Assembly (NCBI GenBank): GCA_002307015.1
Contig: DBTK01000131.1
Coordinates: forward strand, 723 to 64,722
Reading direction: 5' to 3'
Source: Spirochaetaceae bacterium UBA1318
GTDB lineage: Bacteria; Spirochaetota; Spirochaetia; Treponematales; UBA1318
Length of the DNA: 64,000 nt
Part shown: piece after piece, positions 1-64,000 of the stretch
How positions within the stretch are numbered: position 1 is the first letter of the stretch
Layout: the number at the start of each line of letters is the position of its first letter
The notes under the pieces: model-generated
Databases searched by the model: none
What the model saw: only the letters and a program-made list of their open reading frames with translations
What the model was told of the DNA's origin: nothing
Position numbers and translations under genes: made by a program

Positions 1-705
1 AACTACGCGGTCGGGGTTCTCGACAAGCGCTTCGCCGTCATCGGCGGGGACAAGAACCTTGCGAAAAAGGAACAGCTGGAGCAGAAGCTCGCCGACGTCA
101 AGGTCGAGATGACCCGGCTCGAGGATGAAATCCAAGTGTTTCAGAAGAAGTACGGGGTTATCAGCGCCGACACCCTCGCTACGGAGCAGATCACGACGGT
201 CGCCAAGGTCCGCTCAGAGCTTATCATGAAGGAGATGGACATCAAGACCTACTCCCAGCTTTCGCGTATCGAGGATCCGGTCCTGAAACGTCTCCAGACC
301 GAGCGGGATAATCTTTCCAAATTACTTGATCAGCTCGAGAAAGGCTTTACGGATTACGAGAACGTGATGCCTTCCCAGAACGAGCTGCCCAAGATCGCCC
401 TCGAGTTCGGCCACCTGAAGCGCGACCTCCTGGTTCAGGAAGCGCTTTATCAGCTTCTGACCCAGCAGTACGAACTCACAAAGCTCTCCCTGACCGGCGA
501 GGAACCGACCTTCCAGGTTCTGGAGCTTGCCGAGGCTCCCGAAATGAAAAGTGGTCCCTCACGGGGCCTGATTGTCCTCGTTGCGACCTTTGCAGGTTTA
601 TTCTTGAGTGTCCTTCTCGCTTTTATCCTTAATGCGTGGGAGAACATGAAGAGTGATTCGGAAGCGATGGGGAGACTGAAAGGTCTCACTAAGGAAAAAA
701 CATGA
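1..705 (+). CDS. Polysaccharide chain-length determinant (Wzz/GumC-like), C-terminal part; 5' end lies outside the window
   Basis: Frame 1 is open from nt 1 (NYAVGVLDKRF...), so the M at 109 in the ORF track is internal. A coiled-coil-like segment is followed by a terminal TM helix GLIVLVATFAGLFLSVLLAFIL. The stop overlaps the next start (ATGA at 702-705). Confidence 0.6.
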   Translation, partial: NYAVGVLDKRFAVIGGDKNLAKKEQLEQKLADVKVEMTRLEDEIQVFQKKYGVISADTLATEQITTVAKVRSELIMKEMDIKTYSQLSRIEDPVLKRLQTERDNLSKLLDQLEKGFTDYENVMPSQNELPKIALEFGHLKRDLLVQEALYQLLTQQYELTKLSLTGEEPTFQVLELAEAPEMKSGPSRGLIVLVATFAGLFLSVLLAFILNAWENMKSDSEAMGRLKGLTKEKT

Positions 706-2408
706 AGCGTTTTGGCTGTATTGTTATTATTGCGACAGTAGCCTTTTCTGGCGCATTCGCCCAGAGCAGCTCGACCCTATCGAACCAGCTTCAGCAGTCG
801 CTGACCGGCCAAGGCTCCGGTGGCTCCTCGCTGCTGGGGGGAAGCGGTTCCTCCCTGTTTGGATTGGGTTCGCAGAATTCGTCCGTTTTGTCTTCGTCGA
901 ATCAGTCACTAGGTGACGGATTTTCGAATTCATCGTGGGATCCTTTCGCTTCGGGAACCCAGAGCGTCCAGGGCATCGACGGCTCAACGGGAACAACGGC
1001 GTTTTCGGCAAACCAAGCTGACCTCGCGATGGCCGATCCCCTCTATCCGGTGACGCCGGGGGATAGCTACATCTTTTCGTTCGTAACCGGCGCGGGGTCT
1101 ACCACTGTATCGGTTGTCGTGGACGCCGGGTACAACGTCAACCTGGGAACCCTCGGAACCGTCGCAGTTCGGGGGCAGACCTTCCAACAGTTGAAGGCAT
1201 ATGCGGAGAAAAAGGCACTCGAGGCCTATTCCTATTCAGCACCACGGCTAGTCATCAGATCGCCCGGCGTTTTCCAGGTCTATCTCAGGGGAGAGGTAGA
1301 GCAGGCGGGCTTCTCGAAGGCATGGGGTCTCATGAGGCTTTCCGAGGTCTCCGCGAAACCGACCCGATTCGCCTCCGATAGGGATATCGAAATTATCTCG
1401 GCCAAGGGGGAGGTCGCCCATTACGATCTTTTTCGTGCCCTTCGGTTCGGCGACTTGACTCAGAATCCCCTCCTGAAGGCTGGAGATACGATCGTTATCA
1501 ATAAATTCGACCGAAAGATAATGCTGAAAGGCGAAGTGAAACGACCTGGCATCTATAACATCCTGAACACCGATACATTGCAGACCGTTATCGAACTCTA
1601 CGGCGATGGGCTTACGAAGCTTGCCGACCTCTCCCAGGTCAAGGTGGACAGCCTTGCTACGGGAATGGAAACGATTTCCGAAACGAGGAACCTCGATCTT
1701 TCGAGAGGCTATGGCTCTCCGTATACGCTTCGCGACCTCGATACCGTGACGATCCAGACGCGGACCGATTTCCTCCCGGTCGTATTCATCGAAGGGGCCG
1801 TCACGAAGCAGATCGTCAAGGACCCCACGGTGATTAGCCTCGCCGACTCCAACAAAGAATCGCCGAATACGATGGAAAAGCTCCCCCACCGTTTTAATAA
1901 CGGGGAGACCGTCCACGACATCATCCTCACCCTCGAGAAGGGGAACCAGATCCTGTCCGTGGCCGACCTTGAAAATGGCTATATCTCCCGCAGTTCCGGC
2001 ATCATTCCGGTCAACCTCTCGAAGCTCATCTACTCCTTTTCTCCCGCCGATGACGTGACGCTTCAGGATAACGACCACCTCGTCGTTCCCTTCAAGCAGT
2101 TTTTTATCACCGTTGGCGGCGCCGTGGCTGCACCGGGGCGCTATCCTTACGTGCCTGGCCGTACCTGGAAATACTATGTGAACCTTGCTGGCGGCATCAA
2201 CACGGATTTGAACAGCTTCAATATTGTGCATGTATCCGATAAAAGCGATAGAGATAAAAAAAACTCTGCAACCATCGAACCCGAAGACAAGATCATCGTC
2301 CCGGCGAACAGCGTTCTGCACTATCTGGGACAGATTTCAGGCATCATGAGCATCCTGACGACGACCTTCCTTGCCTTTATCTACGCGAAAAGTCTGGGTT
2401 TGTACTAG
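702..2408 (+). CDS. Polysaccharide export protein (Wza-like, SLBB-repeat type)
   Basis: 568-aa ORF with signal peptide MKRFGCIVIIATVAFSGAFAQ and a Ser/Gly-rich linker. Repeated SLBB-like strands are present (LKAGDTIVI, RPGIYNI, LQDNDHLVVP, IEPEDKIIVP). There is a C-terminal TM helix. Confidence 0.7.
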   Translation: MKRFGCIVIIATVAFSGAFAQSSSTLSNQLQQSLTGQGSGGSSLLGGSGSSLFGLGSQNSSVLSSSNQSLGDGFSNSSWDPFASGTQSVQGIDGSTGTTAFSANQADLAMADPLYPVTPGDSYIFSFVTGAGSTTVSVVVDAGYNVNLGTLGTVAVRGQTFQQLKAYAEKKALEAYSYSAPRLVIRSPGVFQVYLRGEVEQAGFSKAWGLMRLSEVSAKPTRFASDRDIEIISAKGEVAHYDLFRALRFGDLTQNPLLKAGDTIVINKFDRKIMLKGEVKRPGIYNILNTDTLQTVIELYGDGLTKLADLSQVKVDSLATGMETISETRNLDLSRGYGSPYTLRDLDTVTIQTRTDFLPVVFIEGAVTKQIVKDPTVISLADSNKESPNTMEKLPHRFNNGETVHDIILTLEKGNQILSVADLENGYISRSSGIIPVNLSKLIYSFSPADDVTLQDNDHLVVPFKQFFITVGGAVAAPGRYPYVPGRTWKYYVNLAGGINTDLNSFNIVHVSDKSDRDKKNSATIEPEDKIIVPANSVLHYLGQISGIMSILTTTFLAFIYAKSLGLY

Positions 2409-2438
2409 CGGCAACGCCTTTTCTATGGAGAAACGACT

Positions 2439-3761
2439 ATGAGTTCAATCGCCGTCATTGGTACCGGCTATGTCGGCCTCGTGAGCGGGGCCTGTCTCGC
2501 GGATTTCGGGAATACCGTGGTCTGCATGGATACGGACGGGAAGAAGATAGAAGCCCTCAAGAAAGGGGAGATTCCCATCTACGAGCCGGGAATCGAGGAT
2601 ATCGTATCGAGAAATGTGGCGGCCGGGCGACTTTCGTTTTCGACCGACCCGGCTCTGGCCATCAAGGGAGCCGATGCCGTGTTCATCGCGGTGGGCACGC
2701 CCCCCGCGGATGACGGCAGCGCCGACCTCAAGTACGTCGAGTCGGCCGCGAGGAGCGTCGCGAGGAATCTCGAGGGCTACGTCGTCGTCGTGGACAAGAG
2801 CACGGTGCCGGTCGGCACCGCGCGCAAGGTGAAGTCCTGGATAGACGAGGAGCTCTCGCTGCGCGGCGTGAAGCGGGAGTTCGACGTGGTTTCGAACCCC
2901 GAGTTCCTCCGCGAGGGATCGGCCGTTCAGGACTTTACCCACCCGGACCGGGTGGTCATCGGCGCGGAGAGTGATCGGGCGAAGAAGCTGATGAAGGATG
3001 TCTACCGCGTCCTCTACCTCAACGAGACTCCCTATATCGAGACGAACCTCGAGACGGCGGAGATGATCAAGTACGCCTCGAACGCCTTCCTCTCGGTGAA
3101 GATCACCTTCATCAACGAGGTGGCGAACCTCTGCGAGAAGGCCGGGGCCAACGTCCAGGACGTGGCGAGGGCCATGGGAAAGGACGGGAGGATAGGCTCG
3201 AAGTTCCTGCATTCGGGGCCGGGCTACGGCGGTTCCTGCTTTCCGAAGGATACTCTCGCGATGGCGAGGACGGGGCGGGATTTCGGCGAGCCGATGTCCA
3301 TCGTGGAAACGACGATCGAAGCGAACGAGAGGCAGAAGGCCCGCATGGTCGTGAAGATCGAGAAGGGAATCGGCGGCCTCGAGGGCAAGACGGTCGCCAT
3401 CCTCGGCCTCGCCTTCAAGCCGAACACCGACGACATGAGGGAGGCTCCCGCCATCGCCATCTGCCTGGGCCTCGCCTCAGGAGGGGCCAAGATCCGGGCC
3501 TGCGACCCGGTCGCCGGGAAGGAAGCGGCCTGGCGTCTCGCCTCCATCAAGGATTCGATCTATTTCGCCAGGGACGAGTACGACGCCATCCAGGGCGCCG
3601 ACGCCGTCGTCATCGTGACCGAATGGAACCAGTACCGGAATCTCGACCTCGCAAAGGTGAAGACTCTTCTTTCCTCGCCCAACTTCTTCGACCTCAGGAA
3701 CATCTACAAGAGAAGCGATCTCGAGGCAATGGGCTTCCGGTATTTCGCCGTCGGACAGTGA
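2439..3761 (+). CDS. ugd: UDP-glucose 6-dehydrogenase
   Basis: 440 aa with N-terminal Rossmann motif IGTGYVGLVSGACLADFG. The catalytic Cys region GPGYGGSCFPKD and overall collinearity fit the UDP-glucose/GDP-mannose dehydrogenase family. Confidence 0.93.
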   Translation: MSSIAVIGTGYVGLVSGACLADFGNTVVCMDTDGKKIEALKKGEIPIYEPGIEDIVSRNVAAGRLSFSTDPALAIKGADAVFIAVGTPPADDGSADLKYVESAARSVARNLEGYVVVVDKSTVPVGTARKVKSWIDEELSLRGVKREFDVVSNPEFLREGSAVQDFTHPDRVVIGAESDRAKKLMKDVYRVLYLNETPYIETNLETAEMIKYASNAFLSVKITFINEVANLCEKAGANVQDVARAMGKDGRIGSKFLHSGPGYGGSCFPKDTLAMARTGRDFGEPMSIVETTIEANERQKARMVVKIEKGIGGLEGKTVAILGLAFKPNTDDMREAPAIAICLGLASGGAKIRACDPVAGKEAAWRLASIKDSIYFARDEYDAIQGADAVVIVTEWNQYRNLDLAKVKTLLSSPNFFDLRNIYKRSDLEAMGFRYFAVGQ

Positions 3762-3777
3762 GCCAGACGCGCCGGAC

Positions 3778-4422
3778 CTAGCTCTTTTCGGCCTGCCGGC
3801 GTCCGGCGGATTTGAGCTTCATTCGCGTCTTGATGAACCGGATGACGTAGAAGGGTATCCTGAGCGGCGAGGCGACGAGCTTCTGCACGCGGACGAACCA
3901 GTCGACCCGGGCCGGATAGTCGGCGATGGGGATGTTCCAGGTCTTGCCGTAGAGGTTCCGCATGAGGCCGATGGGATCGGCGGGAACCCGGAACTTCGCA
4001 CCGAGGAAGTCGACGTCCTCGAGGGAGTCGAGGAAACGTGGAGGGACGGTGGTTCTCTCGTCGAGCTGCCAGAGCCTGCCCTTGAAAAGGTGGCGTACCT
4101 TCCTCGCCGGAAACAGGTCGATATCGACTCCGTCCCGTATCACCTTGTAGATATACCCGTCTTTCCGGTTGTAGATCCCGTCGCCGATGAACTCGAACCC
4201 CTTCGCCTCGAAGCTGGGTTTGAGGGCGAGAAACCGGTCGACGTCGGAGAAATAAAAGCCGACGTCGATATCGTTATCGTGCGGTATGAAGTCCCTTTCC
4301 CTGACGGCACCCAGAAGCGTACCCCAGTGCAGGAACATGGGAATGCCGGCGCCTTCCAGAATATCCCGGGTGTCGACAAGATTCCTGAGTCCGATGGTTT
4401 TATCGAAAAATGATTGTTTCAT
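3778..4422 (-). CDS. LicD-family phosphotransferase (phospho-alcohol transferase to glycan)
   Basis: LicD signature LHWGTLLGAVRERDFIPHDNDIDVGF. I place the start at ATG 4422 (MKQSFF), preceded by AAGGA. The track's upstream extension to 4518 has no support. Confidence 0.75.
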   Translation of the reverse strand: MKQSFFDKTIGLRNLVDTRDILEGAGIPMFLHWGTLLGAVRERDFIPHDNDIDVGFYFSDVDRFLALKPSFEAKGFEFIGDGIYNRKDGYIYKVIRDGVDIDLFPARKVRHLFKGRLWQLDERTTVPPRFLDSLEDVDFLGAKFRVPADPIGLMRNLYGKTWNIPIADYPARVDWFVRVQKLVASPLRIPFYVIRFIKTRMKLKSAGRRQAEKS

Positions 4423-4558
4423 AATAATCCTTCTTGATTTTATCATGTGTATATGAGGAATACAACATGGGTTGGTGAGAAAAGCGTTAAATGAATATTT
4501 TTCCCTCTTGCGGGCCATGTCCTAACTTGCTAACATAGGCACGCACACGAGGAAGAAT

Positions 4559-5584
4559 ATGGACAGAATGATCATCATGGACCGCAACGAGAACAATTAC
4601 GGTCCTTCGCCGAAATGCCACGACGTCCTTGAACACATGGACATGGAGTATTTCTCCACATATTCACGGGATTATCCCCGACGCATCAAGTCGAGGATAG
4701 CGGAACAGTACGGCATCGCGCCCGAGCAGGTGGCGATCGGGTACGGCGCCGAGGATCTGCTGAAGCAGATCATTTACTGGGCCGCGGGAAAGGGCGCCGA
4801 TATCGCCGTTCCGAATATGTCGTGGTGGTATTACAAGCACATCGTCAAGGAAATCGACGGCAATCTCGTCGAATACCACATGACTGAAGGCGAGGAGAGC
4901 TGGGCTTTCGACGATGACGAGATCTTCCGGATTCTCGCCGCGAAGCCCCGGGTTTTCATCCTCGCGTCCCCCAACAATCCGACGGGCAACTACCTCGAAC
5001 CGGACCGGATTCGCCGGTACCTCGCGGCCAAGGCGCCCGAGACGGTGATGGTCCTCGACGAGGCCTACTGGGGCTTCGGCGCCCCGCCCTTTCCCGAACG
5101 GGAAATCGCGTGCTGGCCCGGGTTGATCGTGCTGCGCACGATGTCCAAGTACTACGCACTCGCCGGCCTCCGGATCGGCTTCGCCTTTCTGGGATCCGGG
5201 CTCGACGAGTACGTGGTGCACAACAGCAAGTACCTCGGGTTCAACCGCATTTCCGAGGAGATGCTGTTCGCCTCCCTCGATCATGAATCGGACCTCTACT
5301 ACCGCGAACGGGCCGCGATGATCATCGAGGACGGAAAGATGCTGTTCCAGGAACTCCGCGCCATGGGGTTCAAGCCCTTCCGGACCTGCGCCAACTTCAT
5401 TCTCGCCCGCCTGCCCGCTGCCGACTTCAACCTGCTCAAGGAGCGGGTGCTCACGAAGGGCATGGTGATAAAGTTTTTCAGCGAACCCATTTTCGAAAAC
5501 TGCGTCCGAATCTCCATCGGAACCCGCGACCAGAATTACTTGCTGGTGGAGATCATGAAAGACATTCTCGCCAACCGCGGTTGA
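4559..5584 (+). CDS. Class I/II PLP-dependent enzyme, HisC/CobD-like (aminotransferase or phospho-amino-acid decarboxylase)
   Basis: Motifs NENNYGPSP, ASPNNPTG and the PLP-lysine region RTMSKYYALAGLRIGF. GAGGAAG lies 5 nt upstream of the ATG. Confidence 0.75.
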   Translation: MDRMIIMDRNENNYGPSPKCHDVLEHMDMEYFSTYSRDYPRRIKSRIAEQYGIAPEQVAIGYGAEDLLKQIIYWAAGKGADIAVPNMSWWYYKHIVKEIDGNLVEYHMTEGEESWAFDDDEIFRILAAKPRVFILASPNNPTGNYLEPDRIRRYLAAKAPETVMVLDEAYWGFGAPPFPEREIACWPGLIVLRTMSKYYALAGLRIGFAFLGSGLDEYVVHNSKYLGFNRISEEMLFASLDHESDLYYRERAAMIIEDGKMLFQELRAMGFKPFRTCANFILARLPAADFNLLKERVLTKGMVIKFFSEPIFENCVRISIGTRDQNYLLVEIMKDILANRG

Positions 5585-5585
5585 G

Positions 5586-6302
5586 ATGCAGGCCGTTCTC
5601 CTTGCCGCCGGCATGGCCACGAGGCTCAGGCCGCTGACCGACCTGAGCCCGAAATGCCTCCTCGACGTGGGCGGAAAGTCCATCCTCCAGCGCGCGGTCG
5701 AGAACCTCGTCGCCGTCGGGGTGGACGAGGTCGTCATCGTCACGGGCTATCGTCCCGGCATGATACGGGCCCACATGGCCGAGAGGTTTCCCTCGCTGCG
5801 TGTCCGCTGGATCAACAACGACCGCTATGCCGAGACGAACAACGCCTACTCCCTCATGCTCGCCGAACCGGAGGCGCCGGGGGAATTCCTCCTTCTGGAC
5901 AGCGACATCCTCTTCCCCGCCGAACTGATCCGATCCCTCCTCGCCTGTCCCGATCGGCCCTGCATCGCCCTCCACCGGCACGAGTGCGGCGAGGAGGAGA
6001 TGAAGATCGTGTGCGGCGAGTCGGGCTGGGTGACGGATGTGGCAAAGACCATCGATCCGCGCAAGGCTGCGGGGGAGTCGATCGGATTCGAGCTTTTCGA
6101 CCGGAGTTCCCGGGATCGCCTTTTCGAGACGCTGCGGCGCCGAATAGTGGACGAGAAGCGAGAGAATGAATATTATGAAGCCTCGTTCAAGGAAATGGTG
6201 GATCACGGGTTCGGCTTCCGCACCGTGGACATCTCCTCCTGGCCGGCGACCGAAGTCGATACGATCGAGGACCTGGAACGGGCACGATCCCTGTTTCGCT
6301 GA
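5586..6302 (+). CDS. LicC-type nucleotidyl(cytidylyl)transferase
   Basis: LLAAGMATRLRPLT NTP-binding loop. NDRYAETNNAYSL closely resembles pneumococcal LicC NDKYADYNNFYSL. C-terminal EVDTIEDLERA. The start lies 2 nt after the previous stop. Confidence 0.8.
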   Translation: MQAVLLAAGMATRLRPLTDLSPKCLLDVGGKSILQRAVENLVAVGVDEVVIVTGYRPGMIRAHMAERFPSLRVRWINNDRYAETNNAYSLMLAEPEAPGEFLLLDSDILFPAELIRSLLACPDRPCIALHRHECGEEEMKIVCGESGWVTDVAKTIDPRKAAGESIGFELFDRSSRDRLFETLRRRIVDEKRENEYYEASFKEMVDHGFGFRTVDISSWPATEVDTIEDLERARSLFR

Positions 6303-6379
6303 CCCAACGGGTCGTGGATTTGTGACAGCGGCGTCGACGAGCGAAAAAAGCCTTTTCTGAATTCGACGAGGTAACGCTG

Positions 6380-8185
6380 ATGCAAGCAATTATCCTGGCC
6401 GCGGGAATGGGAAAGAGGCTCGGGAAGTATACCCGGGACGGGACCAAGTGCATGGTCAAGGTGAACGGGAAGTCCCTGATCGAGCACTCCCTCGAGGCCC
6501 TGATCGCCGTCGGGATCAAGCGGGTCGTGATGGTCGTCGGCTATCGCGCCGAGACCCTCCGCACCTTCCTCGAGGGGAGGTATCCCGAACTCGAGCTTTG
6601 CTACATCGAAAATCCCATCTACGACAAGACGAACAACATCTACTCCCTCTGGCTCGCGCGGCAGGAGCTCGCGGCGGAGGATTCCCTGCTGCTCGAGAGC
6701 GACCTGATCTTCCACCCCTCGATCATCAGGAAGCTGGTCGACGATGTCGAGCCGAACCTCGCGGTCGTGTCGAAATTCGAGTCCTGGATGGACGGCACCG
6801 TCACGATGGTCGACGAGAAGCGGAACATCGTGAGCGTGATCGACAAGGCCGACTTCAAGTGGAAGCGGGTGGAGGACTACTACAAGACCGTCAACATCTA
6901 CAAGTTTTCGAAGGAATTCTCGAAGACCTTCTACCTTCCCTTCCTCGACGCCTACATGGCCGCCTTCGGCCAGAACGAGTACTACGAGCAGGTCCTCAAG
7001 GTGCTCGCCTTCCTTTCCGACGTGAGGCTCAAGGCCCTGCCGGTGAGCGCGAGGCGATGGTACGAGATCGACGACCCGAACGACCTCGAGGTGGCCGAGA
7101 CCATCTTTTCGGAGGGGGACACGAAGTACGCCCTGATGGCGAAGCGCTACGGCGGGTACTGGCGCTTTCCCGGTATGCTGGACTACTGCTATCTCGTGAA
7201 CCCCTACTTCCCGCCCAAGCGCATGGTCAAGGAGATGCTTTCGAGCTTCCGCGAGCTCATGTCCCAGTATCCCTCGGCCGCACGGATCCAGAGCTCGCTT
7301 GCGGGAAAGGTGTTCGGTATCGAACCCGAGCGCATCGTCGTCGGAAACGGGGCGGCCGAGCTCATCGACGTGGCCTCGCGCCTCCTTCCGGGGCGGATGG
7401 CGATCACGTCGCCCTCGTTCAACGAGTATCCCGCGCGGTTCGGCAAGGAAAGGACGATCGTCGTGCCGACGGCGAATGGCAACCTTTCCTATGGCACCGC
7501 CGAGCTGATCGCGGCCATGGAAGGCGCCGACATCCTCGTCCTCGTGAACCCGGACAACCCGAGCGGCCATTTCCTCGGGAAGGACGAGGTCAAGGGGTTG
7601 GTCGAGACCCTTCTCTCCAAGGGGAAGCGGGTCATCTTCGACGAGTCCTTCATCGATTTCGCGGAACGTGAAAAACGCTACACCCTTTTGGACGACGACT
7701 ACCTCGCTTCCCACCCCGGGCTCATCGTCATCAAGAGCATCTCCAAGAGCTACGGGGTTCCGGGATTCAGGCTCGGCGTCCTCGCCACGGGGGACCTCGA
7801 GCTCGCCGCCGCGATCAGGAAGGCGCCCGCCGTCTGGAACATCAACTCGTTCGCCGAGTTCTTCCTGCAGATCGTCGACAAGTACAAGCGGTGGTACCTC
7901 GCCTCCTGCGACGAGATCGCCGAGGAGCGCGCCAGGTTCGCGGGGGCTCTCGAGGCCACCGGGATGATGAGCGTCTATCCCTCCCAGGCTAACTTCCTGC
8001 TCTGCCGCCTCAAGGCGGGGCTTTCCTCCCGCGCGCTTGCGGATTTTCTTCTCGAAGACTGCCGGATATTCATCAAGGATTTAGGAGACAAACCGGGGTT
8101 TCCCGAGGGCCAGTTCATCCGGCTCGCCGTTCGTGCGACCGGGGAAAACGACCGCTTCGTGGAAGCCCTGAAAAAATACCAATGA
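6380..8185 (+). CDS. Bifunctional fusion: N-terminal LicC-type nucleotidyltransferase plus C-terminal HisC/CobD-type PLP enzyme
   Basis: Single 601-aa frame. The N-terminal part has ILAAGMGKRLG, NPIYDKTNNIYSL and RWYEIDDPNDL. The C-terminal part has VNPDNPSG and SISKSYGVPGFRLGVL. Confidence 0.8.
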   Translation: MQAIILAAGMGKRLGKYTRDGTKCMVKVNGKSLIEHSLEALIAVGIKRVVMVVGYRAETLRTFLEGRYPELELCYIENPIYDKTNNIYSLWLARQELAAEDSLLLESDLIFHPSIIRKLVDDVEPNLAVVSKFESWMDGTVTMVDEKRNIVSVIDKADFKWKRVEDYYKTVNIYKFSKEFSKTFYLPFLDAYMAAFGQNEYYEQVLKVLAFLSDVRLKALPVSARRWYEIDDPNDLEVAETIFSEGDTKYALMAKRYGGYWRFPGMLDYCYLVNPYFPPKRMVKEMLSSFRELMSQYPSAARIQSSLAGKVFGIEPERIVVGNGAAELIDVASRLLPGRMAITSPSFNEYPARFGKERTIVVPTANGNLSYGTAELIAAMEGADILVLVNPDNPSGHFLGKDEVKGLVETLLSKGKRVIFDESFIDFAEREKRYTLLDDDYLASHPGLIVIKSISKSYGVPGFRLGVLATGDLELAAAIRKAPAVWNINSFAEFFLQIVDKYKRWYLASCDEIAEERARFAGALEATGMMSVYPSQANFLLCRLKAGLSSRALADFLLEDCRIFIKDLGDKPGFPEGQFIRLAVRATGENDRFVEALKKYQ

Positions 8186-9987
8186 CCATACCATTCATCG
8201 ATCCCTTTATCAGGGCCGTACGGCTCCTGGCCAAAAAAGAAAAGCGGCAGCTCGGTCTCCTCATCGCCTCGATGGTGGTGTGCGCCCTCGTGGACCTCGC
8301 GGGCATCAGCTCGATCGTGCCCTTCATGAGCGTGATCGGGAATCCGGCCATCGTCCACACGAACAAGTACCTCGCGGCCGCGTACGGGATGCTCGGGTTC
8401 TCCTCCGACCGGGCCTTCCTCATCGCCCTCGGCGCGGGCTCGATCTGCATGATCCTGTTCAGCTCGGCCCTTTCCGCCCTGACCTTCTACGCCCAGCAGC
8501 GGTTCGCGAACGGAAGGCGCTACACCCTTTCCAACCGGCTGCTCTCCACCTACCTTTCCCAGCCCTACGCCTTCTTCCTCGACCGGAACAGCGCGGAGCT
8601 GTCGAAAAACGTGCTCACGGAAACCACCCGGGTCTTCTCCGGGATCGTCAATTCGGGCATCGACTTCATCGCGCGCGGGGTCTCGATCATCTTCATCATC
8701 GGACTCTTCGTCGCGATCGACCCCTTTCTGGCCTTCTTCGTCAGCGTGGCCCTCGGCGGCTCCTACGCCCTGATCTTCTTCCTGTCGAGGAAGAAGCTTT
8801 CGGGAATTTCCAGGCGATGGGTCCTGCTCAACAAGATCAGGTTCCAGGCGGTGGGAGAGGCCCTCGGCGGGGTGAAGGAGATCAAGCTCCTCGGCGTCGA
8901 GGACAATTTCCTCCGAGCGTTCGCGAAACCCTCCCGGGAGTTCTCGAGGCTCGAAGCGAGCGAGGAGGTCATCAGCACCCTGCCGAAGTACTTTCTCGAG
9001 GCCCTGGCCTTCGGCGGGATCATGATCATCGTCCTCTACCTGCTCCTGTCCTACCACGACCTGAGCTCGGTCCTTCCCCGCATGACCCTGTTCGCCTTCG
9101 CCGGGTACAAGATGCTGCCGAACCTGCAGCTCTCGTTCAGGGCCCTGGCGAAGATGAAAAGCAATCGGTCTTCCCTCGACCTTATCGAAAGCCATCTCGC
9201 CCTTTCCTCGACGATGGTTCCCGCCGGTTCGTCGACGGCCGAGAGGCTCGAGCCCGCGAGGGAAATCCGGGTCTCGAACCTGGAATTCCTCTACGAGAAC
9301 ACCGATAAGCCGGCCCTCGTCATCGACGATTTGACGATTCCGGCCAAGATGAGCATCGGCATCGCCGGATCGACCGGGGCGGGGAAGACCACCTTCGTGG
9401 ACCTGCTCATCGGCCTTCTTTCGGCCCAGAAGGGAGGCTTTTTCATCGACGACGTGCCGGTGGAGGGCGAGAACGTCCGGAAATGGCAGAACTCGATCGG
9501 CTATATCCAGCAGAGCATCTACCTCTGCGACGACTCGGTCGCCGCGAACGTCGCCTTCGGAAGCCGCAAGGACACGATCGACATGGACGCGGTGGTGAAG
9601 GCTGGCAAGGCCGCGAGGATCCACGATTTCGTCATGGAGCTTCCCGAAGGCTACCAGACGATCATCGGGGAAAGGGGCGTCCGGCTCTCGGGCGGACAGC
9701 GCCAGAGGATCGGGATCGCGCGGGCTCTCTACCGGGATCCGCCCGTCCTCATCATGGATGAGGCGACGAGCGCCCTCGACAACGTGACCGAAGAGGCGGT
9801 GATGGAAGCCATCACCAATTACTCCCATACGAAGACCATTTTCATGATAGCCCACCGCCTCACTACCCTTCGCGATTGCGACCTGATCCTGTTCGTGAAT
9901 AAGGGACGCATCGAGGCGAAGGGGACCTACGCGGAGCTGCTCGAAACAAGCGAGGGCTTTCGCAAGATGGCGGGAAAGACGAGCTGA
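8182..9987 (+). CDS. Fused TMD-NBD ABC exporter (MsbA/PglK-like half-transporter)
   Basis: Hydrophobic N-terminal half, Walker A GSTGAGKTT, signature LSGGQRQRIGIARAL and Walker B VLIMDEATSALD. The start overlaps the previous stop (ATGA). Confidence 0.9.
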   Translation: MTIPFIDPFIRAVRLLAKKEKRQLGLLIASMVVCALVDLAGISSIVPFMSVIGNPAIVHTNKYLAAAYGMLGFSSDRAFLIALGAGSICMILFSSALSALTFYAQQRFANGRRYTLSNRLLSTYLSQPYAFFLDRNSAELSKNVLTETTRVFSGIVNSGIDFIARGVSIIFIIGLFVAIDPFLAFFVSVALGGSYALIFFLSRKKLSGISRRWVLLNKIRFQAVGEALGGVKEIKLLGVEDNFLRAFAKPSREFSRLEASEEVISTLPKYFLEALAFGGIMIIVLYLLLSYHDLSSVLPRMTLFAFAGYKMLPNLQLSFRALAKMKSNRSSLDLIESHLALSSTMVPAGSSTAERLEPAREIRVSNLEFLYENTDKPALVIDDLTIPAKMSIGIAGSTGAGKTTFVDLLIGLLSAQKGGFFIDDVPVEGENVRKWQNSIGYIQQSIYLCDDSVAANVAFGSRKDTIDMDAVVKAGKAARIHDFVMELPEGYQTIIGERGVRLSGGQRQRIGIARALYRDPPVLIMDEATSALDNVTEEAVMEAITNYSHTKTIFMIAHRLTTLRDCDLILFVNKGRIEAKGTYAELLETSEGFRKMAGKTS

Positions 9988-10001
9988 AGGGGCGGGGCAT
10001 C

Positions 10002-11003
10002 ATGCGGGCTTTCATCAAATCCCTCAGGCGGCTCGTGATCGGCAAGGCCGCCGCGCTCTGGTACCGGGCCGGGAGCGTCTTCCTGCCGGCGAGGCTCGAG
10101 TTGCTCCGCTACGACGTTCCCGTCCGGCTTCGGGTTCCGACCTACGACGGATCCGACCAGGCCGTGCATCCCGACATCCTGAGGACCGACGGACCGGGAA
10201 GGCCCTTCGTTCTCGCCTTCACCCCCTATCCGTTCACGAACGATCGGTACGAGAATCCCTCGGTCGTGGTCTCGACGGACGGACTCAGGTTCAGGGAGGA
10301 AAGGCGGGGGCTCAATCCCCTCGCGCCCGCGCCGGACAGGGACCACAACGACGATCCCGACCTGAGCCTGATCGACGGCACGTATCACCTTTTCTACCTG
10401 GAAACCCTGAGGCCCGAGCGCCAGAACCTCGTGCTCCTCGAGAGCCGGGATCGGCTGGACTGGACCAGGGCGGCGGAATGTAACTGGGAGCTTCAGGGCG
10501 AAAATCCCGATCCCATGATCGTGTCCCCTGCCCTGGCCGAGCTGGACGGGGAGTTCTTCCTCTATTACGTGAATACGACCGAGAGGCCCTATCGCGTCGA
10601 GTTCCTGAAAAGCGCGAGGCCCGATTCCTGGGACAGGAAGACGGCGAGCCTTCCCGTCTTCGACCGTTTCCCCTTCGTCCCCTGGCACGTCGACATCGTG
10701 AAGGGGAAGGGCTTTCATTACCTGATTCTGGACGAAACGGAGAAGATCGGGGAGGGCAGGCGGACCTACGACCTGAGGCTGGCCCGGAGCGCCGACCTCG
10801 TGCACTGGACGGTTTCGGACCGGAAGATCTTTGCCGAAAGGCCCTTCGGCTCGAGGCTCGTCTACCGCAGCACCGCCTGGTGCGACGGCGGCGACATCTT
10901 CGTGTATTTTTCCTACAAGACGAAACAGATGTGGAGAATCGGCCTGGTGCGGAAGCGCCTGGGCGACTTCTTCCCCGACGATTCGAACATGGAGCAACGA
11001 TGA
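10002..11003 (+). CDS. Hypothetical protein, possibly beta-propeller glycoside-hydrolase/phosphorylase-like
   Basis: 333-aa ORF with coding-like composition. Repeated segments rich in aromatic residues and Asp (AVHPDIL..TPYPF..ENPSVVVSTDG, DGTYHLFYLE, DGEFFLYYVN, GGDIFVYFSY) suggest propeller blades. No family could be named with certainty. Confidence 0.35.
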   Translation: MRAFIKSLRRLVIGKAAALWYRAGSVFLPARLELLRYDVPVRLRVPTYDGSDQAVHPDILRTDGPGRPFVLAFTPYPFTNDRYENPSVVVSTDGLRFREERRGLNPLAPAPDRDHNDDPDLSLIDGTYHLFYLETLRPERQNLVLLESRDRLDWTRAAECNWELQGENPDPMIVSPALAELDGEFFLYYVNTTERPYRVEFLKSARPDSWDRKTASLPVFDRFPFVPWHVDIVKGKGFHYLILDETEKIGEGRRTYDLRLARSADLVHWTVSDRKIFAERPFGSRLVYRSTAWCDGGDIFVYFSYKTKQMWRIGLVRKRLGDFFPDDSNMEQR

Positions 11004-12592
11004 AAAAACGGGCCTTCGGTTTTCTGATTCTCACCTTCGGGTTTTTCGCCGCGACCGGACAAGAAGCCCTCCTTTCCGAAAACGCCGAGTACTACGGCCT
11101 TCTCGAGCTCATGGGGCTTTCGGAGCGTCCGACCCTCAATTACCGGACCCTCTCCGACGACAGGCGATCGGTCGCCTCCGGCGATAATCCCTGGCAGGAT
11201 CTCGAGCTTTCGACGACGAGGAAGATGGGGAGCGTCGACGTCAGGATCTACGGACCCGAGCTCTTCAATTCGTACAACACCGCCTATCCCCACGGCTTCG
11301 ACGACGGGGTCCTCTGGCAGGGCGTCGGCCTCAACTCGAGCCTTTCAGCGGGAATTCGCGCCGAGGCCTTCGGCTTCGAGGCGACGGTGAAGCCCGTCGT
11401 CGCATTCGAGCAGAACAAGGACTTCGACATCCTGCCCTCGACGGCGACCGGCAGCGACTACGGCTATTTCTGGCATGGGGACGTCATCGACCTCTACCAG
11501 CGTCCTGGCGACAAGCCGGTCTACGCCTTCGACTGGGGCGACACGGAACTCCGCTACACCTACGGCACGTTCACCCTAGGTTTCGGCACCCAGGCCGTCT
11601 GGCTCGGGCCCTCGAGGCGGAACGCCATCCTCTCCTCCAACAACGCGCCGAGCTATCCCAAGTTCGATTTCGGCCTGAGGAAGACGGCCACGCCGATCGG
11701 CGATGTGGAAGCCCGGGGTTGGTGGGGCTATACCTCCGCATCCGAGTACGCATCGAGCGCTTCGAACTCGCACAGCCTCTTTACGGGCCTGAGCCTTTCC
11801 CTCGCCCCGGCCGTGCTGCCCGGGCTTACCCTCGGCGTGAATCGGGTGATGTTTTCAGAATGGGGGGCGAACGGACTCGAGAACATGCTCGTCCTTTCGA
11901 TCCCGACCTTCAAGAGCGGCCACGGAGACCAGGACAACCAGGAGGCCTCCCTGACCGCGGACTACCTGCTTCCCGCCGCCGGGGTCGAGGCCTACGTCGA
12001 GTGGGCCCGGGACGACTACAGCCCGAGCATCAACGACGTCGTCCGCTATCCCTTCCACACCCAGGGCTACACCCTCGGGATGAGGAAGCTGGTCGGCTTC
12101 GGGGAATCGAAGCGGGTCGTGGGCGTCATCACCGCGGAGATCACGGACCTCGAATCCTCGCGCGACTACGAATTTCTCGGTCCCTGGAGCTGGTACACGC
12201 ACGGATTGTACGAGACCCAGGGCGCGACGAACGGAGGCCAGATCATCGGCGCCGGGATCGGCACCGGCGGCAACAGCCAGTACCTGGGCTTCAGCGTGTA
12301 TTACCCGAGGGGCCGTTCGACCATCTACGTGCAGAGGATGAACCGCGACAACGACTACGTGTACTTCATGAACTATGGCGGCAGCGCCGCGGACAAGATC
12401 GACGACCAGTACAAGTTCAACGCGGAGATGACCTACGGCGCCGAGACCGCCTACTTCCTGACCGACTCGATCCGCGGCTCCCTCGGCCTCGCCTGCTGCA
12501 TGAATTACAACCCCCTGTACAATCCGACCGGGCACGTAAGCTCGATCATCGCCAATTTCTACATCACCGCCGGCCTCGGCTTCAAGCTCTAG
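11000..12592 (+). CDS. Outer-membrane capsule-assembly protein, Wzi-like
   Basis: Start ATG 11000 overlaps the upstream stop (ATGA), with signal peptide MKKRAFGFLILTFGFFAATGQ. The segment FTLGFGTQAVWLGPSRRNAILSSNNAPSYP resembles the Wzi core WLSFGQVPQWWGPGYEGSLIRGDAMRP. The sequence is Gly/Tyr-rich and barrel-like to its end. Confidence 0.5.
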   Translation: MKKRAFGFLILTFGFFAATGQEALLSENAEYYGLLELMGLSERPTLNYRTLSDDRRSVASGDNPWQDLELSTTRKMGSVDVRIYGPELFNSYNTAYPHGFDDGVLWQGVGLNSSLSAGIRAEAFGFEATVKPVVAFEQNKDFDILPSTATGSDYGYFWHGDVIDLYQRPGDKPVYAFDWGDTELRYTYGTFTLGFGTQAVWLGPSRRNAILSSNNAPSYPKFDFGLRKTATPIGDVEARGWWGYTSASEYASSASNSHSLFTGLSLSLAPAVLPGLTLGVNRVMFSEWGANGLENMLVLSIPTFKSGHGDQDNQEASLTADYLLPAAGVEAYVEWARDDYSPSINDVVRYPFHTQGYTLGMRKLVGFGESKRVVGVITAEITDLESSRDYEFLGPWSWYTHGLYETQGATNGGQIIGAGIGTGGNSQYLGFSVYYPRGRSTIYVQRMNRDNDYVYFMNYGGSAADKIDDQYKFNAEMTYGAETAYFLTDSIRGSLGLACCMNYNPLYNPTGHVSSIIANFYITAGLGFKL

Positions 12593-12616
12593 CCGAACGC
12601 ATCCCATGGAGCAGCC

Positions 12617-14098
12617 TTGAACCAGATCGTCGACAGTTCCCTGATCGAACGAAAATACGGTCCCTACCTAGACGGGTCGGGACGGCTGAAGCCCGACGCA
12701 CCGTCGGGGATCGTCGATTCCCTGGCGGCCGATATCTTCGTGAAGCCGGCCCTCGGAATGCTCCGGCACGCTAGTCGATCCTTCGATTCGGACGCGATCG
12801 GCGCCTGGATGGCCCTGGTCGACGACCAGCTTCCTTCGCTCAGGCTTCGTGAGCCGGTTCGCCGTTTCTGCCGGTCCCGGCGGAGGGAGGCCTTCCTCAC
12901 CGCCTGCGTCAAGCGGGACGTCGAGGGACTCAAGGCCGTCCTCGGGAGGCGGGACTTCCCGCGATCGGCGAAAAGGGCTTCGGTCGAATCGCTCAGGCGT
13001 TTCAAGAAGATAGCCCTCGTCTACCTCGCGCGGTGGAAGGCCTCGCCGCGTTCCGGGTCCGAGCGCGATTCCCTGTTCATCATCCGCCGCCTTCCCGTCG
13101 GCGGCATCGAGCGGGCCCTCGTCAACCTCGTGAACGCGATAGTCTCCCTCGACAGATCGGTGGACCTCCTGGTCCTGGGCGGCATCGACCCCGTGCTGGG
13201 AGCCGAGATCGACCGGCGGGTCGATCTCGTGGACCTCGGCACCGCGCTGAAGCGTTCCTATACGGTGGCGGTAAATTATTCGCAGTGGCATTTTCCCGAG
13301 ATCCTGACGAGGGGAGTCAGGGCGGCGAGAAAGATCCAGTGGGTCCACAGCGACCTCCTCCAGATCTTCAACCGCTTTCCCCGGAACCTCTACGCCCGGG
13401 AGTACCGGAGGATCGACCGCTTTGTCTGCGTGTCCGAGGCCGCCCGCAGGGGCTTCGTCCAGCTTTATCCCTTCGCCGAAGGGAAGACATCGGTAATCTA
13501 CAGTTTCTACGACATGGAAGCCGTGCGGCTCCTTGCCTCCGAAAAAACGGGGATCGTCCTCGAGCGTGACCTGCCCGCGGTGGTGACCGTCGCGAGGCTC
13601 GCCGAGGCCAAGGGCCTCGATCGGGCCGTCCGCGTTCACCGGAGGCTCGCCGACCGGGGCGTGGATTTCCGCTGGTATGTCGTGGGCGACGGACCGATGC
13701 GGGCCGAGCTCGAGGCCCTCGTGAAGAAGCTCGGCCTCGAGGACCGCTTCATCCTCCTCGGCCTCGACCACAATCCCTTTCCGATCATGATCCAAGCCGA
13801 CCTGTTCGTTCTGCCTTCCTACCACGAGGGCTACGGCCTCTCGGCGCTCGAGGCGAAGACGGTCGGGCTTCCGCTCGTCGTCAGCGATTTCAGCTCGGCC
13901 TCCGAGATCGTCACCGACGGCTACGACGGCCTCGTCGCCCCGAACAACGAGCGGGGAATCGCCGAGGCCATGGAGAGATTGATCCTCGATCCCGGGCTGA
14001 GAAGCCGATTCAGGAAGAACCTCGAGGGTTTCCGTTACGATAACGCCGCGATACTGAAGGCAGTCCGGCGAGAGCTTTTTTCCGAGGAGACAACGTGA
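12617..14098 (+). CDS. GT4-family glycosyltransferase (start uncertain; about 150-aa N-terminal extension if the TTG at 12617 is used)
   Basis: C-terminal GT-B motif FVLPSYHEGYGLSALEAKTVGLPLVVSD. The GT4 core begins near SLFIIRRLPVGGIERALVNL. Alternative ATG starts lie at MLRHAS and MALVDD. Confidence 0.8.
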   Translation: MNQIVDSSLIERKYGPYLDGSGRLKPDAPSGIVDSLAADIFVKPALGMLRHASRSFDSDAIGAWMALVDDQLPSLRLREPVRRFCRSRRREAFLTACVKRDVEGLKAVLGRRDFPRSAKRASVESLRRFKKIALVYLARWKASPRSGSERDSLFIIRRLPVGGIERALVNLVNAIVSLDRSVDLLVLGGIDPVLGAEIDRRVDLVDLGTALKRSYTVAVNYSQWHFPEILTRGVRAARKIQWVHSDLLQIFNRFPRNLYAREYRRIDRFVCVSEAARRGFVQLYPFAEGKTSVIYSFYDMEAVRLLASEKTGIVLERDLPAVVTVARLAEAKGLDRAVRVHRRLADRGVDFRWYVVGDGPMRAELEALVKKLGLEDRFILLGLDHNPFPIMIQADLFVLPSYHEGYGLSALEAKTVGLPLVVSDFSSASEIVTDGYDGLVAPNNERGIAEAMERLILDPGLRSRFRKNLEGFRYDNAAILKAVRRELFSEETT

Positions 14099-15153
14099 AG
14101 ATTACGGCCCTTTACTATCCGGACGACATCACCCTGATGTTCACCCTTTCGCCGATACTGAAAAGCCGGTACGCGGGGATGTTCGATTTCACCCCCGATC
14201 CCGAGGCCGCGCTGAGGCTGAACAACCGGACCATCGTCCTTTTCCGTTTCGTGAAGCATTCCGCGGCCGTGGGCGGCAAGGCCTACCTCGACCGGCTTCG
14301 CGGCCGCTACGACAAAATCGTCTACTTCGACGACTTCGCCGATCCCCGGGACATCGTTTCCGACCTCATCGGCCTCGTGGACGTGTACTACAAGAAGCAG
14401 CTGCTGGCCGACCGGGGGCTCTACCGCAAGGGGGCCTACGGCACGAGGCTGTTCACCGACTACTACCACGAGCGCTACGGGGTGGAGGACGACGACGGAG
14501 CCATCGCGGCCCCGCTTTCGGCTGCCGACGTCGCGAAATTGAGGCTTTCCTGGAACCTCGGCCTCGGCTCCTATCCCAAGAACCGGATCCGGAAGGGGAT
14601 CAGCGTCAGGCTCGGGTCGAGGGGCATCGTCCGGCCGCTCAAATGGGTGTTCGCCGATCCGGCCTCCTACCGGAGCGGAAAGAAGACCATTTTCAAGGCG
14701 ACCGCCCGATTCCGGGCCGGCTTCGACCGGAAGACGATCGTCTTCCACCGGGAGCTTTTCCTGAAGGCGGTCGAGGGCAGGCCCGACCTTTTCCTCACCG
14801 GCCACCTCTCCCTCGAGGAGTACAACAGGGAGATGAGGGACTCCGTCGCCGCCCTGAGCCCCTTCGGCTGGGGCGAGATCTGCTTCAGGGATTTCGAGGC
14901 CATCATCAACCGGACGGTGCTCCTCAAGCCCTCCATGGACCATATCGAGACCTGGCCGAACGTCTACAAGCCGGGAAAGACCTACATCAGCCTGGATTGG
15001 GACGCGAAGGACACGGTGGAGGCGACCGAGGCCATCTTGCACGACGAGGTTCGGCGCAGGGAGATCACCGACAACGCCTGGGACGTCTATGCCGACGGGC
15101 TCAGGAACGCCGAAAAGCGGATCGAAGGCTTCCTCGCGGAAATCACGGTTTGA
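14095..15153 (+). CDS. Putative glycosyltransferase with CgeB/Glyco_trans_1_2-like C-terminal domain (paralog 1)
   Basis: 352 aa. LSPFGWGEICFRDFEAIINRTVLLKP and the following region fit the R-x-FE-A...G pattern of Glyco_trans_1_2. It is collinear with 25610-26680. The start overlaps the previous stop. Confidence 0.5.
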   Translation: MKITALYYPDDITLMFTLSPILKSRYAGMFDFTPDPEAALRLNNRTIVLFRFVKHSAAVGGKAYLDRLRGRYDKIVYFDDFADPRDIVSDLIGLVDVYYKKQLLADRGLYRKGAYGTRLFTDYYHERYGVEDDDGAIAAPLSAADVAKLRLSWNLGLGSYPKNRIRKGISVRLGSRGIVRPLKWVFADPASYRSGKKTIFKATARFRAGFDRKTIVFHRELFLKAVEGRPDLFLTGHLSLEEYNREMRDSVAALSPFGWGEICFRDFEAIINRTVLLKPSMDHIETWPNVYKPGKTYISLDWDAKDTVEATEAILHDEVRRREITDNAWDVYADGLRNAEKRIEGFLAEITV

Positions 15154-15671
15154 TGGCCATGAAGCGCGCCCTGAAAGCCGTCATCAACCGGGCGAGCCCG
15201 AGGATCATTCCCCGGCTGCGCTTTCTCCAGGGTCTCCTTCACCACAGTCCGCCGCCGCTCAAGGCCGTCGCCCTCTACCGGGTGAGCAGGTACTTCTGGG
15301 TTCGCGGACACCGGATCCTGGCCAGGCATTACGAAAACCTCCTCTACTATCGCTGCGGCTGCACGATCAGCTGCGAGGCCGAGATCGGGGAGGGCGTCTG
15401 GTTTCCCCACCCGACGGGCATCGTGATCGGGAAGGGCTCGATCCTCGGGAGGAACGTCACCGTCTACCAGAGCGTCACCCTCGGCCGGAAGGACAGGACG
15501 GTGTCGGACTATCCGAGGATAGGCGACGATGTCACGATCTATCCGGGCTCGGTGGTCATCGGGGCCATCGTCGTCGGAAAGGGCACGACGATCGGCGCGA
15601 ACAGCGTGGTTCTCGCCGATACCGAGGAAAACAGCGTTTACGCGGGAGTACCCGCCAGGCGGCTTCGATGA
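15153..15671 (+). CDS. Hexapeptide-repeat O-acetyltransferase (CysE/WcaB-like)
   Basis: ATG 15153 overlaps the upstream TGA. Left-handed beta-helix repeats: HPTGIVIGKGSILGRNVTVYQSVTLG...IGDDVTIYPGSVVIGAIVVGKGTTIGANSVV. Confidence 0.8.
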   Translation: MAMKRALKAVINRASPRIIPRLRFLQGLLHHSPPPLKAVALYRVSRYFWVRGHRILARHYENLLYYRCGCTISCEAEIGEGVWFPHPTGIVIGKGSILGRNVTVYQSVTLGRKDRTVSDYPRIGDDVTIYPGSVVIGAIVVGKGTTIGANSVVLADTEENSVYAGVPARRLR

Positions 15672-15702
15672 CGGAGCGGCAACGAAAAATACGGGGATCC
15701 TG

Positions 15703-16860
15703 ATGAACATCGTCGGCATTTTTTTCAACAACGAACTGCGCACCGGCGGCCACGTCCGCTACCTCGAACTCATGGAAGGCCTCGCCTCGGGGGGACACCG
15801 GGTGGTCGTCCTTCTCAATTCCCTGCTCGCCTACGAGCCGAGGGTCTTCGAGGCCCTGAGGTTTCCCGTCCGCTACAAACGGAAGGGCTTCCCTCCCGCC
15901 TCGGCCGTTTTCGCCGCGGAGGCGGGAAGGAGGGCGAAGGAGTTGGGGGCGAGGATGGGCGGAAAGGTCGATGCGGTCCTCGTGTTCGGCGAGACCCACG
16001 TCGCCGCGGGCGAGAAACTCAAACGGGCCTTCGGCTGTCCCCTTATCTATGGCCACCGCTCGAACACGGCGAGGGAGTACCTCACCTACCTCGACGAGAA
16101 GGGACATTCGGCCATCGAGCGGGCACGGTTTCGCCTCGGCCTCCTCTGGTCGGTCCGCCAGGAGCGGAACATCGCCAGGGCGGCCGACATCGTCGTGTTC
16201 CAGAGCTCCTTCGACATGAACGATTTCCTCTCCCGGGTTCCCGTTGCGCGGGGCAGGACCTTCGTGGTCCGCGGGGACATCCTGGGTCCCCGGTTCAAGC
16301 CCGAGTGGGCCGGCTCAAACCGGAGCGAACGCCTCGAGAAGATCGCTTTCATGGGCACCCAAGGGCCGCGGAAGGGGGTGGATTACCTCATCGGGGCGAT
16401 TGCCCTGCTCAAGGAGAGGGGGTTCGGGCAGCTGCGCTTCGAGATCTGCGGGCCAGGGCAGAGGACCGAGGAGCTCGAGGCGAGGCTTGCGGCGGACGGA
16501 ACGGCCGGGATGGCGACAATCCACGGCAGGGTTCCCGACGCCTTCCCCGTGGTTTCGGCCTGCGACCTCCTCGTCGTCCCCTCCCTTTTCGACAGCTACC
16601 CGAACTCCGTGCTCGAGGCCCTGCACGCCGGCACCCCGGTCATCGGCAGTCGGGTCGGCGGCATACCGGACATGCTTTCCCATGACGAGCTCCTCTTCCC
16701 GCCGATGGACGCGAAGGCCATCGCCGACATCATCGAGGGCTGCGTCCGCGATCCCGGTCATTACCGCAAACTCAAGTCGCTCTGCGCCGGACGAGCCGAT
16801 TATTTCAGGTTCGACTGGGCCGCCGAATGGGCGAAGCTCGTTCCCCTGTCAAAGAACTGA
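15703..16860 (+). CDS. GT4-family glycosyltransferase
   Basis: Start MNIVGIFFNNELRTGGHVRY. C-terminal motif VVPSLFDSYPNSVLEALHAGTPVIGSRVGGIPDM. Confidence 0.8.
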   Translation: MNIVGIFFNNELRTGGHVRYLELMEGLASGGHRVVVLLNSLLAYEPRVFEALRFPVRYKRKGFPPASAVFAAEAGRRAKELGARMGGKVDAVLVFGETHVAAGEKLKRAFGCPLIYGHRSNTAREYLTYLDEKGHSAIERARFRLGLLWSVRQERNIARAADIVVFQSSFDMNDFLSRVPVARGRTFVVRGDILGPRFKPEWAGSNRSERLEKIAFMGTQGPRKGVDYLIGAIALLKERGFGQLRFEICGPGQRTEELEARLAADGTAGMATIHGRVPDAFPVVSACDLLVVPSLFDSYPNSVLEALHAGTPVIGSRVGGIPDMLSHDELLFPPMDAKAIADIIEGCVRDPGHYRKLKSLCAGRADYFRFDWAAEWAKLVPLSKN

Positions 16861-18042
16861 TTGATTGAGAATGCTCGAAGGAAGACTCGTTATGAACTCA
16901 AGATAATTTCCGGGGTGGATCGTTTTGAAGCCGGCTTCGGGATACGTATTCGTCCAGCTTGCGGGCGGTTTGATGTTCTTTTCCTTCAGCTTGAACTCGA
17001 ATGCATCAAGATGTCCGTCCGAGTCCTCCACATAATCGGCTTCGGCCCCAGTGTGTGTGCGCCAGAACCATGAGCCGCCGTAGAATCCCCGATAGGCATT
17101 GAACTTCATGCGCTCGGAGACCAGAAAGTTTTCCCAAAGCAAGTCTCGATCGCCCCTGAACTGCCATTCCTTGAAATCTTCTATGAGCGCATTTCGGACT
17201 CCGTTATCGTAGAAATAAACCTTGTCTTTCTTGGTGACTTCCTTTCGAAGGTTCCGGCTGAATCCGCCCAATCGAAATACGACAAAGGCCTTTTCGAGTA
17301 AATCGATGTAGGAAATGACTGTATCGGCGCTCATGCCGGTCTGCCGTCCCAATTCCTGGTATGATACCTCGGAACCGATCTGATACGCCAAAAGGCGCAG
17401 AAGGTCGCGAAGTTTCCTTGAGTTATGGATTCCTCCCAATTCAAGAACGTCCTTGTACAGGTAGGCCGATGACAACTAGATAAGGTGATGGATTCTATCC
17501 TCTCTCGAAGGCATGGAAAGAAGAGCCGGATAAGAGCCCAGGGTGAGCGTTTCTTCTCGATGCCCATCCACTTCGAATGAGTTTTCGAAAGCCGCGTATT
17601 CAGAAAAAGAGATCGGGTAGAGCGTGAAGGTCCATGTTCTTCCGGTCAGGGACTCCTTGGTTCTTCCCGCAAGATCGAGGCTTGATGATCCGGTAATAAA
17701 CAAGGTTCCGGGAAAATCGGAATCGTGGAGAAGCTTCAACGAAAGCCCGATATTCAGAATTTTCTGGGCCTCATCGATCAGTATAAGATCATAACCCGAA
17801 ACAATTCCCCGTATTCGCTGCAGATCCCGGGATTCCCACACCGCCTGGACTCGAGGATCCTCCCCATTTATCATGAGCGATCGTAGCCCTGTTTCGGAAA
17901 TGACTTTTTTCGCCAGTGTCGTTTTTCCAACCTGTCGAGGACCGTAGAGCATGACGATTCGGCGATCGTTCCGGAGCTTTTCAAGGATTACTGGTTCCAA
18001 AGAACGCGGAATATTCATATCATGATTATGGCGTGATTTCAT
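16849..18042 (-). pseudogene. AAA-family ATPase (AAA_14 + DUF4143 architecture) interrupted by a single in-frame TAG
   Basis: The two adjacent track ORFs (17476-18042 and 16849-17475) are in the same frame, separated only by TAG at 17476-17478 (...EDRIHHLI*LSSAYLYKDVLELGG). Walker A LYGPRQVGKTTLA. The likely true start is MNIPRS at 18018. Joined length is about 388 aa, typical for the family. G+C is visibly lower than the flanks. Confidence 0.75.
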
Positions 18043-18066
18043 CGATCAAGGTAGATGAAATCACGC
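18031..18066. repeat. Perfect 13-bp inverted repeat with 10-nt spacer
   Basis: GCGTGATTTCATC (18031-18043) and GATGAAATCACGC (18054-18066) are exact reverse complements. The repeat lies just upstream of the AAA-ATPase start and 51 nt upstream of the next GT4 gene. Confidence 0.9.
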
Positions 18067-18116
18067 AAAATACATCTATTTTGGAAGAATCAAGTTCATG
18101 TAAAAGGAAAACAGCT

Positions 18117-19331
18117 ATGCGCGTCGCGATGATCGTCAACGCCTTTCCCGAGATCTCCCAGAAATTCATCCTGAACCAGGTGACGGGGCTCCTCGACGCC
18201 GGGGTCGAGGTGGACGTCTACGCGGCCATGAAGCCCAAGGAGGCCAAAAGCCACGAGATCGCCGAGCGCTACGGACTCGCCGCCCGGACGACCTACGCGA
18301 ACGTACCCCGTTCCTCAATGGCCCGCGTCCTCGGACTGCCGGGCCTTTTTTTTCGCCAATTTTTCGCCCATCCCGGGGCCGCCTTGAGGGCGTTTCGGTA
18401 CGGCCGCTACGGAACCGCCTCGAGGAACCTGAAGACCCTGTATTTCCTCGAGGCCTTCGGGGACTCCCGGTACGACGTCATCCACTGCCAGTTCGGCCCT
18501 AACGGCCTCGTCGGCGCCTTTCTCAAGGACTGCGGGATAGCCGGCCGCCTCGTCGTGACCTTCCACGGCTCCGACATAACCACCTACCCTTCGCGGTACG
18601 GCGAGGGGATCTACCGGGTCATGTACGACAGGGCCGATGCGGTGACGTCGGGAACCTCGTTCACCAAGGCGAAGCTCACGGCGAACAGCTGCCCGGAAAC
18701 GAAGATCACCGTAATTCCCGTCGGCGTGAGGATGGACGAGTACGCCGAGACCGATTTCGCCTCGCGGGAGCCGTTTTCGATCCTGTCGGTGGGTCGTCTC
18801 GTCGAGGTGAAGGGCTACCGCTGGGCGATTGAGGCCTTCGCGAAGGTTCACGAGCGCTTTCCCCGTGCCGAATACCTGATCGTCGGCGACGGGGGACTCA
18901 AGGCTTCTCTCGAGGCGCTCGCCGGCGAGCTCGGCGTCGCCGGCTCGGTGAGGTTTCTCGGCGCGATGAGGGATACGGAGGTCGCCGCCCTCTACCGCAC
19001 AGCCTCGGTCTTCGTGCTGCCGAGCGTTATCGCCTCAGACGGCGCCGAGGAGGGACAGGGCCTCGTGCTCCAGGAGGCCCAGGCCTGCGGCCTTCCCGTC
19101 GTTTCCACCCGCATCGGGGGGATTCCCGAGGGCGTGATCGAGGGCGAAACCGGCTTCATCGTGGCCCAGAAGGACCCTGCCGCCATGGCCGAGCGCATCT
19201 GCCTCCTCCTCGGGAATCCGGAACTCCGCAAGCAGATGGGCGTTGCAGGACGGGCCTTCGCGTCCGCTCGCTACGACGTGCCCGTGCTGACGAAAAAGCT
19301 TATCGAGCTGTATGGGCGGGTCGTTTCCTGA
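18117..19331 (+). CDS. GT4-family glycosyltransferase (WcaL-like)
   Basis: Start MRVAMIVNAFPEISQKFILNQ, preceded by AAAAGGAAA. C-terminal motif FVLPSVIASDGAEEGQGLVLQEAQACGLPVVSTRIGGIPEGV. Confidence 0.85.
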   Translation: MRVAMIVNAFPEISQKFILNQVTGLLDAGVEVDVYAAMKPKEAKSHEIAERYGLAARTTYANVPRSSMARVLGLPGLFFRQFFAHPGAALRAFRYGRYGTASRNLKTLYFLEAFGDSRYDVIHCQFGPNGLVGAFLKDCGIAGRLVVTFHGSDITTYPSRYGEGIYRVMYDRADAVTSGTSFTKAKLTANSCPETKITVIPVGVRMDEYAETDFASREPFSILSVGRLVEVKGYRWAIEAFAKVHERFPRAEYLIVGDGGLKASLEALAGELGVAGSVRFLGAMRDTEVAALYRTASVFVLPSVIASDGAEEGQGLVLQEAQACGLPVVSTRIGGIPEGVIEGETGFIVAQKDPAAMAERICLLLGNPELRKQMGVAGRAFASARYDVPVLTKKLIELYGRVVS

Positions 19332-19454
19332 CTGGTAGGCACAATCGGTCTTGTTATTTATGTGACAGGACGCTAGTATCACTTTGTTTGAACCGAGGTG
19401 TTGAATAAATATCAATTAGAAAGGTACGATGAGGTTTGTTCCTTTTAGGGGATT

Positions 19455-21359
19455 ATGCAAAAAATAAGATATCGATCACTATCAAATCCATTAGCACTTA
19501 TGGACGATTCACCTCAGATCGAACGAATCATGACAATAGCCGCTGTTGTTACGCTATTGGCTGTCCCCATTCTGGAAACATTTCGCAGCCTCGACCTCAC
19601 GGATACTGGTTTCATCCTCACGAACCAGCGTTTTATTTTCACGCACCCTGAGAGCGTATCGTATTGGTTCCACCTCTGGCTCACCAATGTTGTCGGGGGA
19701 ATCATCGATTTGCTATTTGGCTCTTTCGGAATAATAGCTCACAAGATTGCGGGAACCTTTATCTTTTGGGGAACGATGGCGGCCGCCTTCTTTCTCTATA
19801 AGAACAGAGTAAAAACCTCGTTTATTCTGATCGCGCTCGCCGCATCCTGCTCCTTCAATTTTATATTCAAGATCAATATCGTCCATTACGATAACCTTTC
19901 CGCTCTACTCTATGTTGTCGGCGCTGCGATCTTCGCCTCGGCGACGTTGTATCGGAATAGTCGAACGTTCTTGCTTGCCGGTTTTGTGCTTGGTCTGAAT
20001 GTTTTCGCCCGTATACCGAATGTCATTGGGCTCGTTATTGTTTTTGTACCGTGTATAATAGATCTCTTCCATCGCGGTTCTGACATGAAACTGAGGCTTG
20101 GTCTCCGCGAGTACGCATGGTTCGCCGCTGGCGTCGCAGGCGCCGTCTGTGCCGTTCTGCTTGCAATGCTCGCCCTTGGCCACCTGCAGCTGTTCGTCAA
20201 TTCCCTGAAACAGCTGTTCTCGCTCTCTCTCTTCGAGACAAGAGGCCATAATATTGACAGGAGTGCCTATCACTCTTTCGATCTGATACGCTGGCCAATC
20301 AAGGATACGATCTACGCGCTATTCTCGGGTTTTGCATTCGCTCTTCTTCTCGGGGCGCTATCAGCCATTGTCTCACCCCTTGGCAGGAGAAGAATACTCG
20401 TTGCGGCGGTTCTCGTCGCCATGGCTGTTCTTGTTTTCTTTGCCATGGGCCCTTTCATGGCGTCCTTGCCGAGGCACACAGAATCAAAACTACAGTTCCT
20501 TTACCGTGCGGTAGCCGGGCTCTGTTATTGGGCAGTTGCATGGATACTCGTCGATCCCCGGTTCGATCGAACTCTGAAACTAACCGCAGTCATCTCCGTG
20601 TTCCTCTCTCTTGCGCTAAACATCGGGTCGAATACAAAGATTGAGGTCTCCACCTATGTCTTCCCGGTCATGTTTCCTTCTCTCCTCGTCGCGGCAAAAA
20701 CCCTCGGCGAAATAGCGAAAATCAACGATTACAGACCCTTGAAAGCCCTTGCTCTTTGCGTTATCGCGGTCTTTGCAGGAATATCCGGTTTCTGTCTCGA
20801 ACACTTCGTATATCGAGATACGCCATCCATGCGGTATATGGCGACCAATTCGCAGATCCGGGGTGTTTACACGACAAAGTCCCGTGCAAAAAACCTGGAT
20901 GAATTACTTTCAGTCCTCTCGACGTACACGAAAGCGGGAGATGAGCTATTTGTTTGTGATGGGAGCAACCTCATCAACTTCGCCGCGAGAACAAGGCCCT
21001 ATTTGGGGACTGCCTGGCCTTCCATGTATGCGCCACGATATCTCGACATGCGTCTGAGAGTAGCGGAAACCCACGGGGTCCTCCCTACCGTTGTCAGATC
21101 GCGTATAGTGCCTCGACATAAGGCATGGGCTCCCCCGCCATACTCTCAAACCAGGGATTCCATGGGGTCAAGGGACCCAATAAACGATTTTCTCGATAGA
21201 AACTCATATCGGGAGGTTTGGCGAAACTCGGGTTACATCATCTACGTTTCGCAGTCTGCTGGTCCATTGTACAATCCCCCGCTCAGAAAAAATGGAGCGG
21301 ATTCTGTCATTCTTCGTACTACCGTTGATAACGACGATGATGATAATGATTATTCATAG
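19455..21359 (+). CDS. Polytopic membrane protein, GT-C-like (ArnT/Gtr-type glycosyltransferase candidate); start uncertain
   Basis: 634 aa with about a dozen hydrophobic helices, then a soluble tail of about 170 aa. An acidic motif (LDLTDTG) follows the first helix, as in GT-C enzymes. The protein ends in DNDDDDNDYS. Low G+C and AT-rich codons. Confidence 0.5.
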   Translation: MQKIRYRSLSNPLALMDDSPQIERIMTIAAVVTLLAVPILETFRSLDLTDTGFILTNQRFIFTHPESVSYWFHLWLTNVVGGIIDLLFGSFGIIAHKIAGTFIFWGTMAAAFFLYKNRVKTSFILIALAASCSFNFIFKINIVHYDNLSALLYVVGAAIFASATLYRNSRTFLLAGFVLGLNVFARIPNVIGLVIVFVPCIIDLFHRGSDMKLRLGLREYAWFAAGVAGAVCAVLLAMLALGHLQLFVNSLKQLFSLSLFETRGHNIDRSAYHSFDLIRWPIKDTIYALFSGFAFALLLGALSAIVSPLGRRRILVAAVLVAMAVLVFFAMGPFMASLPRHTESKLQFLYRAVAGLCYWAVAWILVDPRFDRTLKLTAVISVFLSLALNIGSNTKIEVSTYVFPVMFPSLLVAAKTLGEIAKINDYRPLKALALCVIAVFAGISGFCLEHFVYRDTPSMRYMATNSQIRGVYTTKSRAKNLDELLSVLSTYTKAGDELFVCDGSNLINFAARTRPYLGTAWPSMYAPRYLDMRLRVAETHGVLPTVVRSRIVPRHKAWAPPPYSQTRDSMGSRDPINDFLDRNSYREVWRNSGYIIYVSQSAGPLYNPPLRKNGADSVILRTTVDNDDDDNDYS

Positions 21360-21569
21360 GACGAGATCCAACTCAAATCGGTGAGTTTAGGGTGATAACT
21401 GACGGGAAACGAGCGTGTGCGTCCAAGACTGGCTCCACATTATCCTGTGTCACAGAGAAGAGAAGCCTTTTTGGCTTCCGTGCACGGGATCGCTTGTCGA
21501 GTTGACAGCGATTAAAATCTCTGGCGGTCCATGACAAACGCAAGATACCGGACAACAATGGGGTAATAC

Positions 21570-22496
21570 ATGAAACTGTCGGTTTGCATTCCGGTATATA
21601 ACGGCGAAAAAACAATAGGCCCGCTTGTGGCTGAAGTGATTGACCTGTATAAATCATATGATCTTGAAATAGTTTTAGTGAATGACGGCAGTTCCGACAA
21701 TAGTGAGACTGTTTGCGAGTCGTTGGCTGAAAAATATCCGCAGGTTGTCGCGATCTCTTTAAGAAGAAATTATGGCGAACATAACGCGGTAATGTGTGCG
21801 TTGAAACACTGTTCGGGTGATTACGCCGCGATCATCGATGACGATTTTCAGAATCCTCCTCGGGAAATATTGAAATTGTTATCTGAAGCTAAAAAAGATT
21901 ATGATGTTGTCTATGCGAAATATCGTAAAAAGAGACATAGCTTTTTCAGAAATTTAGGTAGTTGGCTTAACGATGTTATTGCAACCTTTCTGCTTCGAAA
22001 GCCGAAGAGTCTTTATTTATGTTCTTTTAAGCTTATTAACCGTCCAGTGATTAATGAAGTCGTAAAATATACCGGTCCATTCCCCTATATTGATGGCCTT
22101 GTTTTGCGCGTAACAGCCAATATTGGTTCCGTTTATGTCGACCACCAAGCACGACAGGAGGGGGAATCAACCTACACAATAGGAAAGCTTGTTTCATTGT
22201 GGTTGAATATGTTTATTAATTTTTCCATTCGTCCCATGCGCATTATCAGCATTATCGGGCTACTCACATCGTTTATCAGTTTTGTTCTGGCGATTATCTT
22301 TTTAATCGATAAGGTCATTCATCCTGAAATCCCGGCTGGATGGGCTTCTTTGGCTCTTCTTGTCTTATTTATAGGGGGAATTCAAACATTATCCCTTGGG
22401 GTTATCGGGGAGTATGTTGGGAAAAATTATCTTGATAGAAACGGTACTCCGCAATGGGTTGTTAAATGGGTGAAAAAATATCAAAACGCACAATAA
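21570..22496 (+). CDS. GT2 polyprenyl-phosphate glycosyltransferase (GtrB/ArnC-like)
   Basis: LSVCIPVYNGEKTI, VLVNDGSSDNS and IIDDDFQNPP (DXD), plus two C-terminal TM helices. This is the typical GtrB/ArnC architecture. Confidence 0.85.
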   Translation: MKLSVCIPVYNGEKTIGPLVAEVIDLYKSYDLEIVLVNDGSSDNSETVCESLAEKYPQVVAISLRRNYGEHNAVMCALKHCSGDYAAIIDDDFQNPPREILKLLSEAKKDYDVVYAKYRKKRHSFFRNLGSWLNDVIATFLLRKPKSLYLCSFKLINRPVINEVVKYTGPFPYIDGLVLRVTANIGSVYVDHQARQEGESTYTIGKLVSLWLNMFINFSIRPMRIISIIGLLTSFISFVLAIIFLIDKVIHPEIPAGWASLALLVLFIGGIQTLSLGVIGEYVGKNYLDRNGTPQWVVKWVKKYQNAQ

Positions 22497-22885
22497 AGGA
22501 GCTATTCTCTTTTTATTGTATTGGAATTGTTAATACCGCGCTAACTTACGGCATTTACGCTGGTCTTGTGTATCTCGGTATTTATCACCAACTAGCGTTG
22601 ATCGCTGACTATGCGTTTGGCATTGTGTTTAGTTATTTTTTCAATAAACATATTACCTTTGGCATCGTTTCTCGTACGAATTTCTTCATGATGTTCCGGA
22701 TGGTCATTTCATATGTTCCCATTCTTTTCATAAATATGGCTCTTTTGTGGGTTCTTGTTGACAAAAACAAGGCCAACAAGTATGTAAGCCAAATCGTATC
22801 TTTAGTTGTATGCGCAATTCTGTCGTTCGTTGTACAGAAGTTATTTGTATTCAACATCCACAGCCGGGATAAACATGGCGTATAA
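22466..22885 (+). CDS. GtrA-family small membrane protein
   Basis: 139 aa with four hydrophobic helices. N-terminal FSFYCIGIVNTALTYGIY and FSYFFNKHITF fit GtrA-like proteins. It overlaps the GT2 gene by 31 nt. Confidence 0.75.
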   Translation: MGEKISKRTIKELFSFYCIGIVNTALTYGIYAGLVYLGIYHQLALIADYAFGIVFSYFFNKHITFGIVSRTNFFMMFRMVISYVPILFINMALLWVLVDKNKANKYVSQIVSLVVCAILSFVVQKLFVFNIHSRDKHGV

Positions 22886-23237
22886 AATCACCCTTCAAAC
22901 CAATATCGATGAGCGCGGGCATTTAACGGTTATTGATCATGTTTTGCCATTTCCGATTTTACGGGTCTATTATATTTATAACAGTTCAAATATGCCGAGA
23001 GGGGGACATCGCCATCATAAAACGATCCAGGGACTTGTCTGTGTTCATGGGTCCTGCCGTGTAGACTGGACAAATGGACAGGAATCAGAAAGCGTTTTAT
23101 TGGACAACCCTCGAGAGATACTAATAGTATTCCCTGAGGATTGGCATTGTATGAAGGATTTCTTTTCTGATGCGGTTTTGCTTGTTCTTGCCAGTGAGCA
23201 TTATGACCCCGATGACTATATCGATGAAGGATATTAG
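22875..23237 (+). CDS. Sugar 3,4-ketoisomerase, FdtA/WxcM-like cupin
   Basis: Start MAYKITL at ATG 22875. [22 protein letters not shown]...RGGHRHHK matches the FdtA cupin pattern. At 120 aa it is the isomerase domain only, with no acetyltransferase domain. Confidence 0.8.
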
Positions 23238-23239
23238 AA

Positions 23240-24325
23240 ATGATCGAGTATGAAAATCTGAGGAAGGCCAACGCGCCCTTTTATGCGGAATATAAAGAAG
23301 CTTTTTCACGTATTCTCGAAAAGGGATGGTTTGTCTTAGGTGATGAAGTCGCTCGTTTTGAGGAAGAATTCGCCAGATATTGCGGCGTCAAATATTGTGT
23401 CGGTGTTGCGAATGGACTGGATGCGCTTGTCTTGTCATTGAAATCCCTCAATCTTCTCGCTGGTGGAGAGGTTCTCGTACCTTCTAATACATACATAGCG
23501 ACAATCTTGTCCATTGTGCAGGCTGGGCTGATACCGGTTCCTGTTGAACCAGATATTAGAACTTATAATATCGATCCAACCCTAATCGAGGAAAAGATAA
23601 CTAAAAAAACCTGTGCGATAATGGTTGTGCACTTGTACGGAAAAGCGTGCACGATGGGACCAATTCTCGATATATGCGACCGACATCAATTAAGGCTTGT
23701 AGAGGATTGTGCGCAAGCGCACGGAGCCCTGTACAAAGGGCAGAAGGTCGGTAGTTTTGGCGATTTGGGCGCCTTCAGTTTTTATCCAACAAAGAATCTT
23801 GGCTGCCTTGGTGACGGCGGCGCCGTAACGACAAACAATGAGGAATATGCAAATACGGTTAGGATTCTCAGAAATTATGGCTCCAAAGAAAAATATCATA
23901 ATGAAATGATCGGGTATAATTCCAGACTGGATGAACTACAGGCGGCTTTTTTACGAGTGAAACTGAATCACCTTGAAGAGATCAATACGTATAAACGGAA
24001 ACTGGCGGCGCTATACAGGGAAAATATCGGGCGTGAATATATTCTACCGATTGAAGAGGACGGGTATTATGACGTATATCACATATTTAATGTCAGATGC
24101 TCCCGCAGGAATGAATTAAAGCAGTATCTACTGAAAAACGACATTAAGACCGATATACATTATCCCGTTTCTCCAAATAAGCAGCCTGCATTACGGGGAA
24201 TTATGGATGAAGCATGTCCAATTTCTGAAGAAATTCATAATACCATTTTAAGTCTTCCTATTTCGTTTTATCATACCGAAGACGATATATTGCGCGTATG
24301 TTCGGTATTAAACAAGTTTTCTTGA
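23240..24325 (+). CDS. DegT/DnrJ/EryC1-family sugar aminotransferase (FdtB/WecE-like)
   Basis: 361 aa with [38 protein letters not shown] and [18 protein letters not shown] (PLP lysine). Confidence 0.9.
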
Positions 24326-24450
24326 CATCGAGGACCTACTGGTCACCAGGGATTCCGCCAAGCTTGGCCAAGTCGGCCCATCCGATGTACGTATGCATGA
24401 AGTCAAGTTTGTCAGCCGAGTAGCATAAATACGCTTCGGTGCCGATGGCG

Positions 24451-25581
24451 CTAAACCCGTTTTCCCTTTTCCGCGCAGAGCTCCGCGTAGATCCCGATGA
24501 GCTTTCGCGCGCTTTCCTTCCAGGAGTAGAGCTTCACCCGCTCCAGGCCCTTCGCCCTGAGTTCGGCCGCGAGGTCCTGATTCGTGAGGACGCGGGCCAT
24601 CGCCTCGGCGAGGGCGGAGGAGTCCATGGGATCCTGCACCACGACTGCGGCGTCCCCGACGATCTCGGGCACGGCGAAGGCCGCCGAGGTCACGACGGGA
24701 CAGCCGCAGGCCATGGCCTCGACGTTCGGCATGCCGAAACCCTCCGCGAGCGAGGGAAAGACGAAGAGGTCGGCCGCGTTCAGGAACTGGACGAGGTCGT
24801 TCTCGGCGACGAAGCCCGGAGTTATGAGGCGATCGGCGATGCCGAGCTCAACCGCCCGCTTTTTCACCTGTTCGCCGTCCCAGCCTCCGCCTGCGCACAC
24901 GAGGCTCTGCTTGATCGAGCCGGATTCGACGAGGCTGGCGTAGGCGTTGAGCAGGGTCCAGGGGTTCTTGCGCTCGGAAAAGCGGCTGACGTGGAAGATG
25001 AAGGGGCCCTTCACGCCGAAGCGCTCGGGCGCGGCGACCTCGGAGGGTGGAAGGACTCGGTAGGCCGGGCCGAGGCCGTTGTAGGCGACGATTATCCTCT
25101 CAGCCGGGACGCGGAAGTTGTCGACGAAGTATTTCTTGCTCGTTTCGGAGACGGTGAGGATGCGGTCCATCCTCCTCGCGTAGTTCGGGACGACCAGCCT
25201 TTCGTGGGCGAGCTCGAGCTGGCCGAAGAACTGGGGTATCAGGAGCTGCTCGGCCCCGTGCATGGTCGCCATCCTCTTCGCCCTCACGTTCCAGAGCGGC
25301 GCGTAGATGGTGAGCGGCGCGTAGTGGAGGACGTCGAAGCCCTCCCGGCGCAGGATGGTCGAGGCCGCGATCGGGTTCCGGGGAATGATGAGTTCCCTCG
25401 CCCTGCCGTAGACCGGGTTCTCGCTTTTCGCGTAATGGATAAAGGTAAAGTCGAACCGGCCCTCGTTTTGGTCGAGGACCGAACGCATCATTTCGTCCAT
25501 ATGATGGCCCGATCCTGATTTCCAGTTGTCGAGGGCCTTGGTGAAGACGCCGATGCGGGGAAGGGAGCTCTTGTCATCCAT
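24451..25581 (-). CDS. GT4-family glycosyltransferase
   Basis: 376 aa with FVFPSLAEGFGMPNVEAMACGCPVVTS. It is the only minus-strand biosynthetic glycosyltransferase in the locus. Confidence 0.85.
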   Translation of the reverse strand: MDDKSSLPRIGVFTKALDNWKSGSGHHMDEMMRSVLDQNEGRFDFTFIHYAKSENPVYGRARELIIPRNPIAASTILRREGFDVLHYAPLTIYAPLWNVRAKRMATMHGAEQLLIPQFFGQLELAHERLVVPNYARRMDRILTVSETSKKYFVDNFRVPAERIIVAYNGLGPAYRVLPPSEVAAPERFGVKGPFIFHVSRFSERKNPWTLLNAYASLVESGSIKQSLVCAGGGWDGEQVKKRAVELGIADRLITPGFVAENDLVQFLNAADLFVFPSLAEGFGMPNVEAMACGCPVVTSAAFAVPEIVGDAAVVVQDPMDSSALAEAMARVLTNQDLAAELRAKGLERVKLYSWKESARKLIGIYAELCAEKGKRV

Positions 25582-25609
25582 TCGGACATCCTATACGATC
25601 GGGTTAGCC

Positions 25610-26680
25610 ATGGGCAAGATCACCGTTCTAAGCATCGTAGACCGCATTTCCTGCTTCCACTCCCTGAAGCCCTTCCTCTTTTCCCGCGATCCGGGGCGTT
25701 TCACCTTCACCGATTCGGTCGAATGGTGCCTGGAGGAGGACACGAACGACGTCCTCGTGATGGTCAGGCAGTTCATCAAGCCTGACCGGGTCGACCTCGA
25801 ACTCATGAAGAAGCTGCGCGGGAAGTACTCGCGCATCGCCTTCTTCCACGACGACGCGGGCGGGGGAATTCCCCGGCTCGAGGTCCTGCCTTTCGTCGAC
25901 CTGTTCTATTCGAAGGCCCTGTTCCGGGATCGTTCGCTCTACGCCCGGCCGCTCTACGGCAAGGAACTCTACTCGGACTACTACCACGTGAAATACGGCA
26001 TCGTCGATCCCGATCACCGCGAGAGGCCGACGGAGTCGAGGCCGGGCGAGCTGGCCAAGCTCAGGCTTTCGTGGAACATCGGCGTGGGAGACTATCCCCG
26101 GGGAAAGCTCCGCCAACGTGTCGGGGTTGCGGCCTCGATGGTCCGCGGCCTGCGCATGGCGAAGCTCTTTTACGGAAGGAACCGGCTTCCGGCCGATCCC
26201 GTATCGGCGAACGCGGGAACGATTCCCGTTCATGCCCGGATCGGATTGATCAGCCGACCATCGATCAGCCGCCAGCGCTCGCTGATCCTGGAAAGGATCG
26301 CGGGCGATTCCCGTTTCCTGACCGGTCCCGTGTCCCAGCGGGCCTACAATCGAGAGATTCTGAAGAGCCGCATCATCCTGAGCCCCTTCGGCTGGGGCGA
26401 GCTCTGCCTGCGGGACTTCGAGGCCGTGCTCTCGGGAGCCCTGCTCCTGAAACCCGACATGTCCCATCTCGAGACCTGGCCCGACGTTTTCCGTCCGGAC
26501 GATACCTACGTGCCCTTCGACTGGGACGCCTCGGACCTGGTCGAGAAGGTCGACCGTTGGCTCGGCGACGAGGAAGGACGGGCACGGATCGCGAGAAGGG
26601 CCTACGAGTCCTACCGCGACCAGCTCGCCGGCTGCGCTGAGCGTTTCGAAAGCATCGTCGCCGAGATCGTCGGCGGCTGA
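25610..26680 (+). CDS. Putative glycosyltransferase with CgeB/Glyco_trans_1_2-like C-terminal domain (paralog 2)
   Basis: Start MGKITVLS at 25610. It shares YSDYYHVKYG, LRLSWNIGVGDYP and LSPFGWGELCLRDFEAVLSGALLLKPDMSHLETWPDVF with 14095-15153. Confidence 0.5.
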   Translation: MGKITVLSIVDRISCFHSLKPFLFSRDPGRFTFTDSVEWCLEEDTNDVLVMVRQFIKPDRVDLELMKKLRGKYSRIAFFHDDAGGGIPRLEVLPFVDLFYSKALFRDRSLYARPLYGKELYSDYYHVKYGIVDPDHRERPTESRPGELAKLRLSWNIGVGDYPRGKLRQRVGVAASMVRGLRMAKLFYGRNRLPADPVSANAGTIPVHARIGLISRPSISRQRSLILERIAGDSRFLTGPVSQRAYNREILKSRIILSPFGWGELCLRDFEAVLSGALLLKPDMSHLETWPDVFRPDDTYVPFDWDASDLVEKVDRWLGDEEGRARIARRAYESYRDQLAGCAERFESIVAEIVGG

Positions 26681-26696
26681 TACCCAAGGAGTTCCC

Positions 26697-27431
26697 ATGA
26701 ACAACCGCCATACGATGCGAGACATCGTCGCCTCGCTTCCGCCCGAGAAGAGGGCCGCCGACGGATTTTGGACGCGCTTCGTCCTTCGCCCCATTTCCTT
26801 TCCCGCCTCGTGGCTTCTCCTGAGGCTCGGGCTTTCGGCCGACGCGGTCACCTACGTTTCGGCCCTGCTCTGCGTCGCCGGCTTTGTTTTCATCGCCGCG
26901 GGCGGAGCCCTCTTCACCTGGACCGGCATCGTCCTCTTTTTCATCTTCGGCATCCTCGACTGCGCCGACGGGAACATGGCCCGCGTGATCGGAAAGCCCA
27001 ATCCCTGGGGCGAGTGGGTCGACGCCTTCGGCGGCTACATCGCCTACGCGACCATTCTCCTTTCCCTCGGCATCGCCGCAGAGACCCTTTCCGGCTCCTC
27101 CATCCCCGGCGTCCAGGGCTACGTCCTTCCGTGGAAGGGCGGCGGCTGGATGCTCATCGGCGCCCTCGCCTCGTGCGCGAACCTCCTGATGCGCCTCCTC
27201 TACCAGAGCTTCAGGGCAACCCAGCCGGATCCGGGGAAGAAGGCCGTCGGGGGCGAGAAGAAGTTGAGCGAGACGATCGGGATCACCGGTCTCCTCGTTC
27301 CCCTTTTCGCCATCGGCTACGCCACGGGCTTTCTCGCCTGGGTGCTCGTCGCCTACACGGTCATCTACGGGGGCGGTTGCCTCCTCGTCGCCCTGAAGCT
27401 CGTCCGGAAGGTCGAGAAGTCGCTGAGATAG
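26697..27431 (+). CDS. CDP-alcohol phosphatidyltransferase-family membrane enzyme
   Basis: 244 aa, polytopic. The motif LDCADGNMARVIGKPNPWGEWVDAFGG fits D-x2-DG-x2-AR-x8-G-x3-D. The final Asp of the canonical motif is not obvious. Confidence 0.75.
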   Translation: MNNRHTMRDIVASLPPEKRAADGFWTRFVLRPISFPASWLLLRLGLSADAVTYVSALLCVAGFVFIAAGGALFTWTGIVLFFIFGILDCADGNMARVIGKPNPWGEWVDAFGGYIAYATILLSLGIAAETLSGSSIPGVQGYVLPWKGGGWMLIGALASCANLLMRLLYQSFRATQPDPGKKAVGGEKKLSETIGITGLLVPLFAIGYATGFLAWVLVAYTVIYGGGCLLVALKLVRKVEKSLR

Positions 27432-27443
27432 ACGCAAGAATCC

Positions 27444-28577
27444 ATGAAAAAAAATCCCATCGTCATCTCGTACAATACCTCGTGGTATGTCTGGAACTTC
27501 CGCATGCCCCTGATCGCGGCCCTCAGGGGACGGGGCCGCGACGTGGTCGTCCTCGCGCCGCGTGACGAGTATACCGACCGGATCGTCGCGACGGGGGTCG
27601 GCTATCGCGAACTGCCCCTCAGCGCGAAGGGGAAGAATCCCCTCGCCGAGCTCGCGGCCGTCCTCGCCTTCGTGAAAGCCTACCGCGAACTGAAGCCGGC
27701 CGTCGTTCTCCAGTACACGATAAAGCCGAACCTCTACGGCTCGCTCGCCGCACGCTTCCTCCGAATCCCGGCCGTCAACAACGTGACCGGGCTCGGCGCC
27801 GCCTTCGAGGGCGGGGGACCCCTGGAGGCCCTCGCGAGATTCCTCTACCGGCTTTCCTTTTCCAAGGTGGAGAGGGTTTTCTTCCAGAACCCGGACGACT
27901 TTTCCCTGTTCTTGAAGGGCGGTCTCGTTCGCGAGGAGCAGGCCGACCTCCTGCCCGGCTCGGGCGTCGACCTTGCGAGGTTTTCCCCCAGACCGAGGGT
28001 CGAGGGGCCCTTCACCTTCCTCTTCGTCGGACGGCTTCTCAAGGCCAAGGGGGTCGAGGATCTCGTCAGGGCTGCGGCCATCGTCAAGGCGAAACGGCCG
28101 GAAGCCCGGATCGTCCTCCTCGGGAAGCGGGATGACGAGGATCCGGGAGCGGCCGATCCGGTTCTGCTCGACGCGGCCGCTTCCGCGGGAACCGTGGAGC
28201 TCGCCGGAACATCCGACGACGTGAGGATCCAGCTCGCGCAGGCGGACTGCGTCGTCCTCCCCTCGTTCTATCGCGAGGGAACCCCCCGATCCCTCCTCGA
28301 GGCCGCGGCCATGGGCAAGCCCCTGATCGCGGCCGACTCGGTCGGGACGAGGGAGCCGGTGAGCGTCGGCGTGAACGGTTTCCTCCATCGCCCCCACGAT
28401 TCCGAGGACCTCGCCGGGAGGATGATCGAAATGATCGAATTGCCGCCCGAGACCATCGCCTCGATGGGAAGGGCTTCGCGCGAAATTGCCGAAGCGCGGT
28501 TCGACGAAAGGATCGTGATCGGCAAGTACCTCGAGATCGTCGAACGCATCGTTTCGAGAAAGGACGGGAAGAAATGA
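27444..28577 (+). CDS. GT4-family glycosyltransferase
   Basis: N-terminal SYNTSWYVWNFRMPLI and C-terminal VVLPSFYREGTPRSLLEAAAMGKPLIAADSVGTRE. Confidence 0.8.
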   Translation: MKKNPIVISYNTSWYVWNFRMPLIAALRGRGRDVVVLAPRDEYTDRIVATGVGYRELPLSAKGKNPLAELAAVLAFVKAYRELKPAVVLQYTIKPNLYGSLAARFLRIPAVNNVTGLGAAFEGGGPLEALARFLYRLSFSKVERVFFQNPDDFSLFLKGGLVREEQADLLPGSGVDLARFSPRPRVEGPFTFLFVGRLLKAKGVEDLVRAAAIVKAKRPEARIVLLGKRDDEDPGAADPVLLDAAASAGTVELAGTSDDVRIQLAQADCVVLPSFYREGTPRSLLEAAAMGKPLIAADSVGTREPVSVGVNGFLHRPHDSEDLAGRMIEMIELPPETIASMGRASREIAEARFDERIVIGKYLEIVERIVSRKDGKK

Positions 28578-29650
28578 AGATACTCGTTACCGGAGCCGCC
28601 GGGTTCATCGGCTTTCATGTCGCAAAGCTGCTGCTCGAACGTGGAGACGAGGTCCTCGGAATCGATTGCGTGAACGATTACTACGAGCCCTCTCTCAAGT
28701 TCGCCCGTCTCGCCCAGCTCGGCATCGGTTCCGAAGCCGCCGAGCTCGGCCGCGAGGTTCGAAGCTCCAGCTTCCCGGGATTCTCCTTCCGTCGGATAGC
28801 CCTCGAGGATCGGGGCGCCATGGAGAGGCTCTTTGCTGATCATTCCTTCGACCGGGTCTGCAGCCTCGCCGCCCAGGCCGGGGTGAGGTACAGCATCGAG
28901 AATCCGCGGGCCTATATCGAGTCGAACGTCGTCGGTTTCCTCAACGTCCTGGAGTGCTGCCGAACGGCCCGCACCCCGTCGCTCGTCTACGCCTCGAGCT
29001 CCTCGGTCTACGGTCTCAACGCCAATCGGCCGTTCTCCGTGCGTGACGGCGCCGACCATCCCGCGAGCCTCTACGCCGCGACGAAACGGGCCGACGAACT
29101 CATGGCCCATGCGTACAGCCATCTCTACGCCCTCCCCACGACGGGGCTGCGCTTTTTCACCGTCTACGGGCCCTGGGGAAGACCGGACATGGCCTATTTC
29201 AAATTCGCCCGGGCGATCGTCCGGGGCGAGACCATCGACGTGTACAACAACGGCGACCACTACCGCGACTTCACCTACATCGACGACATTGCCGAGGGGG
29301 TCGTGAGGGTGATCGACCGGATTCCGATCGGAAACCCCGAATTCGATCCGATGAAATCGGATCCGGGCTCGTCGAAGGCCCCCTTCAGGATCTATAATAT
29401 AGGCAACAACACCTCCGTGCGGCTTTCGGATTTTATCGCGACCCTCGAACGGGCCCTCGGACGCGAGGCGAAGAAACGCTACCTGCCGATGCAGGACGGC
29501 GACGTTTACGCCACCGAGGCCGACGTTACCGACCTGGAGCGGGATTTCAATTGGCGCCCGTCGACGAAGGTCGAAGAGGGCCTCGCCAGGTTCGCCGAAT
29601 GGTTCGAATCATCCGGCTGGAAGGATAGGATGTCCGACAATGCTCAATGA
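28574..29650 (+). CDS. NAD-dependent UDP-glucuronate 4-epimerase-like SDR
   Basis: MKILVTGAAGFIGFHV, SSSSVYG and the YAATK catalytic motif. At 358 aa it resembles the Cap1J/LpsL type. The start overlaps the previous stop. Confidence 0.88.
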   Translation: MKILVTGAAGFIGFHVAKLLLERGDEVLGIDCVNDYYEPSLKFARLAQLGIGSEAAELGREVRSSSFPGFSFRRIALEDRGAMERLFADHSFDRVCSLAAQAGVRYSIENPRAYIESNVVGFLNVLECCRTARTPSLVYASSSSVYGLNANRPFSVRDGADHPASLYAATKRADELMAHAYSHLYALPTTGLRFFTVYGPWGRPDMAYFKFARAIVRGETIDVYNNGDHYRDFTYIDDIAEGVVRVIDRIPIGNPEFDPMKSDPGSSKAPFRIYNIGNNTSVRLSDFIATLERALGREAKKRYLPMQDGDVYATEADVTDLERDFNWRPSTKVEEGLARFAEWFESSGWKDRMSDNAQ

Positions 29651-31007
29651 CCGGAAAAGCAAGCAGTATTTTCTCCTGGTCGGGGATATCTGCGTTCTCG
29701 TGATCTCCCTTACCCTCGCCCTCGTCGTGAGAAACCTCGCCGTCCCCGAGACGACGGACTGGGTCCTCCACCTCGCGCGCTTCCTGCCGACCTTCGCCGG
29801 GTGGGCCCTCATCATGTACACCGCCGGGCTCTACGATCCGGAGCGGGTCTGGGGCCTCGAGCCCGCCCTCGCCAGGCTCATCCTGAGCTCCGTCCTCGCC
29901 ACCCTCCTGACAGCCCTCCTGTTCTACCTTCGTGGCCGGGGCGGCGACATAACGCCGAAGACCGTGCTCGCCCTGTTCGGCGTCATTTCCTTCTTTCTTC
30001 TGTGGGGCTGGCGTTCGCTCGCGGGCAGGGTCGGGCGGAACGTCCTGCCGAAGGCCGGTGTCGCCTTCGTCGGCTGGAACGGCGCCATACCGGAACTCGA
30101 GCGCCTCCTTTCCGAAAAACCGAGCCTCGGCTACGAGATCCGCCTTGCCTTCGACGAGAACGGCGGCTTCCCCGAGGATTTCGAATCCCGGGTTTCGAGC
30201 CTCGGGGAGTTCGTGAAGGCGGTCGATGAGCGGAGCATCGGCTTCATCGTGATCGTGGATCAGGGAAAGCTCTCCGAAGCCATGAGGCTCGCCCTGTTCA
30301 AACTCCTCGGCCATCCCGTCCGCTTCCTGGATTTTCCCGGATTCTACGAGCTCATCGCCCGCCGCGTTCCCGTCGGTTTCCTCGACGACCTCTGGTTCCT
30401 GGAAAACATCGACATGAGGACGAAACGGTACTACGAATCGATCAAGCGCGCCGTCGACATTTTCGTGGCGGCTCTCGCCATGCTCGTTTCTCTCGCGTTC
30501 TGGCCTTTCATAGCCCTCGCGATCAAGCTTTCGAGCCCAGGTACCGTGTTCTTCGCCCAGAACAGGCTTGGCCTGGGCGGCAAGGTATTCCGGATCTACA
30601 AGTTCCGCACGATGCGGTCCGACCGGAACGATTTCGCTCCGACGACGAAGGGCGATCCCCGCGTAACCGGGGTGGGCAGATTTCTCCGCGCGACGAGGCT
30701 CGACGAGATTCCCCAGCTGATCAACATCCTCTCCGGCGACATGAGCTTCGTGGGACCCCGCCCCGAGAGGCCGGAGCTCGTCGAGGACCTCGAGAAGGCC
30801 ATCCCCTACTACCGCCAGCGGCTCCTCGTGAAGCCCGGCTTGACCGGCTGGGACCAGGTCTCGGGGGAGTACCACTCGCCTTCCATCGAGGATACCTACA
30901 AGAAGCTCCAGTTCGACCTTTACTACATCAAGAACATCTCCCCGCTCCTGGATATTTCCATCTTCCTGAAGACGATCATGACCGTCCTCCAGCGCGACGG
31001 AAGGTAG
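29640..31007 (+). CDS. Polyprenyl-phosphate hexose-1-phosphate transferase (WbaP/EpsL-type bacterial sugar transferase)
   Basis: N-terminal TM helices. The C-terminal domain has KRAVDIFVAALAMLV, FFAQNRLGLGGKVFRIYKFRTM and RLDEIPQLINILSGDMSFVGPRP. Confidence 0.92.
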   Translation: MLNDRKSKQYFLLVGDICVLVISLTLALVVRNLAVPETTDWVLHLARFLPTFAGWALIMYTAGLYDPERVWGLEPALARLILSSVLATLLTALLFYLRGRGGDITPKTVLALFGVISFFLLWGWRSLAGRVGRNVLPKAGVAFVGWNGAIPELERLLSEKPSLGYEIRLAFDENGGFPEDFESRVSSLGEFVKAVDERSIGFIVIVDQGKLSEAMRLALFKLLGHPVRFLDFPGFYELIARRVPVGFLDDLWFLENIDMRTKRYYESIKRAVDIFVAALAMLVSLAFWPFIALAIKLSSPGTVFFAQNRLGLGGKVFRIYKFRTMRSDRNDFAPTTKGDPRVTGVGRFLRATRLDEIPQLINILSGDMSFVGPRPERPELVEDLEKAIPYYRQRLLVKPGLTGWDQVSGEYHSPSIEDTYKKLQFDLYYIKNISPLLDISIFLKTIMTVLQRDGR

Positions 31008-31027
31008 CCGAAACGCCCCCGGCGGTA

Positions 31028-31056
31028 TTGGCAGATAGGGTGCTTGCGGGTATACT
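31028..31056 (+). promoter_or_regulatory. Sigma-70-like promoter candidate for the FtsX-like module
   Basis: TTGGCA (31028-31033), 17-nt spacer, TATACT (31051-31056). The ATG at 31068 follows only 11 nt after the -10 element. Confidence 0.35.
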
Positions 31057-31067
31057 GTTTTCACTTC

Positions 31068-32522
31068 ATGATCGTAGTAAAATTGGCGTTCCGCAACTTG
31101 GTCCGGAACGGTAAAAAAAACCTGACCATCGGCATACTCATTGCCCTCGGTATCGCGATGATGTTCGTCGGCAACGCGATTTTCGACGGCACCGACAGCG
31201 GAATCAGGCGAACCTTCATCGACAGCTTCACGGCCGATGTTTCGATCAGCGCCTCCTCGGAGGAATCCTTCAGCATTTTCGGGAACGAGACCCCGGTCAT
31301 CGGGGAGCTCTCGACCGTTCCGACCATCGTGCCCTACGACGAGGTCCTCAAGGCCGCGGTCGCGAAACGAGGGGTCGCGAAGACCGCCTCCGTGGTTTCC
31401 GGTCTCATCGGCATCGAGCTTCGCGACAAGCGCGAGGCCGTTCCCGTTTTCGGGGTCGACGGCGACGGCTACTTCGCCTGCTTCCCCGGCATCGACATCC
31501 TGAAGGGGTCGCGAATTTCCGGTTCCCAGCCGGGCATCATGCTGACGGAAAAACGGGCCGCCGATATCGAGAAACTGACGGGGAAACCCCTCGTCATCGG
31601 AGAGCCCGTTCAGGCCGACGTCCTGACGGCCAAGGGCTTCCAGATCAGGGAGGTCCCGCTTACCGGGATTTTTCGCTATCCGGTCGGGAACGAAACCCTC
31701 GACCGGATCGTCATCCTCGACGTGACGACCCTCAGGTCGCTCTACGGGCTCACCCTGGGCGTCGATACCTCGGCCATCGCCACCAAGTCCCAGACCGGGC
31801 TTCTGGACAAAAGCGTCAACGATCTTTTCGATACGGGCGACGCGACGGCCCAGACCGCTTCCGGGATCACCATCACCGACGTCGAGAAGAACCTGAAGGA
31901 AACGGAAAAGCGGAACGAGCTTCTGAAGGTCGATACGGGAGCCTGGGATTTCATCCTGCTGAGACTCGAGCCCGGGGTCAATTCGGCCCTTTTCGTTCAA
32001 AGTTTGAATAAGGAGCTTTCGTCGAAGGGCTGGGCGGTCAAGGTCGCCGACTGGCGGCATACCGCAGGCAATTCGGCCCTGTTCATCTACTGGCTCGGCA
32101 TCATCTTCAACATCGGTTTCCTGATCATCGCCATCGCGGGGACGATCATCATCATCAACACCCTCGTGATCGCCGTCCTCGAGCGGACGGGCGAGATCGG
32201 CACGATGCGGGCCATCGGGGCCTCAACCGGTTTTGTCAGGAAGCTTCTGCTTGCCGAGATGATGTCGCTTTCGGTTGCCGCGGGAATCGCCGGAATCGTC
32301 GTGGGAATCCTCGCCGTCCTGGCACTGTCGAGGACGGGGGTCGCCCTCCACAACCCGATACTCGTCTCGCTGTTCGGGACCACGGTGCTCCGACCCCAGG
32401 TCACCTTCACGGGAATCCTGAGGCATCTGGGCGTTGCCTTTCTCATCGGCGCGATATCGTCGATGTATCCCGTACGGCTTGCGCTCAGGATCCAGCCTGT
32501 CCGCGCCATCGCGACGGAGTAG
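31068..32522 (+). CDS. FtsX/MacB/LolE-type ABC permease (no NBD)
   Basis: Start MIVVKLAFRNLVRNGKKN (typical FtsX-like N-terminus). A large periplasmic domain sits between TM1 and TM2. C-terminal FtsX domain: ERTGEIGTMRAIGAS. Confidence 0.8.
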   Translation: MIVVKLAFRNLVRNGKKNLTIGILIALGIAMMFVGNAIFDGTDSGIRRTFIDSFTADVSISASSEESFSIFGNETPVIGELSTVPTIVPYDEVLKAAVAKRGVAKTASVVSGLIGIELRDKREAVPVFGVDGDGYFACFPGIDILKGSRISGSQPGIMLTEKRAADIEKLTGKPLVIGEPVQADVLTAKGFQIREVPLTGIFRYPVGNETLDRIVILDVTTLRSLYGLTLGVDTSAIATKSQTGLLDKSVNDLFDTGDATAQTASGITITDVEKNLKETEKRNELLKVDTGAWDFILLRLEPGVNSALFVQSLNKELSSKGWAVKVADWRHTAGNSALFIYWLGIIFNIGFLIIAIAGTIIIINTLVIAVLERTGEIGTMRAIGASTGFVRKLLLAEMMSLSVAAGIAGIVVGILAVLALSRTGVALHNPILVSLFGTTVLRPQVTFTGILRHLGVAFLIGAISSMYPVRLALRIQPVRAIATE

Positions 32523-32525
32523 GAA

Positions 32526-33821
32526 ATGGCAAACGAGATCCTTTTCGCGTTCAGGAACCTAACCCGTCAGCGGAGACGCTACCTCCTCCTGGGGGGCGGC
32601 ATCGGATTCGGCTTTCTGATCATCACGATGGTCACCGGCCTCCTCGGCGGGATGATATCGAACCTCCAGCAGAAGGCGATCATCTACTACGGCGGAGACT
32701 TCACCGTCATAGGGAGCGAAAAGACGGGCAAGAACACCATGATCCGTCTTCCCGAGATCGGGGCGGCCGTCGAAAAGGCCTTTCCTGGCGGAAGGGCCAC
32801 CGCCTCGCTCAGAACGGTGAACCGTTCCTCGGGGAACGTCCTCTTTTTCGGCGGGGACTCGGTCAGGCAGCGCCAGCTGACGGGCGTCGACTGGGCGGTC
32901 GAGGAACCGATTTTCAGGAAGCTGAACTACGTCGAGGGCGGCGCCGAGGGGCTCGCCGGCACGAACGGGGTCCTGATCTCGGAGCCCATCGCGAAGATGC
33001 TCGGGGCCAGGGTCGGCGACGACCTGATGATCCTCGCCGACACCATCAACGGCCAGAAGAACACGACGACCGTCGTCGTCAAGGGCATTTTCCGCGATTC
33101 GAGCCTCTTCGGCTATTACACGACCTACATCGACCGGAAGGTCCTGAATGCCTTCATCGGCTATGGTCCCGACGAGGGAACCGAGGCGGGGATCTATTTC
33201 GGCGAAACCCGGCCGACCGAGCGGGAGCGTTCCGCTCTGTACTCCTCGCTCAAGGACAGCCTTCCCTTTTTCCCCATGGTGAAGACGATCAAGGAGATGA
33301 GGGACGTCCAGGACTCGGGTCAGTGGGACGGGATCAAGTACGTCTTCCTTCCCCTCGACGCCCACCTTTCCCAGATCAACCAGATGGTCGAGGCGATCTC
33401 AGCCCTCTCCTTCGTCCTCGTCTTCATCCTGCTCGCCATTCTCGTGCTCGGCATCGGAAACACCTTCCAGGTCCTCGTCTACGAGAGATCGAGGGAGATC
33501 GGCACCATGCGGGCGCTCGGAATGCAGCGGATTTCCGTCTCCCGGCTTTTCCTCTCGGAGGCGGGCGGGCTCGCGATCGCCGGTTCCCTCGTCGGATTGC
33601 TCGTTGGAATGATGCTTCTCTGGGCATTCTCGAAAGTGAATTTTTCCTGGATACCGGGCTTCGATGTCTTTCTCCGGAAGGGTCGCCTTTCCTGGAGGCT
33701 CGATTCCCTCGAGGTCGTCGGAGAGCTAGTCCTGATGATCGTCGCTTCCCTCTTCGCCGCCTGGTCGCCCGCCAAGCGGGCAGCCGCCATCGAACCGGCT
33801 CAAACATTGCGTACGGAGTAA
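32526..33821 (+). CDS. FtsX/MacB/LolE-type ABC permease (no NBD)
   Basis: FAFRNLTRQRRRY N-terminus, a periplasmic domain, and ERSREIGTMRALGMQ with three C-terminal TM helices. Confidence 0.8.
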   Translation: MANEILFAFRNLTRQRRRYLLLGGGIGFGFLIITMVTGLLGGMISNLQQKAIIYYGGDFTVIGSEKTGKNTMIRLPEIGAAVEKAFPGGRATASLRTVNRSSGNVLFFGGDSVRQRQLTGVDWAVEEPIFRKLNYVEGGAEGLAGTNGVLISEPIAKMLGARVGDDLMILADTINGQKNTTTVVVKGIFRDSSLFGYYTTYIDRKVLNAFIGYGPDEGTEAGIYFGETRPTERERSALYSSLKDSLPFFPMVKTIKEMRDVQDSGQWDGIKYVFLPLDAHLSQINQMVEAISALSFVLVFILLAILVLGIGNTFQVLVYERSREIGTMRALGMQRISVSRLFLSEAGGLAIAGSLVGLLVGMMLLWAFSKVNFSWIPGFDVFLRKGRLSWRLDSLEVVGELVLMIVASLFAAWSPAKRAAAIEPAQTLRTE

Positions 33822-33823
33822 CC

Positions 33824-34609
33824 ATGAAACGGATATTTTTTTACGCCCTTCTGCTCGCCCTCGTCGTGATCGGATCGGCGCCCTACGTCGGAGCCGAGGA
33901 CGCTCCGGATTTCAAAGCGATGCTGAAGACCGTCGACGGCCTCGTGTCTTTCATGGATACGGATTTCTCGGCCGAGTATGCCATCGTGCTGGACAAGCCG
34001 GGTGAGAGCAGGAGCGTGACGGACGCCGTCATGTTCAGGCGCGACAAGGACGAGAAGTACCTCATCCTGATCCTCGAACCCACCTCGGACAAGGGCAAGG
34101 GCTATCTCAAGATCGGGCAGAGCCTCTGGCTCTACGATCCCCTGAGCCGCCGGTTCACCTTCACGAGCTCCAAGGAGCGCTTCCAGAATTCCAACGCGAG
34201 GAATTCGGACTTCACCCGCTCCAACTTCGCCGGGGACTACGACATTGTTTCCGGCCATCGCGAGGCTCTCGGCCGGTTCAATTGCTGGGTCATCGACCTC
34301 AAGGCGAACAACGACGGTGTTTCCTTCCCGAAGACCAAGATCTGGGTGAGCGACGACAACCTGGTCAGGAAGACCGAGGATTACAGTCTCTCGGGCCAGC
34401 TGATGAGAACGACGGCCATTCCGACCTACCAGAAGGTGGGCAACCGCTTCCTTCCCGTCACGATGCTCATCGTCGACAACCTCAGGGGCAAGACGATCAA
34501 CGGCAAGCTCGAGAACGAAAGGACCCAGATCACGATCACGAAGCCCTCCCTCTCGACCTTGCCCGACTCGATCTTTACGCAGGCCTATCTCGAAAAGGTC
34601 AGCAAGTGA
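33824..34609 (+). CDS. Outer-membrane lipoprotein-sorting (LolA-like) protein
   Basis: Start MKRIFFYALLLALVVIGSAPYVGA (signal peptide). MDTDFSAEYAIV..KYLILILEPTSDKGKGYLKIGQSLWLYDP matches my recollection of the LolA_like family that accompanies FtsX-type permeases. Confidence 0.65.
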   Translation: MKRIFFYALLLALVVIGSAPYVGAEDAPDFKAMLKTVDGLVSFMDTDFSAEYAIVLDKPGESRSVTDAVMFRRDKDEKYLILILEPTSDKGKGYLKIGQSLWLYDPLSRRFTFTSSKERFQNSNARNSDFTRSNFAGDYDIVSGHREALGRFNCWVIDLKANNDGVSFPKTKIWVSDDNLVRKTEDYSLSGQLMRTTAIPTYQKVGNRFLPVTMLIVDNLRGKTINGKLENERTQITITKPSLSTLPDSIFTQAYLEKVSK

Positions 34610-35922
34610 CCTTTTCCCTTTTCCGGTCGTTCAGGACTTTCGCAGTCTTCTTCCCTCTACTCTTTCTGATCGCGGTGGCTTCGCCTCGACTCGCCGCCGC
34701 GGACTCGACGGTTCAGGCGAGCGACGGAAGCTCCGCCTCGGCGGGAGCTGACGCGGCCGGGACTTCCGGTTCGATCGCCGAAGACGGCTCGACGATTCCG
34801 GCCGATGACAGCTCGTCGGTCGACCAGCTTTTCACCGCCCCCCAGGCGGATACGGTCACCAAGGAAGGCGGATCCCTCCTCGGCAAGTTCGACGATCATC
34901 AACCGATCACGGTGACCGGATCCCTCCAGGCGATGGGGGGAGCCGTCGTCGGCGTTTCCGACGGCCCCACCGCAGGCACCTACCAGTTCGGGATGAAGCC
35001 CGGGATGAGCATCACCCCGAGCATCACCTTCGACGCGAGGCCCGATAGGACCTTCCGCATCCACGGGACGGCCACCGCGAAATATCCAGGCGACTTCGCG
35101 GTCGGCTTCAGCGAACTTTTCTTCGATTACACGGTGAAGGATTCCACCTACGTCCGGGTCGGCAAGCAGCTGATCGGCTGGGGCATCACGCGGCTGTTCG
35201 ATGTCGGGGATCTGATGTCGGACAGCGACGACGGCGTGGCGGCGAAAGTCTACGTTCCCGTCGACGGCATCGGAATCACCTCGGTCGTTCTCGTCAAGAC
35301 GAGTTACGGCATCACCTCGGACAACGTGGACTTCAAGAGCCTCGGCTACGGCCTCCAGGGGGACGTTCCCCTCGGCCGCTCGGAGATGCTCTTTTCCGGC
35401 TTCTACCACGATGCCGATTCGACGCCGGGAAAGGCGACGGCGACCTACAAGACCTCGATGCTGGGCGTCGACCTTTTCGCCGAAGGCATCGGCAATTTCT
35501 ACAAGACGAAAGAGCCCTCATTCTCCGGGGCCGTCGCCGGCTTCTACTGGGAGAAGATAGAGCCGAGCCTCAAGATCTACGGCGAGTATTACTTCAACGG
35601 AGAGGATTCCTCGGGAACCGACCACCGCGCGTCGATCGTCGTCGGTACGAACAATATCCCGGGGACCCCGTTCAAGGCGGCGATCCAGTGGACCCACGCG
35701 TTCATGGACAATTCGGGATCGGTGGTTCCCGTTCTCTCCTTCAGTCCCTGGCCCCATGTTTCCATGCAGTACGGCCTGCCGGTCAGGTACGGCGCGTGGG
35801 GAAGCTACTATGTCGTGAACGGCTCTCCGATCGTGCAGACCACGGCGGAGAAGAACAACGCCCTGAGCTGGGCGCAGAGAATCGGGTTCATGTTCCGGTT
35901 GACGCTGAATGTCGGATTCTAG
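34606..35922 (+). CDS. Putative outer-membrane beta-barrel protein
   Basis: GTG 34606 overlaps the upstream TGA. Hydrophobic signal FAVFFPLLFLIAVASPRLAAA. Alternating aromatic and Gly-rich strands end in ...RLTLNVGF, a C-terminal Phe typical of OMPs. Confidence 0.45.
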   Translation: MTFSLFRSFRTFAVFFPLLFLIAVASPRLAAADSTVQASDGSSASAGADAAGTSGSIAEDGSTIPADDSSSVDQLFTAPQADTVTKEGGSLLGKFDDHQPITVTGSLQAMGGAVVGVSDGPTAGTYQFGMKPGMSITPSITFDARPDRTFRIHGTATAKYPGDFAVGFSELFFDYTVKDSTYVRVGKQLIGWGITRLFDVGDLMSDSDDGVAAKVYVPVDGIGITSVVLVKTSYGITSDNVDFKSLGYGLQGDVPLGRSEMLFSGFYHDADSTPGKATATYKTSMLGVDLFAEGIGNFYKTKEPSFSGAVAGFYWEKIEPSLKIYGEYYFNGEDSSGTDHRASIVVGTNNIPGTPFKAAIQWTHAFMDNSGSVVPVLSFSPWPHVSMQYGLPVRYGAWGSYYVVNGSPIVQTTAEKNNALSWAQRIGFMFRLTLNVGF

Positions 35923-36022
35923 CTGTCACCCACGCTTGACAGGGGTGCTTGTGGATATACCGCCTGTGCGATATACTATGCAAATATTAATACGCTGTAA
36001 CCTGAACGATGGATAAACAATA

Positions 36023-37120
36023 ATGTACGCATTGTTACCTATCCCTATCGCGGCTGCGCTCAGCCTCGTCATGATGCCCATCATTATCCTTATCGCCGAC
36101 AAGCAACATTGGTTCGACGAGGTGAATTCCCGGAAGATTCACACGGGCAATATTCCCCGATTGGGTGGCATCGGAATATTCTGGTCGTTCGCCGTGACGA
36201 TGGCCCTTGCGATCGTCTTCGTTCCGAACTGCGCTGTCGGTCTTGGCAAGAACTGGTGGCTCCTGATCGCACCCGTCATCGCCATTTTGGTCATCCACTT
36301 CATCGGCCTCGCGGACGATTTCCAGAGCCTTCGCGCCCGTTTCAAGTTCATGCTTCAGATCGGTGCAGCCATTCTGGTCGTCGCCTGCGGGTTCTATTTC
36401 AAGCGCGTCTATCTGCCGATCCCGCCCTACGATATCGATCTGGGTTGGGGCGGCCGGGTTCTGACCGTGATATGGATCGTGGGCATCACGAACGCCATCA
36501 ACCTGATCGACGGCATGGACGGGCTCTCGAGCGGGATTTCGATCATCGCCGCCGCGACCTTCGGGACGATGTATCTCCTTCAGGGCGAGCTTTTCCCGGC
36601 GACGATCGCGTTCGCCCTCGTCGGTGCCCTCATCGGTTTTCTCTGTTTCAATTTTCCGCCCGCGAAGATCTTCATGGGTGATTCGGGAAGCACCTTTCTC
36701 GGTTTCGTGCTCGCCCTGCTGACCGTATTCGACGGGAACGGCGACGGGTACTCGGAGGTCGGGCTTCTGAGCGCGATAACCGTCCTGATCATACCGGTGT
36801 TCGACACCTTCGCCGCGATGATCAGGAGGCGGCGGAACGGCATATCGTTCCTGGTGCCCGATCGGCTTCATCTCCACCACAAGATGCTGAATCTCGGGCT
36901 CGGTGTCCGATCGATCCTCGCCATCGTCTATGCGGTCTGCATCCTTCTGGGTGCGACCGCGATCTCGACGCTCTATCTTGAGAAGACCGCGGGCTTCATC
37001 CTGCAGACAGCCTCCTGGGCCGTCTGCCTGGGGCTTTTCATCCTTCTGCACTACCTACAATACGGAACGCTGATTGTTCCCAAGGATGAGTCGGCCATCA
37101 CCGACGAGAGCAAAGAGTAG
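36023..37120 (+). CDS. MraY/WecA-family polyprenyl-phosphate HexNAc-1-phosphate transferase
   Basis: 365 aa, polytopic, with NAINLIDGMDGLS, FMGDSGSTFLGF and HLHHKM. Confidence 0.9.
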   Translation: MYALLPIPIAAALSLVMMPIIILIADKQHWFDEVNSRKIHTGNIPRLGGIGIFWSFAVTMALAIVFVPNCAVGLGKNWWLLIAPVIAILVIHFIGLADDFQSLRARFKFMLQIGAAILVVACGFYFKRVYLPIPPYDIDLGWGGRVLTVIWIVGITNAINLIDGMDGLSSGISIIAAATFGTMYLLQGELFPATIAFALVGALIGFLCFNFPPAKIFMGDSGSTFLGFVLALLTVFDGNGDGYSEVGLLSAITVLIIPVFDTFAAMIRRRRNGISFLVPDRLHLHHKMLNLGLGVRSILAIVYAVCILLGATAISTLYLEKTAGFILQTASWAVCLGLFILLHYLQYGTLIVPKDESAITDESKE

Positions 37121-37167
37121 TCCGGGCACTGGCAGCTTCGTCGCTACCGGCCCGTTCGACCTGCCGA

Positions 37168-37659
37168 CTACTGACTGAGCCAGGACTCCTGCGCCGTCTT
37201 GATGTAGGCGAGAAGATCCTCCGGTTTCGGTTTTCCCTGCAGCAGGGATAGAAAATCTTCCCTCTGGCAGAGGTAGGAAACCCTCGACAGGATCTGGAGG
37301 TGAAGCCGGGCCTGGGCCGAGAGCAGGATGAAAAGCACGAATACCGGGCTCTTGTCCAGGGCCTTGTAATCGATGGGATCCTTCAGGAAACATACGGAAA
37401 TCAGCTGATCCTCCGGAAGGGGAATGAGGGGATTTCTCGGATGCGGGATGGCGATTCCATGGCCGACCGCGGTCGGCATCAGGTCTTCCCGCTCGATCAT
37501 GGCCGAAAGGACGGCCTCGCGGCGCACCTCCGCCGGAAGCCGGATCTTTTCCACCGCGTTCTTCAGCACCGCTTTCGGCGTATCTCCGCCGATATCATAG
37601 AAAATGCCGCCCTTCCTCACCAAAGCCTCAAGGTCAATCCTACCGCTTTCCATGTCCAC
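37168..37659 (-). CDS. ptsN: PTS EIIA (fructose/mannitol/Ntr type), PtsN-like
   Basis: 163 aa. MPTAVGHGIAIPHPR contains the phosphorylatable His of the EIIA-2 family. Confidence 0.75.
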   Translation of the reverse strand: MDMESGRIDLEALVRKGGIFYDIGGDTPKAVLKNAVEKIRLPAEVRREAVLSAMIEREDLMPTAVGHGIAIPHPRNPLIPLPEDQLISVCFLKDPIDYKALDKSPVFVLFILLSAQARLHLQILSRVSYLCQREDFLSLLQGKPKPEDLLAYIKTAQESWLSQ

Positions 37660-39526
37660 TCCCTTTTTTTATCCCCGATACCAGCCTGTTTTGTGTCTTT
37701 TTGAGGTCGAAGCGCCTCGGGTCGAAGGCCCTGCCGAGCGTATCGGCCGCGAAGGCTTTCGCGCCGGCGTCTGCGCCGCCGAGCGCCGCGATGAGGCCGA
37801 GATACCCGACGACGCCGCCTGAGTCTTCCGGCGGGGACGCCCCCTCTCCCTCGACGAGTTCCGGGACTGCCGAAACGACAGGTCCGGCAGCGGTTTCCAC
37901 GGCGACGACCTTCACCGTGCATTCCCAGTCGTCGCCGAAATCGTACTGGTACGAAAAGGCCGACACGTCGATTCCGAGAACCTCTCCCAGGAGGTACTCG
38001 CTGTCGTCCGCGACCGTACCGAGATCCTCGTCCGAGGGAAGGCCGAACCGCTTCCCGTCCACGAGGAATTCGTGGAGGTGGCAGTCCCGCCATCCCATGA
38101 CGGCCTGGATGCTTTCATGGAGCTGCCTCAGCGTGACGACCGAGGGTACGCGCAACCTGCGACGGATCTGCGGCTCGATCCCGTCTATCGTCACGTCGAG
38201 CAGGTAGGCCGAGTCCGACTGGATGGGCTTTTTCACGGGGGGGGATTCCCTCGGCAGGTCCGAAGGCCCCTCGGTCGCGAGGAGCTCGAGACTCGCGTCC
38301 ACCTTCCCGAGGGATTCCCTGAAGTCGGCGGCGTCGTCCTTGCCGATGCCGGCCGGGTCGTTCAGAAGCGCGATGATCGCGTGGATCTGGGCGACGAGCA
38401 TGTTCATCAGGGTGAAGGGATCTTCTGAATCGGGATCATCGTCCGTTCGGTCGAAGCGATCCTCTTCCGCCAGGTCGGAGAGGGCGTTCAGCGCCTTTTC
38501 GAGAAGGGTGATGCAGTAGGATCGGAGAGGACCGGAATAGGCATCGGCCTCACGGTCGTAGGCGGCCGTGATTTTTTCACGCAGCTTTCTGGTCAGCGCC
38601 TCGAACTCGCAGGTGTCGTTGTTCTTTTCGAGCCTTTCCCGCCATTTTTCGCCGAAAAGCTCGATGTCGAGATGTTCGGTGTCGCCGAGGTGGTTGAAAA
38701 GGGCGTCCTTGATGTAGCCCTCGTACAGGGCGCTCGTCATGATGAGTTCGTTGCGCATGAAGAGGCGCGTGAGTTCGTCGAAATCGCTGTCCACGCCCGA
38801 TTTCTCGTCGGCGGCCGCGCTTCGGACATGGTCGACGGACGAAAGGTCCTTGTGGATGAAACGCTGTTCCTCGTGGGCTTTCCCGATGCCGATCGTATTG
38901 TTCTGATTCACGAATTGGGCGATCGTGACGACCGGATGCTGGATTATCCAGGGGCCGGCGTCGAGGACGGCGGCGGCAAGCTGCTCCTCCATGTCGGCGT
39001 CCGGGCCGATCGTGTCGATCGCCCTGAGGAAGGCGGCCTCGAAGCGCTCGTTCCACTCGCGTATCTCGTCCTGACGTTCAAGGAGTTCCCTGGCCGGCGT
39101 ATGGATCAGGACGAACTCGCCCTTCGCCCAATCCCTGACCGTGGCGATGAACCCGTCGCCTGGCTTGAACCCGAGCTTCCTGTAGGGCCTGGCCATGTCG
39201 AACACGGAGACGATGGCTTCCTTCTCTTCGCTCGTCTCTGTGAGGAGGGCCGCATTCTTCCTGTCGTCGTTGATCAGGAATTCGACGAGACGGTTCGAAC
39301 CGAAAAGGCTGTAGTAGATGCCCAGATCGCCCATGGCCGCATTGAGGTCGGTCCGCGGAAGCTCGACGCCGTTCATGAAGGCGCGCAGTTTCCTCGGCTT
39401 GATCGCGGGGGCGTAGAAGGGGATGAAACGATGTCCCGGTATGAGGATGTCGCTCGCGATCTCTTCCCTCGTGGGAACGATGAGGAATCGCGCTCCGGTG
39501 AACGGACTCGGGCTGGGCGAATTCAT
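37640..39526 (-). CDS. Protein with C-terminal pRiA4b ORF-3-like (MM3350-like) domain; N-terminal 430 aa unknown
   Basis: 628 aa. YLLDVTIDGIEPQIRRRLRVP...LHESIQAVMGWRDCHLHEF...YQYDFGDDWECTV matches the pRiA4b ORF-3-like domain pattern. Its 3' end overlaps ptsN by 20 nt. Confidence 0.7.
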   Translation of the reverse strand: MNSPSPSPFTGARFLIVPTREEIASDILIPGHRFIPFYAPAIKPRKLRAFMNGVELPRTDLNAAMGDLGIYYSLFGSNRLVEFLINDDRKNAALLTETSEEKEAIVSVFDMARPYRKLGFKPGDGFIATVRDWAKGEFVLIHTPARELLERQDEIREWNERFEAAFLRAIDTIGPDADMEEQLAAAVLDAGPWIIQHPVVTIAQFVNQNNTIGIGKAHEEQRFIHKDLSSVDHVRSAAADEKSGVDSDFDELTRLFMRNELIMTSALYEGYIKDALFNHLGDTEHLDIELFGEKWRERLEKNNDTCEFEALTRKLREKITAAYDREADAYSGPLRSYCITLLEKALNALSDLAEEDRFDRTDDDPDSEDPFTLMNMLVAQIHAIIALLNDPAGIGKDDAADFRESLGKVDASLELLATEGPSDLPRESPPVKKPIQSDSAYLLDVTIDGIEPQIRRRLRVPSVVTLRQLHESIQAVMGWRDCHLHEFLVDGKRFGLPSDEDLGTVADDSEYLLGEVLGIDVSAFSYQYDFGDDWECTVKVVAVETAAGPVVSAVPELVEGEGASPPEDSGGVVGYLGLIAALGGADAGAKAFAADTLGRAFDPRRFDLKKTQNRLVSGIKKGSGHGKR

Positions 39527-39577
39527 GGTTCTAATAATGGTGAAGAAGCGTCAAATTATCAAGCGGAAACGGAACGA

Positions 39578-39606
39578 AGCGCGGCGATGAGCCGCGCTTT
39601 TTTTTT
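39578..39606. terminator. GC-rich hairpin flanked by a T9 run (A9 on the other strand), abutting a second hairpin; possible bidirectional terminator after lgt
   Basis: AGCGCGGC (39578-39585), loop GATGA, GCCGCGCT (39591-39598), then T-run 39598-39606. A second hairpin GCCCGGG/CCCGGGC at 39607-39625 touches the lgt stop codon. Confidence 0.4.
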
Positions 39607-39624
39607 GCCCGGGCCGACCCCGGG

Positions 39625-40677
39625 CTACCTGATTTTTTTCCGCGTTCTCCGCGCCGAGTTTCGGCCAGACTTTTCCCTGGTTCCCGTCTCCCGGAAAATC
39701 GCCGTTCCGGTACCCGAGGCGGACGACCTCCCTGGATGTCGGCGCGACCAGCCCCGCGCGATCGCGAGGAAAAGAATTCCGCCGATGATCATCAGGAAGC
39801 ACAGGATCTGTCCGGTCGAGAAATTCCAGGGGCTCGAGAAAAGGTAGGTCGGCGCGTCGCCGTGGGCGAGGCTGATGCGGTACCCGATGCCCGCGTCCGG
39901 TTCCCGAAAATACTCGATGAAAAACCTGACGATGCCGTACCCGATCATGTACCATCCCATCACGAAGCCGTCGTAGGACTTTCGCTTCCTGATGAAGAAC
40001 CAGAGAAAGGCCCAGAGGACGAGCCCTTCGAAAAATGCCTCGTAGAGCTGGGATGGATGGCGGGGGAGATTGAGCAGGCCGGCGGGGTCCGGGATCGACA
40101 TGCCGATCTTTCCTGCGATGTTCTTGACCCAGGGGTCCGAAGCGGGAAAGCGCTCGGCCTCCGGAAAGATCATGCCCAGGGGGCTCGAGGTGACGCGTCC
40201 GTAGAGTTCCCCGTTGATGAAATTTCCCAGTCGACCGAAGGTGTAGCCGAGGGGGACGGCGGCCGCGACCGTGTCGCCCCAGTCGAGGAAGCTGATCCTC
40301 TTGACCCGGCAGAAAACCACCGTCGCGACGATCGCACCCAGAAAGCCTCCGTGGTAGGACATGCCCTGGAGTCCCGTGAACGCGCCGGTCTCATCGAAGG
40401 GCCAGAATACGAGCCAGGGGGCCCTGAGGTAGCGGCCCGAGGTGTCGTAGACGATGGTCGCGAAGATCCGCGCGCAGACGAGGACGCCGATGATCGTCCA
40501 GAAAAAATAGCTCGTCACCTCGTCGGCGTCGTAATTGACTTTGCGTTCCCTGAGCTGGCGGGAAACGAGAAGGTAGGTGATCGCGAAGGCGACGAGGTAC
40601 ATGAATCCGTACCAGCGGAAGGGAAGTCCCGGAATGATTTCCGGCCTGATCCAATCGGGATAATTCAGATACGACAT
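39625..40677 (-). CDS. lgt: Prolipoprotein diacylglyceryl transferase with a basic C-terminal extension of about 60 aa
   Basis: FRWYGFMYLVAF, GMSYHGGFLGA and GRLGNFINGELYGR. 350 aa, versus about 270-290 aa typical. Confidence 0.92.
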   Translation of the reverse strand: MSYLNYPDWIRPEIIPGLPFRWYGFMYLVAFAITYLLVSRQLRERKVNYDADEVTSYFFWTIIGVLVCARIFATIVYDTSGRYLRAPWLVFWPFDETGAFTGLQGMSYHGGFLGAIVATVVFCRVKRISFLDWGDTVAAAVPLGYTFGRLGNFINGELYGRVTSSPLGMIFPEAERFPASDPWVKNIAGKIGMSIPDPAGLLNLPRHPSQLYEAFFEGLVLWAFLWFFIRKRKSYDGFVMGWYMIGYGIVRFFIEYFREPDAGIGYRISLAHGDAPTYLFSSPWNFSTGQILCFLMIIGGILFLAIARGWSRRHPGRSSASGTGTAIFRETGTREKSGRNSARRTRKKIR

Positions 40678-40693
40678 GGGCTGTTCGGACTCC

Positions 40694-43639
40694 TCACGTT
40701 AAGGGCTTTTCCTGGATGTGGCCGCGTTCCTGATCGAAGAAGAAAACAACCCGCGTCTTTTTCTGCTTCACCTCGAAGTACCTGCCGTGGCTTTCGAGAA
40801 CGACTCCGGGATACACGGTTCCGCGTATCCGAATTTCGGAGGGGAAGTGTTCCTCGAATTTCTCCCTCAGCGTGAGGAGGCGGTGGGACCGTTTTTCGAG
40901 CAGCTTGATGAGCGAAACCTTTTCCTGACCGAGGGCGTCGATCTTGCCTCCCGAGTTCGCGAGACGCTTGATCTCGATGTCGAGTTTCACGATGCGGTTT
41001 TTCAGGTCCGAGGTTTCGCGCTCCTCGAGATCGATCTGGTCGCCGACGAGGTAATCCTGGCCGAAGGAGAGTTCCGTCTTGACGCCCGATTCGGTCCCGA
41101 TGTTCATCGTGTCGATGCCCTTCTTCGCCTTGCAGCTGCCGCCGACGAGGGTGCCGCGTTCGCCCGAGAGCGAGAGCCGCCCGTTCGTCTTGACCTTGCA
41201 GTTGAAGCACTGGTTCTTCATCTCGATCGTGTCGACCGAGAGGAGCACGGTGCCTTCGGCGAAGAGGGTGTGGATGCTCGTCTTCGCCCTGACGATGGCC
41301 TTTCCTCCGCCGCGGATTCCCCCGCCGACGGTGACCGAGCCCTCGGCCGAGAGCAGGGCGGCCTCCATGGCTCCGGCGACGATGATCGATCCGCCGGCGA
41401 AAAGCTGGGCGCCGTTTCCCACCGATCCCGATATCGCCACCTCGCCGGGAAACCTGACAGGACCTGCGGCCCTGGTGAAGTCCCCCTCGACGAGACGGCG
41501 GCTTACGACGCTCAGTCCGTTGCCCGAGTAGTGGAGCTCTCCCGACCTGGCGGCTATGAGGACGATGGATCCGTCCGCAGCCTTTTCCTCTCTCAGGCCG
41601 TCGTCGTGCTTGATCGCCATGGGTTCGGCGGTTTCGGAGGGAGGGGCTTCGAGTTCCCCTTCCTTTACCTTGACGACGGCGCCGGTAACGTCCCACCCGT
41701 CCTGAGAGCCGCCGGAATCCTTGGAGAGCTTCGCGACCGGCTGGCCCTGTTTGACCGAGGCCGAGGCACCGGCGACGGAATCGGGAATACCGGTGAGCTT
41801 CACGAGGAATTCGGGCTTGGGGGTTCGCGAGTCCTGCGGGGGCTTCCCCCTGGCGATTTCACGTTCGCGTACCGGATTTCCCTCCAGGGCCTCGCGCAGC
41901 GCCTTCCCGAGGGCCTCGCCGTCGATTCCCTTGACGATGTTCTTCGCCTTGAGTGCCTCGTGGACCCGATCGGCGGTGAGAGGTTTTCCCGCGCCGACCT
42001 CTCGTTCGAGGGTGAGGTAGGCATCCATGCCGTCGGAGCGGACCCTGGCCGAAATGACGGCGTCCTTGTGGGGGACGATCCTGAGGAAAAAGGAGTTCTC
42101 CTCCTGGCTGTAGTGCAGGAGGCCGTCGACCTGGGCTTCGACCGAATTCCCCGAAAACCTGACGTTCTCGAAAGGCTGGATCTCGGGGTCGTTCCCGGGA
42201 AGGCCGGCGAGCACGGTACCGAATACGTCGACTCCAGCCGTTCCCGGTTGGGCGGGCGGCATCTGCAGGATGTTCTGGCCCTTCTGGACGAAGGCGAATT
42301 TCTGGACCTTGGCAAGCGGGAAACGAAGGGTCGAAGGGTACTTCAAGAGAAGCTCGGGTCTTGCCTCGCAGCGTTTCCGTATCTCCTCGGAAACGTCCTC
42401 TGGCAGGAAGGTGACGGCCGGCTGGGCGATGCGGTCCTTGCCCCGGCCCGCGGCCATTCCCTGGGCGAGGGGATAGTCCTTGAGCTCGAGGTTGGGTCCG
42501 TTGATGAAATCGAGGATGTCCTTCTTCACCTGGTCGAGCTTGAGGTTCTTGAGCTTCTTCTCGTTTATCGCGGCGCTGATGTCCTTGAGCTGAAGCCGCT
42601 TCCCGGAGCCCGTACCTTTCTTTGCATAGAGGGTCGCGCTGAGGCCTTCCGGGGTGATGTCGACTCGGACGAGGGCTTCGCCCGAGGCGGAAAGCGGAAC
42701 CGAGGCCAGCGGCTCGTCCTCGTCGATCGATTTCTTGAGCAGGGCGGCGATCTGGCTTTCCTCGAAGATGTTCGAGGCCGGCACTCCCGCCTCCACGGCC
42801 GCCGCGAGAATTTCCGCAGCCTGAGGAATCGGGAGCCTCAGATCGCCGGGAATGAAGTCGAGGTAGGCCGTCGACTTGTCCTCGGAGGCGCGTATGGACC
42901 AGCGGTGGACGGCAAAGGGAATGACGTCCACCCAGTTTTCGCCGATGCGGGTAAAGCCGGTGGTCTCGGTCCAGAGCTCGTTCTTGTCGCGCTTGATCCC
43001 CGAACCGCAGAGGAAGTTGACCCCCGAGGGAGGGGTCGGCGACGGTACGGGCATGCCGAAGATGCTTTTCCCGTTCTTCCCCGGCTTGGAGGGGCTGACG
43101 ACCCCGATTCTGGTTCCTGCGACCGCGAATCCCTTTTCGAGGGTCTCCGGATTGACCATGGCCTTTTCCTTCACCTCGCTCGTTTCATAGGTGACGACGA
43201 TTTCCTCTTTCGGCGGAAGGAAGGGAAGGGCGGCGGGTTTCTTGATCTTCGTTTCTTTCTTGATCTTTTCCAGGCGGATTTCGAAGATTTCCGGGTTGGG
43301 GCCCGAAAAGAAGATCTCGTCGGCGAACGAGGCGTAGGTGTCGGGAATGGTCAGGTCGGCCCAGGTGACCCGTTCCGGAACGGGCTCTTCGGGGGGAACG
43401 CCCTTGACGATGACCGAGGTTATCGGGGTTTTCGATCGCGCGTATTTCTGTACGAGATCGTCGAGCCCGCGCTGGGTATAACCCTGGCTGATGCGGTTAT
43501 CCATCAGCATGCGCTGGATTTTCTCGACATTCCATTCGGCGCCGAGGGGATCGGGCGTGAAGGTCAGTGAAGCCTCGAGCCCCGCCTCATCGATATCGAG
43601 TCGTACCGAACCTTTCGCGATCGATCCGCTTGCGGGCAT
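40694..43639 (-). CDS. FapA/DUF342-family protein, unusually long (981 aa) with repeated N-domain-like modules
   Basis: The C-terminal beta-helix-like region (GSVGNGAQLFAGGSIIVAGAMEAALLSAEGSVTVGGGI...CKVKTNGRLSL...GGSCKAKKGIDTMNIGTESG) plus a terminal coiled coil is typical of DUF342. Upstream are 3-4 copies of a V-x-I-x2-D-x3-A-x-L...I..G module. Confidence 0.75.
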   Translation of the reverse strand: MPASGSIAKGSVRLDIDEAGLEASLTFTPDPLGAEWNVEKIQRMLMDNRISQGYTQRGLDDLVQKYARSKTPITSVIVKGVPPEEPVPERVTWADLTIPDTYASFADEIFFSGPNPEIFEIRLEKIKKETKIKKPAALPFLPPKEEIVVTYETSEVKEKAMVNPETLEKGFAVAGTRIGVVSPSKPGKNGKSIFGMPVPSPTPPSGVNFLCGSGIKRDKNELWTETTGFTRIGENWVDVIPFAVHRWSIRASEDKSTAYLDFIPGDLRLPIPQAAEILAAAVEAGVPASNIFEESQIAALLKKSIDEDEPLASVPLSASGEALVRVDITPEGLSATLYAKKGTGSGKRLQLKDISAAINEKKLKNLKLDQVKKDILDFINGPNLELKDYPLAQGMAAGRGKDRIAQPAVTFLPEDVSEEIRKRCEARPELLLKYPSTLRFPLAKVQKFAFVQKGQNILQMPPAQPGTAGVDVFGTVLAGLPGNDPEIQPFENVRFSGNSVEAQVDGLLHYSQEENSFFLRIVPHKDAVISARVRSDGMDAYLTLEREVGAGKPLTADRVHEALKAKNIVKGIDGEALGKALREALEGNPVREREIARGKPPQDSRTPKPEFLVKLTGIPDSVAGASASVKQGQPVAKLSKDSGGSQDGWDVTGAVVKVKEGELEAPPSETAEPMAIKHDDGLREEKAADGSIVLIAARSGELHYSGNGLSVVSRRLVEGDFTRAAGPVRFPGEVAISGSVGNGAQLFAGGSIIVAGAMEAALLSAEGSVTVGGGIRGGGKAIVRAKTSIHTLFAEGTVLLSVDTIEMKNQCFNCKVKTNGRLSLSGERGTLVGGSCKAKKGIDTMNIGTESGVKTELSFGQDYLVGDQIDLEERETSDLKNRIVKLDIEIKRLANSGGKIDALGQEKVSLIKLLEKRSHRLLTLREKFEEHFPSEIRIRGTVYPGVVLESHGRYFEVKQKKTRVVFFFDQERGHIQEKPLT

Positions 43640-43691
43640 CTTCTCTCCTACCGCACGAATTTATAGGAATGGGTCTCGTTGTGCAAGCTCG

Positions 43692-44834
43692 TCACGGCTT
43701 GAACCCCGCCTGAATCGCCTTCGTCAGCTTGAACTTGAGAAATTGGTTTTCCTTTTTAAGCTGGTTGAGCTCGTACTGCTGCGACTTCACGGTTTCGATC
43801 AGGTCGCCCATGCTCAGGGCTCCCGAATGCAGGAGGTCTTCGACGTAATCGAGCTTGTTCTCGAAATCGATCTGGGCCTCGACCGTCGCCTCCTGGTAGG
43901 ATTCCTCGAGGCTGTCCCGGTCGAGCGGTCCCTCCTCGTCGTTCTGCGACTGGATGACCTTGTCCGCGATTCGGCAGACCGCCTGGGAGAGGATGGACTG
44001 GGGCTTGTAGACGATGACGGGCATCCGGGCCGAAAGGGCGACGTCCTGGATGGTGTCGCGATAGATGATTCCCAGGTGCTCGAGCTCGAGTCCGAGGTAT
44101 TCGCTCGCCGATCGGCGGATCTTGATCGCCTTTTCGGCATCCTTCGGATCCTCGATCATGTTCAGGATGAGCCGGGGCCGGAACCTCGCCCGCTTGGCCA
44201 TGAAGGCCGCGTAGCTTTCGGGGTCGTCCTTGGCGATCTTCTCGAGCAGCTTCGGCAGGTAGATCTTCTGGAGGGCGTTCCCTTCCTTGCGGAGCTGTTC
44301 GAGGTAGCGGTACGCGATCGAGGACGGCTTGAAGGAGGTGTACATCAGGCGGAAGAGGGCGTTTTTCAGGAAGAGGTAGGCGTTGAGGACTGCCGTTACC
44401 GCCGGGGTCGTCACCACGATGCCCTGTCCCGATATAAGGAAGAAATCGAGGATGTTCGCCCCCGTTCCCGCGCCGAGGTCGAGGATGAGGTAGTCCGCCT
44501 CGAGGGTGAGGAGCCTCTTCACGAGGCGGTTCTTCTGGTTGGCGTGGAGGTTCGCCATGCCCGGGATTTCCGAATCGCCCGGGATGAAGGAGAGCCCGGG
44601 GAATTCGGTCGGAAGCACGATGTCCTCGAACTTGCGTGAGGAATCCGTCATGAAGGTTCCGATCCCGGTCTTGGGCGACTGCTGTCCCAGGATGAGGTGG
44701 AGGTTCGAGGCGCCGAGGTCGAGGTCGGCGAGGATGACCCGTTTTCCCGCCTTGGCCAGGGCAATGGAGAGGTTCGCGGCGACGAGCGATTTGCCGACGC
44801 CGCCCTTTCCGCTCGCTATCGGGATGATGCGCAC
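43692..44834 (-). CDS. MinD/ParA-superfamily P-loop ATPase (FlhG/MinD-like) with coiled-coil C-terminal extension
   Basis: GTG start. Deviant Walker A IASGKGGVGKS, then ILADLDLGASNLH. The C-terminal amphipathic end FLKFKLTKAIQAGFKP resembles a membrane-targeting helix. Confidence 0.85.
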   Translation of the reverse strand: MRIIPIASGKGGVGKSLVAANLSIALAKAGKRVILADLDLGASNLHLILGQQSPKTGIGTFMTDSSRKFEDIVLPTEFPGLSFIPGDSEIPGMANLHANQKNRLVKRLLTLEADYLILDLGAGTGANILDFFLISGQGIVVTTPAVTAVLNAYLFLKNALFRLMYTSFKPSSIAYRYLEQLRKEGNALQKIYLPKLLEKIAKDDPESYAAFMAKRARFRPRLILNMIEDPKDAEKAIKIRRSASEYLGLELEHLGIIYRDTIQDVALSARMPVIVYKPQSILSQAVCRIADKVIQSQNDEEGPLDRDSLEESYQEATVEAQIDFENKLDYVEDLLHSGALSMGDLIETVKSQQYELNQLKKENQFLKFKLTKAIQAGFKP

Positions 44835-45331
44835 TATTCCCGCTCCTTTCCCGGCTCGTCCGATACGTCCTCGATGGCGTTTTCCGTGGTGGAATCGGGC
44901 ATCCGGACCGTTCCCTCAGCGGAGGGAGGCTGATCTCGGGGGATCTCGACTCGCGGACGGGAAAGCGCGAGGACGGCGACGGCTATGGCGTCGCCCGCGC
45001 CGACGAGGACGGTCGCCCTGAATCGCGAGACGGTCGAGACGATGCTCCCGTCCGCTCCGGCCCTTCCCAGGACCGTGAAAACGAAGGCCACGGCCGCGAG
45101 AAGCGAGACGAGCTTCGCCGCGATCAGCAGGGGTCGGTACGGGGAATAGCGCCCGTAATCGAACCAGAGGAAAAAGAAGGCCGCCGCGAACAGTATCTGC
45201 GGGGCGAGGGCGAATACGGCGGTGCCGTAGCCCGCGGCCGACTGTGGCGCGCTCACGAAGGCGGCGACGATATAGAACCTGGCCAACTCCCAGGCCGCGA
45301 GGACGAGGAAGGCGAAGGGACGATGCTTCAT
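44834..45331 (-). CDS. Hypothetical 4-TM membrane protein
   Basis: 165 aa with four hydrophobic helices. Its stop TAG shares one nucleotide with the GTG start of the ATPase gene (TAGTG). Confidence 0.5.
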   Translation of the reverse strand: MKHRPFAFLVLAAWELARFYIVAAFVSAPQSAAGYGTAVFALAPQILFAAAFFFLWFDYGRYSPYRPLLIAAKLVSLLAAVAFVFTVLGRAGADGSIVSTVSRFRATVLVGAGDAIAVAVLALSRPRVEIPRDQPPSAEGTVRMPDSTTENAIEDVSDEPGKERE

Positions 45332-45401
45332 TTGTCTTGAGTGTACGTTTCAAGTCCTTGACGGTCAAGTATATCCGGCCGTTGGCGTCCCGTCGGCGTA
45401 G

Positions 45402-45429
45402 TTGACAAACCGCCTCCCGTATCTAGAAT
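45402..45429 (+). promoter_or_regulatory. Sigma-70-like promoter placed for a leaderless ctp transcript
   Basis: TTGACA (45402-45407), 16-nt spacer, TAGAAT (45424-45429). The A of ATG 45436 lies 7 nt after the -10 hexamer. Confidence 0.4.
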
Positions 45430-45435
45430 GTCGGT

Positions 45436-47013
45436 ATGAATACGAACAATACCCAGGAGGGCCACGGCCCTTCCCCAAAGAAGCCTCGTGGTCGGATGGC
45501 CTGGATAGCGATGACTGCCTTCCTTGCGGTTGGCGTCACCTGCCTGATGGTCGTTCCGAGCGCCTTCGCCCAGCAGTCCGAGAACGACAATCAACGATAC
45601 TTTATGATTTTCCAGAACGTGTTCAACTTCGTCCAGCAGAATTACGTCGATCAGGTCGATCCCCAGACCCTGTACGAGGGCGCCATGAAGGGTATGTTCG
45701 AAAGCCTGAAGGATCCCTATTCGGTCTACCTGGACAAATCGGCGTGGAGCGATATCAGCGACACGACGAACGGCAAGTTCGGGGGCGTGGGGCTGTTCAT
45801 CTCGAAGGCCGTCTCCACCGATCCGAAGAAGAAGGGCCAACCCGATTACGTCGAGATCATCTCCCCGATCGAGGATACGCCCGGATGGAGGGCCGGCCTC
45901 AAACCGGGGGATCTCATATTGACGGTGGAAAAGGAATCGACCGCCGATCTCGAGGTTGACAAGGTCGCCGACAAGCTTCGGGGCGACCCCGGCACCAGCG
46001 TCACCATCACGATCCGGCGGGGTGAGTCCCTCGAATTTCCGGTCACCCTCACCAGGGCCGTCATCGAGGTTCCGACCGTGAAGCGGGCCATGCTGCCCGG
46101 GGGGATCGGCTACCTCCGGATCATCCAGTTTTCGAGCCTCACCCCCGACAGGGTCCGCGAGGCCCTCGATTTCTTCAAGAAGAACGGCTACACCTCGATG
46201 ATCATCGACCTCAGGTCCGATCCGGGCGGAGTGCTCGGGGCCGTCGTCGACATCGCGGGAAACTTCCTTCAGGACGGCGTCGTCGTTTCCACCAAGTCCC
46301 GCGTCCTTTCCGAGAACCAGGAGATGGACGCGAGCGGCAAGCCGAGGGTGCCCCAGGACCTTCCGATCGTCGTCATGATCGACCGCGGTTCGGCGAGCGC
46401 CTCCGAGATCCTGGCCGGCGCCCTGAAGGACCACGACAGGGCCTATGTCATCGGCGAAAAGTCCTACGGAAAGGGGGTAGTCCAGCAGGTCTTCCCGCTC
46501 GGACCGAACTCCGGTTTCAAGCTGACCACCTCGCGGTACTACACCCCGAGCGGGGTGAACATCGACAAGAAGGGAATCGAGCCCGACCGCGAGGTCAAGG
46601 ATTCCGACCTGACCGACGCCGAGACCGCCTCGCTCAAGAAGCTGATCGACCAGAACTCGATCGCGGACTTCGTCAAGAAAAATCCGAAACCGTCCGCCGC
46701 CGAGGTCGACGCCTTCATCGCGAAGCTCAAGGCCGACGGCATTGTTCTCCGCGACCGTCTCCTCGAGCGTCTCGTCCGGGACGAGGCGAGGAGGACCGAG
46801 ATCGCCCCCGTCTACGACCTCGAGTACGACACGGTGCTGAAGGCGGCGGTGAACATCCTCACCAAGGAGGATTATCCCGCCCTGCTGAAATCGGTGAAGA
46901 CCCTGAAACAGGCCGCGGACGACAAGGCCGCCTCCGTCGCAGCCGCAAAGCCAGCGGACCAAGGTGCGACCGCCGCGACCGCCGGAGACTCCCCAACGGC
47001 AGCCGGCCAGTAG
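45436..47013 (+). CDS. ctp: Carboxyl-terminal processing protease (S41 family)
   Basis: Signal/TM AWIAMTAFLAVGVTCLMVVPSAFA, a PDZ region, IIDLRSDPGG and RGSASASEILAGALKD...GEKSYGKG. Confidence 0.92.
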   Translation: MNTNNTQEGHGPSPKKPRGRMAWIAMTAFLAVGVTCLMVVPSAFAQQSENDNQRYFMIFQNVFNFVQQNYVDQVDPQTLYEGAMKGMFESLKDPYSVYLDKSAWSDISDTTNGKFGGVGLFISKAVSTDPKKKGQPDYVEIISPIEDTPGWRAGLKPGDLILTVEKESTADLEVDKVADKLRGDPGTSVTITIRRGESLEFPVTLTRAVIEVPTVKRAMLPGGIGYLRIIQFSSLTPDRVREALDFFKKNGYTSMIIDLRSDPGGVLGAVVDIAGNFLQDGVVVSTKSRVLSENQEMDASGKPRVPQDLPIVVMIDRGSASASEILAGALKDHDRAYVIGEKSYGKGVVQQVFPLGPNSGFKLTTSRYYTPSGVNIDKKGIEPDREVKDSDLTDAETASLKKLIDQNSIADFVKKNPKPSAAEVDAFIAKLKADGIVLRDRLLERLVRDEARRTEIAPVYDLEYDTVLKAAVNILTKEDYPALLKSVKTLKQAADDKAASVAAAKPADQGATAATAGDSPTAAGQ

Positions 47014-47017
47014 GCCC

Positions 47018-47887
47018 ATGCGACAATTCCTTCTCCCCGCCACCTTCGGCGGGGAGCCCCGAATCGTGCTTTCGGACGGGGATTTCCGGTACCTCTGCCG
47101 CGTCCTGCGCCTGAAGGAAGGCGCCCGGCTTCCAGCCCGGGATTCGCACGGCAGGATGTGGACCCTCGAGCTTGAGTCCATTGGCCGCGACAGCTGCACC
47201 TGCAGGCTCGACGCCGTGGATCATGGCTCGGTTTCCGTAGGGGAAAAACCGGAAGCCGTCCTTCCCGATATCCGGGGAGGACGTGAGGAAGCCGCGGGCT
47301 CGCCCCGTGCCGACCCATGCCCCCTCGTGCTCTACCAGGGATTGCCCAAGGGTCAGAAGATGGACCTCATCGTACGCCAGGCGACCGAGGCGGGGGTTTC
47401 CATGATCGTCCCCCTCCGGTGCGAATTCAGCGTTTCGCGAATCGACCGGGACGAGGGCGGGGCGAAACGCGGGCGCTGGGAACGGGTGGTCCGCGAGGCG
47501 ATGCAGCAGAGCGGTTCTTCCGTCGCGACGGAGGTCGCCGAACCGATCGACATAGAGGAGGCTGCCGCCCATTGGCGAAGCCTCACGGGCTATCCCTCGG
47601 GGGATTTCCCGGCGTCCCGAGCCTTCCTTTTCCACCAGGAGCCCCTTGCGCGTTCTTCGCTGCATCGGTATCTTTATGAAAATCCTGTTCGCGTCGCCGT
47701 TGCCGTCGGCCCCGAAGGCGGTTTTTCGGAACGTGAGGTCGAATCCTTGACCGATTCCGGTTTCCTACCCGTTTTTCTCGGCGCTAACGTGCTTCGCGCT
47801 GAAACCGCGGCACTCTATGCAATCGCGGCGATTCGGATCATCTTGTTGGAGAAGCATTCGTGGACGACAACTTCGATAGAAAAGTGA
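47018..47887 (+). CDS. rsmE: 16S rRNA (uracil1498-N3)-methyltransferase
   Basis: Start MRQFLLP. RVLRLKEGARL (PUA-like N-terminus). C-terminal PEGGFSEREV...LGANVLRAETAALYAI. Confidence 0.85.
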   Translation: MRQFLLPATFGGEPRIVLSDGDFRYLCRVLRLKEGARLPARDSHGRMWTLELESIGRDSCTCRLDAVDHGSVSVGEKPEAVLPDIRGGREEAAGSPRADPCPLVLYQGLPKGQKMDLIVRQATEAGVSMIVPLRCEFSVSRIDRDEGGAKRGRWERVVREAMQQSGSSVATEVAEPIDIEEAAAHWRSLTGYPSGDFPASRAFLFHQEPLARSSLHRYLYENPVRVAVAVGPEGGFSEREVESLTDSGFLPVFLGANVLRAETAALYAIAAIRIILLEKHSWTTTSIEK

Positions 47888-48621
47888 AACCCCGGCGCAT
47901 TACCATCCTGAAAGTGCCGGTCGACATCCTGCCGCCGGAAGACATCGAGCCCTACCTCAAGGGGCTCATGGCCGACCAGAAAAATCACCAGATCGTACTC
48001 CTTTCCATCTGGGATCTGATGCGCGCCAGACGGAACGCCGAATACCGCGCCCTGGTGCAGAACGCCAGCCTTGTGCTGCCGATTTCCATGAGCGTCCTCA
48101 AGGGTGCCCGATTCCTCAAGTACGACATCCCCGTCCGCTGGATGCCCTTCGATTTCATCATCGCCACCATGAGGGTTCTCGAGCGATGGGGAAAGTCGCT
48201 CTACCTCTTCGGCGCCCAGAAAAAGGTCCTCCAGCTCGCGGAAAAGAACATCAAGCAGACCTTCCCCGGCCTGAAGGTCGTCGGCCGTTACCAGGGATAC
48301 TATCCCCGGACGGTGGAGCCCGCGATTATCCAGGCCGTCCAGAAATCGACGCCCACCCTGCTGATGGTCGGTGCCGGCGTGCCTGGCAAGGAAAAGTGGA
48401 TTCAGCGGAACATGAAGCATTTCCAGTCGGGTCTCTACCTCTGGGTCAGCGATTGTTTCGACGTTTTCGCCGAGAAAAAGAAACGGGCTTCGAAGGAAAC
48501 CTTCCGGAAGGGGCTTGAAAGCGTCCCCTATTCCGTTCGGAAACCCTGGAAGATTTTCCGTATTTTCATCTTCGTGTACTTCAAAATCCTTCTCGTCATT
48601 TACAGGATCCGCAAGATGTAA
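47860..48621 (+). CDS. WecB/TagA/CpsF-family (GT26) glycosyltransferase
   Basis: GTG start. ILKVPVDIL, NASLVLPISMSVLKGARFL, YLFGAQKKVLQLA and LLMVGAGVPGKEKWI. It overlaps rsmE by 28 nt. Confidence 0.8.
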   Translation: MDDNFDRKVKPRRITILKVPVDILPPEDIEPYLKGLMADQKNHQIVLLSIWDLMRARRNAEYRALVQNASLVLPISMSVLKGARFLKYDIPVRWMPFDFIIATMRVLERWGKSLYLFGAQKKVLQLAEKNIKQTFPGLKVVGRYQGYYPRTVEPAIIQAVQKSTPTLLMVGAGVPGKEKWIQRNMKHFQSGLYLWVSDCFDVFAEKKKRASKETFRKGLESVPYSVRKPWKIFRIFIFVYFKILLVIYRIRKM

Positions 48622-48659
48622 CTATACTTTACCGTGCGGCTTGGGGCCGGCGGTGGAGT

Positions 48660-49784
48660 ATGAGGAAAATACTGGTAGTCGACGACGATCTTTCCCTCCA
48701 TGAGTCCCTGGTCGGGATCCTGAGGGAAGAGTGGGTCCTGACCTCCTGCACCGGCGCGTCGAAGGCGATACGCCTCCTCAGGGAGGAGACGTACGATGCG
48801 GTTCTGCTCGATATAGCCCTTCCCGACCAGTCCGGCCTGACCGTCCTCGACGAGAGGCGGAGCTTCAAGTCCCAGAGCCCGATCATCATGCTCACGGCCT
48901 ATTCCGACGTATCGACCATATTCGAGGCGTCCAAGCGCGGCGCCGACGACTTTCTCGCCAAACCCTATTCGATCGACTGCCTCAAGAATACCCTCCGTGC
49001 CGCCGCCACCGGTTATGCCGCCAGGCGCGCCGCCGAGGAGAGCGAGTTCGGCGACTTCGTCGGCATGAGCGATTCCATCGTCGCGATAAAGCGGCAGGTC
49101 GGCATCTACGCCCGGGTGAACCACACGGTCCTCATCTGCGGGGAAAGCGGGACCGGCAAGGAGGTCGTCGCGAAGGCGATCCATCGGCTGTCCCCGCGGA
49201 GGTCAGGCAAGCTTATACGGTTGAACATAGCCGCCATTCCCCTCAACATGCTTGAATCCGAGCTTTTCGGGAGCGAGCGGGGCGCCTTCACGGACGCGGT
49301 ATCGCGTCCCGGGTGCTTCGAGGAGGCTGCCGGCGGAACCCTCTTTCTCGACGAGATCGGCGACCTCGATGAGGGCGCCCAGATCAGGCTGCTCAGGGTT
49401 CTCGAGGACAAGTCGGTTCGGAGGCTGGGCGGGCAACGCGACATTCCCGTGGATGTTCGCATCATCTTCGCGACCAACCAGGACCTGCCCGGGATGGTGA
49501 AGGCCCATAAATTTCGCCAGGACCTGTTCTACCGGGTGAATATCCTCCCGATCACCCTTCCGCCGCTCAGGGAACGCGAGGGTGATGTGCTCGTCCTTGC
49601 CGAGTATTTTCTCAACGGGTGCGGAAAGACCAGCCACGATATCGATGACCTGGCGATCGAACGTCTTCTGGCCCACGATTGGCCCGGAAACGTCAGGGAA
49701 CTGAAGGCCGTCATCGAGCGCGCGGCCCTGTTGAGCGGTTCCGGAAGGATCCGTTCCGAACACATCCTGACGGTCCGGTTCTAG
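48660..49784 (+). CDS. Response regulator with sigma-54-interaction AAA+ domain but no DNA-binding domain
   Basis: Receiver (ILVVDDD..., LLDIALPDQSG), Walker A GESGTGKE, Walker B LFLDEIG and ESELFGSERGAFTDA. The protein ends 30 aa after NVRELKAVIERA at a TAG that overlaps a convergent gene. Confidence 0.85.
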   Translation: MRKILVVDDDLSLHESLVGILREEWVLTSCTGASKAIRLLREETYDAVLLDIALPDQSGLTVLDERRSFKSQSPIIMLTAYSDVSTIFEASKRGADDFLAKPYSIDCLKNTLRAAATGYAARRAAEESEFGDFVGMSDSIVAIKRQVGIYARVNHTVLICGESGTGKEVVAKAIHRLSPRRSGKLIRLNIAAIPLNMLESELFGSERGAFTDAVSRPGCFEEAAGGTLFLDEIGDLDEGAQIRLLRVLEDKSVRRLGGQRDIPVDVRIIFATNQDLPGMVKAHKFRQDLFYRVNILPITLPPLREREGDVLVLAEYFLNGCGKTSHDIDDLAIERLLAHDWPGNVRELKAVIERAALLSGSGRIRSEHILTVRF

Positions 49785-50287
49785 TCCAGCCGCCTGATCT
49801 TGTAGGCCTTGATGACGGCGACGTTTCCGGTTCCGGAGTAGTCTTCCGCGAGGCCTTCGTACCTGCCGATGACCAGTACCCGTGATGAGAGGGAAATGTG
49901 ATTTTCCGGGAGCGCGCTCTTGGAAAAGAAGGCGGCGAATTCCTGCCCCTGGAAGACGACATAGCATCGGTAGAACTCGACCCGTTCGAGACCTTTCCAC
50001 GCGCCGTTTGCGAGTTCCGCCTCGGCGATGAACGATGAGGCATCGTCGGACCGCACGGTGATGGAACGGATCATTCCGTCGACCATCAGGAGCTTGTCGC
50101 GGGGAAGGGCGTTTTCGCTCCCGTTCTCGGCCGCCATCTGAAGCTCGGGAAGACCGATGGAGAAATCGACGGCCTGGGAGAACAGGGCCTCCGGTTCGGG
50201 CTTGGCCGCCTTTTTGGGAGCCGCCATAACGGCCGGTACGAGGAGAAGGGTCGATGACAGAATCAGGGGAATGAGAAATCTTCTCAT
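49781..50287 (-). CDS. Secreted hypothetical protein
   Basis: 168 aa with signal peptide MRRFLIPLILSSTLLLVPAVMA. No recognisable family. Confidence 0.5.
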   Translation of the reverse strand: MRRFLIPLILSSTLLLVPAVMAAPKKAAKPEPEALFSQAVDFSIGLPELQMAAENGSENALPRDKLLMVDGMIRSITVRSDDASSFIAEAELANGAWKGLERVEFYRCYVVFQGQEFAAFFSKSALPENHISLSSRVLVIGRYEGLAEDYSGTGNVAVIKAYKIRRLD

Positions 50288-50366
50288 ACTGGTAAACCTC
50301 CCGTTTTCAAATCTACCATGATTAGCGAGGATTATACCGTTGAAGCCCGTGTAGGGATACCGTCGC

Positions 50367-51089
50367 TCATTGGGGATTTCCTTTCAGGTGCTCGATCTTG
50401 TTGAAAAGGTACTCCAGATAATCCAGCTCTCCCTTGCTCAAGGCCGCCCGGGCGAAAATATCGCGCAAGGTCTTTCTCGTGTCTTCGGGATTTCCCTGCT
50501 TGTGGAATCCGATCGCCTTGAGGTTCCCGAGGATGCCCTCCGACAGACCCTCCACCTGGGCGAGGGACACCGGCTGATAGCTCGCCGATTGTCCACCCGT
50601 CGCGTGCCGGAAGAGCTCGTAGGCGATCACCTGGACGGCGTGTGAGAGGTTGAGCGAGGGGAAGAGCTCGGAAGAGGGTATGTGGACGGCCAGGGGACAG
50701 AGGGAAATCTCCTCGTCGGAGAGGCCCGTCCTTTCGCAGCCGAAAACGACCGCGATGTCCCCGTCGGGAAGCGACCAGGCCTTCTCGGCGAAGTCCTCGG
50801 GAAGGAAGGAAAACCGCTTGCGCTTTTCGCCTCGTCGCCTGGTGATCCCCGCCGCGATCGCGACGTCGGCGAGGGCCTCCCTCAGGGTCGGAACGATTTC
50901 CGCCTTCTCGAATACGTCGAAGGCATGGACCGAGAATATCCGGACCTGTTCCGGGTCGATGTTTTCCGCGCCGGCTATGCAGAGCCGGGTGAATCCCATC
51001 GTTTTCATCGCCCTGCAGGCGAATCCGATGTTTCCGCTTTCGGATGGACGGGCGAGGACGAATTTGAAGCGCTCGAAGTTGTATTCCAT
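50367..51089 (-). CDS. trmJ: SpoU/TrmH-family tRNA 2'-O-methyltransferase, TrmJ-like
   Basis: SESGNIGFACRAMKTMGF, VFGCERTGLSDEE and PSLNLSHAVQVIAYE align by eye with E. coli TrmJ motifs. Confidence 0.8.
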   Translation of the reverse strand: MEYNFERFKFVLARPSESGNIGFACRAMKTMGFTRLCIAGAENIDPEQVRIFSVHAFDVFEKAEIVPTLREALADVAIAAGITRRRGEKRKRFSFLPEDFAEKAWSLPDGDIAVVFGCERTGLSDEEISLCPLAVHIPSSELFPSLNLSHAVQVIAYELFRHATGGQSASYQPVSLAQVEGLSEGILGNLKAIGFHKQGNPEDTRKTLRDIFARAALSKGELDYLEYLFNKIEHLKGNPQ

Positions 51090-51201
51090 GATTTCCGGTC
51101 CTGGTCGGATTTGGCCGGATGCTGAAACCGCAGGGGTTCAGCATGCCGTCCGAGATTGAAGCAAAGTCGTTTTGTGCATAGACTGTCAAGCGGGGGTTCC
51201 G

Positions 51202-51957
51202 ATGGTTTCAACCGGATCGGCTGATGGCAGGAAACTGGCTGGCAGGAAGGCCGTCGTGATCGGCGGCACCGGGGGCATAGGCTCCGCGATGAGCCTCGCC
51301 CTGGCCGAGGCCGGGGCCCATGTTTTCGTGACCGGGGGAAGGTCCCTCCCAAGGCTCGAATCCCTTCTGGAGAGGATCCGCGGTATCGGTGGCTCGGCCG
51401 ATGGCGAGCTTCTCGCGATCGACACTCCCGCCGACGTTTCTTCGGCGGCGGAACTCGCCGCGAATGCGGATATCCTCGTCGTCGCGTACGGGCCCTTCCT
51501 GCAGAAGCCCCTTGCCGAGACTGAGGCCGATGACTGGGGACGAATGGCCCTCCTGGACCTCGCGCTTCCGGGAAGCTGCGTTTCATCCGCACTGCCCGGC
51601 ATGGTCTCCAGGGGCTACGGCCGCATCGTGCTTTTCGGCGGCACGGGAACCGATCTTCCGCGGGCGGTGGAGACGAATTGCGCCTATGCCGCCGCGAAGG
51701 CGGGACTCTCAACCCTCGTCAAGTCGGTGGCCGCCTCCTTTGGACCGAAAAACGTGGCGGCCCTGCTCATCTGCCCCGGGTTCACCGATACCGAGTATCT
51801 TTCCCCGGATGAGAAACGGGAGCTTGAGGCACGCATGCCCGGCGGAAGGCTCATCAATACCGGGGAAATTGCCGGAATCGGCGTCGAATTTGTCACGCAG
51901 GAGAGGGCCGTCGTGAACGGAGCCAGCCTTTCCGTCGATTGCGGAAAAAAATACTGA
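51202..51957 (+). CDS. Short-chain dehydrogenase/reductase
   Basis: VIGGTGGIGSA cofactor loop and YAAAKAG catalytic motif. The start is chosen at ATG 51202; a GTG at 51172 is also possible. Confidence 0.8.
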   Translation: MVSTGSADGRKLAGRKAVVIGGTGGIGSAMSLALAEAGAHVFVTGGRSLPRLESLLERIRGIGGSADGELLAIDTPADVSSAAELAANADILVVAYGPFLQKPLAETEADDWGRMALLDLALPGSCVSSALPGMVSRGYGRIVLFGGTGTDLPRAVETNCAYAAAKAGLSTLVKSVAASFGPKNVAALLICPGFTDTEYLSPDEKRELEARMPGGRLINTGEIAGIGVEFVTQERAVVNGASLSVDCGKKY

Positions 51958-52018
51958 TCCGGCCCCCCTAGACTTCCGAAAATGGGTTATATTGGTGGAT
52001 GATACGGCGTAAGGACAT

Positions 52019-52047
52019 TTGACAAATGCATTGAAGCCTAATAATAT
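52019..52047 (+). promoter_or_regulatory. Near-consensus sigma-70 promoter for the STAS-PspA operon
   Basis: TTGACA (52019-52024), 17-nt spacer, TAATAT (52042-52047). AAAGGAG lies 5 nt before ATG 52096. Confidence 0.55.
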
Positions 52048-52095
52048 ACTTAAATTAAAGTATTGTTCTTGTCGGATGGAGTCTAAAGGAGCGCC

Positions 52096-52647
52096 ATGAC
52101 CAATAACGAGATCGTACCGGGTTTCGATGACGAAAAAGACGATAGCCTGAAGATTCGGCTTCAGAAAGCCGACAACGCGAATGGCTGTCTGATCCTTTTC
52201 CTCACCGGCTATATCGATACCTACAACTCAAACTTTTTTCAGAAGCGCGTTTCCAAGGCCATCGAGGCGGGATTCATCAGGCTGATCTTTCACTGCGGCG
52301 GCCTCAACTACGTCTCCTCAACCGGCATCGGTTCGTTCACGGCGTTCCTGAAAAATGTGAAGCCCCGGGGGGGGGACATCGTCCTTCTTGAAATACAGCC
52401 GAAGGTATATGAGGTTTTCCAGCTTCTTGGATTTTCCCAATTCTTCAACATCAAGGACAATCTGGACGAGGCGGTCGACTTTTTCCTGCGTGGGGATCAG
52501 ACGGGCAAGACGGATATCTTCCCGAAAATTTTCGCCTGTCCCATCTGCTCGAAAAAACTGAAAGCGACGAAAGCGGGACGTTTCCGGTGTTCGGAATGCA
52601 AGACGATTCTCGCGATCGACGCGAACGGTCAGGTCTTCCTGGGATAA
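52096..52647 (+). CDS. STAS-domain (anti-sigma-factor-antagonist-like) protein fused to a C-terminal zinc ribbon
   Basis: LFLTGYIDTYN...HCGGLNYVSSTGIGSF (conserved Ser position)...VFQLLGF. The C-terminus has CPICSKK...CSECK (two CxxC pairs). Confidence 0.75.
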   Translation: MTNNEIVPGFDDEKDDSLKIRLQKADNANGCLILFLTGYIDTYNSNFFQKRVSKAIEAGFIRLIFHCGGLNYVSSTGIGSFTAFLKNVKPRGGDIVLLEIQPKVYEVFQLLGFSQFFNIKDNLDEAVDFFLRGDQTGKTDIFPKIFACPICSKKLKATKAGRFRCSECKTILAIDANGQVFLG

Positions 52648-52696
52648 CCCTCACCATTCCGTGCAATCAGCCACTCGTCGTATCAAGGAGGACGCG

Positions 52697-53083
52697 ATGC
52701 CCGAGTTGAGCAAGATAGAAACGTACCTCGTCGACCTAAACCTGAAGTACAGAGAGATCGCTCCGAACGGATGGCTGATCAACGACGACTCGAGGGGGCT
52801 GGAAGAGACTCTCGTGATGTTCGTGGCGCCTCTGGTCATCGTGCGCGTGAAGATCATGGATTTGCCGACGTCGCGCCGCGAGGAATTCTACGAGCAGCTC
52901 CTGCGGTACAATGTCGTCGATCTGGTTCACGGGGCCTACGGGATCGACGGGAGCGACGTGATCCTGATCGACACCCTGGAATACGATTCGTTGAAGAAAG
53001 AGGAGCTGGAGGCATCGCTCGATGCGGTCGCTCTCGCCCTCAATAGACATTATCCAGTCCTTTCAAAATATAGAGACAAGTAA
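52697..53083 (+). CDS. Small acidic protein, YbjN/T3SS-chaperone-like (PspA-associated)
   Basis: Start at ATG 52697 after AAGGAGG. 128 aa. The family assignment rests on general resemblance only. Confidence 0.4.
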   Translation: MPELSKIETYLVDLNLKYREIAPNGWLINDDSRGLEETLVMFVAPLVIVRVKIMDLPTSRREEFYEQLLRYNVVDLVHGAYGIDGSDVILIDTLEYDSLKKEELEASLDAVALALNRHYPVLSKYRDK

Positions 53084-53094
53084 GGGAGGCCGGC

Positions 53095-53793
53095 ATGGGA
53101 ATTTTCCAGCGATTAAAAACGGTCGTTTCGTCAAACATCAACGACCTGATCAATAAATCCGAGAATCCGGAGAAGATGCTCAATCAGCTCCTGATCGACA
53201 TGAACGAGCAGATGATCGAGGCGAAAAAGGCGGTCGCCATGGCCATCGCCGACGAGAAGAAGCTCGAGCGGGAGATGATCGCCCAGCAGGACGCCTCGAA
53301 GGATTGGGAACGGAAGGCCATGCTTGCCGTTCGCGCCCAGAAGGACGACCTGGCGAGGGAAGCCCTGCTGCGCAAGCAGGAAGCCGAGAATTTCTACCTC
53401 GAGTACAAGAAACAGTGGGAAGCCCAGAAGGAATCCGTCGTCAAGCTCAAGGAATCCCTCCGTGAGCTCCAGAGCAAGATCGACGAGGCAGCACGGAAGA
53501 AAAACCTGCTTATCGCGAGGGCGAAGCGCGCCGAAGCCCAGCAGAAGATCCAGAGCACGATGTCGAGCGTTTCCAACACGAGCGCCTTCGAGGCCTTCGA
53601 CCGCATGGCGAGCAAGGTCGACCAGATCGAAGCCGAGGCCGAGGCGAGCAAGGAACTCGAGGATGCGACGAGCGGGGCAGACCTCAACAAGCAGTTCAAG
53701 GAATTGGAAAAGTCCTCTTCCAGCGCCGACCTCCTTCTCGATGAGCTGAAAGCCAAGATGATCGAAGAGGATGCCGGAAAGACCGGCCGATAG
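53095..53793 (+). CDS. pspA: PspA/IM30-family protein
   Basis: MGIFQRLKTVVSSNINDLINKSENPEKMLNQLLIDMNEQ is the canonical PspA N-terminus. The rest of the 232 aa is coiled coil. Confidence 0.9.
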   Translation: MGIFQRLKTVVSSNINDLINKSENPEKMLNQLLIDMNEQMIEAKKAVAMAIADEKKLEREMIAQQDASKDWERKAMLAVRAQKDDLAREALLRKQEAENFYLEYKKQWEAQKESVVKLKESLRELQSKIDEAARKKNLLIARAKRAEAQQKIQSTMSSVSNTSAFEAFDRMASKVDQIEAEAEASKELEDATSGADLNKQFKELEKSSSSADLLLDELKAKMIEEDAGKTGR

Positions 53794-53826
53794 TACCGCC
53801 GCCTGAAGCCGGCCTGCCCGCTCGTC

Positions 53827-54462
53827 ATGGTAGTCAATGCCGTTTCGATCGATGCGATGACCCGGGCCCTGCTCGGGCGGTTTCCCGATCCCACGCTTCC
53901 GATATCCTACGTTTTTTCCGAAGAGCCGCGTCCCGAAGCGGCTCCGGATTTCTACCTGATTCCCGCCGAAAAGCTCATTTCCCTGTCGGAGGGGCCGGCC
54001 ATGCTGCCTTATGCGCACGTGGTCGCTTTCGGCCCGGTGGAGGAGCTTCCGACGGCATTTTCTCTCGGCTGCGCCGATTACCTGAAGACCCCCTGGACGG
54101 TCCGCGAGTTCGCGTTCCGTCTGGAGCGGCTGTGTGGAAGGCTGCCTGCCGTTCATGAAGGGGAGTTCAGGCTCGAGGGTTTGAGCCTTTCCGGAAATGG
54201 CCGCAGGACCCTGTTGACCAGGGAAGAACGTGCGATTTTGGTTGTTCTGGCCAAACAGGTCCCCGAACCGGTATCCCGGTCTTCCCTCTACCGTTCCTAC
54301 CATCCCGACGTCTCACGGGCGTCAAATTCCCGGTCTGTCGACATGCATATCCATGAACTGAGGGCGAAAATAGGCCTCCTTGCGAACACAACTCGCTATG
54401 ATGAAGTGATCTATACGGCCCGGCCGATCGGATACGGTTTACGCCAATTCATATGTTGTTAA
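53827..54462 (+). CDS. OmpR/PhoB-type winged-helix DNA-binding protein with degenerate receiver-like N-terminus
   Basis: GCADYLKTPWTVREFAFRLERL resembles receiver alpha4-beta5 (GADDYLxKPF). The C-terminus LTREERAILVVLAKQ...SVDMHIHELRAKIG...IYTARPIGYGL is Trans_reg_C-like. No clear phospho-acceptor Asp context. Confidence 0.65.
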   Translation: MVVNAVSIDAMTRALLGRFPDPTLPISYVFSEEPRPEAAPDFYLIPAEKLISLSEGPAMLPYAHVVAFGPVEELPTAFSLGCADYLKTPWTVREFAFRLERLCGRLPAVHEGEFRLEGLSLSGNGRRTLLTREERAILVVLAKQVPEPVSRSSLYRSYHPDVSRASNSRSVDMHIHELRAKIGLLANTTRYDEVIYTARPIGYGLRQFICC

Positions 54463-54467
54463 CAACC

Positions 54468-54700
54468 TGTGGATAAAATTCACGGTTTTCCACAGCAAGC
54501 AAAGATCGGAATCGAATGTTAACGAATGTATGTGGATAAATAAGCCGTGTGCTTGTGGATAGATTGATATCTTGTTTTAATGTATAGAGATGCAAAGATT
54601 TTCCATATAAATATCAAATAAGTATTTTATGAGGTATCTGTCAAACTGCCTATGTGGAAAAGAAATATCAAGTTTCGGGTAATTGACAGCTTGTGGATAA
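54468..54700. promoter_or_regulatory. Cluster of six DnaA-box-like 9-mers around an AT-rich stretch
   Basis: TGTGGATAA at 54468, 54531 and 54692 is the perfect complement of TTATCCACA. TTTTCCACA at 54486, TGTGGATAG at 54554 and TGTGGAAAA at 54653 each have one mismatch. 54563-54640 is 18/78 G+C by hand count. Confidence 0.7.
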
Positions 54701-54768
54701 CTTGTTGAATGATCTCCCCGCCATCGTTTCCGCTTGCAAACGTAAAACTCGCATGGTACGATAAAAGC

Positions 54769-55716
54769 ATGAAAAAGGTGTTGAAGCTGGTGCCGTTTTT
54801 TTTCATTTCCCTTTTGTCATGCATCGTTCTTGGAATAACCGGTTTCATATTGATGAATTTCGCCTCGATGGCGCCATTTCACCTGTCCTTTGTCCTGAGG
54901 GCCTTGAAATCGAGCCTCCCCCTTTCGGTTTTGGTATCCATGCTCGTCGTGATGCTCTGCTGGTTCGGACTCCGCCCGAACCGGTTCCTTTCCTACCTCG
55001 TCGTGGCTATCCTGGGGTTTCTTTTCCTCGCCGGCGGATCCTGGTTTTTTGCCAGGATTCCTGATACCCACGCCTCATCCTCGGGAAGTACGGGCATTAC
55101 GGCGGCGCGTATAGCCTACGCCGAGGGGATAGCCTTCTATCCGATGGGTGTTTCCCACGACTCGGTCGGCCAGACCCTGGTTGCCGACCTGAATCGAACC
55201 GATTCGCCGCGGCTGACCCTGTACCGCGGAGGAAGCTTCGACCGATCGAAGGGGGAGCTGAGGCTGGGAAAAGGCTCGGACGGGGCTCCCGTCGATATCC
55301 CCGTGGGCGGACCGGCAAAGGCTTCCGACGCTTCTGGCGATGCCGTCTTCGCCCGCTTCCTTTCCGATGCGGGCGCCCTGAACGCTTCGCTCTATTTGGC
55401 AGCCTCCGGACCGATCGGCCGCTATCTTCTTTTCTGCGGCGCAATCGTCATCCTTTTCCTCTCTCTCTGGTTTTTCGCACGACTGACCGCCTGGGCGCTT
55501 TTCAACGCCGCCCTCGCATTCATCGCCTTCAGGCTTTCGCTTGCGGTCTTTTCCGCGCTGAATGACCAGGCATTTCGGCGGATCGCCATTTCAGTTGCCC
55601 CCTTCCTCGCGGTTCCCTTCGCATTCCCCGCCGTGTTCGCCGGTATCGGTTTTCTGCTCATCCTCTGCGATGTGCTTCTTTCCTTTCTCGGCGCCAGACG
55701 GAGGAGCGAGCCATGA
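54769..55716 (+). CDS. Membrane protein with 3TM - periplasmic domain - 3TM layout (LptF/LptG-like topology)
   Basis: Three N-terminal helices, a hydrophilic segment of about 110 aa, then three C-terminal helices. Start taken at MKKVLKLVPFFF; ATG 54709 is also possible. Confidence 0.45.
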   Translation: MKKVLKLVPFFFISLLSCIVLGITGFILMNFASMAPFHLSFVLRALKSSLPLSVLVSMLVVMLCWFGLRPNRFLSYLVVAILGFLFLAGGSWFFARIPDTHASSSGSTGITAARIAYAEGIAFYPMGVSHDSVGQTLVADLNRTDSPRLTLYRGGSFDRSKGELRLGKGSDGAPVDIPVGGPAKASDASGDAVFARFLSDAGALNASLYLAASGPIGRYLLFCGAIVILFLSLWFFARLTAWALFNAALAFIAFRLSLAVFSALNDQAFRRIAISVAPFLAVPFAFPAVFAGIGFLLILCDVLLSFLGARRRSEP

Positions 55717-57485
55717 CCTCGGGAAGGAAACTCGCCAATACCCTGATCGGGGCCTATCTGCTGCTCGCCTCGGTCTGTTTCGCCGCCGCCGTGCTCGGCT
55801 ATGCGCAGCGGGAGACCTTGCCGATATTCTATTGGAAGTGGATAGCCGCGAAGACCTTTGAGCTTTTCATCCGGTACATCCTGCCCGTCCACCTTACCGC
55901 CGTCGCCCTCGCGATCAGCGTCCAGCCCCGGGGGGCCTCGACCTCGTTGATTGCCGCCGTCCAGGGCCAGCTCCTCGTCATCATCGCGGTGGCGGCCCTG
56001 TTCACCTTCCTCGTGGAATACTCCCTTCCGGCGACCTACGCCGACGAGAGTCGGATGGCCTCGATCACGACGGCCTTCAGGAATTCCTATGACGATGCGG
56101 ATGCCGCGTTCAGAAAAGCGGACTATGAAACCGCCGTGACGAAGATCCTGGTCTGCCTCGGCATCGATCCGGCCAATCCCGCGGCTCGGGATCTTCAGGT
56201 GAGGATACTCCGAAAGAAGGCGCTCGCGGCTTCTCCTTCGGGGCTTCCCGTCCTATCGGAAGCCGGAACGGCCGGGACCGGGGCCGTCGGCTTGACGGCG
56301 AGACCTGCCGCGAAAGCCGAAGAAAGCGCGAATGGCGACTCGTCCTTCGTCGCGGCCGATGGCCGGTCGGCCAACCCGGCCCTCGATCTGTTCAATCAGG
56401 CCCAGTCGTTCTACGATCACAACGATTTTTACGCCGCTCATCTCTATGCGACCCGGTCATTCGCCCTCGATCCGGCGAGGATCGACGCGCAGAGGCTGGC
56501 GGCCCAGGCCTGGCAGCGGATTTCGGATCTCGCTCCCTCGAAGGACTCGCCCGAACGGGACCTCTTCGCCAGGAAGATGGAAGGCTACGCGGCCTATGCC
56601 TCGAACGACCCCCTCGCCGCCTTCTATGTCTTCGCGAAACTAAAACCGGCCTACCCGAACGATCCCGACGTGGTGAAGTACTACGCCCTGAGCCTCGAGG
56701 CGGTAAAGAAGGTTTCCTTCTTCACCGATGAGATGTCCTCGTTCGACGCGATCCTGGGCAACGAGAACATCCTCTTCCGGAACGCCGTCGCCGACGGAAG
56801 GACGGAGATGGTCTATGTCGGGAAGGAAGCGGCCATCGGCGGCGAGGAATACTACCGCGACATCGAGGTCATGAGGTTCGATTCGTCGGGGGTGAAGGAA
56901 CATTTCTCGGCCCGGTACGGGAAACGCATCAAGGACGAGCTGCTGCTTTTCGCCATCGACCGGAAGGATCCCACGGTATTCTTCAAGCCCAAGTACTACG
57001 TGGGAAATCCCTCCTCTCCCGTGCCGTCCATGCTGAAGATTGGTTTCACCTCCGGGGAGTTCGAGCTGATCGCGAAAAGCCGCCGGCCCCTGGCTCAATC
57101 GAACATCAGCGAGCTTTTCACCATGGAACCGGTCATGGCGAGGGCAGGCCTTGACGGCGGCGAGGTGAAACGGGAAATACTCTACCGGTTCTTTCTCCCC
57201 GTCGAGCTGCTTTTCCTTTCCATCTGCGCCGTCATCGCCGCCCTGCGCTTCAGGTCCCGTTCCGAGGAACGTCCTCCCTTTTTCCAGCTTCTCGTCGGCG
57301 CCGGGTGCTTCGCCCTCGTTTCCTGGAGGGCTGTCGAGGCCTGGACGGCCCTGAACCGATCCCTGATCGACACCCTCTCCGTGACGGAGAATTTCGCCCA
57401 GTCCCAGGCCGTTTTCATCGCGGTTCAGGGCGCTCTCGTCGCCCTGACGGTCATCGTTCTCGCCGGCCAACGAACGGACGCCTGA
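55713..57485 (+). CDS. Membrane protein, 3TM - long periplasmic (TPR-like plus beta-rich) region - 3TM
   Basis: 590 aa. The start overlaps the upstream stop (ATGA). Helical-repeat-like region YETAVTKILVCLGIDPANP...FYDHNDFYAAHLYATRSFALDP. Three C-terminal helices. Confidence 0.45.
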   Translation: MTSGRKLANTLIGAYLLLASVCFAAAVLGYAQRETLPIFYWKWIAAKTFELFIRYILPVHLTAVALAISVQPRGASTSLIAAVQGQLLVIIAVAALFTFLVEYSLPATYADESRMASITTAFRNSYDDADAAFRKADYETAVTKILVCLGIDPANPAARDLQVRILRKKALAASPSGLPVLSEAGTAGTGAVGLTARPAAKAEESANGDSSFVAADGRSANPALDLFNQAQSFYDHNDFYAAHLYATRSFALDPARIDAQRLAAQAWQRISDLAPSKDSPERDLFARKMEGYAAYASNDPLAAFYVFAKLKPAYPNDPDVVKYYALSLEAVKKVSFFTDEMSSFDAILGNENILFRNAVADGRTEMVYVGKEAAIGGEEYYRDIEVMRFDSSGVKEHFSARYGKRIKDELLLFAIDRKDPTVFFKPKYYVGNPSSPVPSMLKIGFTSGEFELIAKSRRPLAQSNISELFTMEPVMARAGLDGGEVKREILYRFFLPVELLFLSICAVIAALRFRSRSEERPPFFQLLVGAGCFALVSWRAVEAWTALNRSLIDTLSVTENFAQSQAVFIAVQGALVALTVIVLAGQRTDA

Positions 57486-57494
57486 GTTCCGGTG

Positions 57495-58373
57495 ATGACC
57501 GCCGGGCTGGGGAATTATTTCAACAAGCTTCGGGACAGATTGCGGCCGCGGTCCGGCCGGGCCCGCCCGGTTTTCATCGGGAAGCTCGTCGGTACCGCCA
57601 TCGGCGCCTTCGCCGGCTGGTACGGGGCCCTTTCAGGCTTCCTCGTCGGTCTCCTCGTCGATCAGCTTCTCGAACGCCGGCGGTACACGAGGCGGCTCGC
57701 GGGCTTTCTCGCGGATCCCTCGAACCGATTTCCCCATGAGCTGAATCCCGGCGATGCGGCGATCGCCGGAATGGCCGTGTGGCTCGCCGCCTTCGATGGC
57801 GGGCTTTCGGATCGTCAGGCGGAAATCGTCACGTCATTCATCGCGAACCGGGGAAAGGGCGGGGGAGAAATTCCGTCGGGGAGGGCTGGCATGGATGAAG
57901 CTCCTCTGCGCTATGCCCGTGAGCTCGTCGAGGCCGTGTACGACTTTCCCGGCTCGATCGCCGCCCTTCCTCTCGCGGGGAGCCTCGTCGGTCTTCCGTA
58001 CGAAGAACGCCTGGCCATCCAGGCGATGCTCGCCGAGGCCGCTTCGGCGGATTCTCTTGGATTCTCCGAGAAGGACGCCGAGGCCCTCGATTCCGTCGGC
58101 TCGGCTCTCGAGCTCAAGCCGGGCGACATCAGGCGCGAACGGTCGATCAGGGACGACGGCCTCGCCGAGGCCTATCGGCTGCTCGGCATCGATCCCGATG
58201 CGGACGAGGGGGAGGCGAAGGCCGTGTTCAGGAAACTCGCCGCCCAGTTCCATCCGGACGCGAACGCGGGGCTTTCCGAGGAGCAGAGGAAGCAGGCCGA
58301 GGAGGCCTTCGTCAGGATCGAGAGGGCCTACCGGCTGGTCGAGGCGGGCTACTCTTCTTCCCGGACGACGTGA
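57495..58373 (+). CDS. djlA: DjlA-like membrane co-chaperone (N-terminal TM, TerB-like middle, C-terminal J domain)
   Basis: TM helix LVGTAIGAFAGWYGALSGFLVGLLV. C-terminal J domain AYRLLGIDPDADEGEAKAVFRKLAAQFHPD. Confidence 0.7.
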   Translation: MTAGLGNYFNKLRDRLRPRSGRARPVFIGKLVGTAIGAFAGWYGALSGFLVGLLVDQLLERRRYTRRLAGFLADPSNRFPHELNPGDAAIAGMAVWLAAFDGGLSDRQAEIVTSFIANRGKGGGEIPSGRAGMDEAPLRYARELVEAVYDFPGSIAALPLAGSLVGLPYEERLAIQAMLAEAASADSLGFSEKDAEALDSVGSALELKPGDIRRERSIRDDGLAEAYRLLGIDPDADEGEAKAVFRKLAAQFHPDANAGLSEEQRKQAEEAFVRIERAYRLVEAGYSSSRTT

Positions 58374-59629
58374 GCCCCGAGGGACTGGAGCCTCTCCGAC
58401 AGGTGCTCGTATCCCCGCTCGATCTGGTAGACGTTGTGGATGGTCGAGCCGCCCTCGGCGCAGAGCGCCGCGATGACCATGGCCATGCCGGCCCTGACGT
58501 CGGGTGAAACGAGGTCCGAGCCGTGAAGCCTCGCCGGTCCCGAAACGACGGCCCGGTGGGGATCGCAGAGGATGATCTTCGCCCCCATGGCGATGAGCTT
58601 GTCGACGAAGAACATGCGGGATTCGAACATCTTTTCGTAGACGATGATCGTTCCCTCGACCTGGGTTGCGACGACGGTGACGATCGAGGTGAGGTCGGGA
58701 GGGAATCCCGGCCAGGGCGCGTCGTCGATCTTGGGTATGATGCCGCCGAGGTCGCAGTTCACCTTGAGGGCCTGGCCCGGTTCCATGTGCAGGTTCGACC
58801 CCTCGATCTCCCAGCGTATGCCGAGCTTGGCGAAGGAGAGGCGGGACATCCTCAGGTCCTTCGGCTTGACCCCGGTGATGGTGAGCTCTCCCCGCGTCAC
58901 CGCGGCGAGGCCGATGAAGGACCCGATCTCCATGAAGTCGGGCCCGATCGCGAAGTCCGTCCCCGAGAGCTTTTTCACCCCGTCGATGACGAGGATGTTC
59001 GAGCCGATGCCGGATATCTTCGCGCCCATCGAATTGAGCATGGTGCAGAGGTCCTGGATGTGGGGTTCCGAGGCCGCGTTCTCGACGACGGTTCTCCCCT
59101 CGGCGAGGACGGCGGCCATCAGGGCGTTTTCGGTGGCGGTGACCGAGGTTTCGTCGAGGAAGATCTCGGCGCCGACGAGCTTGTTCGTCGAGAACCGGAA
59201 CTGGCCGTCGAGGTCGACGCGGACGCCGAGTTCGGTCAGCGCCAGGATGTGGGTGTCGATCCGGCGCCTCCCGATGATGTCGCCTCCCGGGGGCGGCATC
59301 AGGGCCTTTCCCGTTCTCGCGAGAAGGGGGCCGGCGAAGAGGACTGAGGCCCGTATCTTTTTCGCCTCCGCGGAGGGAATGTCGGACCGCACGATGTTCG
59401 CGGTCCTGATGGCGTAGTCGTTCGGCCCGAGTTTCACGACCTCCGCCCCGAGCTGGGTGACGATGTCGAGCATCACCTGGACGTCCTCGATTTCGGGGAT
59501 GTTGCGGAGGATAACCTTTTCGTCGGTTAAGAGCGTGGCTGCGATGCAGGGAAGGGCGGCATTCTTATTGCCGCTCGCGGCGAGGGTGCCTTTGATCGGA
59601 AAGCCGCCCTCGATCTGGTAGCGGTACAT
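58349..59629 (-). CDS. murA: UDP-N-acetylglucosamine 1-carboxyvinyltransferase
   Basis: MYRYQIEGGFPIKGTLAASGNKNAALPCIAATLL and full-length (426 aa) collinearity with MurA. Confidence 0.95.
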   Translation of the reverse strand: MYRYQIEGGFPIKGTLAASGNKNAALPCIAATLLTDEKVILRNIPEIEDVQVMLDIVTQLGAEVVKLGPNDYAIRTANIVRSDIPSAEAKKIRASVLFAGPLLARTGKALMPPPGGDIIGRRRIDTHILALTELGVRVDLDGQFRFSTNKLVGAEIFLDETSVTATENALMAAVLAEGRTVVENAASEPHIQDLCTMLNSMGAKISGIGSNILVIDGVKKLSGTDFAIGPDFMEIGSFIGLAAVTRGELTITGVKPKDLRMSRLSFAKLGIRWEIEGSNLHMEPGQALKVNCDLGGIIPKIDDAPWPGFPPDLTSIVTVVATQVEGTIIVYEKMFESRMFFVDKLIAMGAKIILCDPHRAVVSGPARLHGSDLVSPDVRAGMAMVIAALCAEGGSTIHNVYQIERGYEHLSERLQSLGAHVVREEE

Positions 59630-59645
59630 GGCGTCACTCTACTTG

Positions 59646-59674
59646 TTCACTTTTTGTCTGTCAATGCGTATACT
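59646..59674 (+). promoter_or_regulatory. Sigma-70-like promoter candidate for thrC
   Basis: TTCACT (59646-59651), 17-nt spacer, TATACT (59669-59674). AAAGGGGGG lies before ATG 59692. Confidence 0.3.
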
Positions 59675-59691
59675 GGGTTAAAGGGGGGACC

Positions 59692-61023
59692 ATGAAATTC
59701 GTCGACACCAGGAATCCTACCGAATCGGTGAGCTTCAGCGATGCGATTTTCTCGACCCTCGCGCCCGACGGCGGCCTCTACCAGCCCGCGAGCGACGCCG
59801 ACGTGCGGCAGTTCCTCCTCTACATGGACGAATCGACCTCCTTCCAGGAACTTTCGGAGGTCATGATCTCGAGCCTCTTCGAGGATGAGATCAATCCGGG
59901 CGCGGCGGCGAGGATAGCGAAAAGCTCCTTCCCCTTCTCGCCCGTGTTCAGGACCCTCGACGAGCATTTCTCCCTTCTCGAGCTCTACCACGGACCGACG
60001 GGGGTTTTCAAGGATTTCGGCGTTTCCTTCCTCGCGGCGGTGCTCGAGGAATTCATCTCCCATTCGGGCCGCTCGGCGACCGTGCTGACCGCCTCGACGG
60101 GGGATACCGGGTGCGCCGTCGCCAGGGCCTTCCATGGCCGCAAGGACATGAGGGTCGTCGTGCTGGTGCCGTCGAGCTGCGGATCGGCCTCGTCGGCCGG
60201 AGAGTCCCGAAAGCTCAGGCAGCTCGCCGCCTTCGACGGGAACGTCCTGAGCCTCCACGTGAGGGGCAACTTCGACGATTGCCAGCGTCTCGCGCGGTCG
60301 GCCTTCGAGAACCCCGCGGTCCGGGACCGTTTCTCCCTCATCTCGGCCAATTCCCTCAACCCGGGCCGGCTCATTCCCCAGACCTTCTATTACGTCTACG
60401 CCTTCACCCGGCTCAAGAAGACGATCCACGGGGATTTCTTTTTCAGCGTGCCCTCAGGCAACCTCGGGAACCTGACGGCCGGCATCTACGCCTGGAAATG
60501 GGGCATGCCGGTCAACGGTTTCGTCGCCGCGACGAACGCCAACGACGAGATCCCGCGCTACCTCGCGAACGGGGTGTTCTCGCCCCGGGAGCCGGTCAGG
60601 ACGGTTTCCGACGCGATGGACGTGGGGAACCCGGCGAACTTCGAGCGCCTGCTTTCGGTTTTCGGGAGCAACCCCGGGGTGATGCGCACGATGATCGACG
60701 GCGAGTCGGTGACCGACGATGAAACCCTGGACGCGATCCGCCGGGTCTACGAAACCCACGGCGTCCTCATCGACCCCCATACGGCGGTCGGCTATCGCGC
60801 GGCCGAGAAATTCCTCTCGGAAAAGCTCGACGGCCAGGGGAGCATCATCGTCCTGGCGACCGGGGACCCCTATGGCTCGGCCGACATCGTCGAGAAGGCG
60901 ACCGGGGTGAGACCCGAGCCCCCCGCCGGCATCGCGGCGCTTCCCGAGTCGGACCGGAACCTTCGGGCGATCGATCCGGACCTGGGCTCCCTCGTCGCTG
61001 CCCTCGAATCATTCGACAAATAG
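59692..61023 (+). CDS. thrC: Threonine synthase
   Basis: MKFVDTRN...LAPDGGLYQP and HGPTGVFKDFG (PLP lysine). 443 aa. Confidence 0.93.
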   Translation: MKFVDTRNPTESVSFSDAIFSTLAPDGGLYQPASDADVRQFLLYMDESTSFQELSEVMISSLFEDEINPGAAARIAKSSFPFSPVFRTLDEHFSLLELYHGPTGVFKDFGVSFLAAVLEEFISHSGRSATVLTASTGDTGCAVARAFHGRKDMRVVVLVPSSCGSASSAGESRKLRQLAAFDGNVLSLHVRGNFDDCQRLARSAFENPAVRDRFSLISANSLNPGRLIPQTFYYVYAFTRLKKTIHGDFFFSVPSGNLGNLTAGIYAWKWGMPVNGFVAATNANDEIPRYLANGVFSPREPVRTVSDAMDVGNPANFERLLSVFGSNPGVMRTMIDGESVTDDETLDAIRRVYETHGVLIDPHTAVGYRAAEKFLSEKLDGQGSIIVLATGDPYGSADIVEKATGVRPEPPAGIAALPESDRNLRAIDPDLGSLVAALESFDK

Positions 61024-62097
61024 CCGCAGATCCTTCTTTCCGTCCGGTCCCCTGAAGGGATTCTTCACGTTCTTGAGATAGGCCTTGTAGGTCTTGCAGG
61101 CGGCGTAGTATCCCTCGGGTCCCCGATAGGTCGACATGAGGTCGCAGCGGTAGAGTTCGAGGAGAGTCGGGAAGAGGGGCGATTCGATGCATTCCTTCAC
61201 CCGGTAGAAGGGAAGCTCGGGCAGGGCCGCCGGTATCATATGGTTCCGTATCAGGAAACTCACGTCGTTCGCGAGGCCGGAGGAAAAGCCGAGCCTCTCG
61301 AGAAAGCGCCTCGCCCCCGGCACCCCGATCTCGGCATGGCCGTCGAAGCGCCTTCCCTCGTTGCTCACTGCCCTGGCCTTCCCGATGTCGTGGAGGAGCA
61401 GTCCGAGCGAGAGGGTGAGGTCGGGAACCTTCCGGTACCTGAAGGTCTCGAGGGTATGGGCCCAGGCGTTGCCCTCGGGATGGAACTCCTTGGATTGCCC
61501 GATCGAGTCCATGGCCGAAAGCTCGGGCCAGAACCGTTCGATGAACCCTTTTTCGAGGAGAAGCGTGAGCCCCGTTTCTGGACGACGGCCGGTCAGCACG
61601 AGGGTGAGGAGGTCGGCCTGGACCTCGGCCGGAACCTCGCCGGCGCGGAGCGGCTCCCCGCCTTCCGGGGCCTCCAGGCCGTAGCGGCTCGAGAGGCTGG
61701 CTGCCTCGAAGAGGGCCCTAAAGGGCTCCCCGCGAGGCTGGCCGAGAGGTTCCTTTTTTCTGAGCATCCCGTAGATTCCGCTCTTGTCGAGGTAGACGCG
61801 GCGGCGGGGATCGTACCTGAGGGTGAGGGGGCCGTAGGAACAGGGATGGGGGGCGGTGAGGGAATCCACGCATCGGAAGTAGTATTTCCTGCCCTCGGAA
61901 ACCACGAGGGCGTCGCCGTACTCGATGCCGGGGTAGCTCACCCCGTCCAGGGTTCTCGCGAGGTCGGCCTGGGTCGCCTCCGTATCGATGAAGACGAGGG
62001 AGGATTCGCGAAGGGAGAAATACCGGTCGAGGGCCGAGAACGAGGCGAACTGGAACGCGATCGGACTCGCCTCCAGCGAAGCGATGAGGGATTCCAC
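61009..62097 (-). CDS. HD-domain protein related to the C-terminal part of CCA-adding/poly(A) polymerase-family enzymes
   Basis: GLTLLLEKGFIERFWPEL, HPEGNAWAHTL and LLHDIGKA. The N-terminal 150 aa lack the GGxVRD/DxD nucleotidyltransferase head motifs. Confidence 0.6.
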   Translation of the reverse strand: MESLIASLEASPIAFQFASFSALDRYFSLRESSLVFIDTEATQADLARTLDGVSYPGIEYGDALVVSEGRKYYFRCVDSLTAPHPCSYGPLTLRYDPRRRVYLDKSGIYGMLRKKEPLGQPRGEPFRALFEAASLSSRYGLEAPEGGEPLRAGEVPAEVQADLLTLVLTGRRPETGLTLLLEKGFIERFWPELSAMDSIGQSKEFHPEGNAWAHTLETFRYRKVPDLTLSLGLLLHDIGKARAVSNEGRRFDGHAEIGVPGARRFLERLGFSSGLANDVSFLIRNHMIPAALPELPFYRVKECIESPLFPTLLELYRCDLMSTYRGPEGYYAACKTYKAYLKNVKNPFRGPDGKKDLRLFVE

Positions 62098-62143
62098 GGC
62101 TAGAAGATACCGTTTCCTGGGCCCGCCGTCCAGCGTTCGGGTT

Positions 62144-62614
62144 CTAGCCCCTCGAGGCCTGCTTCCTGATGTCCTTCGAATAGAGGCAGAAATCGTCGCC
62201 GGGGGCGTAGAAGTCGGGGATGGTGCCCGCCCTGACGTAGCCGGCTCTATCGTAGAAGTTCCTGACGTAGCCGTACTCGGCCGTCCCCGAGGTTTCGACC
62301 CTGAAGATCGCCCGGTCGGCCGTACGGAGGGTCGCCTCCTCGACGGATTCCATGAGGGCGAGGCCTATACCCCGGCGCTGGAAGTCCGGGTTGACGGCTA
62401 TCCAGTACACGTCCCAGGCGAAATCGGTCATCGGGGTGCGGCCGTAGATCGCGAATCCGGCGAGGACGCCGTCGATCCGCTTTTCCGCGAGGGAGTAGTC
62501 CTTGTCCGGTTCTTCCCTCGCGGCCTCGAGGACCTCGCGCAGGATATCGATCTCGCTCCGCTTGAAGGAAAGTGTCGCCTCGGCGACGGCAAGGTACTCG
62601 GCTATGTCGGTCAT
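62144..62614 (-). CDS. GNAT-family N-acetyltransferase
   Basis: Start MTDIAEY at 62614, 4 nt after the upstream stop. The acetyl-CoA loop is IAVNPDFQRRGIGLALM. Confidence 0.75.
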   Translation of the reverse strand: MTDIAEYLAVAEATLSFKRSEIDILREVLEAAREEPDKDYSLAEKRIDGVLAGFAIYGRTPMTDFAWDVYWIAVNPDFQRRGIGLALMESVEEATLRTADRAIFRVETSGTAEYGYVRNFYDRAGYVRAGTIPDFYAPGDDFCLYSKDIRKQASRG

Positions 62615-62618
62615 GGAA

Positions 62619-63677
62619 TCAGGGTAGCATATCGGCATTTTTCGGGCAATGCCGGCCGTCCTCCAGCGACGGCCGCCCTCGGGCGGCTTCCAGGATGAGT
62701 TCGAGGGTTTCGGCATAGGAAAGCCCCGAGCCGGCCGCCATCCTCATGAAGCCTGAGTCGGGGGATATGTCCGGGTTGGGGTTCACCTCGAGCACGAAAA
62801 GCTCGTTCTCGCCTTCCCTCATGTCGACGCGGAAATACCCGGTGCAGCCGAGGGCCTTCCCGGCCCTTGCGCCGAGGTCCCTCGCGGCGGCGAAGGGAGC
62901 CGCGTCATCCCCGTTCTCGGGGTCGAGGATCCGGGGCATCAGGACCTTGTATTCATCAGTGTCCTCGGCCCACTTCGCCCCGAAGCCGAGGTAGGGGGGG
63001 AAGCCCGGCCCGGCCTTCCCGTAGTCGAGCATCGAGACGCCGACGCACCGGCAGCTTTCGCCGTTCCCGACGAAGCCCGCCGCGCACTCCCGGCCCGGGA
63101 GGAATCGTTCGACGAGAAGCCCCGAGGGAAAGGCGGAGAGCTTTTTCGCGAGGCTTTGGGCGAGTTCCTCGGCGTCGCGGACGAGGGAGTTTCCGTCGAT
63201 CCCGACCGATCCGTCCTCGGCCGAGGGTTTGAGGAAGAGCGGGAACCCGAGGTCCCCGAAGTCGGCGGGAACGGAGCCGGGAAGGGCCAGCCGGCCCGGC
63301 GCGACCGGGACGGACTTCCCGGCGAGGAGGATCCTCGCCCTCGACTTGTCGAGGCATCGCTCGAGGGTCTCGGCCCGGTTCCCGGTGAACGGAATGCCGA
63401 GGGTTTCGAGCACTCGGGCGAAGGCGACCTCGGTCTCGGGGCGGCCCTCGAATCCCTCGAAGAGGTTGAGGATGACCGAGGGATTCCTATCGCGGACGGC
63501 CTTGGCGAGGCGCGAGGGGTCGAGGAGGAGGTCGGGAAACACCTCGACGAGGTCCGCCCTTCTTCCCGCAGTTTCGAGGGCCTTGAGAACCGCCTCGGCG
63601 CTCTTGAGCACGTCCGACACATCGGGCCGCGCCTCGCCCTTCTCCCGGTTCACGAGAATCAAGATCCTTTCGTCCAT
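62619..63677 (-). CDS. ATP-grasp enzyme of the D-alanine--D-alanine ligase family
   Basis: Start MDERILILVN after GGAGGAAG. LETLGIPFTGNRAETLERCLDKSRAR and FVLEVNPNPDIS (Ddl-like C-terminal Mg/ATP motif). Confidence 0.75.
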   Translation of the reverse strand: MDERILILVNREKGEARPDVSDVLKSAEAVLKALETAGRRADLVEVFPDLLLDPSRLAKAVRDRNPSVILNLFEGFEGRPETEVAFARVLETLGIPFTGNRAETLERCLDKSRARILLAGKSVPVAPGRLALPGSVPADFGDLGFPLFLKPSAEDGSVGIDGNSLVRDAEELAQSLAKKLSAFPSGLLVERFLPGRECAAGFVGNGESCRCVGVSMLDYGKAGPGFPPYLGFGAKWAEDTDEYKVLMPRILDPENGDDAAPFAAARDLGARAGKALGCTGYFRVDMREGENELFVLEVNPNPDISPDSGFMRMAAGSGLSYAETLELILEAARGRPSLEDGRHCPKNADMLP

Positions 63678-63716
63678 GCTTCCTCCGGAAAACCCTCGGC
63701 CCGTTCGGGACGGTGC

Positions 63717-63745
63717 TTGCCGACGATTTTCAATCGCCGTATACT
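63717..63745 (+). promoter_or_regulatory. Sigma-70-like promoter candidate placed for a near-leaderless transcript
   Basis: TTGCCG (63717-63722), 17-nt spacer, TATACT (63740-63745). ATG 63753 begins 8 nt after the -10 hexamer. Confidence 0.35.
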
Positions 63746-63752
63746 CTCGGGC

Positions 63753-64000
63753 ATGATTATCGGCATTACCTACGACCTCATCGACGACTACCTCGCGGCG
63801 GGCATGGATCCCGAGGCGGCCGCCGAGTTCGATACGAAGGAAACCATCGACGGCCTCGACGATGCCCTGAAAAGCCTCGGCCATGAGACCGACCGGATCG
63901 GGAACGCCAAGAGCCTCATCGGCCGGCTCGCCAGGGGCGACCGATGGGACTTCGTCTTCAACGTCTGCGAGGGGGAGAGGGGCTACGCCCGGGAGGCCCA
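63753..64000 (+). CDS. Second Ddl-family ATP-grasp enzyme, N-terminal part (runs off the window)
   Basis: My own translation gives MIIGITYDLIDDYLAAGMDPEAAAEFDTKETIDGLDDALKSLGHETDRIGN...WDFVFNVCEGERGYAREA, open to nt 64000. The layout matches the N-domain of the divergent paralog. Confidence 0.6.
   Translation, partial: MIIGITYDLIDDYLAAGMDPEAAAEFDTKETIDGLDDALKSLGHETDRIGNAKSLIGRLARGDRWDFVFNVCEGERGYAREA

Follow-up and report, generated by a model that had tools for sequence, protein, structure and literature searches.

Several described systems resemble the locus studied here. In the Lic1 pathway of Streptococcus pneumoniae and Haemophilus (LicA/LicB/LicC/LicD), a LicC-fold cytidylyltransferase activates the head group with CDP, and before export the phospho-alcohol is placed on a glycan precursor by an enzyme of the LicD family, a logic that this locus appears to share. 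However, no choline permease or kinase was found among the annotated genes here, PLP enzymes would supply the head group from central metabolites, and the head-group residues of the two cytidylyltransferases are Asp/Glu and Glu/Glu, whereas those of LicC are Asp/Asp. CobD (L-threonine-O-3-phosphate decarboxylase) and the structure 6oux are the closest solved relatives of one of these PLP domains, and the predicted reaction class is identical; in our locus, however, a cytidylyltransferase is fused to the domain, the surroundings are glycan genes with no cobamide genes near by, and the score stays below the CobD cut-off.

In Treponema denticola, Tde1415 (PntC-AEPT) has an N-terminal LicC-like cytidylyltransferase and, fused to it C-terminally, the PLP enzyme that supplies its amine substrate, yielding CMP-2-aminoethylphosphonate (CMP-AEP), and LicD-like genes lie nearby (PMC6697681). 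The initial annotation had described this protein correctly. Its fusion architecture and its Glu/Glu head-group pair recur in our locus, but the analogy stops at the PLP domain, which in Tde1415 is a class V AEP transaminase that needs Ppm and Ppd and here is a homologue of class I/II CobD-type decarboxylases, with neither gene detected in the window. The other parallel drawn at the outset, with Campylobacter, also holds: in the C. jejuni HS:2 capsule locus, a PLP pair converts Ser-P to ethanolamine-P (Cj1436) and DHAP to serinol-P (Cj1437) (PMC11800397), and a UDP-glucose dehydrogenase is encoded there, as it is here. In C. jejuni, an ATP-grasp amidoligase attaches the products to glucuronate, after which their phosphate is removed (PMC11800397), whereas here each PLP enzyme comes with a cytidylyltransferase and phosphotransferases, which implies a phosphodiester; the two systems are likened by their reactions, not their sequences. 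Finally, the IPCT/DIPPS route of Bacteroidetes, which leads through CDP-inositol to inositol lipids, combines an NTP_transf_3 cytidylyltransferase with a CDP-alcohol phosphatidyltransferase that uses a CDP-alcohol, not CDP-diacylglycerol (PMC9246714). In contrast to that route, the alcohol phosphate here would come from an aminotransferase and not from an inositol-phosphate synthase, and the window's own phosphotransferase of this family lacks the fourth motif Asp.

Gene content and family placement

The genes lie in a polysaccharide locus of the Wzz/Wza/Wzi type, in a Treponemataceae-like spirochaete; "the window" is the whole 64-kb stretch of DNA that was analyzed. With moderate confidence, we read positions 3778-8185 as the junction of two independent cassettes (A and B), each of which starts from a central metabolite and makes a CDP-activated amino-alcohol phosphate. 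The features are as follows.

2439-3761, UDP-glucose dehydrogenase, directly upstream of LicD
3778-4518, minus strand, LicD open reading frame
3778-4422, minus strand, LicD-family phosphotransferase, cassette A (probable coding extent)
4423-4558, intergenic region separating LicD from the divergently oriented HisC-like operon, presumed promoter region
4559-5584, plus strand, HisC-like PLP enzyme (Aminotran_1_2), cassette A
5586-6302, plus strand, LicC-like nucleotidyltransferase/cytidylyltransferase (NTP_transf_3, NTP_transferase), cassette A
6380-8185, plus strand, LicC/CobD-like fusion (NTP_transf_3, residues 3-132; Aminotran_1_2, residues 304-596), cassette B
6380-7129, plus strand, N-terminal LicC/PntC-like cytidylyltransferase domain of the fusion
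7130-8185, plus strand, C-terminal CobD-type PLP domain of the fusion (TIGR01140, 6oux)
8182-9987, plus strand, PglK/MsbA-type ABC exporter (ABC_membrane, ABC_tran)
26697-27431, plus strand, CDP-alcohol phosphatidyltransferase family protein, 244 aa

All four open reading frames of the initial annotation were found with exactly matching limits, and Pfam, NCBIfam and PDB matches fit the families it had named. It had described the genes as back to back; they are adjacent, but the LicD gene lies on the minus strand and points away from the three plus-strand genes. Homologues of all four proteins are numerous and conserved, so the four-gene pattern is not a product of chance. What the analysis shows directly is which genes are present, the families they fall into and, as described below, their conserved linkage.

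The LicD protein matches PF04991 (E 4.7e-13) over just the N-terminal part of the profile (positions 1-48 of 227), as well as the FKRP catalytic domain (PDB 6kaj, E 1.1e-7), and contains an HDNDIDVG motif. Although its reading frame reaches 4518, translation probably starts at 4422 (214 aa), since a GAAGGA ribosome-binding site lies upstream, the Logan protein is 214 aa long and the alignment with its homologue in locus L168 begins there. A scan of the intergenic region for sigma-70-like promoters gave one match (4418-4446, plus strand), and the match count was not above that of shuffled controls.

The HisC-like enzyme belongs to Aminotran_1_2 (E 4.8e-32), and its best NCBIfam match is hisC, at 204 bits against a cut-off of 276. 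It lacks the N-terminal arm, the profile match beginning at position 22, and it has Trp89 where E. coli HisC has Tyr110; a SWWYY motif is invariant across the alignment columns of its subfamily. Both PLP enzymes had initially been described as HisC/CobD-type. In our trees the HisC-like subfamily is monophyletic, while the fused domain clusters with 6oux inside the CobD clade and not with HisC (100/100 replicates each). As both score below their NCBIfam cut-offs, neither is a HisC or CobD equivalog. The HisC-like enzyme thus represents a distinct subfamily, and we predict that it is a keto-phosphate aminotransferase.

The stand-alone LicC-like enzyme (NTP_transf_3, E 1.3e-15) has pneumococcal LicC as its best PDB match (1jyk, E 1.9e-19), followed by Tde1415 (6pd1, E 5e-17). 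The motif quoted in the initial annotation, NDRYAETNNAYSL versus NDKYADYNNFYSL in pneumococcal LicC, is seen in the alignment, and the NDxYAxxNNxYSL motif is shared with that enzyme. Its first head-group residue is Asp, as in LicC, and its second is Glu, as in PntC. The N-terminal domain of the fusion matches 6pd1 (E 5e-14) and 1jyk (E 7e-14); its Glu106 (LLESD) aligns with Tde-PntC Glu104 and its Glu203 (YYE) with the Tde-PntC EYE motif, read as Glu196. This Glu/Glu pair is that of AEP-specific PntC (compared from PMC6697681), whereas LicC has Asp/Asp.

The two cassettes in other genomes

The initial annotation had treated the four genes as a single self-contained module, and comparison with related loci does not bear this out. 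The LicD/HisC-like/LicC-like trio recurs in locus L168 of another genome (74%, 87% and 82% identity, respectively), with LicD in the same divergent position beside the other two genes; no fusion is present there, and the trio is not part of a polysaccharide locus. We examined 54 metagenome loci encoding proteins at least 33% identical to the HisC-like enzyme. A LicC-like gene lies within 3 kb of the HisC-like gene in 39 of the 54, the homologues immediately downstream being 40-82% identical to ours. Among the loci with 3 kb or more of sequence downstream, 24 of 26 contain a CDP-alcohol phosphotransferase (15 CDP-OH_P_transf, 7 LicD and 2 TagF-like), making CDP-OH_P_transf the commonest partner family of the subfamily. 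In contrast, neither a LicC-like gene nor a CDP-alcohol phosphotransferase was found in any of 26 ordinary HisC loci (below 33% identity). Loci L085 and L086 are free-standing three-gene operons of HisC-like enzyme, CDP-OH_P_transf and nucleotidyltransferase, the same logic as the IPCT/DIPPS route.

The fusion occurs in at least 590 species, and the neighborhoods of 80 fusion loci were compared. A phosphotransferase lies within 6 kb in 53 of them, usually TagF-like (29), LicD (21) or CDP-OH_P_transf (6), some loci having two types. None of the 80 has a HisC-like gene above 27% identity near the fusion. The closest homologues of our fusion (68-78% identity; L169 and L170) occur without cassette A, and no recognizable phosphotransferase adjoins them. 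The gene that immediately follows the fusion in 25 Bacteroidales loci encodes an opine dehydrogenase or OCD, which fits a primary-amine product. Both cassettes are widespread, and they are uncharacterized: no published characterization of either was found.

Predicted chemistry and competing readings

From these comparisons we infer the substrates, all of them by analogy, as well as the CDP products, the pairing of transferases with cassettes and the acceptor. In cassette A, the HisC-like enzyme would transaminate a keto-phosphate. Our best guess is DHAP, giving serinol phosphate as with Cj1437, an assignment drawn from chemical similarity to the HisC reaction and from Cj1437 itself; no report of CDP-serinol was found in the literature. 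The LicC-like enzyme would then use CTP to turn the amino-alcohol phosphate into a CDP-amino-alcohol. In cassette B, the CobD-type domain would decarboxylate an O-phospho-amino acid, at best guess O-phospho-L-serine to phosphoethanolamine, and the fused LicC/PntC-like domain would yield CDP-ethanolamine. Both PLP reactions have precedent in a capsule locus (Cj1437 and Cj1436; PMC11800397). The two cassettes would thus probably supply CDP-activated amino-alcohol phosphates that decorate a surface glycan, without choline uptake. The head group, which the initial annotation held to be unreadable from sequence, can be narrowed somewhat, if still by inference: CDP-ethanolamine is likely and CDP-serinol possible.

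For the fused PLP domain, the best NCBIfam match is CobD (TIGR01140, E 5e-53), with hisC at 133 bits, and S. enterica CobD (1lc5, E 3e-32) is a strong PDB match, listed with 6oux (E 2.7e-43) and 3ftb among the best. The domain could on these grounds be a true threonine-phosphate decarboxylase, its product CDP-(R)-1-amino-2-propanol being moved as aminopropanol phosphate. We consider this unlikely, because the match reaches 180 bits against a CobD cut-off of 290, the domain clusters with 6oux and not with CobD or 3ftb, and the window contains no cob genes. Further, the genes around the 80 fusion loci include no conserved kinase, for threonine or otherwise, and threonine phosphate does not belong to central metabolism; the lack of a kinase fits a substrate drawn straight from central metabolism. 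The domain keeps the PLP lysine in SISKSYGVPGFRLG and two of the three positions that we take to be phosphate-binding arginines of CobD; the remaining one aligns with Lys. The 6oux structure, named in the PDB only as "threonine phosphate decarboxylase-like", is presumably SMUL_1544, a serine-phosphate decarboxylase of norcobamide synthesis. We predict that the fused domain is an O-phospho-amino-acid decarboxylase.

The adjacency of the four genes, three of them on one strand with short gaps, also invites a single linear pathway. In such a pathway, the HisC-like enzyme, which could plausibly accept a keto acid with a phosphate ester, would make O-phosphoserine from 3-phosphohydroxypyruvate for the fused decarboxylase, leaving CDP-ethanolamine as the sole head group and the second cytidylyltransferase redundant. 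This seems improbable, given that the HisC-like/LicC-like pair occurs without a CobD-like partner in L168, L167, L085, L086 and most of the 54 loci, and that the fusion lacks a HisC-like neighbor throughout its 80 loci. Phosphoserine is, moreover, already a central metabolite, and the two cytidylyltransferases are 30% identical with different head-group residues, which argues for two substrates.

The initial annotation had also left room for a phosphonate. Tde1415 PntC is a match for both cytidylyltransferase domains, the fusion shares its Glu/Glu pair, decarboxylation of phosphonoalanine would yield AEP, and a Ppm-motif reading frame lies beside the fusion in three Treponema loci (L018, L031 and L040, confirmed as Ppm in L040). 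CMP-2-aminoethylphosphonate could then be formed from phosphonopyruvate made elsewhere in the genome. We nevertheless judge this very unlikely. Within the window the idea finds no support: as initially reported, Ppm, Ppd, choline kinase and a LicB-type permease are absent from the Pfam lists of its annotated genes, and the Ppm-motif scan gave a single chance match, inside an SLBB export protein (the reading frames at 54709-55716 and 55713-57485 matched no Pfam family). The Ppm motif is likewise absent from 77 of the 80 fusion loci and from all HisC-like loci. In L040, where the CobD-type and class V PntC-AEPT fusions lie side by side, the phosphonate set (Ppm-CTP_transf, Ppd and the class V fusion) is already complete, so the CobD-type fusion there is an additional and distinct unit. 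In our locus, moreover, the PLP domains belong to class I/II, not to the class V AEPT type (PMC6697681).

An amide-type decoration is, in our view, equally improbable. As in C. jejuni HS:2, where the same two PLP chemistries are so used (PMC11800397), serinol-P and ethanolamine-P would be ligated to glucuronate carboxyls and dephosphorylated, leaving no phosphodiester, and the UDP-glucose dehydrogenase gene directly upstream would suit this. However, no ATP-grasp amidoligase or HAD phosphatase was found in the locus, and the coupling or fusion of the PLP enzymes to cytidylyltransferases, linked in turn to CDP-alcohol phosphotransferases, is not needed for an amide.

A classical phosphocholine pathway, with the PLP enzymes as unrelated neighbors, draws on the resemblance of the stand-alone enzyme to pneumococcal LicC, including its motif and first head-group Asp, and on the adjoining LicD. 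It is still less credible, since choline kinase and permease genes are missing from the annotated window, across phyla a HisC-like gene nearly always accompanies the LicC-like gene, and the second head-group residue is Glu. Least plausible of all are housekeeping roles as the organism's HisC and as CobD plus a CobY-type nucleotidyltransferase for cobamide loop assembly, to which the source annotations (histidinol-phosphate aminotransferase, cobyric acid decarboxylase-like) and the membership of CobY in the NTP_transf_3 superfamily point, but against which stand the equivalog scores, the missing arm and Tyr110-to-Trp change, the lack of his or cob genes in the window, the LicC and PntC matches of the fusion's N-terminal domain and the glycan or lipid phosphotransferases neighboring 134 related loci.

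Proposed transfer and export

Returning to the two-cassette reading, LicD would move the phospho-amino-alcohol of cassette A to a lipid-linked glycan, a pairing judged from L168. The initial proposal of a choline-independent, self-made CDP-amino-alcohol passed to a LicD-type phosphotransferase is supported by comparative genomics, because in other genomes each of the two PLP/cytidylyltransferase units is found in consistent linkage with CDP-alcohol phosphotransferases; this support does not make LicD demonstrably the transferase for the fusion product. The product of cassette B could be transferred by LicD, by the CDP-OH_P_transf protein at 26.7 kb or by an unrecognized enzyme. The glycan would be decorated on the cytoplasmic side and then exported through the translationally coupled PglK-like ABC transporter. 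The start of this exporter overlaps the fusion stop by 4 nt, and its best NCBIfam match is PglK (E 2.8e-101, below cut-off); it is likely the flippase of the decorated lipid-linked glycan.

The protein at 26697-27431, overlooked in the initial inventory, matches PF01066 above cut-off (E 4.2e-8) and carries the motif DCADGNMAR-x8-GEWVDAFGG, in which the fourth Asp of the family motif is replaced by Gly. We regard it, next to LicD, as another candidate enzyme for accepting a CDP-amino-alcohol. In locus L084, a block of Glyco_trans_1_2, CDP-OH_P_transf and GT4 genes, as in the window, accompanies both cassettes.

The four genes and their polysaccharide locus

The window is a section of a 75.7 kb metagenome contig, and its nearest relatives are MAGs of Treponemataceae and Spirochaetaceae. 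A large polysaccharide locus surrounds the four genes. Public gene calls were used; greedy longest-ORF calling picked antisense ORFs in this GC-rich DNA. All four ORFs were recovered at the limits proposed in the initial annotation, which described them as lying back to back. They are indeed adjacent, but they do not share one orientation, as the LicD gene is divergent from the other three. The genes (Pfam families in brackets) and their surroundings are as follows:

Upstream of the four genes: Wzz/GNVR, an SLBB export protein and UDP-glucose dehydrogenase
3778-4518, minus strand: LicD-family transferase (LicD)
4559-5584, plus strand: HisC-like PLP enzyme (Aminotran_1_2)
5586-6302, plus strand: LicC-like cytidylyltransferase (NTP_transf_3)
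6380-8185, plus strand: fusion of a cytidylyltransferase and a CobD-type PLP domain (NTP_transf_3 + Aminotran_1_2)
After the four genes: PglK-like ABC exporter, whose start overlaps the stop of the fusion
After the ABC exporter: Wzi, several GT4 glycosyltransferases and an acetyltransferase
Farther along the locus: a block of Glyco_trans_1_2, CDP-OH_P_transf, GT4, epimerase and Bac_transf genes

We refer to the first three of the four genes as cassette A and to the fusion gene as cassette B. When 3600-10100 was scanned for promoters and terminators, there were no more matches than in shuffled controls.

The LicD protein matches PF04991 with 50.2 bits (gathering cut-off 22.6) over profile positions 4-51 of 227 only. 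Against solved structures, it matches only the catalytic domain of FKRP (6kaj), through residues 52-179. The translation also contains an acidic DxD-type metal-binding motif, GTLLGAVRERDFIPHDNDIDVG, after a GTxLGxxR segment, an arrangement that we take to define the LicD family. The most likely start of the protein is at 4422.

The CDP-alcohol phosphatidyltransferase gene at 26697-27431 was overlooked in the first reading. It scores 34.2 bits against PF01066 (gathering cut-off 22), and its motif reads DCADGNMAR-x8-GEWVDAFGG. Compared with the full family motif, DxxDGxxAR...GxxxDxxxD, the fourth and last Asp is replaced by Gly. This Gly is also present in homologues from two polysaccharide loci of other genomes (L084 and L061); the fourth Asp is kept in operon-type homologues (loci L085 and L086).

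Two cassettes and their linkage to CDP-alcohol phosphotransferases

The C-terminal domain of the fusion belongs to PF00155 (class I/II) and not to PF00266, the class V family of the AEP (2-aminoethylphosphonate) transaminase found in Tde1415, the Treponema denticola fusion that makes CMP-AEP. Its nearest NCBIfam model is CobD (TIGR01140; 180.3 bits against a cut-off of 290.55). Among solved structures, 6oux, a 'threonine phosphate decarboxylase-like enzyme', is closest, followed by 3ftb and Salmonella enterica CobD (1lc5). A neighbour-joining tree of PLP domains was built with 100 bootstrap replicates, using reference sequences transcribed from PDB alignments. It placed the fused domains as sister to 6oux (100/100) and in one clade with 1lc5, 3ftb and 6oux (100/100). 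The PLP lysine of the fusion (SISKSYGVPG) aligns with that of CobD (SLTKFYAIPG), and no cob genes were found in the window.

The fusion has homologues (47-78% identity) in no fewer than 590 species representatives. These come from Treponema, Alistipes, Prevotella, Bacteroides, Clostridia, delta-proteobacteria, Saccharibacteria and others, and in the first four genera many of them are gut or rumen organisms. A CDP-alcohol-dependent phosphotransferase lies within 6 kb of the fusion in 53 of 80 loci; the partners are TagF-like CDP-glycerol-type phosphotransferases (29), LicD (21) and CDP-OH_P_transf (6), and in most Treponema loci the TagF-like gene immediately precedes the fusion. Overall, the conserved neighbours across the 80 loci are glycan genes. 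No conserved kinase was seen among them, which points to a substrate that is already present in the cell. Threonine phosphate as the substrate, with aminopropanol as the product, is possible, but the absence of a kinase and the grouping of the fused domain with 6oux make it less likely.

The stand-alone PLP protein of cassette A is nearest to HisC (TIGR01141; 204.3 bits against a cut-off of 276.55). Since both PLP proteins score below the curated cut-offs, they are not equivalogs of HisC and CobD. The stand-alone protein begins at position 22 of the TIGR01141 profile and is without the N-terminal arm, to which we assign Tyr20 of E. coli HisC. Its Trp89, within an invariant SWWYY motif, aligns with Tyr110, which we take to be part of the imidazole pocket of the E. 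coli enzyme. Both features are common to its HisC-like relatives and are not shared by ordinary HisC. In the PLP-domain tree, this subfamily is monophyletic (100/100) and forms a separate long branch on the HisC side. Clustering of the PLP domains with HisC, which the initial annotation had named as evidence against its reading, was thus not seen for the fused domain; the stand-alone protein does lie on the HisC side, in a clade of its own. It is HisC-derived, but not an ordinary HisC.

Gene neighborhoods separate the HisC-like subfamily as well. Among 54 loci with homologues of at least 33% identity, a LicC-like gene lies no farther than 3 kb away in 39. Enough downstream DNA is available in 26 of these loci, and 24 of them encode a CDP-alcohol phosphotransferase, of the CDP-OH_P_transf (15), LicD (7) or TagF-like (2) type. 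In contrast, neither a LicC-like gene nor a CDP-alcohol phosphotransferase was found in any of 26 loci of 26-32% identity, which represent ordinary HisC. A housekeeping HisC or CobD role is argued against by the sub-cut-off scores and by context and motifs that do not fit. The relatives are widely annotated as histidinol-phosphate aminotransferase in source records. This label is probably wrong throughout the subfamily, and such misannotation could distort metabolic reconstructions of histidine biosynthesis.

The initial annotation treated the four genes as a single self-contained module. This was rejected, as the two units are found apart in other genomes. In none of the 80 fusion loci does the fusion have HisC-like or LicC-like companions of the kind seen in the window. 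Cassette A occurs with no fusion in locus L168, outside any polysaccharide locus, as a divergent LicD / HisC-like / LicC-like set with 74%, 87% and 82% identity. Three-gene HisC-like / CDP-OH_P_transf / NT operons lie amid unrelated genes in a spirochaete and a Melioribacteraceae genome (L085, L086). Locus L084 resembles the window: it has the Glyco_trans_1_2 / CDP-OH_P_transf / GT4 block together with cassettes A and B. The gene families, the two-cassette structure and its linkage to CDP-alcohol phosphotransferases are thereby established. That the cassettes are found apart speaks against one linear pathway through all four genes. A 283-aa ORF that precedes the HisC-like gene in L084 was considered as a divergent LicD and rejected, since it gave a weak MptE-like match only.

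Two further observations concern the HisC-like loci. In 11 loci among L087-L140 (e.g., L128, 6909-7985), the HisC-like / CDP-OH_P_transf / NT operon is joined by a gene for a membrane protein of the LPG_synthase_TM (MprF flippase-like) type. This suggests a lipid product in those loci and hints at an aminophospholipid. In addition, the window at about 47800-53000 (sigma-54 activator, WecG, RNA methyltransferase, S41 peptidase, ParA, FapA, Lgt) shares its gene order with L167, where HisC-like and LicC-like genes (70% and 58% identity) form an inserted pair beside WecG, indicating that the cassette shifts position between related genomes.

Predicted head groups and competing pathways

The stand-alone cytidylyltransferase has an NTP_transf_3 fold with an N-terminal LAAGxxxRL signature. 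Its closest structure is pneumococcal LicC 1jyk (E 1.9e-19, residues 2-233), followed by Tde1415 (6pd1). In general, the sequence matches to solved structures left no ambiguity. Two acidic positions have been tied to specificity: choline-specific LicC carries Asp at both, and AEP-specific PntC carries Glu104 and Glu196 (PMC6697681). In pairwise alignments, these positions are Asp (LLDSD) and Glu (YYE) in the stand-alone enzyme and Glu (LLESD) and Glu (YYE) in the fusion, both unlike the Asp/Asp pair of LicC. The Asp/Glu pair suggests that the substrate of the stand-alone enzyme is somewhat different from that of the fusion. Phosphoethanolamine is nearly isosteric with AEP and, with this in mind, the Glu/Glu pair is a weak argument that the fusion acts on a small primary amine.

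We consider it probable that CDP-activated amino-alcohol phosphates are made. As to the head group, we lean slightly towards ethanolamine, and serinol is proposed tentatively. Cassette B would decarboxylate O-phospho-L-serine to phosphoethanolamine and activate it to CDP-ethanolamine. Cassette A would transaminate DHAP to serinol phosphate, giving CDP-serinol for transfer by LicD. HisC acts on a 2-keto, 1-phosphate substrate. Such transamination works on DHAP in the case of C. jejuni Cj1437 (PMC11800397), and these two points are our reason for proposing DHAP. Cj1436, a Ser-P decarboxylase that forms ethanolamine phosphate, and Cj1437, a DHAP transaminase that forms serinol phosphate, are PLP enzymes of the C. 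jejuni capsule locus; they are compared here with the PLP enzymes of the window by their reported functions. The acceptor would be a lipid-linked repeat unit that is decorated on the cytoplasmic face and then exported by the coupled ABC transporter. Candidate transferases for the fusion product are LicD, the CDP-OH_P_transf protein at 26.7 kb or an unrecognised protein.

Other pathways fit these observations less well. A phosphocholine pathway would call on LicA and LicB, yet, as the initial annotation had stated, no choline kinase or LicB-type permease was seen among the annotated genes of the 64 kb window, and the LicC-like gene is almost always paired with a HisC-like gene. Amidation of the C. 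jejuni type is argued against by the lack of an amidoligase and a phosphatase in the locus, and it leaves the cytidylyltransferases unexplained. The phosphonate option raised in the initial annotation was rejected: no PEP_mutase or TPP-enzyme gene for Ppm or Ppd was found in the 64 kb window, as already noted there, and a Ppm-motif scan of the window and 166 loci gave only three true hits (L018, L031, L040), all next to a complete, distinct set of AEP genes and none in the window, where the one EDKxxxxxNS match falls within the SLBB protein and is due to chance.

In L040 (10001-16613), the CobD-type fusion lies beside a complete AEP set, in which Ppm is joined to CTP_transf_like and is accompanied by Ppd and a class V PntC-AEPT fusion (NTP_transf_3 + Aminotran_5). 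Its presence there as a gene separate from the Tde1415-type fusion shows that the two fusion types differ, and this locus may install both a phosphonate and a phosphate amino-alcohol.

Zwitterionic phospho-amino-alcohol groups on surface glycans and lipids, for example phosphocholine, phosphoethanolamine and AEP, influence how these molecules interact with host immunity, antimicrobial peptides and phages. To our knowledge, bacterial routes to them are choline import, phosphoethanolamine from phosphatidylethanolamine, or phosphonate machinery. If our predictions are true, the cassettes are self-sufficient and take phosphoserine and DHAP all the way to CDP-activated head groups; they are widely distributed, and both predictions are directly testable. 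Precedents exist for each of the PLP reactions, and the scheme in which CDP activation precedes transfer by LicD, TagF or CDP-OH enzymes is well established. In the literature searched, which largely excluded subscription journals, we came across no account of CDP-serinol, of a bacterial route from phosphoserine to CDP-ethanolamine or of the two cassettes themselves, and none that treats these cassettes in terms of CDP-aminopropanol, serinol-phospholipids or aminotransferase/CDP-alcohol-transferase operons.

A broader joint reading, which we regard as rather unlikely to hold in full, is that cassette A provides an undescribed CDP-serinol or other CDP-2-amino-alcohol through its HisC-derived transaminase, with two uses in different bacteria. 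With LicD, it would decorate surface glycans (the window, L168). In Bacteroidota, Ignavibacteriota and Spirochaetota (L085, L086 and the 11 loci with LPG_synthase_TM), it would act together with a CDP-alcohol phosphatidyltransferase and an MprF-like flippase domain to build aminophospholipids of a new class. Cassette B would then be a 'Kennedy-like' route, making CDP-ethanolamine de novo from phosphoserine in hundreds of gut and environmental species.

Additional features of the locus and its relatives

In 25 Bacteroidales loci (L042, L045, L047, L066 and 21 others), an octopine-type dehydrogenase (18) or an OCD/mu-crystallin protein (7) is encoded immediately downstream of the fusion, often with LicD next. 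These neighbours suggest N-carboxyalkylated (opine-like) phosphoethanolamine head groups. In Treponema loci within L011-L044, a protein of about 900 aa that joins a YidC-like 60KD_IMP domain to a sulfatase/alkaline-phosphatase domain is encoded upstream of the LicC/CobD-type fusion; it accompanies the fusion and the TagF-like gene in 23 loci.

Within the window, a low-GC island at about 21400-24400 (0.41-0.48 versus about 0.60 elsewhere) encodes GT2, GtrA, FdtA and a DegT-type aminotransferase, and looks like a horizontally acquired amino-dideoxy-sugar cassette within the polysaccharide locus. An AAA_14 / DUF4143 ATPase gene pair (16849-18042, minus strand) lies on the opposite strand amid glycosyltransferase genes, with a third-position GC of 0.50-0.60 versus about 0.8 in the flanking glycosyltransferase genes. 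Paralogous Glyco_trans_1_2-like proteins of about 355 aa each are encoded at 14095-15153 and 25610-26680. The latter shares 67% identity with the protein preceding CDP-OH_P_transf in L084; the former, which matched no Pfam family, shares 38% with the same protein. Lastly, the 333-aa protein encoded after the ABC exporter (10002-11003) gave only faint GH43/GH32 beta-propeller-like matches, and Treponema locus L010 has a homologue (42% identity) some 2 kb upstream of its LicD and fusion genes.

Follow-up and report, generated by a model that had tools for sequence, protein, structure and literature searches.

The window (the whole 64-kb stretch of DNA analysed here) carries on its minus strand, from position 45331 to 39625, four co-directional genes in the order 4-TM protein, ATPase, FapA and Lgt. 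Judging from sequence comparisons, the ATPase-lgt pair is an ancient core that often has FapA and the 4-TM gene added to it but can do without them, and the ATPase is an orthologous group of its own, about 380 aa long. We lean, tentatively, towards reading the locus as a spirochaete-specific, non-flagellar module that centres on a MinD/FlhG-type ATPase, shares a transcript with lgt and organises an envelope process. The genes and the signals around them are as follows.

44834-45331, minus strand: 4-TM protein gene (165-aa ORF)
43692-44834, minus strand: MinD/ParA ATPase gene (380-aa ORF, GTG start)
40694-43639, minus strand: giant FapA/DUF342 gene (981-aa ORF)
39625-40677, minus strand: lgt (350-aa ORF)
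45340-45368, minus strand: promoter-like site TTGACC-17-TACACT (consensus match only)
45402-45429, plus strand: divergent promoter-like site for ctp (consensus match only)
39577-39599, no strand assigned: GC-rich hairpin directly 3' of the lgt stop codon, likely the end of the transcription unit
39562-39534, beyond the hairpin: promoter-like site of the next gene (PRiA4_ORF3 family)

Reading the junctions directly from the sequence bore out the tight four-gene unit of the original prediction. The 4-TM and ATPase genes overlap by 1 nt (TAGTG, with AAGGAG upstream), the ATPase and FapA genes are separated by 52 nt with TAGGAG preceding the ATG, and the 16-nt gap between FapA and lgt holds GAGGAG; a ribosome-binding site is thus present at each internal gene. 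Independent promoters or terminators that would split the unit were not apparent, since no such signal inside it was better than chance. Upstream, the putative -10 element ends 8 nt ahead of the 4-TM start codon (ATG), which would allow a leaderless mRNA, and downstream the T-tract of the hairpin is good on the plus strand and weak on the minus strand. The non-flagellar setting likewise held, with no flagellar gene among those annotated over the whole 64-kb window; the neighbours include polysaccharide-synthesis genes, FtsX/TP_0789-like, Ctp/RsmE/WecG and PspA, among others. A nearby PTS EIIA(Ntr-type) gene, considered as a partner of FapA after the Vibrio EIIAGlc-FapA example, was rejected because it belongs to a different EIIA family and lies in a separate transcription unit.

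Conservation of the gene neighbourhood, the check put forward with the original prediction, gave a positive result for the ATPase-lgt link. Full-length orthologues of the ATPase (44-77% identity) were found at 15 loci outside the window, spread across Spirochaetota and including Borrelia, Alkalispirochaeta, Breznakiella and Rectinemataceae. In every one, lgt lies downstream in the same orientation, directly after the ATPase in nine and after FapA in six. Intergenic gaps are 2-46 nt in most loci, and in L091, L007 and L013 the pair persists although the synteny around it has been lost or rearranged. Alkalispirochaeta and many Treponematales-type lineages, free-living or from the gut, have FapA between ATPase and lgt and a translationally coupled 4-TM gene in front. 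Conservation did not extend to the four-gene set as a unit, because in many ATPase-bearing lineages FapA and the 4-TM gene do not occur; the Borrelia locus has no FapA, and the 4-TM gene is missing from L012-L016. Viewed from the giant FapA, 80 metagenome loci gave an ATPase upstream in 70 of 75 assessable cases and Lgt downstream in 69 of 75 (about 92-93%). All pairwise combinations were found, namely ATPase-Lgt, ATPase-FapA without Lgt and, in metagenome loci, TM-x-FapA-Lgt without the ATPase, a pattern typical of functionally linked genes. The FapA loci without a downstream lgt (6/75) or an upstream ATPase (5/75) count against the module, as does a 385-aa distant relative of the ATPase (33% identity) that does not adjoin lgt.

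The 4-TM protein has four hydrophobic segments and an acidic C-terminal tail, and searches of Pfam and NCBIfam returned no match to it. Multi-TM ORFs of 140-200 aa nevertheless abut the ATPase start in L002, L003, L005, L010, L017 and the Borrelia locus L089, and such an ORF precedes the ATPase in 32 of 50 assessable metagenome loci, 16 of which have the same 1-nt overlap.

Pfam and NCBIfam assign the ATPase to ParA/CbiA/AAA_31. Its deviant Walker A motif is SGKGGVGKS (residues 8-16, nt 44787-44813), and across an alignment of 35 sequences G9, K10, G11, G14, D37, D39 and D119 are invariant and G12 and K15 nearly so. Foldseek searches with the AF2 model (pLDDT 88.5) placed FlhG first (4RZ3, E 2.7e-18, TMt 0.89), followed by FleN (5J1J) and then MinD; by sequence and structure together the best FlhG/FleN matches are 4RZ2/4RZ3 and 5J1J. 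The protein combines the MinD/ParA fold, the deviant Walker A (KGGxxGK[ST]) and the catalytic Asp that define FlhG/FleN. It falls well below the MinD equivalog or subfamily cut-offs (74.3 bits vs 212.9 and 92.8 vs 201.75 for TIGR01968 / TIGR01969), and the MinD equivalog and subfamily profiles align to residues 2-152 only. The automatic JGI annotation calls it FlhG.

The N-terminal helix by which FlhG activates FlhF (DQAxxLR), ahead of strand beta-1, is absent from the ATPase: in the window, and in orthologues of the Treponema and Borrelia types, the protein begins MRIIPIASGKGG, two residues ahead of beta-1. Distant relatives in the alignment have about nine additional N-terminal residues, and the canonical motif before the P-loop can be read as MMDQAEHLR in L050 and, degenerate, as MPDQTETLK in L035. 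At the C-terminus an extra helical extension (residues ~300-375) runs into a basic amphipathic tail (residues 369-379, nt 43698-43730). The original prediction had taken FLKFKLTKAIQAGFKP as a MinD-like amphipathic helix; strong amphipathicity is limited to the last 11 residues, KLTKAIQAGFK, whose hydrophobic moment is 0.63 vs 0.38-0.40 for MinD membrane-targeting peptides, and the first half is part of a long heptad-like helix (AF2 residues 342-375). The pattern KLxKA[IL]xxGF[KR], with moments of 0.57-0.85, is kept in most close orthologues and is not conserved in relatives of 31-37% identity. An amphipathic helix at the C-terminus is plausible, and it may serve in membrane targeting.

The giant FapA scores above the Pfam gathering thresholds for both of its domains, FapA_N in three stretches (PF20250, 170.9 bits, cut-off 27) and the beta-solenoid (PF03961, 158.3 bits, cut-off 31), and is laid out as follows.

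Residues ~8-270, nt 42830-43618: FapA_N unit 1
Residues ~311-525, nt 42065-42709: FapA_N unit 2
Residues ~528-705, nt 41525-42058: FapA_N unit 3
Residues ~700-860, nt 41060-41542: beta-solenoid
Residues 863-928, nt 40856-41053: helical hairpin
Residues 935-979, nt 40703-40837: small C-terminal beta domain

The three FapA_N units are mutually homologous (hhalign E 3e-11 to 7.6e-20), the AF2 model has a pLDDT of 87.4 and a pTM of 0.44, and homologues are of equal length.

Lgt is an equivalog-level match to TIGR00544 (254.4 bits vs a cut-off of 118.9, residues 3-307) and matches Pfam LGT (PF01790, 220.8 bits, residues 15-305). The extra basic tail that had been put at about 60 aa exists, with a length of about 45 aa (residues ~306-350, nt 39628-39762; 14 K/R in the last 45), and is confined to a subset of relatives: it ends in an R-K-x-R-R-K-L-R-K-K-L-R-like motif in L001, L002, L003, L005, L009, L010 and L012, and the remaining eight loci compared lack it. 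The tail is thus lineage-specific, as far as these aligned sequences go. Covariation of the tail with FapA was rejected, with L009, L010 and L012 having the tail without FapA, and L007, L014 and L017 having FapA without the tail.

Borrelia offers a counterpart. In B. parkeri the arrangement is orthologous to that of the window locus, divergent Ctp and RsmE genes being followed by a 4-TM protein of 142 aa, an ATPase of 377 aa (46% identity) and Lgt. The genes bb0360-bb0364 of B. burgdorferi, which include an ATP-binding protein (bb0361) and PdeA (bb0363), have been reported as co-transcribed (Sultan 2010, as cited in PMC9108270); the Borrelia locus differs in having no FapA, in an Lgt without the basic tail and in an operon that runs on into the EAL phosphodiesterase. 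In the literature found, bb0360 and bb0361 are not given a function. Both BB_0360 and BB_0361, whose coordinates match bb0360 and bb0361 of the operon, have listed transposon insertions, and none is listed in BB_0362 (lgt). Growth in culture thus seems not to require the ATPase, and by inference the presumed essential activity of Lgt would not depend on it either, which again counts against the module reading.

If these genes do form such a module, its working may be pictured by analogy with MinD and FlhG. An ATP-bound ATPase dimer would attach to the inner membrane by way of the amphipathic helix at its C-terminus, perhaps with help from the 4-TM protein, and recruit the FapA-like scaffold, and hydrolysis would release it from the membrane. 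The module would thereby set the site of an inner-membrane envelope process along the long spirochaete cell. The best candidate for this process may be Lgt-dependent lipoprotein lipidation or the machinery surrounding it, the module acting as an accessory organiser outside Lgt catalysis. A functional tie to Lgt, or to a spatially organised envelope process, is suggested by gene order only.

The same gene order might instead reflect hitch-hiking within an operon, in which the ATPase, together with its FapA and 4-TM partners, positions something else (for example the division site, the chromosome or cell cycle, or chemoreceptor arrays) and lgt, as an essential housekeeping gene, merely shares the transcript. 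We regard this as a serious but doubtful alternative. In other phyla lgt shares conserved operons with unrelated genes, as in hprK-lgt of Firmicutes and lgt-thyA of enterobacteria, which counts against a functional Lgt link. The divergent Ctp-RsmE block is equally conserved at the loci examined with no obvious shared function, so local synteny can persist without one. The closest non-orthologous relatives of the ATPase (36-41% identity, ~329 aa) adjoin chemotaxis genes in L019, and also in L023 and L026; the six ATPase-FapA loci without lgt and the tolerance of BB_0361 to insertions, with none listed in lgt, fit hitch-hiking as well. Against it, adjacency of ATPase and lgt holds in 15 of 15 loci with ATPase identity down to 44-48%, the pair outlasts a complete turnover of flanking genes in L091 and L007, the gaps remain very short, and FapA and lgt are still linked where the ATPase is missing (L166-L171).

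A more specific form of the envelope module is attractive and, in our judgement, unlikely: the ATPase, with a FapA scaffold and 4-TM anchor where present, would be a ParA/MinD-type positioning system dedicated to lipoprotein biogenesis, born by duplication of flagellar FlhG/FapA and confining or patterning Lgt, and with it the site of lipoprotein lipidation and export, along the very long cell, for example at growth or division zones. If true, a positioning ATPase would for the first time be tied to an enzyme of lipoprotein maturation. MinD/ParA ATPases are the standard bacterial tool for positioning cargo. Lipoproteins are unusually abundant in spirochaetes such as Borrelia and Treponema, where they dominate the cell surface and the contact with the host. 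An ATPase that stays beside lgt phylum-wide is a concrete candidate, and a genetically tractable one because bb0361 mutants exist in the Borrelia transposon library. Should the lgt link prove to be no more than shared transcription, what is left would still be a cleanly defined, new and uncharacterised ParA/MinD subfamily of spirochaetes with variable partners.

Quite improbable, to our mind, is a second flagellar regulator, in which a duplicated FlhG/FapA set would pattern the subpolar periplasmic motors and adjacency to lgt would be incidental. Both protein families are otherwise tied to flagella through the FlhF/FlhG/FlgV/sigma-28/FapA sub-module (PMC11607428), the ATPase resembles FlhG and FleN most closely in structure, the JGI label points the same way, and the taxon-assigned carriers are all Spirochaetota, mostly of genera known as flagellated. 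However, flhA, flhF and fliA were absent from the vicinity of all 16 ATPase orthologue loci, whereas at least 30 distant matches, among the genome-collection matches listed and thus in a sample, sit in canonical flhA-flhF-flhG-fliA clusters. It had been proposed that relatives embedded in a flagellar cluster would overturn the non-flagellar view; the only relatives found there are these distant paralogues, at about 29% identity. The FlhF-activating motif of canonical FlhG is missing from the ATPase, and identity to spirochaete FlhG is just 29%. The giant FapA likewise fails to show the link to flgV, fliA and flhG expected of a flagellar FapA, its context being ATPase-FapA-Lgt in 69-70 of 75 loci. 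A canonical flhA-flhF-flhG-flgV-fliA-fapA cluster was found in the spirochaete MAGs L030 and L031, and both Alkalispirochaeta and Salinispira carry a canonical FapA of 647 aa. Borrelia retains separate canonical copies, bb0267 as fapA and bb0269 as flhG (PMC11607428; PMC5333916). Because the canonical cluster occurs elsewhere in spirochaetes, the lgt-linked set looks like a separate, paralogous and second, non-flagellar FlhG/FapA-like module. Proteins of the FlhG and FapA types need not serve flagella, a point of relevance to automatic annotation such as the JGI 'FlhG'.

A MinCD-like division inhibitor, with the ATPase as MinD and the FapA solenoid as the MinC C-domain in a membrane copolymer that blocks FtsZ, is very improbable: MinD is among the ATPase's structural matches, the AF2 model has a beta-helix at the MinC-matching region and every weak database match of FapA falls on the MinC C-terminal domain (residues ~709-788; Pfam MinC_C 17.2 bits; NCBIfam MinC; PDB 1HF2, 6RIQ and 4V02_C at E 0.05-0.36), but none is significant, the Pfam match (PF03775) lies below its 33.2-bit cut-off, a 52-sequence FapA profile searched against the PDB did not improve the MinC E-value (0.054), hhalign with E. 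coli MinC gave 0.9% probability over 23 residues, Foldseek of the whole FapA model against the PDB found no MinC, and many lineages keep the ATPase without FapA. Homology of the solenoid to the MinC C-domain, recurrent but never significant across Pfam, NCBIfam, phmmer, profile, hhalign and Foldseek searches, was therefore rejected as evidence. The window contains neither minC nor minE, and the fetched loci held no minC-minD operon from which to build a MinC profile.

Set beside known systems, the locus resembles MinCDE in encoding a MinD-like ATPase, predicted to be membrane-targeted, beside a beta-helix protein, and differs in missing the MinD threshold (74 vs 212.9 bits), in a MinC likeness that is not significant and in having no MinE. 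The ATPase is closer to FlhG/FleN (YlxH), which govern flagellar number and placement: it shares their fold, the deviant Walker A with its signature lysine and the catalytic Asp, as well as a predicted C-terminal amphipathic helix and a FapA-family gene nearby. It is only ~24-29% identical to them, lacks the DQAxxLR helix, carries about 85 additional C-terminal residues as two long helices and, in the loci examined, adjoins lgt and never flhF, flhA or fliA; in Borrelia it coexists with the bona fide flhG, bb0269. The giant FapA shares FapA_N and the beta-solenoid with canonical spirochaete FapA, to which its C-terminal 460 residues are 27% identical. The canonical protein has 647 aa arranged as Jag_N, FapA_N and beta-solenoid and is encoded after fliA, whereas the giant one has 981 aa with three tandem FapA_N units and no Jag_N, and is poorly conserved (35-44% identity vs 54-62% for canonical FapA). 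Canonical fapA belongs to the FlgV/sigma-28 sub-module, and the giant gene lies between the ATPase and lgt.

The four minus-strand genes at 45331-39625 were predicted from the sequence alone to be tightly linked, and this observation was borne out with small corrections. The junctions are those originally predicted (a 1-nt overlap, TAGTG, then gaps of 52 and 16 nt), and an AGGAG-type ribosome-binding site lies 5' of every internal start codon. In order of transcription, the features are:

45340-45368, minus strand: promoter-like site (consensus match), just 5' of the 4-TM gene
44834-45331, minus strand: 4-TM protein, 165 aa, four hydrophobic segments, no family match
43692-44834, minus strand: MinD/ParA-superfamily ATPase, 380 aa
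40694-43639, minus strand: FapA/DUF342 protein (giant FapA), 981 aa, Pfam domains FapA_N and FapA beta-solenoid
39625-40677, minus strand: Lgt, 350 aa, TIGR00544 (254 bits against a cut-off of 118.9)
39577-39599: GC-rich hairpin, directly 3' of the lgt stop codon

The -10 element of the sole promoter-like site for the unit ends 8 nt ahead of the 4-TM ATG, so that the mRNA is possibly leaderless; no Shine-Dalgarno sequence precedes this ATG, and the first gene may be translated off such a transcript. Independent promoters or terminators between the genes were not apparent, as no signal within the unit exceeded shuffled expectation, and the gene next after lgt has a promoter-like site of its own. 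Directly downstream of lgt and behind their own promoter-like site lie a 628-aa PRiA4_ORF3-family gene and an overlapping PTS EIIA(type 2) gene (37168-39526, minus strand). This pair recurs near the lgt locus in L016 (12289-14034), and PRiA4 homologues lie near the locus in L002 (16792+) and L013 (371-1009).

The ATPase is strongly conserved: many proteins of Treponema, Spirochaetia, Rectinemataceae and Breznakiella match it over the full length at 62-77% identity, and an exhaustive representative search added orthologues at 44-53%, Borrelia parkeri among them. At all 15 loci examined, the window's own contig being left out, lgt lies downstream of the ATPase gene on the same strand. It follows directly (2-130 nt) in nine, including several Treponema MAGs, B. 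parkeri and a 2-Mb JGI contig (L091), and is separated from it by FapA in six (Breznakiella homolactica, a Rectinemataceae MAG, an Alkalispirochaeta MAG and three others). The ATPase-lgt pair is intact in L091 and L007, where the flanking genes are wholly different, and in L013, where the Ctp block has shifted downstream. The B. parkeri order (divergent Ctp-RsmE, 142-aa 4-TM protein, ATPase, Lgt, EAL phosphodiesterase) corresponds to the B. burgdorferi bb0359-bb0363 region, in which bb0360-bb0364 are co-transcribed according to Sultan 2010 as cited in PMC9108270.

Scanning metagenome contigs with a giant-FapA alignment yielded 80 loci. Among the 75 assessable ones, the ATPase lies immediately upstream of giant FapA in 70 and Lgt immediately downstream in 69; five loci carry FapA-Lgt without an upstream ATPase, and six lack Lgt downstream of FapA, with ATPase-FapA present in five of these. 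Of the 50 loci that could be assessed for it, 32 have a multi-TM ORF adjoining the ATPase start, and in 16 of the 32 the two genes overlap by the same 1 nt. Judging from these counts, the conserved core is ATPase-Lgt, kept at all 15 orthologue loci, and the module is often extended by FapA and the 4-TM protein. That Treponematales-type lineages and Alkalispirochaeta both have all four genes points to an old four-gene form, and we infer later gene losses in host-associated Treponema and Borrelia.

Two of the loci without the ATPase were inspected closely: FapA is preceded there by a 4-TM gene and, where the ATPase would be, by a ~500-aa signal-peptide protein (L169, 2449-3957; L171, 2407-3906). 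In L005, a 406-aa gene with no Pfam match (6720-7940) lies between ATPase and FapA. Either protein may be a further module component. In L005 the FapA homologue (8001-10980) exists as two overlapping genes, for a 761-aa FapA_N protein and a 250-aa beta-solenoid protein; the split is either genuine or a frameshift of the long-read assembly. The very basic extension of Lgt, originally put at about 60 aa, measures about 45 residues beyond the Pfam LGT domain. Its conserved polybasic end (RKxRRKLRKKLR-like) is found in seven of the 15 loci, with short tails in the other eight, Borrelia among them, and across these loci its presence does not track that of FapA.

The ATPase carries a deviant Walker A motif (SGKGGVGKS), and across 35 aligned homologues G9, K10, G11, G14, D37, D39 and D119 never vary and K15 hardly does. 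Its AF2 model is confident (pLDDT 88.5), and the nearest solved structures by sequence and fold are FlhG (4RZ2, 4RZ3; Foldseek E 2.7e-18, TMt 0.89) and FleN, with archaeal/bacterial MinD and Soj ranking after them. Unlike FlhG, it begins two residues ahead of strand beta-1 and therefore lacks the DQAxxLR N-terminal helix by which FlhG activates FlhF, a motif present in the canonical FlhG of L050 and degenerate in that of L035. Unlike both FlhG and MinD, it has about 85 additional C-terminal residues forming two long helices (306-336 and 342-375; AF2), the last with a heptad-like pattern (YELNQLKKENQFLKFKL) and a basic, strongly amphipathic end, KLTKAIQAGFK. The hydrophobic moment of this end (0.63; 0.57-0.85 in most close orthologues) exceeds that of MinD membrane-targeting peptides in the same calculation (0.38-0.40), making the predicted C-terminal membrane-targeting helix plausible; a more distant group (31-37% identity) does not keep the stretch. 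In many of the relatives with 36-40% identity the ATPase domain is fused to long C-terminal TPR arrays, giving proteins of 690-790 aa (P0210, P0221, P0224, P0229, P0243).

The giant FapA is modelled as three N-terminal units alike in topology, a beta-helix (about residues 700-860), a helical hairpin (863-928) and a small C-terminal beta domain (935-979), with a pLDDT of 87.4 and a pTM of 0.44 that leaves the relative placement of domains uncertain. The three units are homologous by profile-profile comparison (E 3e-11 to 7.6e-20). Identity among homologues of 960-1010 aa is only 35-44%, and the first unit is missing from shorter forms (about 730 aa).

By analogy, the ATPase appears equipped with everything for a MinD/FlhG cycle, in which it would dimerise on ATP, bind the membrane via the amphipathic helix and be released on hydrolysis. 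The partner that it recruits would most naturally be the FapA-family protein, with the 4-TM protein, whose gene is translationally coupled to its own, as candidate membrane receptor. We tentatively propose that the module could act as a membrane-bound switch that positions an envelope process associated with Lgt, since lgt stays beside one or other of ATPase and FapA whatever the combination and despite rearrangements. The original prediction of a spatial-organisation system for an envelope process is thereby partly supported: the linkage to lgt persists, and the function is one that we infer.

It is only somewhat less likely that co-transcription with lgt is incidental and that the module serves other cargo. 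In other phyla, lgt lies in conserved operons with unrelated genes (hprK-lgt, lgt-thyA), which cautions against too firm a link to Lgt, as do the equally conserved synteny of the adjacent Ctp-RsmE and the separation of the genes in a few lineages. A Tn-seq study of B. burgdorferi also calls for caution: in its supplement, insertions are listed for BB_0360 (3 sites) and BB_0361 (4 sites) and none for BB_0362. By these insertions the ATPase gene appears dispensable in culture, so that Lgt's presumed essential activity cannot depend on it.

That the module is a second flagellar regulator is improbable. At least 30 weaker genome-scan matches are canonical flhA-flhF-flhG-fliA clusters from many phyla, and among the matches listed none has lgt nearby. 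Two spirochaete MAGs (L030, L031) carry fliR-flhB-flhA-flhF-flhG(288 aa)-242 aa-fliA-FapA(647 aa), the last with Jag_N, FapA_N and FapA domains, which matches the FlhF/FlhG/FlgV/sigma-28/FapA sub-module of Zamba-Campero et al. 2024 (PMC11607428); in Borrelia, bb0267, bb0268 and bb0269 are fapA, flgV and flhG (PMC11607428; see also PMC5333916). The window ATPase is 29% identical to the FlhG of these MAGs and the window FapA 27% identical to the canonical 647-aa FapA, which is itself conserved at 54-62% within Spirochaetia, Alkalispirochaeta and Salinispira included. Because Borrelia carries both flhG and the lgt-linked ATPase, and the genus Alkalispirochaeta both FapA types (possibly in different genomes), the unit is a paralogue of the flagellar pair rather than a displaced flagellar copy, and none of the orthologue loci examined lies in a flagellar cluster. 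Outside the orthologous group, the ATPase has its nearest relatives at 36-41% identity (39-41% for the closest), with a length of about 329 aa; they lie beside chemotaxis genes in Salinispira and two other MAGs and recall ParC/PpfA-type chemoreceptor-array positioning ATPases. On the Salinispira chromosome (L019, 7998-15449) the order is 267 aa, ATPase, MCP, CheY, CheA, CheR, CheB, with chemosensory genes likewise in L023 and L026. A 33%-identity relative of similar length has no lgt nearby.

The contig, from a Treponema-like spirochaete, recurs in a JGI metagenome and in an SRA assembly. Consistently with the original prediction, no flagellar gene is found among those annotated across the 64-kb window. 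These comprise a large polysaccharide-synthesis cluster (about 1-31 kb), FtsX-FtsX-TP_0789-like genes, a GT4 gene, the PRiA4_ORF3 and PTS EIIA genes, a divergent Ctp-RsmE-WecG block, a sigma-54 activator, a STAS-CesT-PspA cluster and others. Within the polysaccharide cluster, GC content drops to 0.41-0.48 at 20000-24000 (GT2, GtrA, FdtA and DegT genes) against about 0.60 elsewhere, which suggests a horizontally acquired cassette. At 31044-35922 (plus strand), 4-8 kb from lgt, two FtsX-family permease genes, a TP_0789-like gene (LolA-like lipoprotein-sorting fold) and a 438-aa gene of no assigned function may form another lipoprotein-related unit. The STAS, CesT_Tir_1-like and PspA/IM30 set (~50600-53100, plus strand) has a Trans_reg_C gene after it in the window contig; its position beside Ctp-RsmE-WecG is conserved between this contig, Breznakiella and the Rectinemataceae MAG (L002, 64-1787; L003, 1-1128).

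A MinCD-like division inhibitor is very improbable: the ATPase scores far under the MinD equivalog cut-offs, and the weak database matches of FapA, all on the MinC C-terminal beta-helix, are not significant and were not used as evidence of MinC homology. A 52-sequence FapA profile scored no better against MinC (E 0.054), hhalign against E. coli MinC gave 0.9% probability, and Foldseek of the FapA model against the PDB did not find MinC.

An experimental look at the putative positioning switch in Borrelia or Treponema is worthwhile. What is new is the conserved, previously uncharacterised association of known protein kinds with lgt; the module itself, built of an FlhG/MinD-type ATPase and a FapA-family protein, is not categorically new.

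Follow-up and report, generated by a model that had tools for sequence, protein, structure and literature searches.

A conserved spirochaete locus places a CesT/Tir-PspA pair between a STAS-zinc-ribbon protein and an atypical OmpR/PhoB-type regulator

Proteins of the PspA/IM30 family have an amphipathic N-terminal helix that binds membranes and a coiled-coil hairpin that forms ESCRT-III-like polymers, and what is known of the systems built around them comes mainly from Proteobacteria, Firmicutes and Actinobacteria. Classical Psp control is marked by a sigma-54 promoter, the activator PspF (AAA+ and HTH, no receiver) and the membrane partners PspB and PspC, and Lia control is marked by the histidine kinase LiaS, LiaF and the NarL-type regulator LiaR. 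How PspA might be controlled in spirochaetes is the question raised by a locus of Spirochaetaceae bacterium UBA1318. The analysed DNA, termed the window, comprises 64,000 nt (GCA_002307015.1 DBTK01000131.1:723-64722). A sequence-only reading had described four genes there and had proposed that a STAS protein governs PspA by partner switching. HTH or regulatory genes beside pspA in Spirochaetota have been described (Popp et al. 2022), and our literature searches turned up no report of a STAS-PspA operon in spirochaetes.

Four ORFs, all on the + strand, occupy positions 52096 to 54462, where the sequence-only reading had placed them. The first (52096-52647, 183 aa) encodes a STAS domain with a C-terminal Cys4 zinc ribbon, here called STAS-ZnR; the second (52697-53083, 128 aa) a chaperone-like protein of CesT/Tir type (YbjN clan); the third (53095-53793, 232 aa) a membrane-stress effector of the PspA/IM30 family; and the fourth (53827-54462, 211 aa) an atypical OmpR/PhoB-type regulator with a degenerate receiver and a winged helix. 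The tight packing claimed for these genes was confirmed: in gene order, they lie 49, 11 and 33 nt apart, and a consensus scan of the window detected no + strand terminator between them. AGGAG-type ribosome-binding sites precede genes 1-3. The same scan gave no operon terminator on the + strand, and in the gap 3′ of the regulator ViennaRNA yielded weak candidates (hairpin and T-run) in only 9 of 43 loci. In orthologous loci the gaps are often 7-50 nt, and some called ORFs overlap.

The promoter reported ahead of the first gene is present on the + strand at 52019-52047, with TTGACA at 52019-52024, a 17-nt spacer and TAATAT at 52042-52047. Within the window alone, a match of this kind is at chance level (2 found versus 1.9 expected), and the promoter was accepted as real because orthologous loci retain it. 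Of the 82 orthologous regions upstream of the first gene, 81 contain TTGACA without a mismatch, and most have the form TTTGACAAA-N17-TAnnAT; the consensus is aT-TTGACA-AA-N15-TAatAT, and the −10 element lies a median of 56 nt 5′ of the ATG. Judged from sequence, the four genes are a genuine operon conserved across spirochaetes, with co-transcription itself predicted. The orthologous loci share no recognisable operator at the promoter. A second TTGAC-like repeat inside the spacer is not credible as an OmpR-type box because its distance to the −35 element varies from about 11 to 16 nt, and the inverted repeat ATACTT-N6-AAGTAT (52045-52062) was rejected as an operator for lack of conservation. 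In addition, 27-33 of the 82 orthologous loci carry an oriented upstream motif, (G)CCGATA, that has T at −21; it fits the mapped sigma-28 promoter PflaB2 of T. denticola (PMC9481697).

STAS-ZnR matches Pfam STAS (PF01740, E 1e-21, residues 27-126) and the NCBIfam anti-sigma antagonist superfamily TIGR00377 (58.1 bits versus a cutoff of 53.45), and its STAS domain spans about residues 18-131. The phosphorylatable-serine context noticed earlier withstood alignment: VSSTG aligns with MDSSG of Bacillus subtilis SpoIIAA (1AUZ), and Ser75 falls on the phosphorylated Ser58. Both Ser74 and Ser75 are unchanged in all 78 subfamily sequences, and across the wider family their conservation is at least 90%. 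The ribbon fused to the domain was likewise found as described, consisting of CPIC (148-151) and CSEC (165-168), and its four cysteines (C148, C151, C165 and C168) are invariant in the wider family; the N-terminus carries a conserved acidic motif, EIVPGFDDEKDD. For the AF2 model (pLDDT 90.4), Foldseek ranks SpoIIAA bound to SpoIIAB first (TM 0.88-0.90, rmsd 1.3), and the matches to SpoIIAA/RsbV reach E 1e-9 with TM 0.88-0.91; none of the Foldseek matches is a solved structure spanning both STAS domain and zinc ribbon. The length and sequence of the protein are unusually fixed within the family, 93 of the 183 positions being invariant among 78 species-level sequences. Its identity across at least three orders is 80-87%, compared with 38-55% for the CesT-like protein, 46-77% for PspA, 25-38% for the regulator and 69-76% for the adjacent EPSP synthase, which it thus exceeds in conservation. 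Conservation this strong usually marks a central cellular partner. From its sequence and predicted fold, STAS-ZnR is most likely a Ser75 switch of the SpoIIAA/RsbV class whose kinase, phosphatase and main partner are encoded elsewhere.

Indeed, as had been claimed, the window offers neither a kinase nor a phosphatase for such a switch: Pfam scans of its approximately 50 genes found no HATPase_c/RsbW kinase and no PP2C protein. PspB and PspC had no Pfam match among the window genes (ORFs of at least about 70 aa scanned), nor was a histidine kinase or LiaF/Toastrack protein found in the window by Pfam. The sigma-54 promoter pattern TGGYAY-N5-TTGCW is absent from the window and matches only once among the orthologous loci, in a sequence shared by L005 and L006. 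PspF-style sigma-54 control was rejected on the absence of that motif from the window and the presence of a conserved sigma-70 promoter instead. The view that classical Psp and Lia control is missing therefore holds for PspBC, PspF and the Lia parts, but it had overlooked a sigma-54 activator 2.3 kb 5′ of the operon (48660-49784, + strand). This protein, composed of REC, AAA+ and lid without an HTH, is not PspF-like; it is the only bEBP in the window and a syntenic neighbour, which 47 of 52 loci carry no more than 3.5 kb upstream.

The second and third genes form a recognisable pair. ORF2, which begins at ATG 52697, matches CesT_Tir_1 (PF22550, E 1e-24) and has a pI of 4.7, so that its description as a small acidic chaperone-like protein was right; YbjN itself matches only weakly (E 0.007, below the cutoff). 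It is a probable partner of PspA; the CesT/Tir-PspA dyad has already been published, together with the reading of its CesT/Tir member as a chaperone (Ravi et al. 2024, mSystems, PMC11237479). The identification of ORF3 as PspA is secured by a full-length match to PspA_IM30 (PF04012, E 2e-49, 168.7 bits versus a gathering cutoff of 33.9, residues 2-221). The protein stays below the equivalog cutoffs of the proteobacterial PspA model and of the LiaH model (81 bits versus 380 for the latter). Across 73 homologues, conservation is strong over the first 50 residues and high in the N-terminal MGIFQRLKTVVSSNINDLI segment.

ORF4 contains a Trans_reg_C domain (PF00486, E 3e-11, 43.5 bits versus a cutoff of 26.2, residues 126-204) and has no Pfam match to Response_reg. 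Its AF2 model (pLDDT 86) combines an alpha/beta receiver-like fold (residues 1-102) with a winged helix (114-205) and aligns over its full length to OmpR/PhoB regulators in Foldseek, including HP1043 (2hqr), GlnR (8hih) and RitR (5u8k, 5vfa). Compared with canonical regulators, the column of the phospho-acceptor Asp is empty, the Thr is replaced by Ala/Val and the Lys by Thr, and no invariant Asp precedes residue 84 in 60 regulator homologues. The degenerate receiver half suspected earlier was thereby verified, and since the phospho-acceptor Asp is missing and the conserved Thr and Lys are replaced, ORF4 is an atypical or pseudo response regulator rather than a canonical one. Most of the residues conserved among regulators (G69, G81, D84, P89, E94, L95 and R98) belong to the beta5/alpha5 motif that response regulators share generally. 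Word-based homologue searches returned 9 and 32 relatives; this type of regulator has so far been met only beside STAS-ZnR, and its divergent members likewise directly follow STAS-ZnR.

A census of 69 species-level spirochaete loci shows which parts of this arrangement are constant. The full order of STAS-ZnR, CesT, PspA and regulator occurs in 44 loci; the chaperone is missing in 13, both PspA and chaperone are missing in 9, where the regulator directly follows STAS-ZnR, and the regulator is missing in 3. PspA lies 3′ of the STAS-ZnR gene in 60 of the 69, which places their association beyond chance adjacency and in this respect supports the sequence-only reading. The PspA-bearing loci cover Treponematales, Winmispirales and Spirochaetales, a CesT-like gene stands directly 5′ of PspA in 47 of the 69, and in loci without CesT PspA often starts 7-12 nt behind STAS-ZnR. 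The regulator follows STAS-ZnR in 66 of the 69. PspA-less loci are scattered over several places in a rough tree of an adjacent gene, and the conservation of STAS-ZnR is unaltered where PspA or the regulator is missing (82-87% in the PspA-less loci). Because PspA and the chaperone are absent from some loci, the constant frame is STAS-ZnR with the atypical regulator, and CesT-PspA is a facultative cassette between them. SpoU, SDR, CesT and PspA come and go within the block, the order being otherwise kept across three orders. Synteny extends over some 16 kb surrounding the operon and takes in unrelated genes, and the conserved adjacency is therefore weaker evidence than it appears, as it partly reflects low rearrangement. 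Divergent members of the STAS-ZnR family (46-54% identity) occur in five unrelated contexts without PspA or the regulator, and one of them overlaps a gene for a DSPc-like phosphatase.

The operon adjoins an AT-rich intergenic element (54468-54700, + strand) whose repeats (TGTGGATAA, in many cases TGTGGATAAyyTGTG) resemble DnaA boxes. Of the 10 matches in the window, 6 fall in this element, among them all 3 perfect ones. The arrangement of two boxes about 220 bp apart is kept in most orthologous loci, at a density of 5.0 per kb versus 0.155 per kb elsewhere. The boxes are disfavoured as operators of the regulator, because they are kept in L038 and L078, which lack it, and missing from L066, L074, L080 and L081, which have it. 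No structured RNA was indicated in this gap (no Rfam match; fold z-score −1.1). Two genes for LptF/LptG-like membrane proteins of 335 and 590 aa (54709-57485, + strand) come after the operon in almost every locus and are treated here as its context; neither has a Pfam match in the window, and PF03739 (LptF_LptG) matches orthologues of 591 aa in Gracilinema and of 562 aa in L093.

The explanation that we favour, though only tentatively, is a sigma-70-driven Spirochaetia operon in which STAS-ZnR and the pseudo-response regulator form the frame, PspA is a cassette, and STAS-ZnR is linked to cell-wide partner switching. It builds on the gene identities, the conserved promoter and order, and the degenerate receiver. 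A single strong promoter would co-express all four genes; the CesT-like protein would keep PspA ready, and PspA would bind and repair the inner membrane. Found only in the STAS-ZnR locus, the atypical regulator is probably a locus-specific transcription regulator. It would not be switchable by Asp phosphorylation and would receive its input from a protein partner, for which STAS-ZnR is the only constant candidate. STAS-ZnR itself would act as a phospho-switch at Ser75, set by a kinase and a phosphatase encoded elsewhere, and its near-invariant surface would serve a partner that is itself highly conserved and lies outside the operon. With its main partner there, STAS-ZnR would make the operon part of a partner-switching circuit that spans the cell, and would be no private regulator of PspA. 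Several observations speak against this explanation. STAS-ZnR hardly varies and the regulator evolves fast (25-38% identity), which makes them an odd pair for a direct complex, and the residues that the regulators do conserve are mostly generic ones. STAS-ZnR occurs without the regulator in the 3 loci mentioned and in all five divergent contexts examined. The synteny of the 16-kb block, the lack of a shared operator at the promoter and the failure to find a kinase or phosphatase gene in the window also count against it.

The partner-switching proposal in its strict form, in which STAS-ZnR is dedicated to PspA and replaces PspF/PspBC control, binding PspA or its chaperone according to Ser phosphorylation or zinc/redox state, is not supported by the census and is improbable. 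The position of PspA after STAS-ZnR in 60 of the 69 loci, often at 7-12 nt where CesT is missing, agrees with it, as do the absence of another Psp regulator from the window and the lack of a sigma-54 promoter. Yet the 9 loci without PspA and CesT keep STAS-ZnR and the regulator, with STAS-ZnR equally conserved, and they fall in several places of the adjacent-gene tree; divergent STAS-ZnR genes have no PspA neighbours, STAS-ZnR is far more conserved than PspA, the CesT/Tir-PspA pairing was known already (PMC11237479), and the surrounding block is syntenic as a whole. A different reading is that of an autonomous STAS-ZnR, a cell-wide factor of anti-sigma-antagonist type that acts, for example, on an RsbW-like kinase or on FlgM/sigma-28 and shares a strong promoter with PspA and the regulator without direct functional contact. 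This is the most serious competitor, although we regard it as rather doubtful. Conservation independent of PspA or the regulator, the unrelated contexts of divergent members, mismatched evolutionary rates within the operon, synteny of the entire block and the sigma-28-like motif upstream in 27-33 of 82 loci are all in its favour; it sits poorly with a regulator type met only beside STAS-ZnR, with very short gaps and some overlapping called ORFs, and with an order kept over three orders while SpoU, SDR, CesT and PspA vary.

A further possibility, to which we give little weight, is that the near-invariant STAS-ZnR is a Spirochaetia-wide signalling hub acting on the pseudo-receiver and/or FlgM/sigma-28 and coupling the expression of late flagellar genes to the protection that PspA gives against inner-membrane stress. 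Spirochaete flagella are located inside the periplasm. Here, a zinc-ribbon switch of anti-sigma-antagonist type without a kinase encoded alongside would act on FlgM as HsbA does in Pseudomonas, and the sigma-28-like promoters before STAS-ZnR in about a third of loci would constitute a feedback loop. It is very unlikely that STAS-ZnR is instead an MlaB-like subunit for the LptF/LptG-like permeases, with the block as a lipid/LPS transport module and PspA as its membrane guard. The two membrane-protein genes in nearly all loci, the PF03739 matches of their orthologues and the presence of MlaB among the structural matches (ranks 47 and 50) prompt the idea; however, the MlaB matches are weak (E about 1e-3) beside those to SpoIIAA/RsbV (E 1e-9, TM 0.9), antagonists typically carry this phospho-Ser motif, the block has no ABC ATPase gene, 240-380 bp of AT-rich sequence separates operon and permease genes, and L084, L092 and other loci have no permeases beside STAS-ZnR and the regulator. 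Least probable of all, and hardly credible, is the chance adjacency of four unrelated genes with separate transcripts: the promoter match at chance level within the window alone would fit it, but order and promoter are kept in dozens of species in which neighbouring proteins are only 25-50% identical.

On the favoured explanation, the locus is a defined and widely conserved candidate circuit for the control of PspA/IM30 in spirochaetes, composed of a strong sigma-70 promoter, a phospho-Ser STAS-zinc-ribbon protein, a response regulator incapable of Asp phosphorylation and a chaperone-effector pair that is already known. The locus also brings to light an uncharacterised protein of 183 residues that surpasses EPSP synthase in conservation. 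If STAS-ZnR does act on the pseudo-receiver or on FlgM, partner switching would gain a new class of target. The predictions are directly testable because the locus is present in cultivable species, among them Gracilinema caldarium and Winmispira thermophila.

Several known systems resemble parts of this circuit. STAS partner switches outside sigma control include HsbA-FlgM in Pseudomonas, SypA-SypE in Vibrio and BtrV in Bordetella. With the SpoIIAA/RsbV antagonists, STAS-ZnR shares the fold (TM 0.9 to SpoIIAA bound to SpoIIAB) and the position of Ser75, but it adds the C-terminal Cys4 zinc ribbon and the acidic N-terminal motif, and no gene for a kinase, a PP2C protein or a target sigma factor is present in the operon or window. 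The CesT/Tir-PspA dyads of yjfI-yjfJ type likewise have a small CesT/Tir gene directly upstream of PspA/IM30, its product being read as a non-ATPase chaperone for PspA (PMC11237479). Those dyads adjoin genes for band-7/flotillin, AAA+ ATPase, polyamine or YjfL functions, whereas the present dyad sits between STAS-ZnR and an atypical OmpR-type regulator. STAS goes unmentioned in two large PSP surveys, of which that study (text and supplement) is one. As in PspF-PspA of E. coli and ClgR-PspA-PspM-PspN of Mycobacterium, a pspA operon here has its own transcription regulator. In circuits of PspF/ClgR type, PspA feeds back on the operon-encoded regulator by direct binding. The spirochaete locus differs from them in having no sigma-54 promoter, no PspF-type AAA+-HTH protein and no PspB, PspC or PspM, and in using a pseudo-response regulator of OmpR type that is retained where PspA is absent. 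That regulator in turn resembles the atypical OmpR/PhoB regulators HP1043, GlnR and RitR, which also combine a receiver-like fold with a winged helix and have no usable phospho-acceptor; ChxR is another regulator of this phosphorylation-independent kind. Compared with HP1043, GlnR and RitR, the ORF4 receiver is shorter (about 102 residues), has a reduced alpha2 and evolves fast, and a regulator of its type is always encoded downstream of STAS-ZnR.

The span 52096-54462 is filled by four plus-strand ORFs separated by gaps of 49, 11 and 33 nt, as a sequence-only reading of this DNA had described. ORF1 (52096-52647, 183 aa; Pfam STAS, E 1e-21, residues 27-126) is a STAS domain with a C-terminal zinc ribbon, hereafter STAS-ZnR. 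ORF2 (52697-53083, 128 aa from the ATG at 52697) is of the CesT/Tir type (Pfam CesT_Tir_1 PF22550, E 1e-24), and it is followed, as expected from the earlier reading, by PspA (ORF3, 53095-53793, 232 aa; PspA_IM30, E 2e-49), which scores under the NCBIfam cutoffs for proteobacterial PspA and LiaH. ORF2 had been described as an acidic YbjN/chaperone-like protein; the acidity (pI 4.7) and, through CesT_Tir_1, the chaperone likeness held, but the Pfam match to YbjN was weak (E 0.007). ORF4 (53827-54462, 211 aa; Trans_reg_C, E 3e-11, residues 126-204) encodes the regulator. AGGAG-type ribosome-binding sites precede ORF1, ORF2 and ORF3, and no terminator-like site was detected on the plus strand in 51800-54900. 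The proposed sigma-70 promoter is present on the plus strand (TTGACA 52019-52024, 17-nt spacer, TAATAT 52042-52047). Exact TTGACA was found in 81 of 82 upstream regions of orthologous loci, where the prevailing form is TTTGACAAA, a 17-nt spacer and TAnnAT; this predicted operon promoter is conserved across them. An inverted repeat, ATACTT-N6-AAGTAT (52045-52062), overlaps the -10 element and predicted start site and showed no conservation in other loci.

STAS-ZnR falls in the NCBIfam anti-sigma-factor antagonist superfamily with a score over the cutoff. Its residues 31-122 were aligned with Bacillus subtilis SpoIIAA by phmmer against PDB sequences; VSSTG pairs with MDSSG of SpoIIAA, and thus Ser75 sits on the phosphorylated Ser58, which supports the phosphorylatable-serine context recognised previously. 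The claimed CxxC...CxxC ribbon was likewise recovered as CPIC (148-151) and CSEC (165-168). Across an alignment of 30 members reaching down to 37% identity, none of the four cysteines varies, and conservation of Ser74/Ser75 is at least 90%. The AF2 model (pLDDT 90.4) is uncertain in the linker 134-139 alone, and the ribbon is modelled as short strands (144-182). The SpoIIAA-SpoIIAB (kinase) complex ranked top in Foldseek (E 9e-10, TM 0.88-0.90, rmsd 1.3), followed by RsbV/RsbW; no solved chain among the matches spans the STAS and ribbon fusion.

ORF1 had 2786 relatives in a word-based search; the top 120 are all 80-100% identical, nearly all exactly 183 aa, and from a spirochaete wherever the source name gives an organism. 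When representatives of 50%-identity clusters were searched exhaustively without a profile, 181 clusters matched at E<1e-30, most of about 180 aa and matched over the whole protein. When one genome was scanned for each species, a relative turned up in at least 495 species, and ORF1 was 80-87% identical in the best 80 loci. Among these loci are those of Gracilinema (Treponematales), of Winmispira thermophila (Winmispirales), and of Oceanispirochaeta and Sediminispirochaeta (both Spirochaetales). Identity to the window's copy across loci was 80-87% for STAS-ZnR, 46-77% for PspA, 38-55% for CesT and 25-38% for the regulator; STAS-ZnR is more conserved than the neighbouring EPSP synthase (69-76%) across these three Spirochaetia orders. 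Among 78 distinct STAS-ZnR sequences, 77 of one length, 93 of 183 positions are invariant.

ORF4 is a pseudo-response regulator, in accordance with the degenerate receiver half and OmpR-type winged helix proposed earlier. It aligns with PmrA/BasR from residue 66 by sequence search, and its AF2 model (pLDDT 86) has a receiver-like beta/alpha domain (1-102) and a winged helix (114-205). Alignment with canonical regulators showed that the acidic pair of beta1 and the phospho-acceptor Asp of beta3 are lost, with the conserved Thr replaced by Ala/Val and the conserved Lys by Thr; no invariant Asp occurs upstream of residue 84 across 60 homologues. Foldseek matched it over its full length to OmpR/PhoB regulators, among them the atypical GlnR, RitR and HP1043.

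Pfam scans of the window's genes detected no HATPase_c/RsbW kinase, PP2C, PspB/C, histidine kinase or LiaF, in agreement with the stated absence of RsbW/SpoIIAB-type or PP2C partners and of PspF, PspBC or LiaFSR-type control. A sigma-54 activator gene (48660-49784, +; REC, AAA+ and lid) lies upstream of the operon, a position kept by synteny in 47 of 52 loci. PspF-like control was not supported, since this activator has no HTH or other DNA-binding domain and the window has no sigma-54 promoter motif; across the loci the motif occurs as one sequence only, in L005/L006.

Downstream genes were typed using HMMs built from the loci, and arrangements were counted over the 69 loci that extend 2.2 kb or more downstream. 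STAS-ZnR is followed by CesT, PspA and the regulator in 44 loci, by PspA and the regulator in 13, by the regulator directly in 9, and by CesT and PspA in 3; the regulator is therefore present in 96%. When the adjacent sigma-54 activator was used for a rough tree, the loci without PspA came out in several places. STAS-ZnR members at 46-54% identity occur in five contexts with neither PspA nor the regulator: alone, within an integrase/PIN region, preceded by an SDR gene only, followed by two more STAS genes, or, in L087, overlapped at the start by 11 nt by a DSPc-like Cys phosphatase gene (5412-6011, +; E 3e-7 to DSPc, under the Pfam cutoff). This overlap hints at phospho-regulation of family members. 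ORF4-type regulators, divergent ones included, were found immediately 3' of STAS-ZnR. Dependence among these genes is thus asymmetric: the regulator is specific to the STAS-ZnR locus, PspA/CesT is an insert that may be absent, and STAS-ZnR depends on neither. In one related locus, L093, the regulator is separated from the LptF/G-like genes by an inserted ECF sigma factor gene and two small genes (3446-4777, -).

The explanation we favour, with a probability somewhat short of even, is that one strong sigma-70 promoter would co-express the genes, CesT-PspA would form an effector cassette, and the pseudo-response regulator would serve as a locus-specific transcription factor. Without Asp phosphorylation the regulator would have to obtain its input from a protein partner, for which STAS-ZnR would be the sole constant candidate. 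STAS-ZnR may act as a Ser75 switch whose kinase and phosphatase are encoded elsewhere, and its main partner would be highly conserved and lie outside the operon. A somewhat less likely account is that STAS-ZnR is a cell-wide factor merely sharing a promoter with PspA and the regulator, without direct functional contact; in its favour, STAS-ZnR conservation is equal in loci lacking PspA or the regulator, and against it, the regulators keep their place beside STAS-ZnR. That STAS-ZnR is a switch dedicated to PspA, close to the PspA-centred control first suggested, is improbable: PspA is a frequent neighbour, but STAS-ZnR is equally conserved without it and passes directly to the regulator in nine loci. 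A role like that of MlaB, as accessory subunit of the downstream LptF/LptG-like permeases, is very doubtful; MlaB was matched by Foldseek, but, with SulP-type STAS domains, much further down. Chance adjacency of the four genes is hardly credible, as PspA follows STAS-ZnR in 87% of the 69 loci, although the surrounding 16 kb is syntenic too, unrelated genes on both strands included (ParA-like, CtpB-like peptidase, WecG, sigma-54 activator, EPSP synthase), so that adjacency alone is weaker evidence than usual.

An AT-rich gap of 246 nt follows ORF4 and ends at a 335-aa membrane-protein gene. It contains a cluster of DnaA-box-like repeats (54468-54700, consensus TGTGGATAA) that accounts for 6 of the 10 matches in the window and for every one of the 3 perfect matches. 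In related loci (L005, L008, L009, L019, L028-L031 and many others) the usual arrangement is a pair of plus-strand sites 211-224 bp apart in the gap, each often a tandem with an 11-bp period (TGTGGATAAyyTGTG), at 5.0 per kb versus 0.155 per kb elsewhere. The sites are kept in L038 and L078, which have no regulator gene, and are missing from some regulator-bearing loci; because of this independence, DnaA or another conserved factor is a likelier binder than the regulator. A DnaA-regulated promoter and a DnaA-titration-type site are candidate functions.

Elsewhere in the window, positions 1-37120 hold a large polysaccharide/capsule-type biosynthesis cluster (GNVR, SLBB, UDP-glucose dehydrogenase, LicD, Wzi-like, many glycosyltransferases, DegT, FdtA, sugar transferase). 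Its 19.0-24.3 kb stretch has a GC content of 0.39-0.52 versus about 0.61 elsewhere, which suggests horizontal acquisition. Glycosyltransferase genes flank a stretch of 50% GC that contains an AAA_14 + DUF4143 ATPase gene (16849-18042, -). An in-frame TAG (17476-17478) splits this gene, which is probably a foreign-derived pseudogene.

Our literature search found no study of the 183-aa STAS-ZnR protein and no paper on a STAS-ZnR/PspA operon. The CesT/Tir-PspA dyad has been described and read as a chaperone-effector pair (Ravi et al. 2024, PMC11237479), with STAS unmentioned in the text and supplement, and pspA in Spirochaetota tends to adjoin genes for DNA-binding or other regulatory proteins, with no further detail (Popp et al. 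2022, PMC9239133). An oriented (G)CCGATA motif lies upstream of STAS-ZnR in many loci (L003-L006, L010, L013, L015, L020, L023, L031-L034, L041-L046, L050, L051, L053, L056, L065, L072, L076, L078, L082, L086), just 5' or about 50 nt 3' of the sigma-70 promoter; the window itself contains none. Upstream regions totalling 13.4 kb have 27 copies of GCCGATA on the plus strand versus one on the minus strand, and T stands at -21 in 89% of cases. This suggests that, in some lineages, the STAS-ZnR operon is linked to the flagellar regulon, as the motif with its T at -21 resembles the sigma-28 promoter mapped for flaB2 in T. denticola (-10 CCGATAA, -35 TTAA; PMC9481697).
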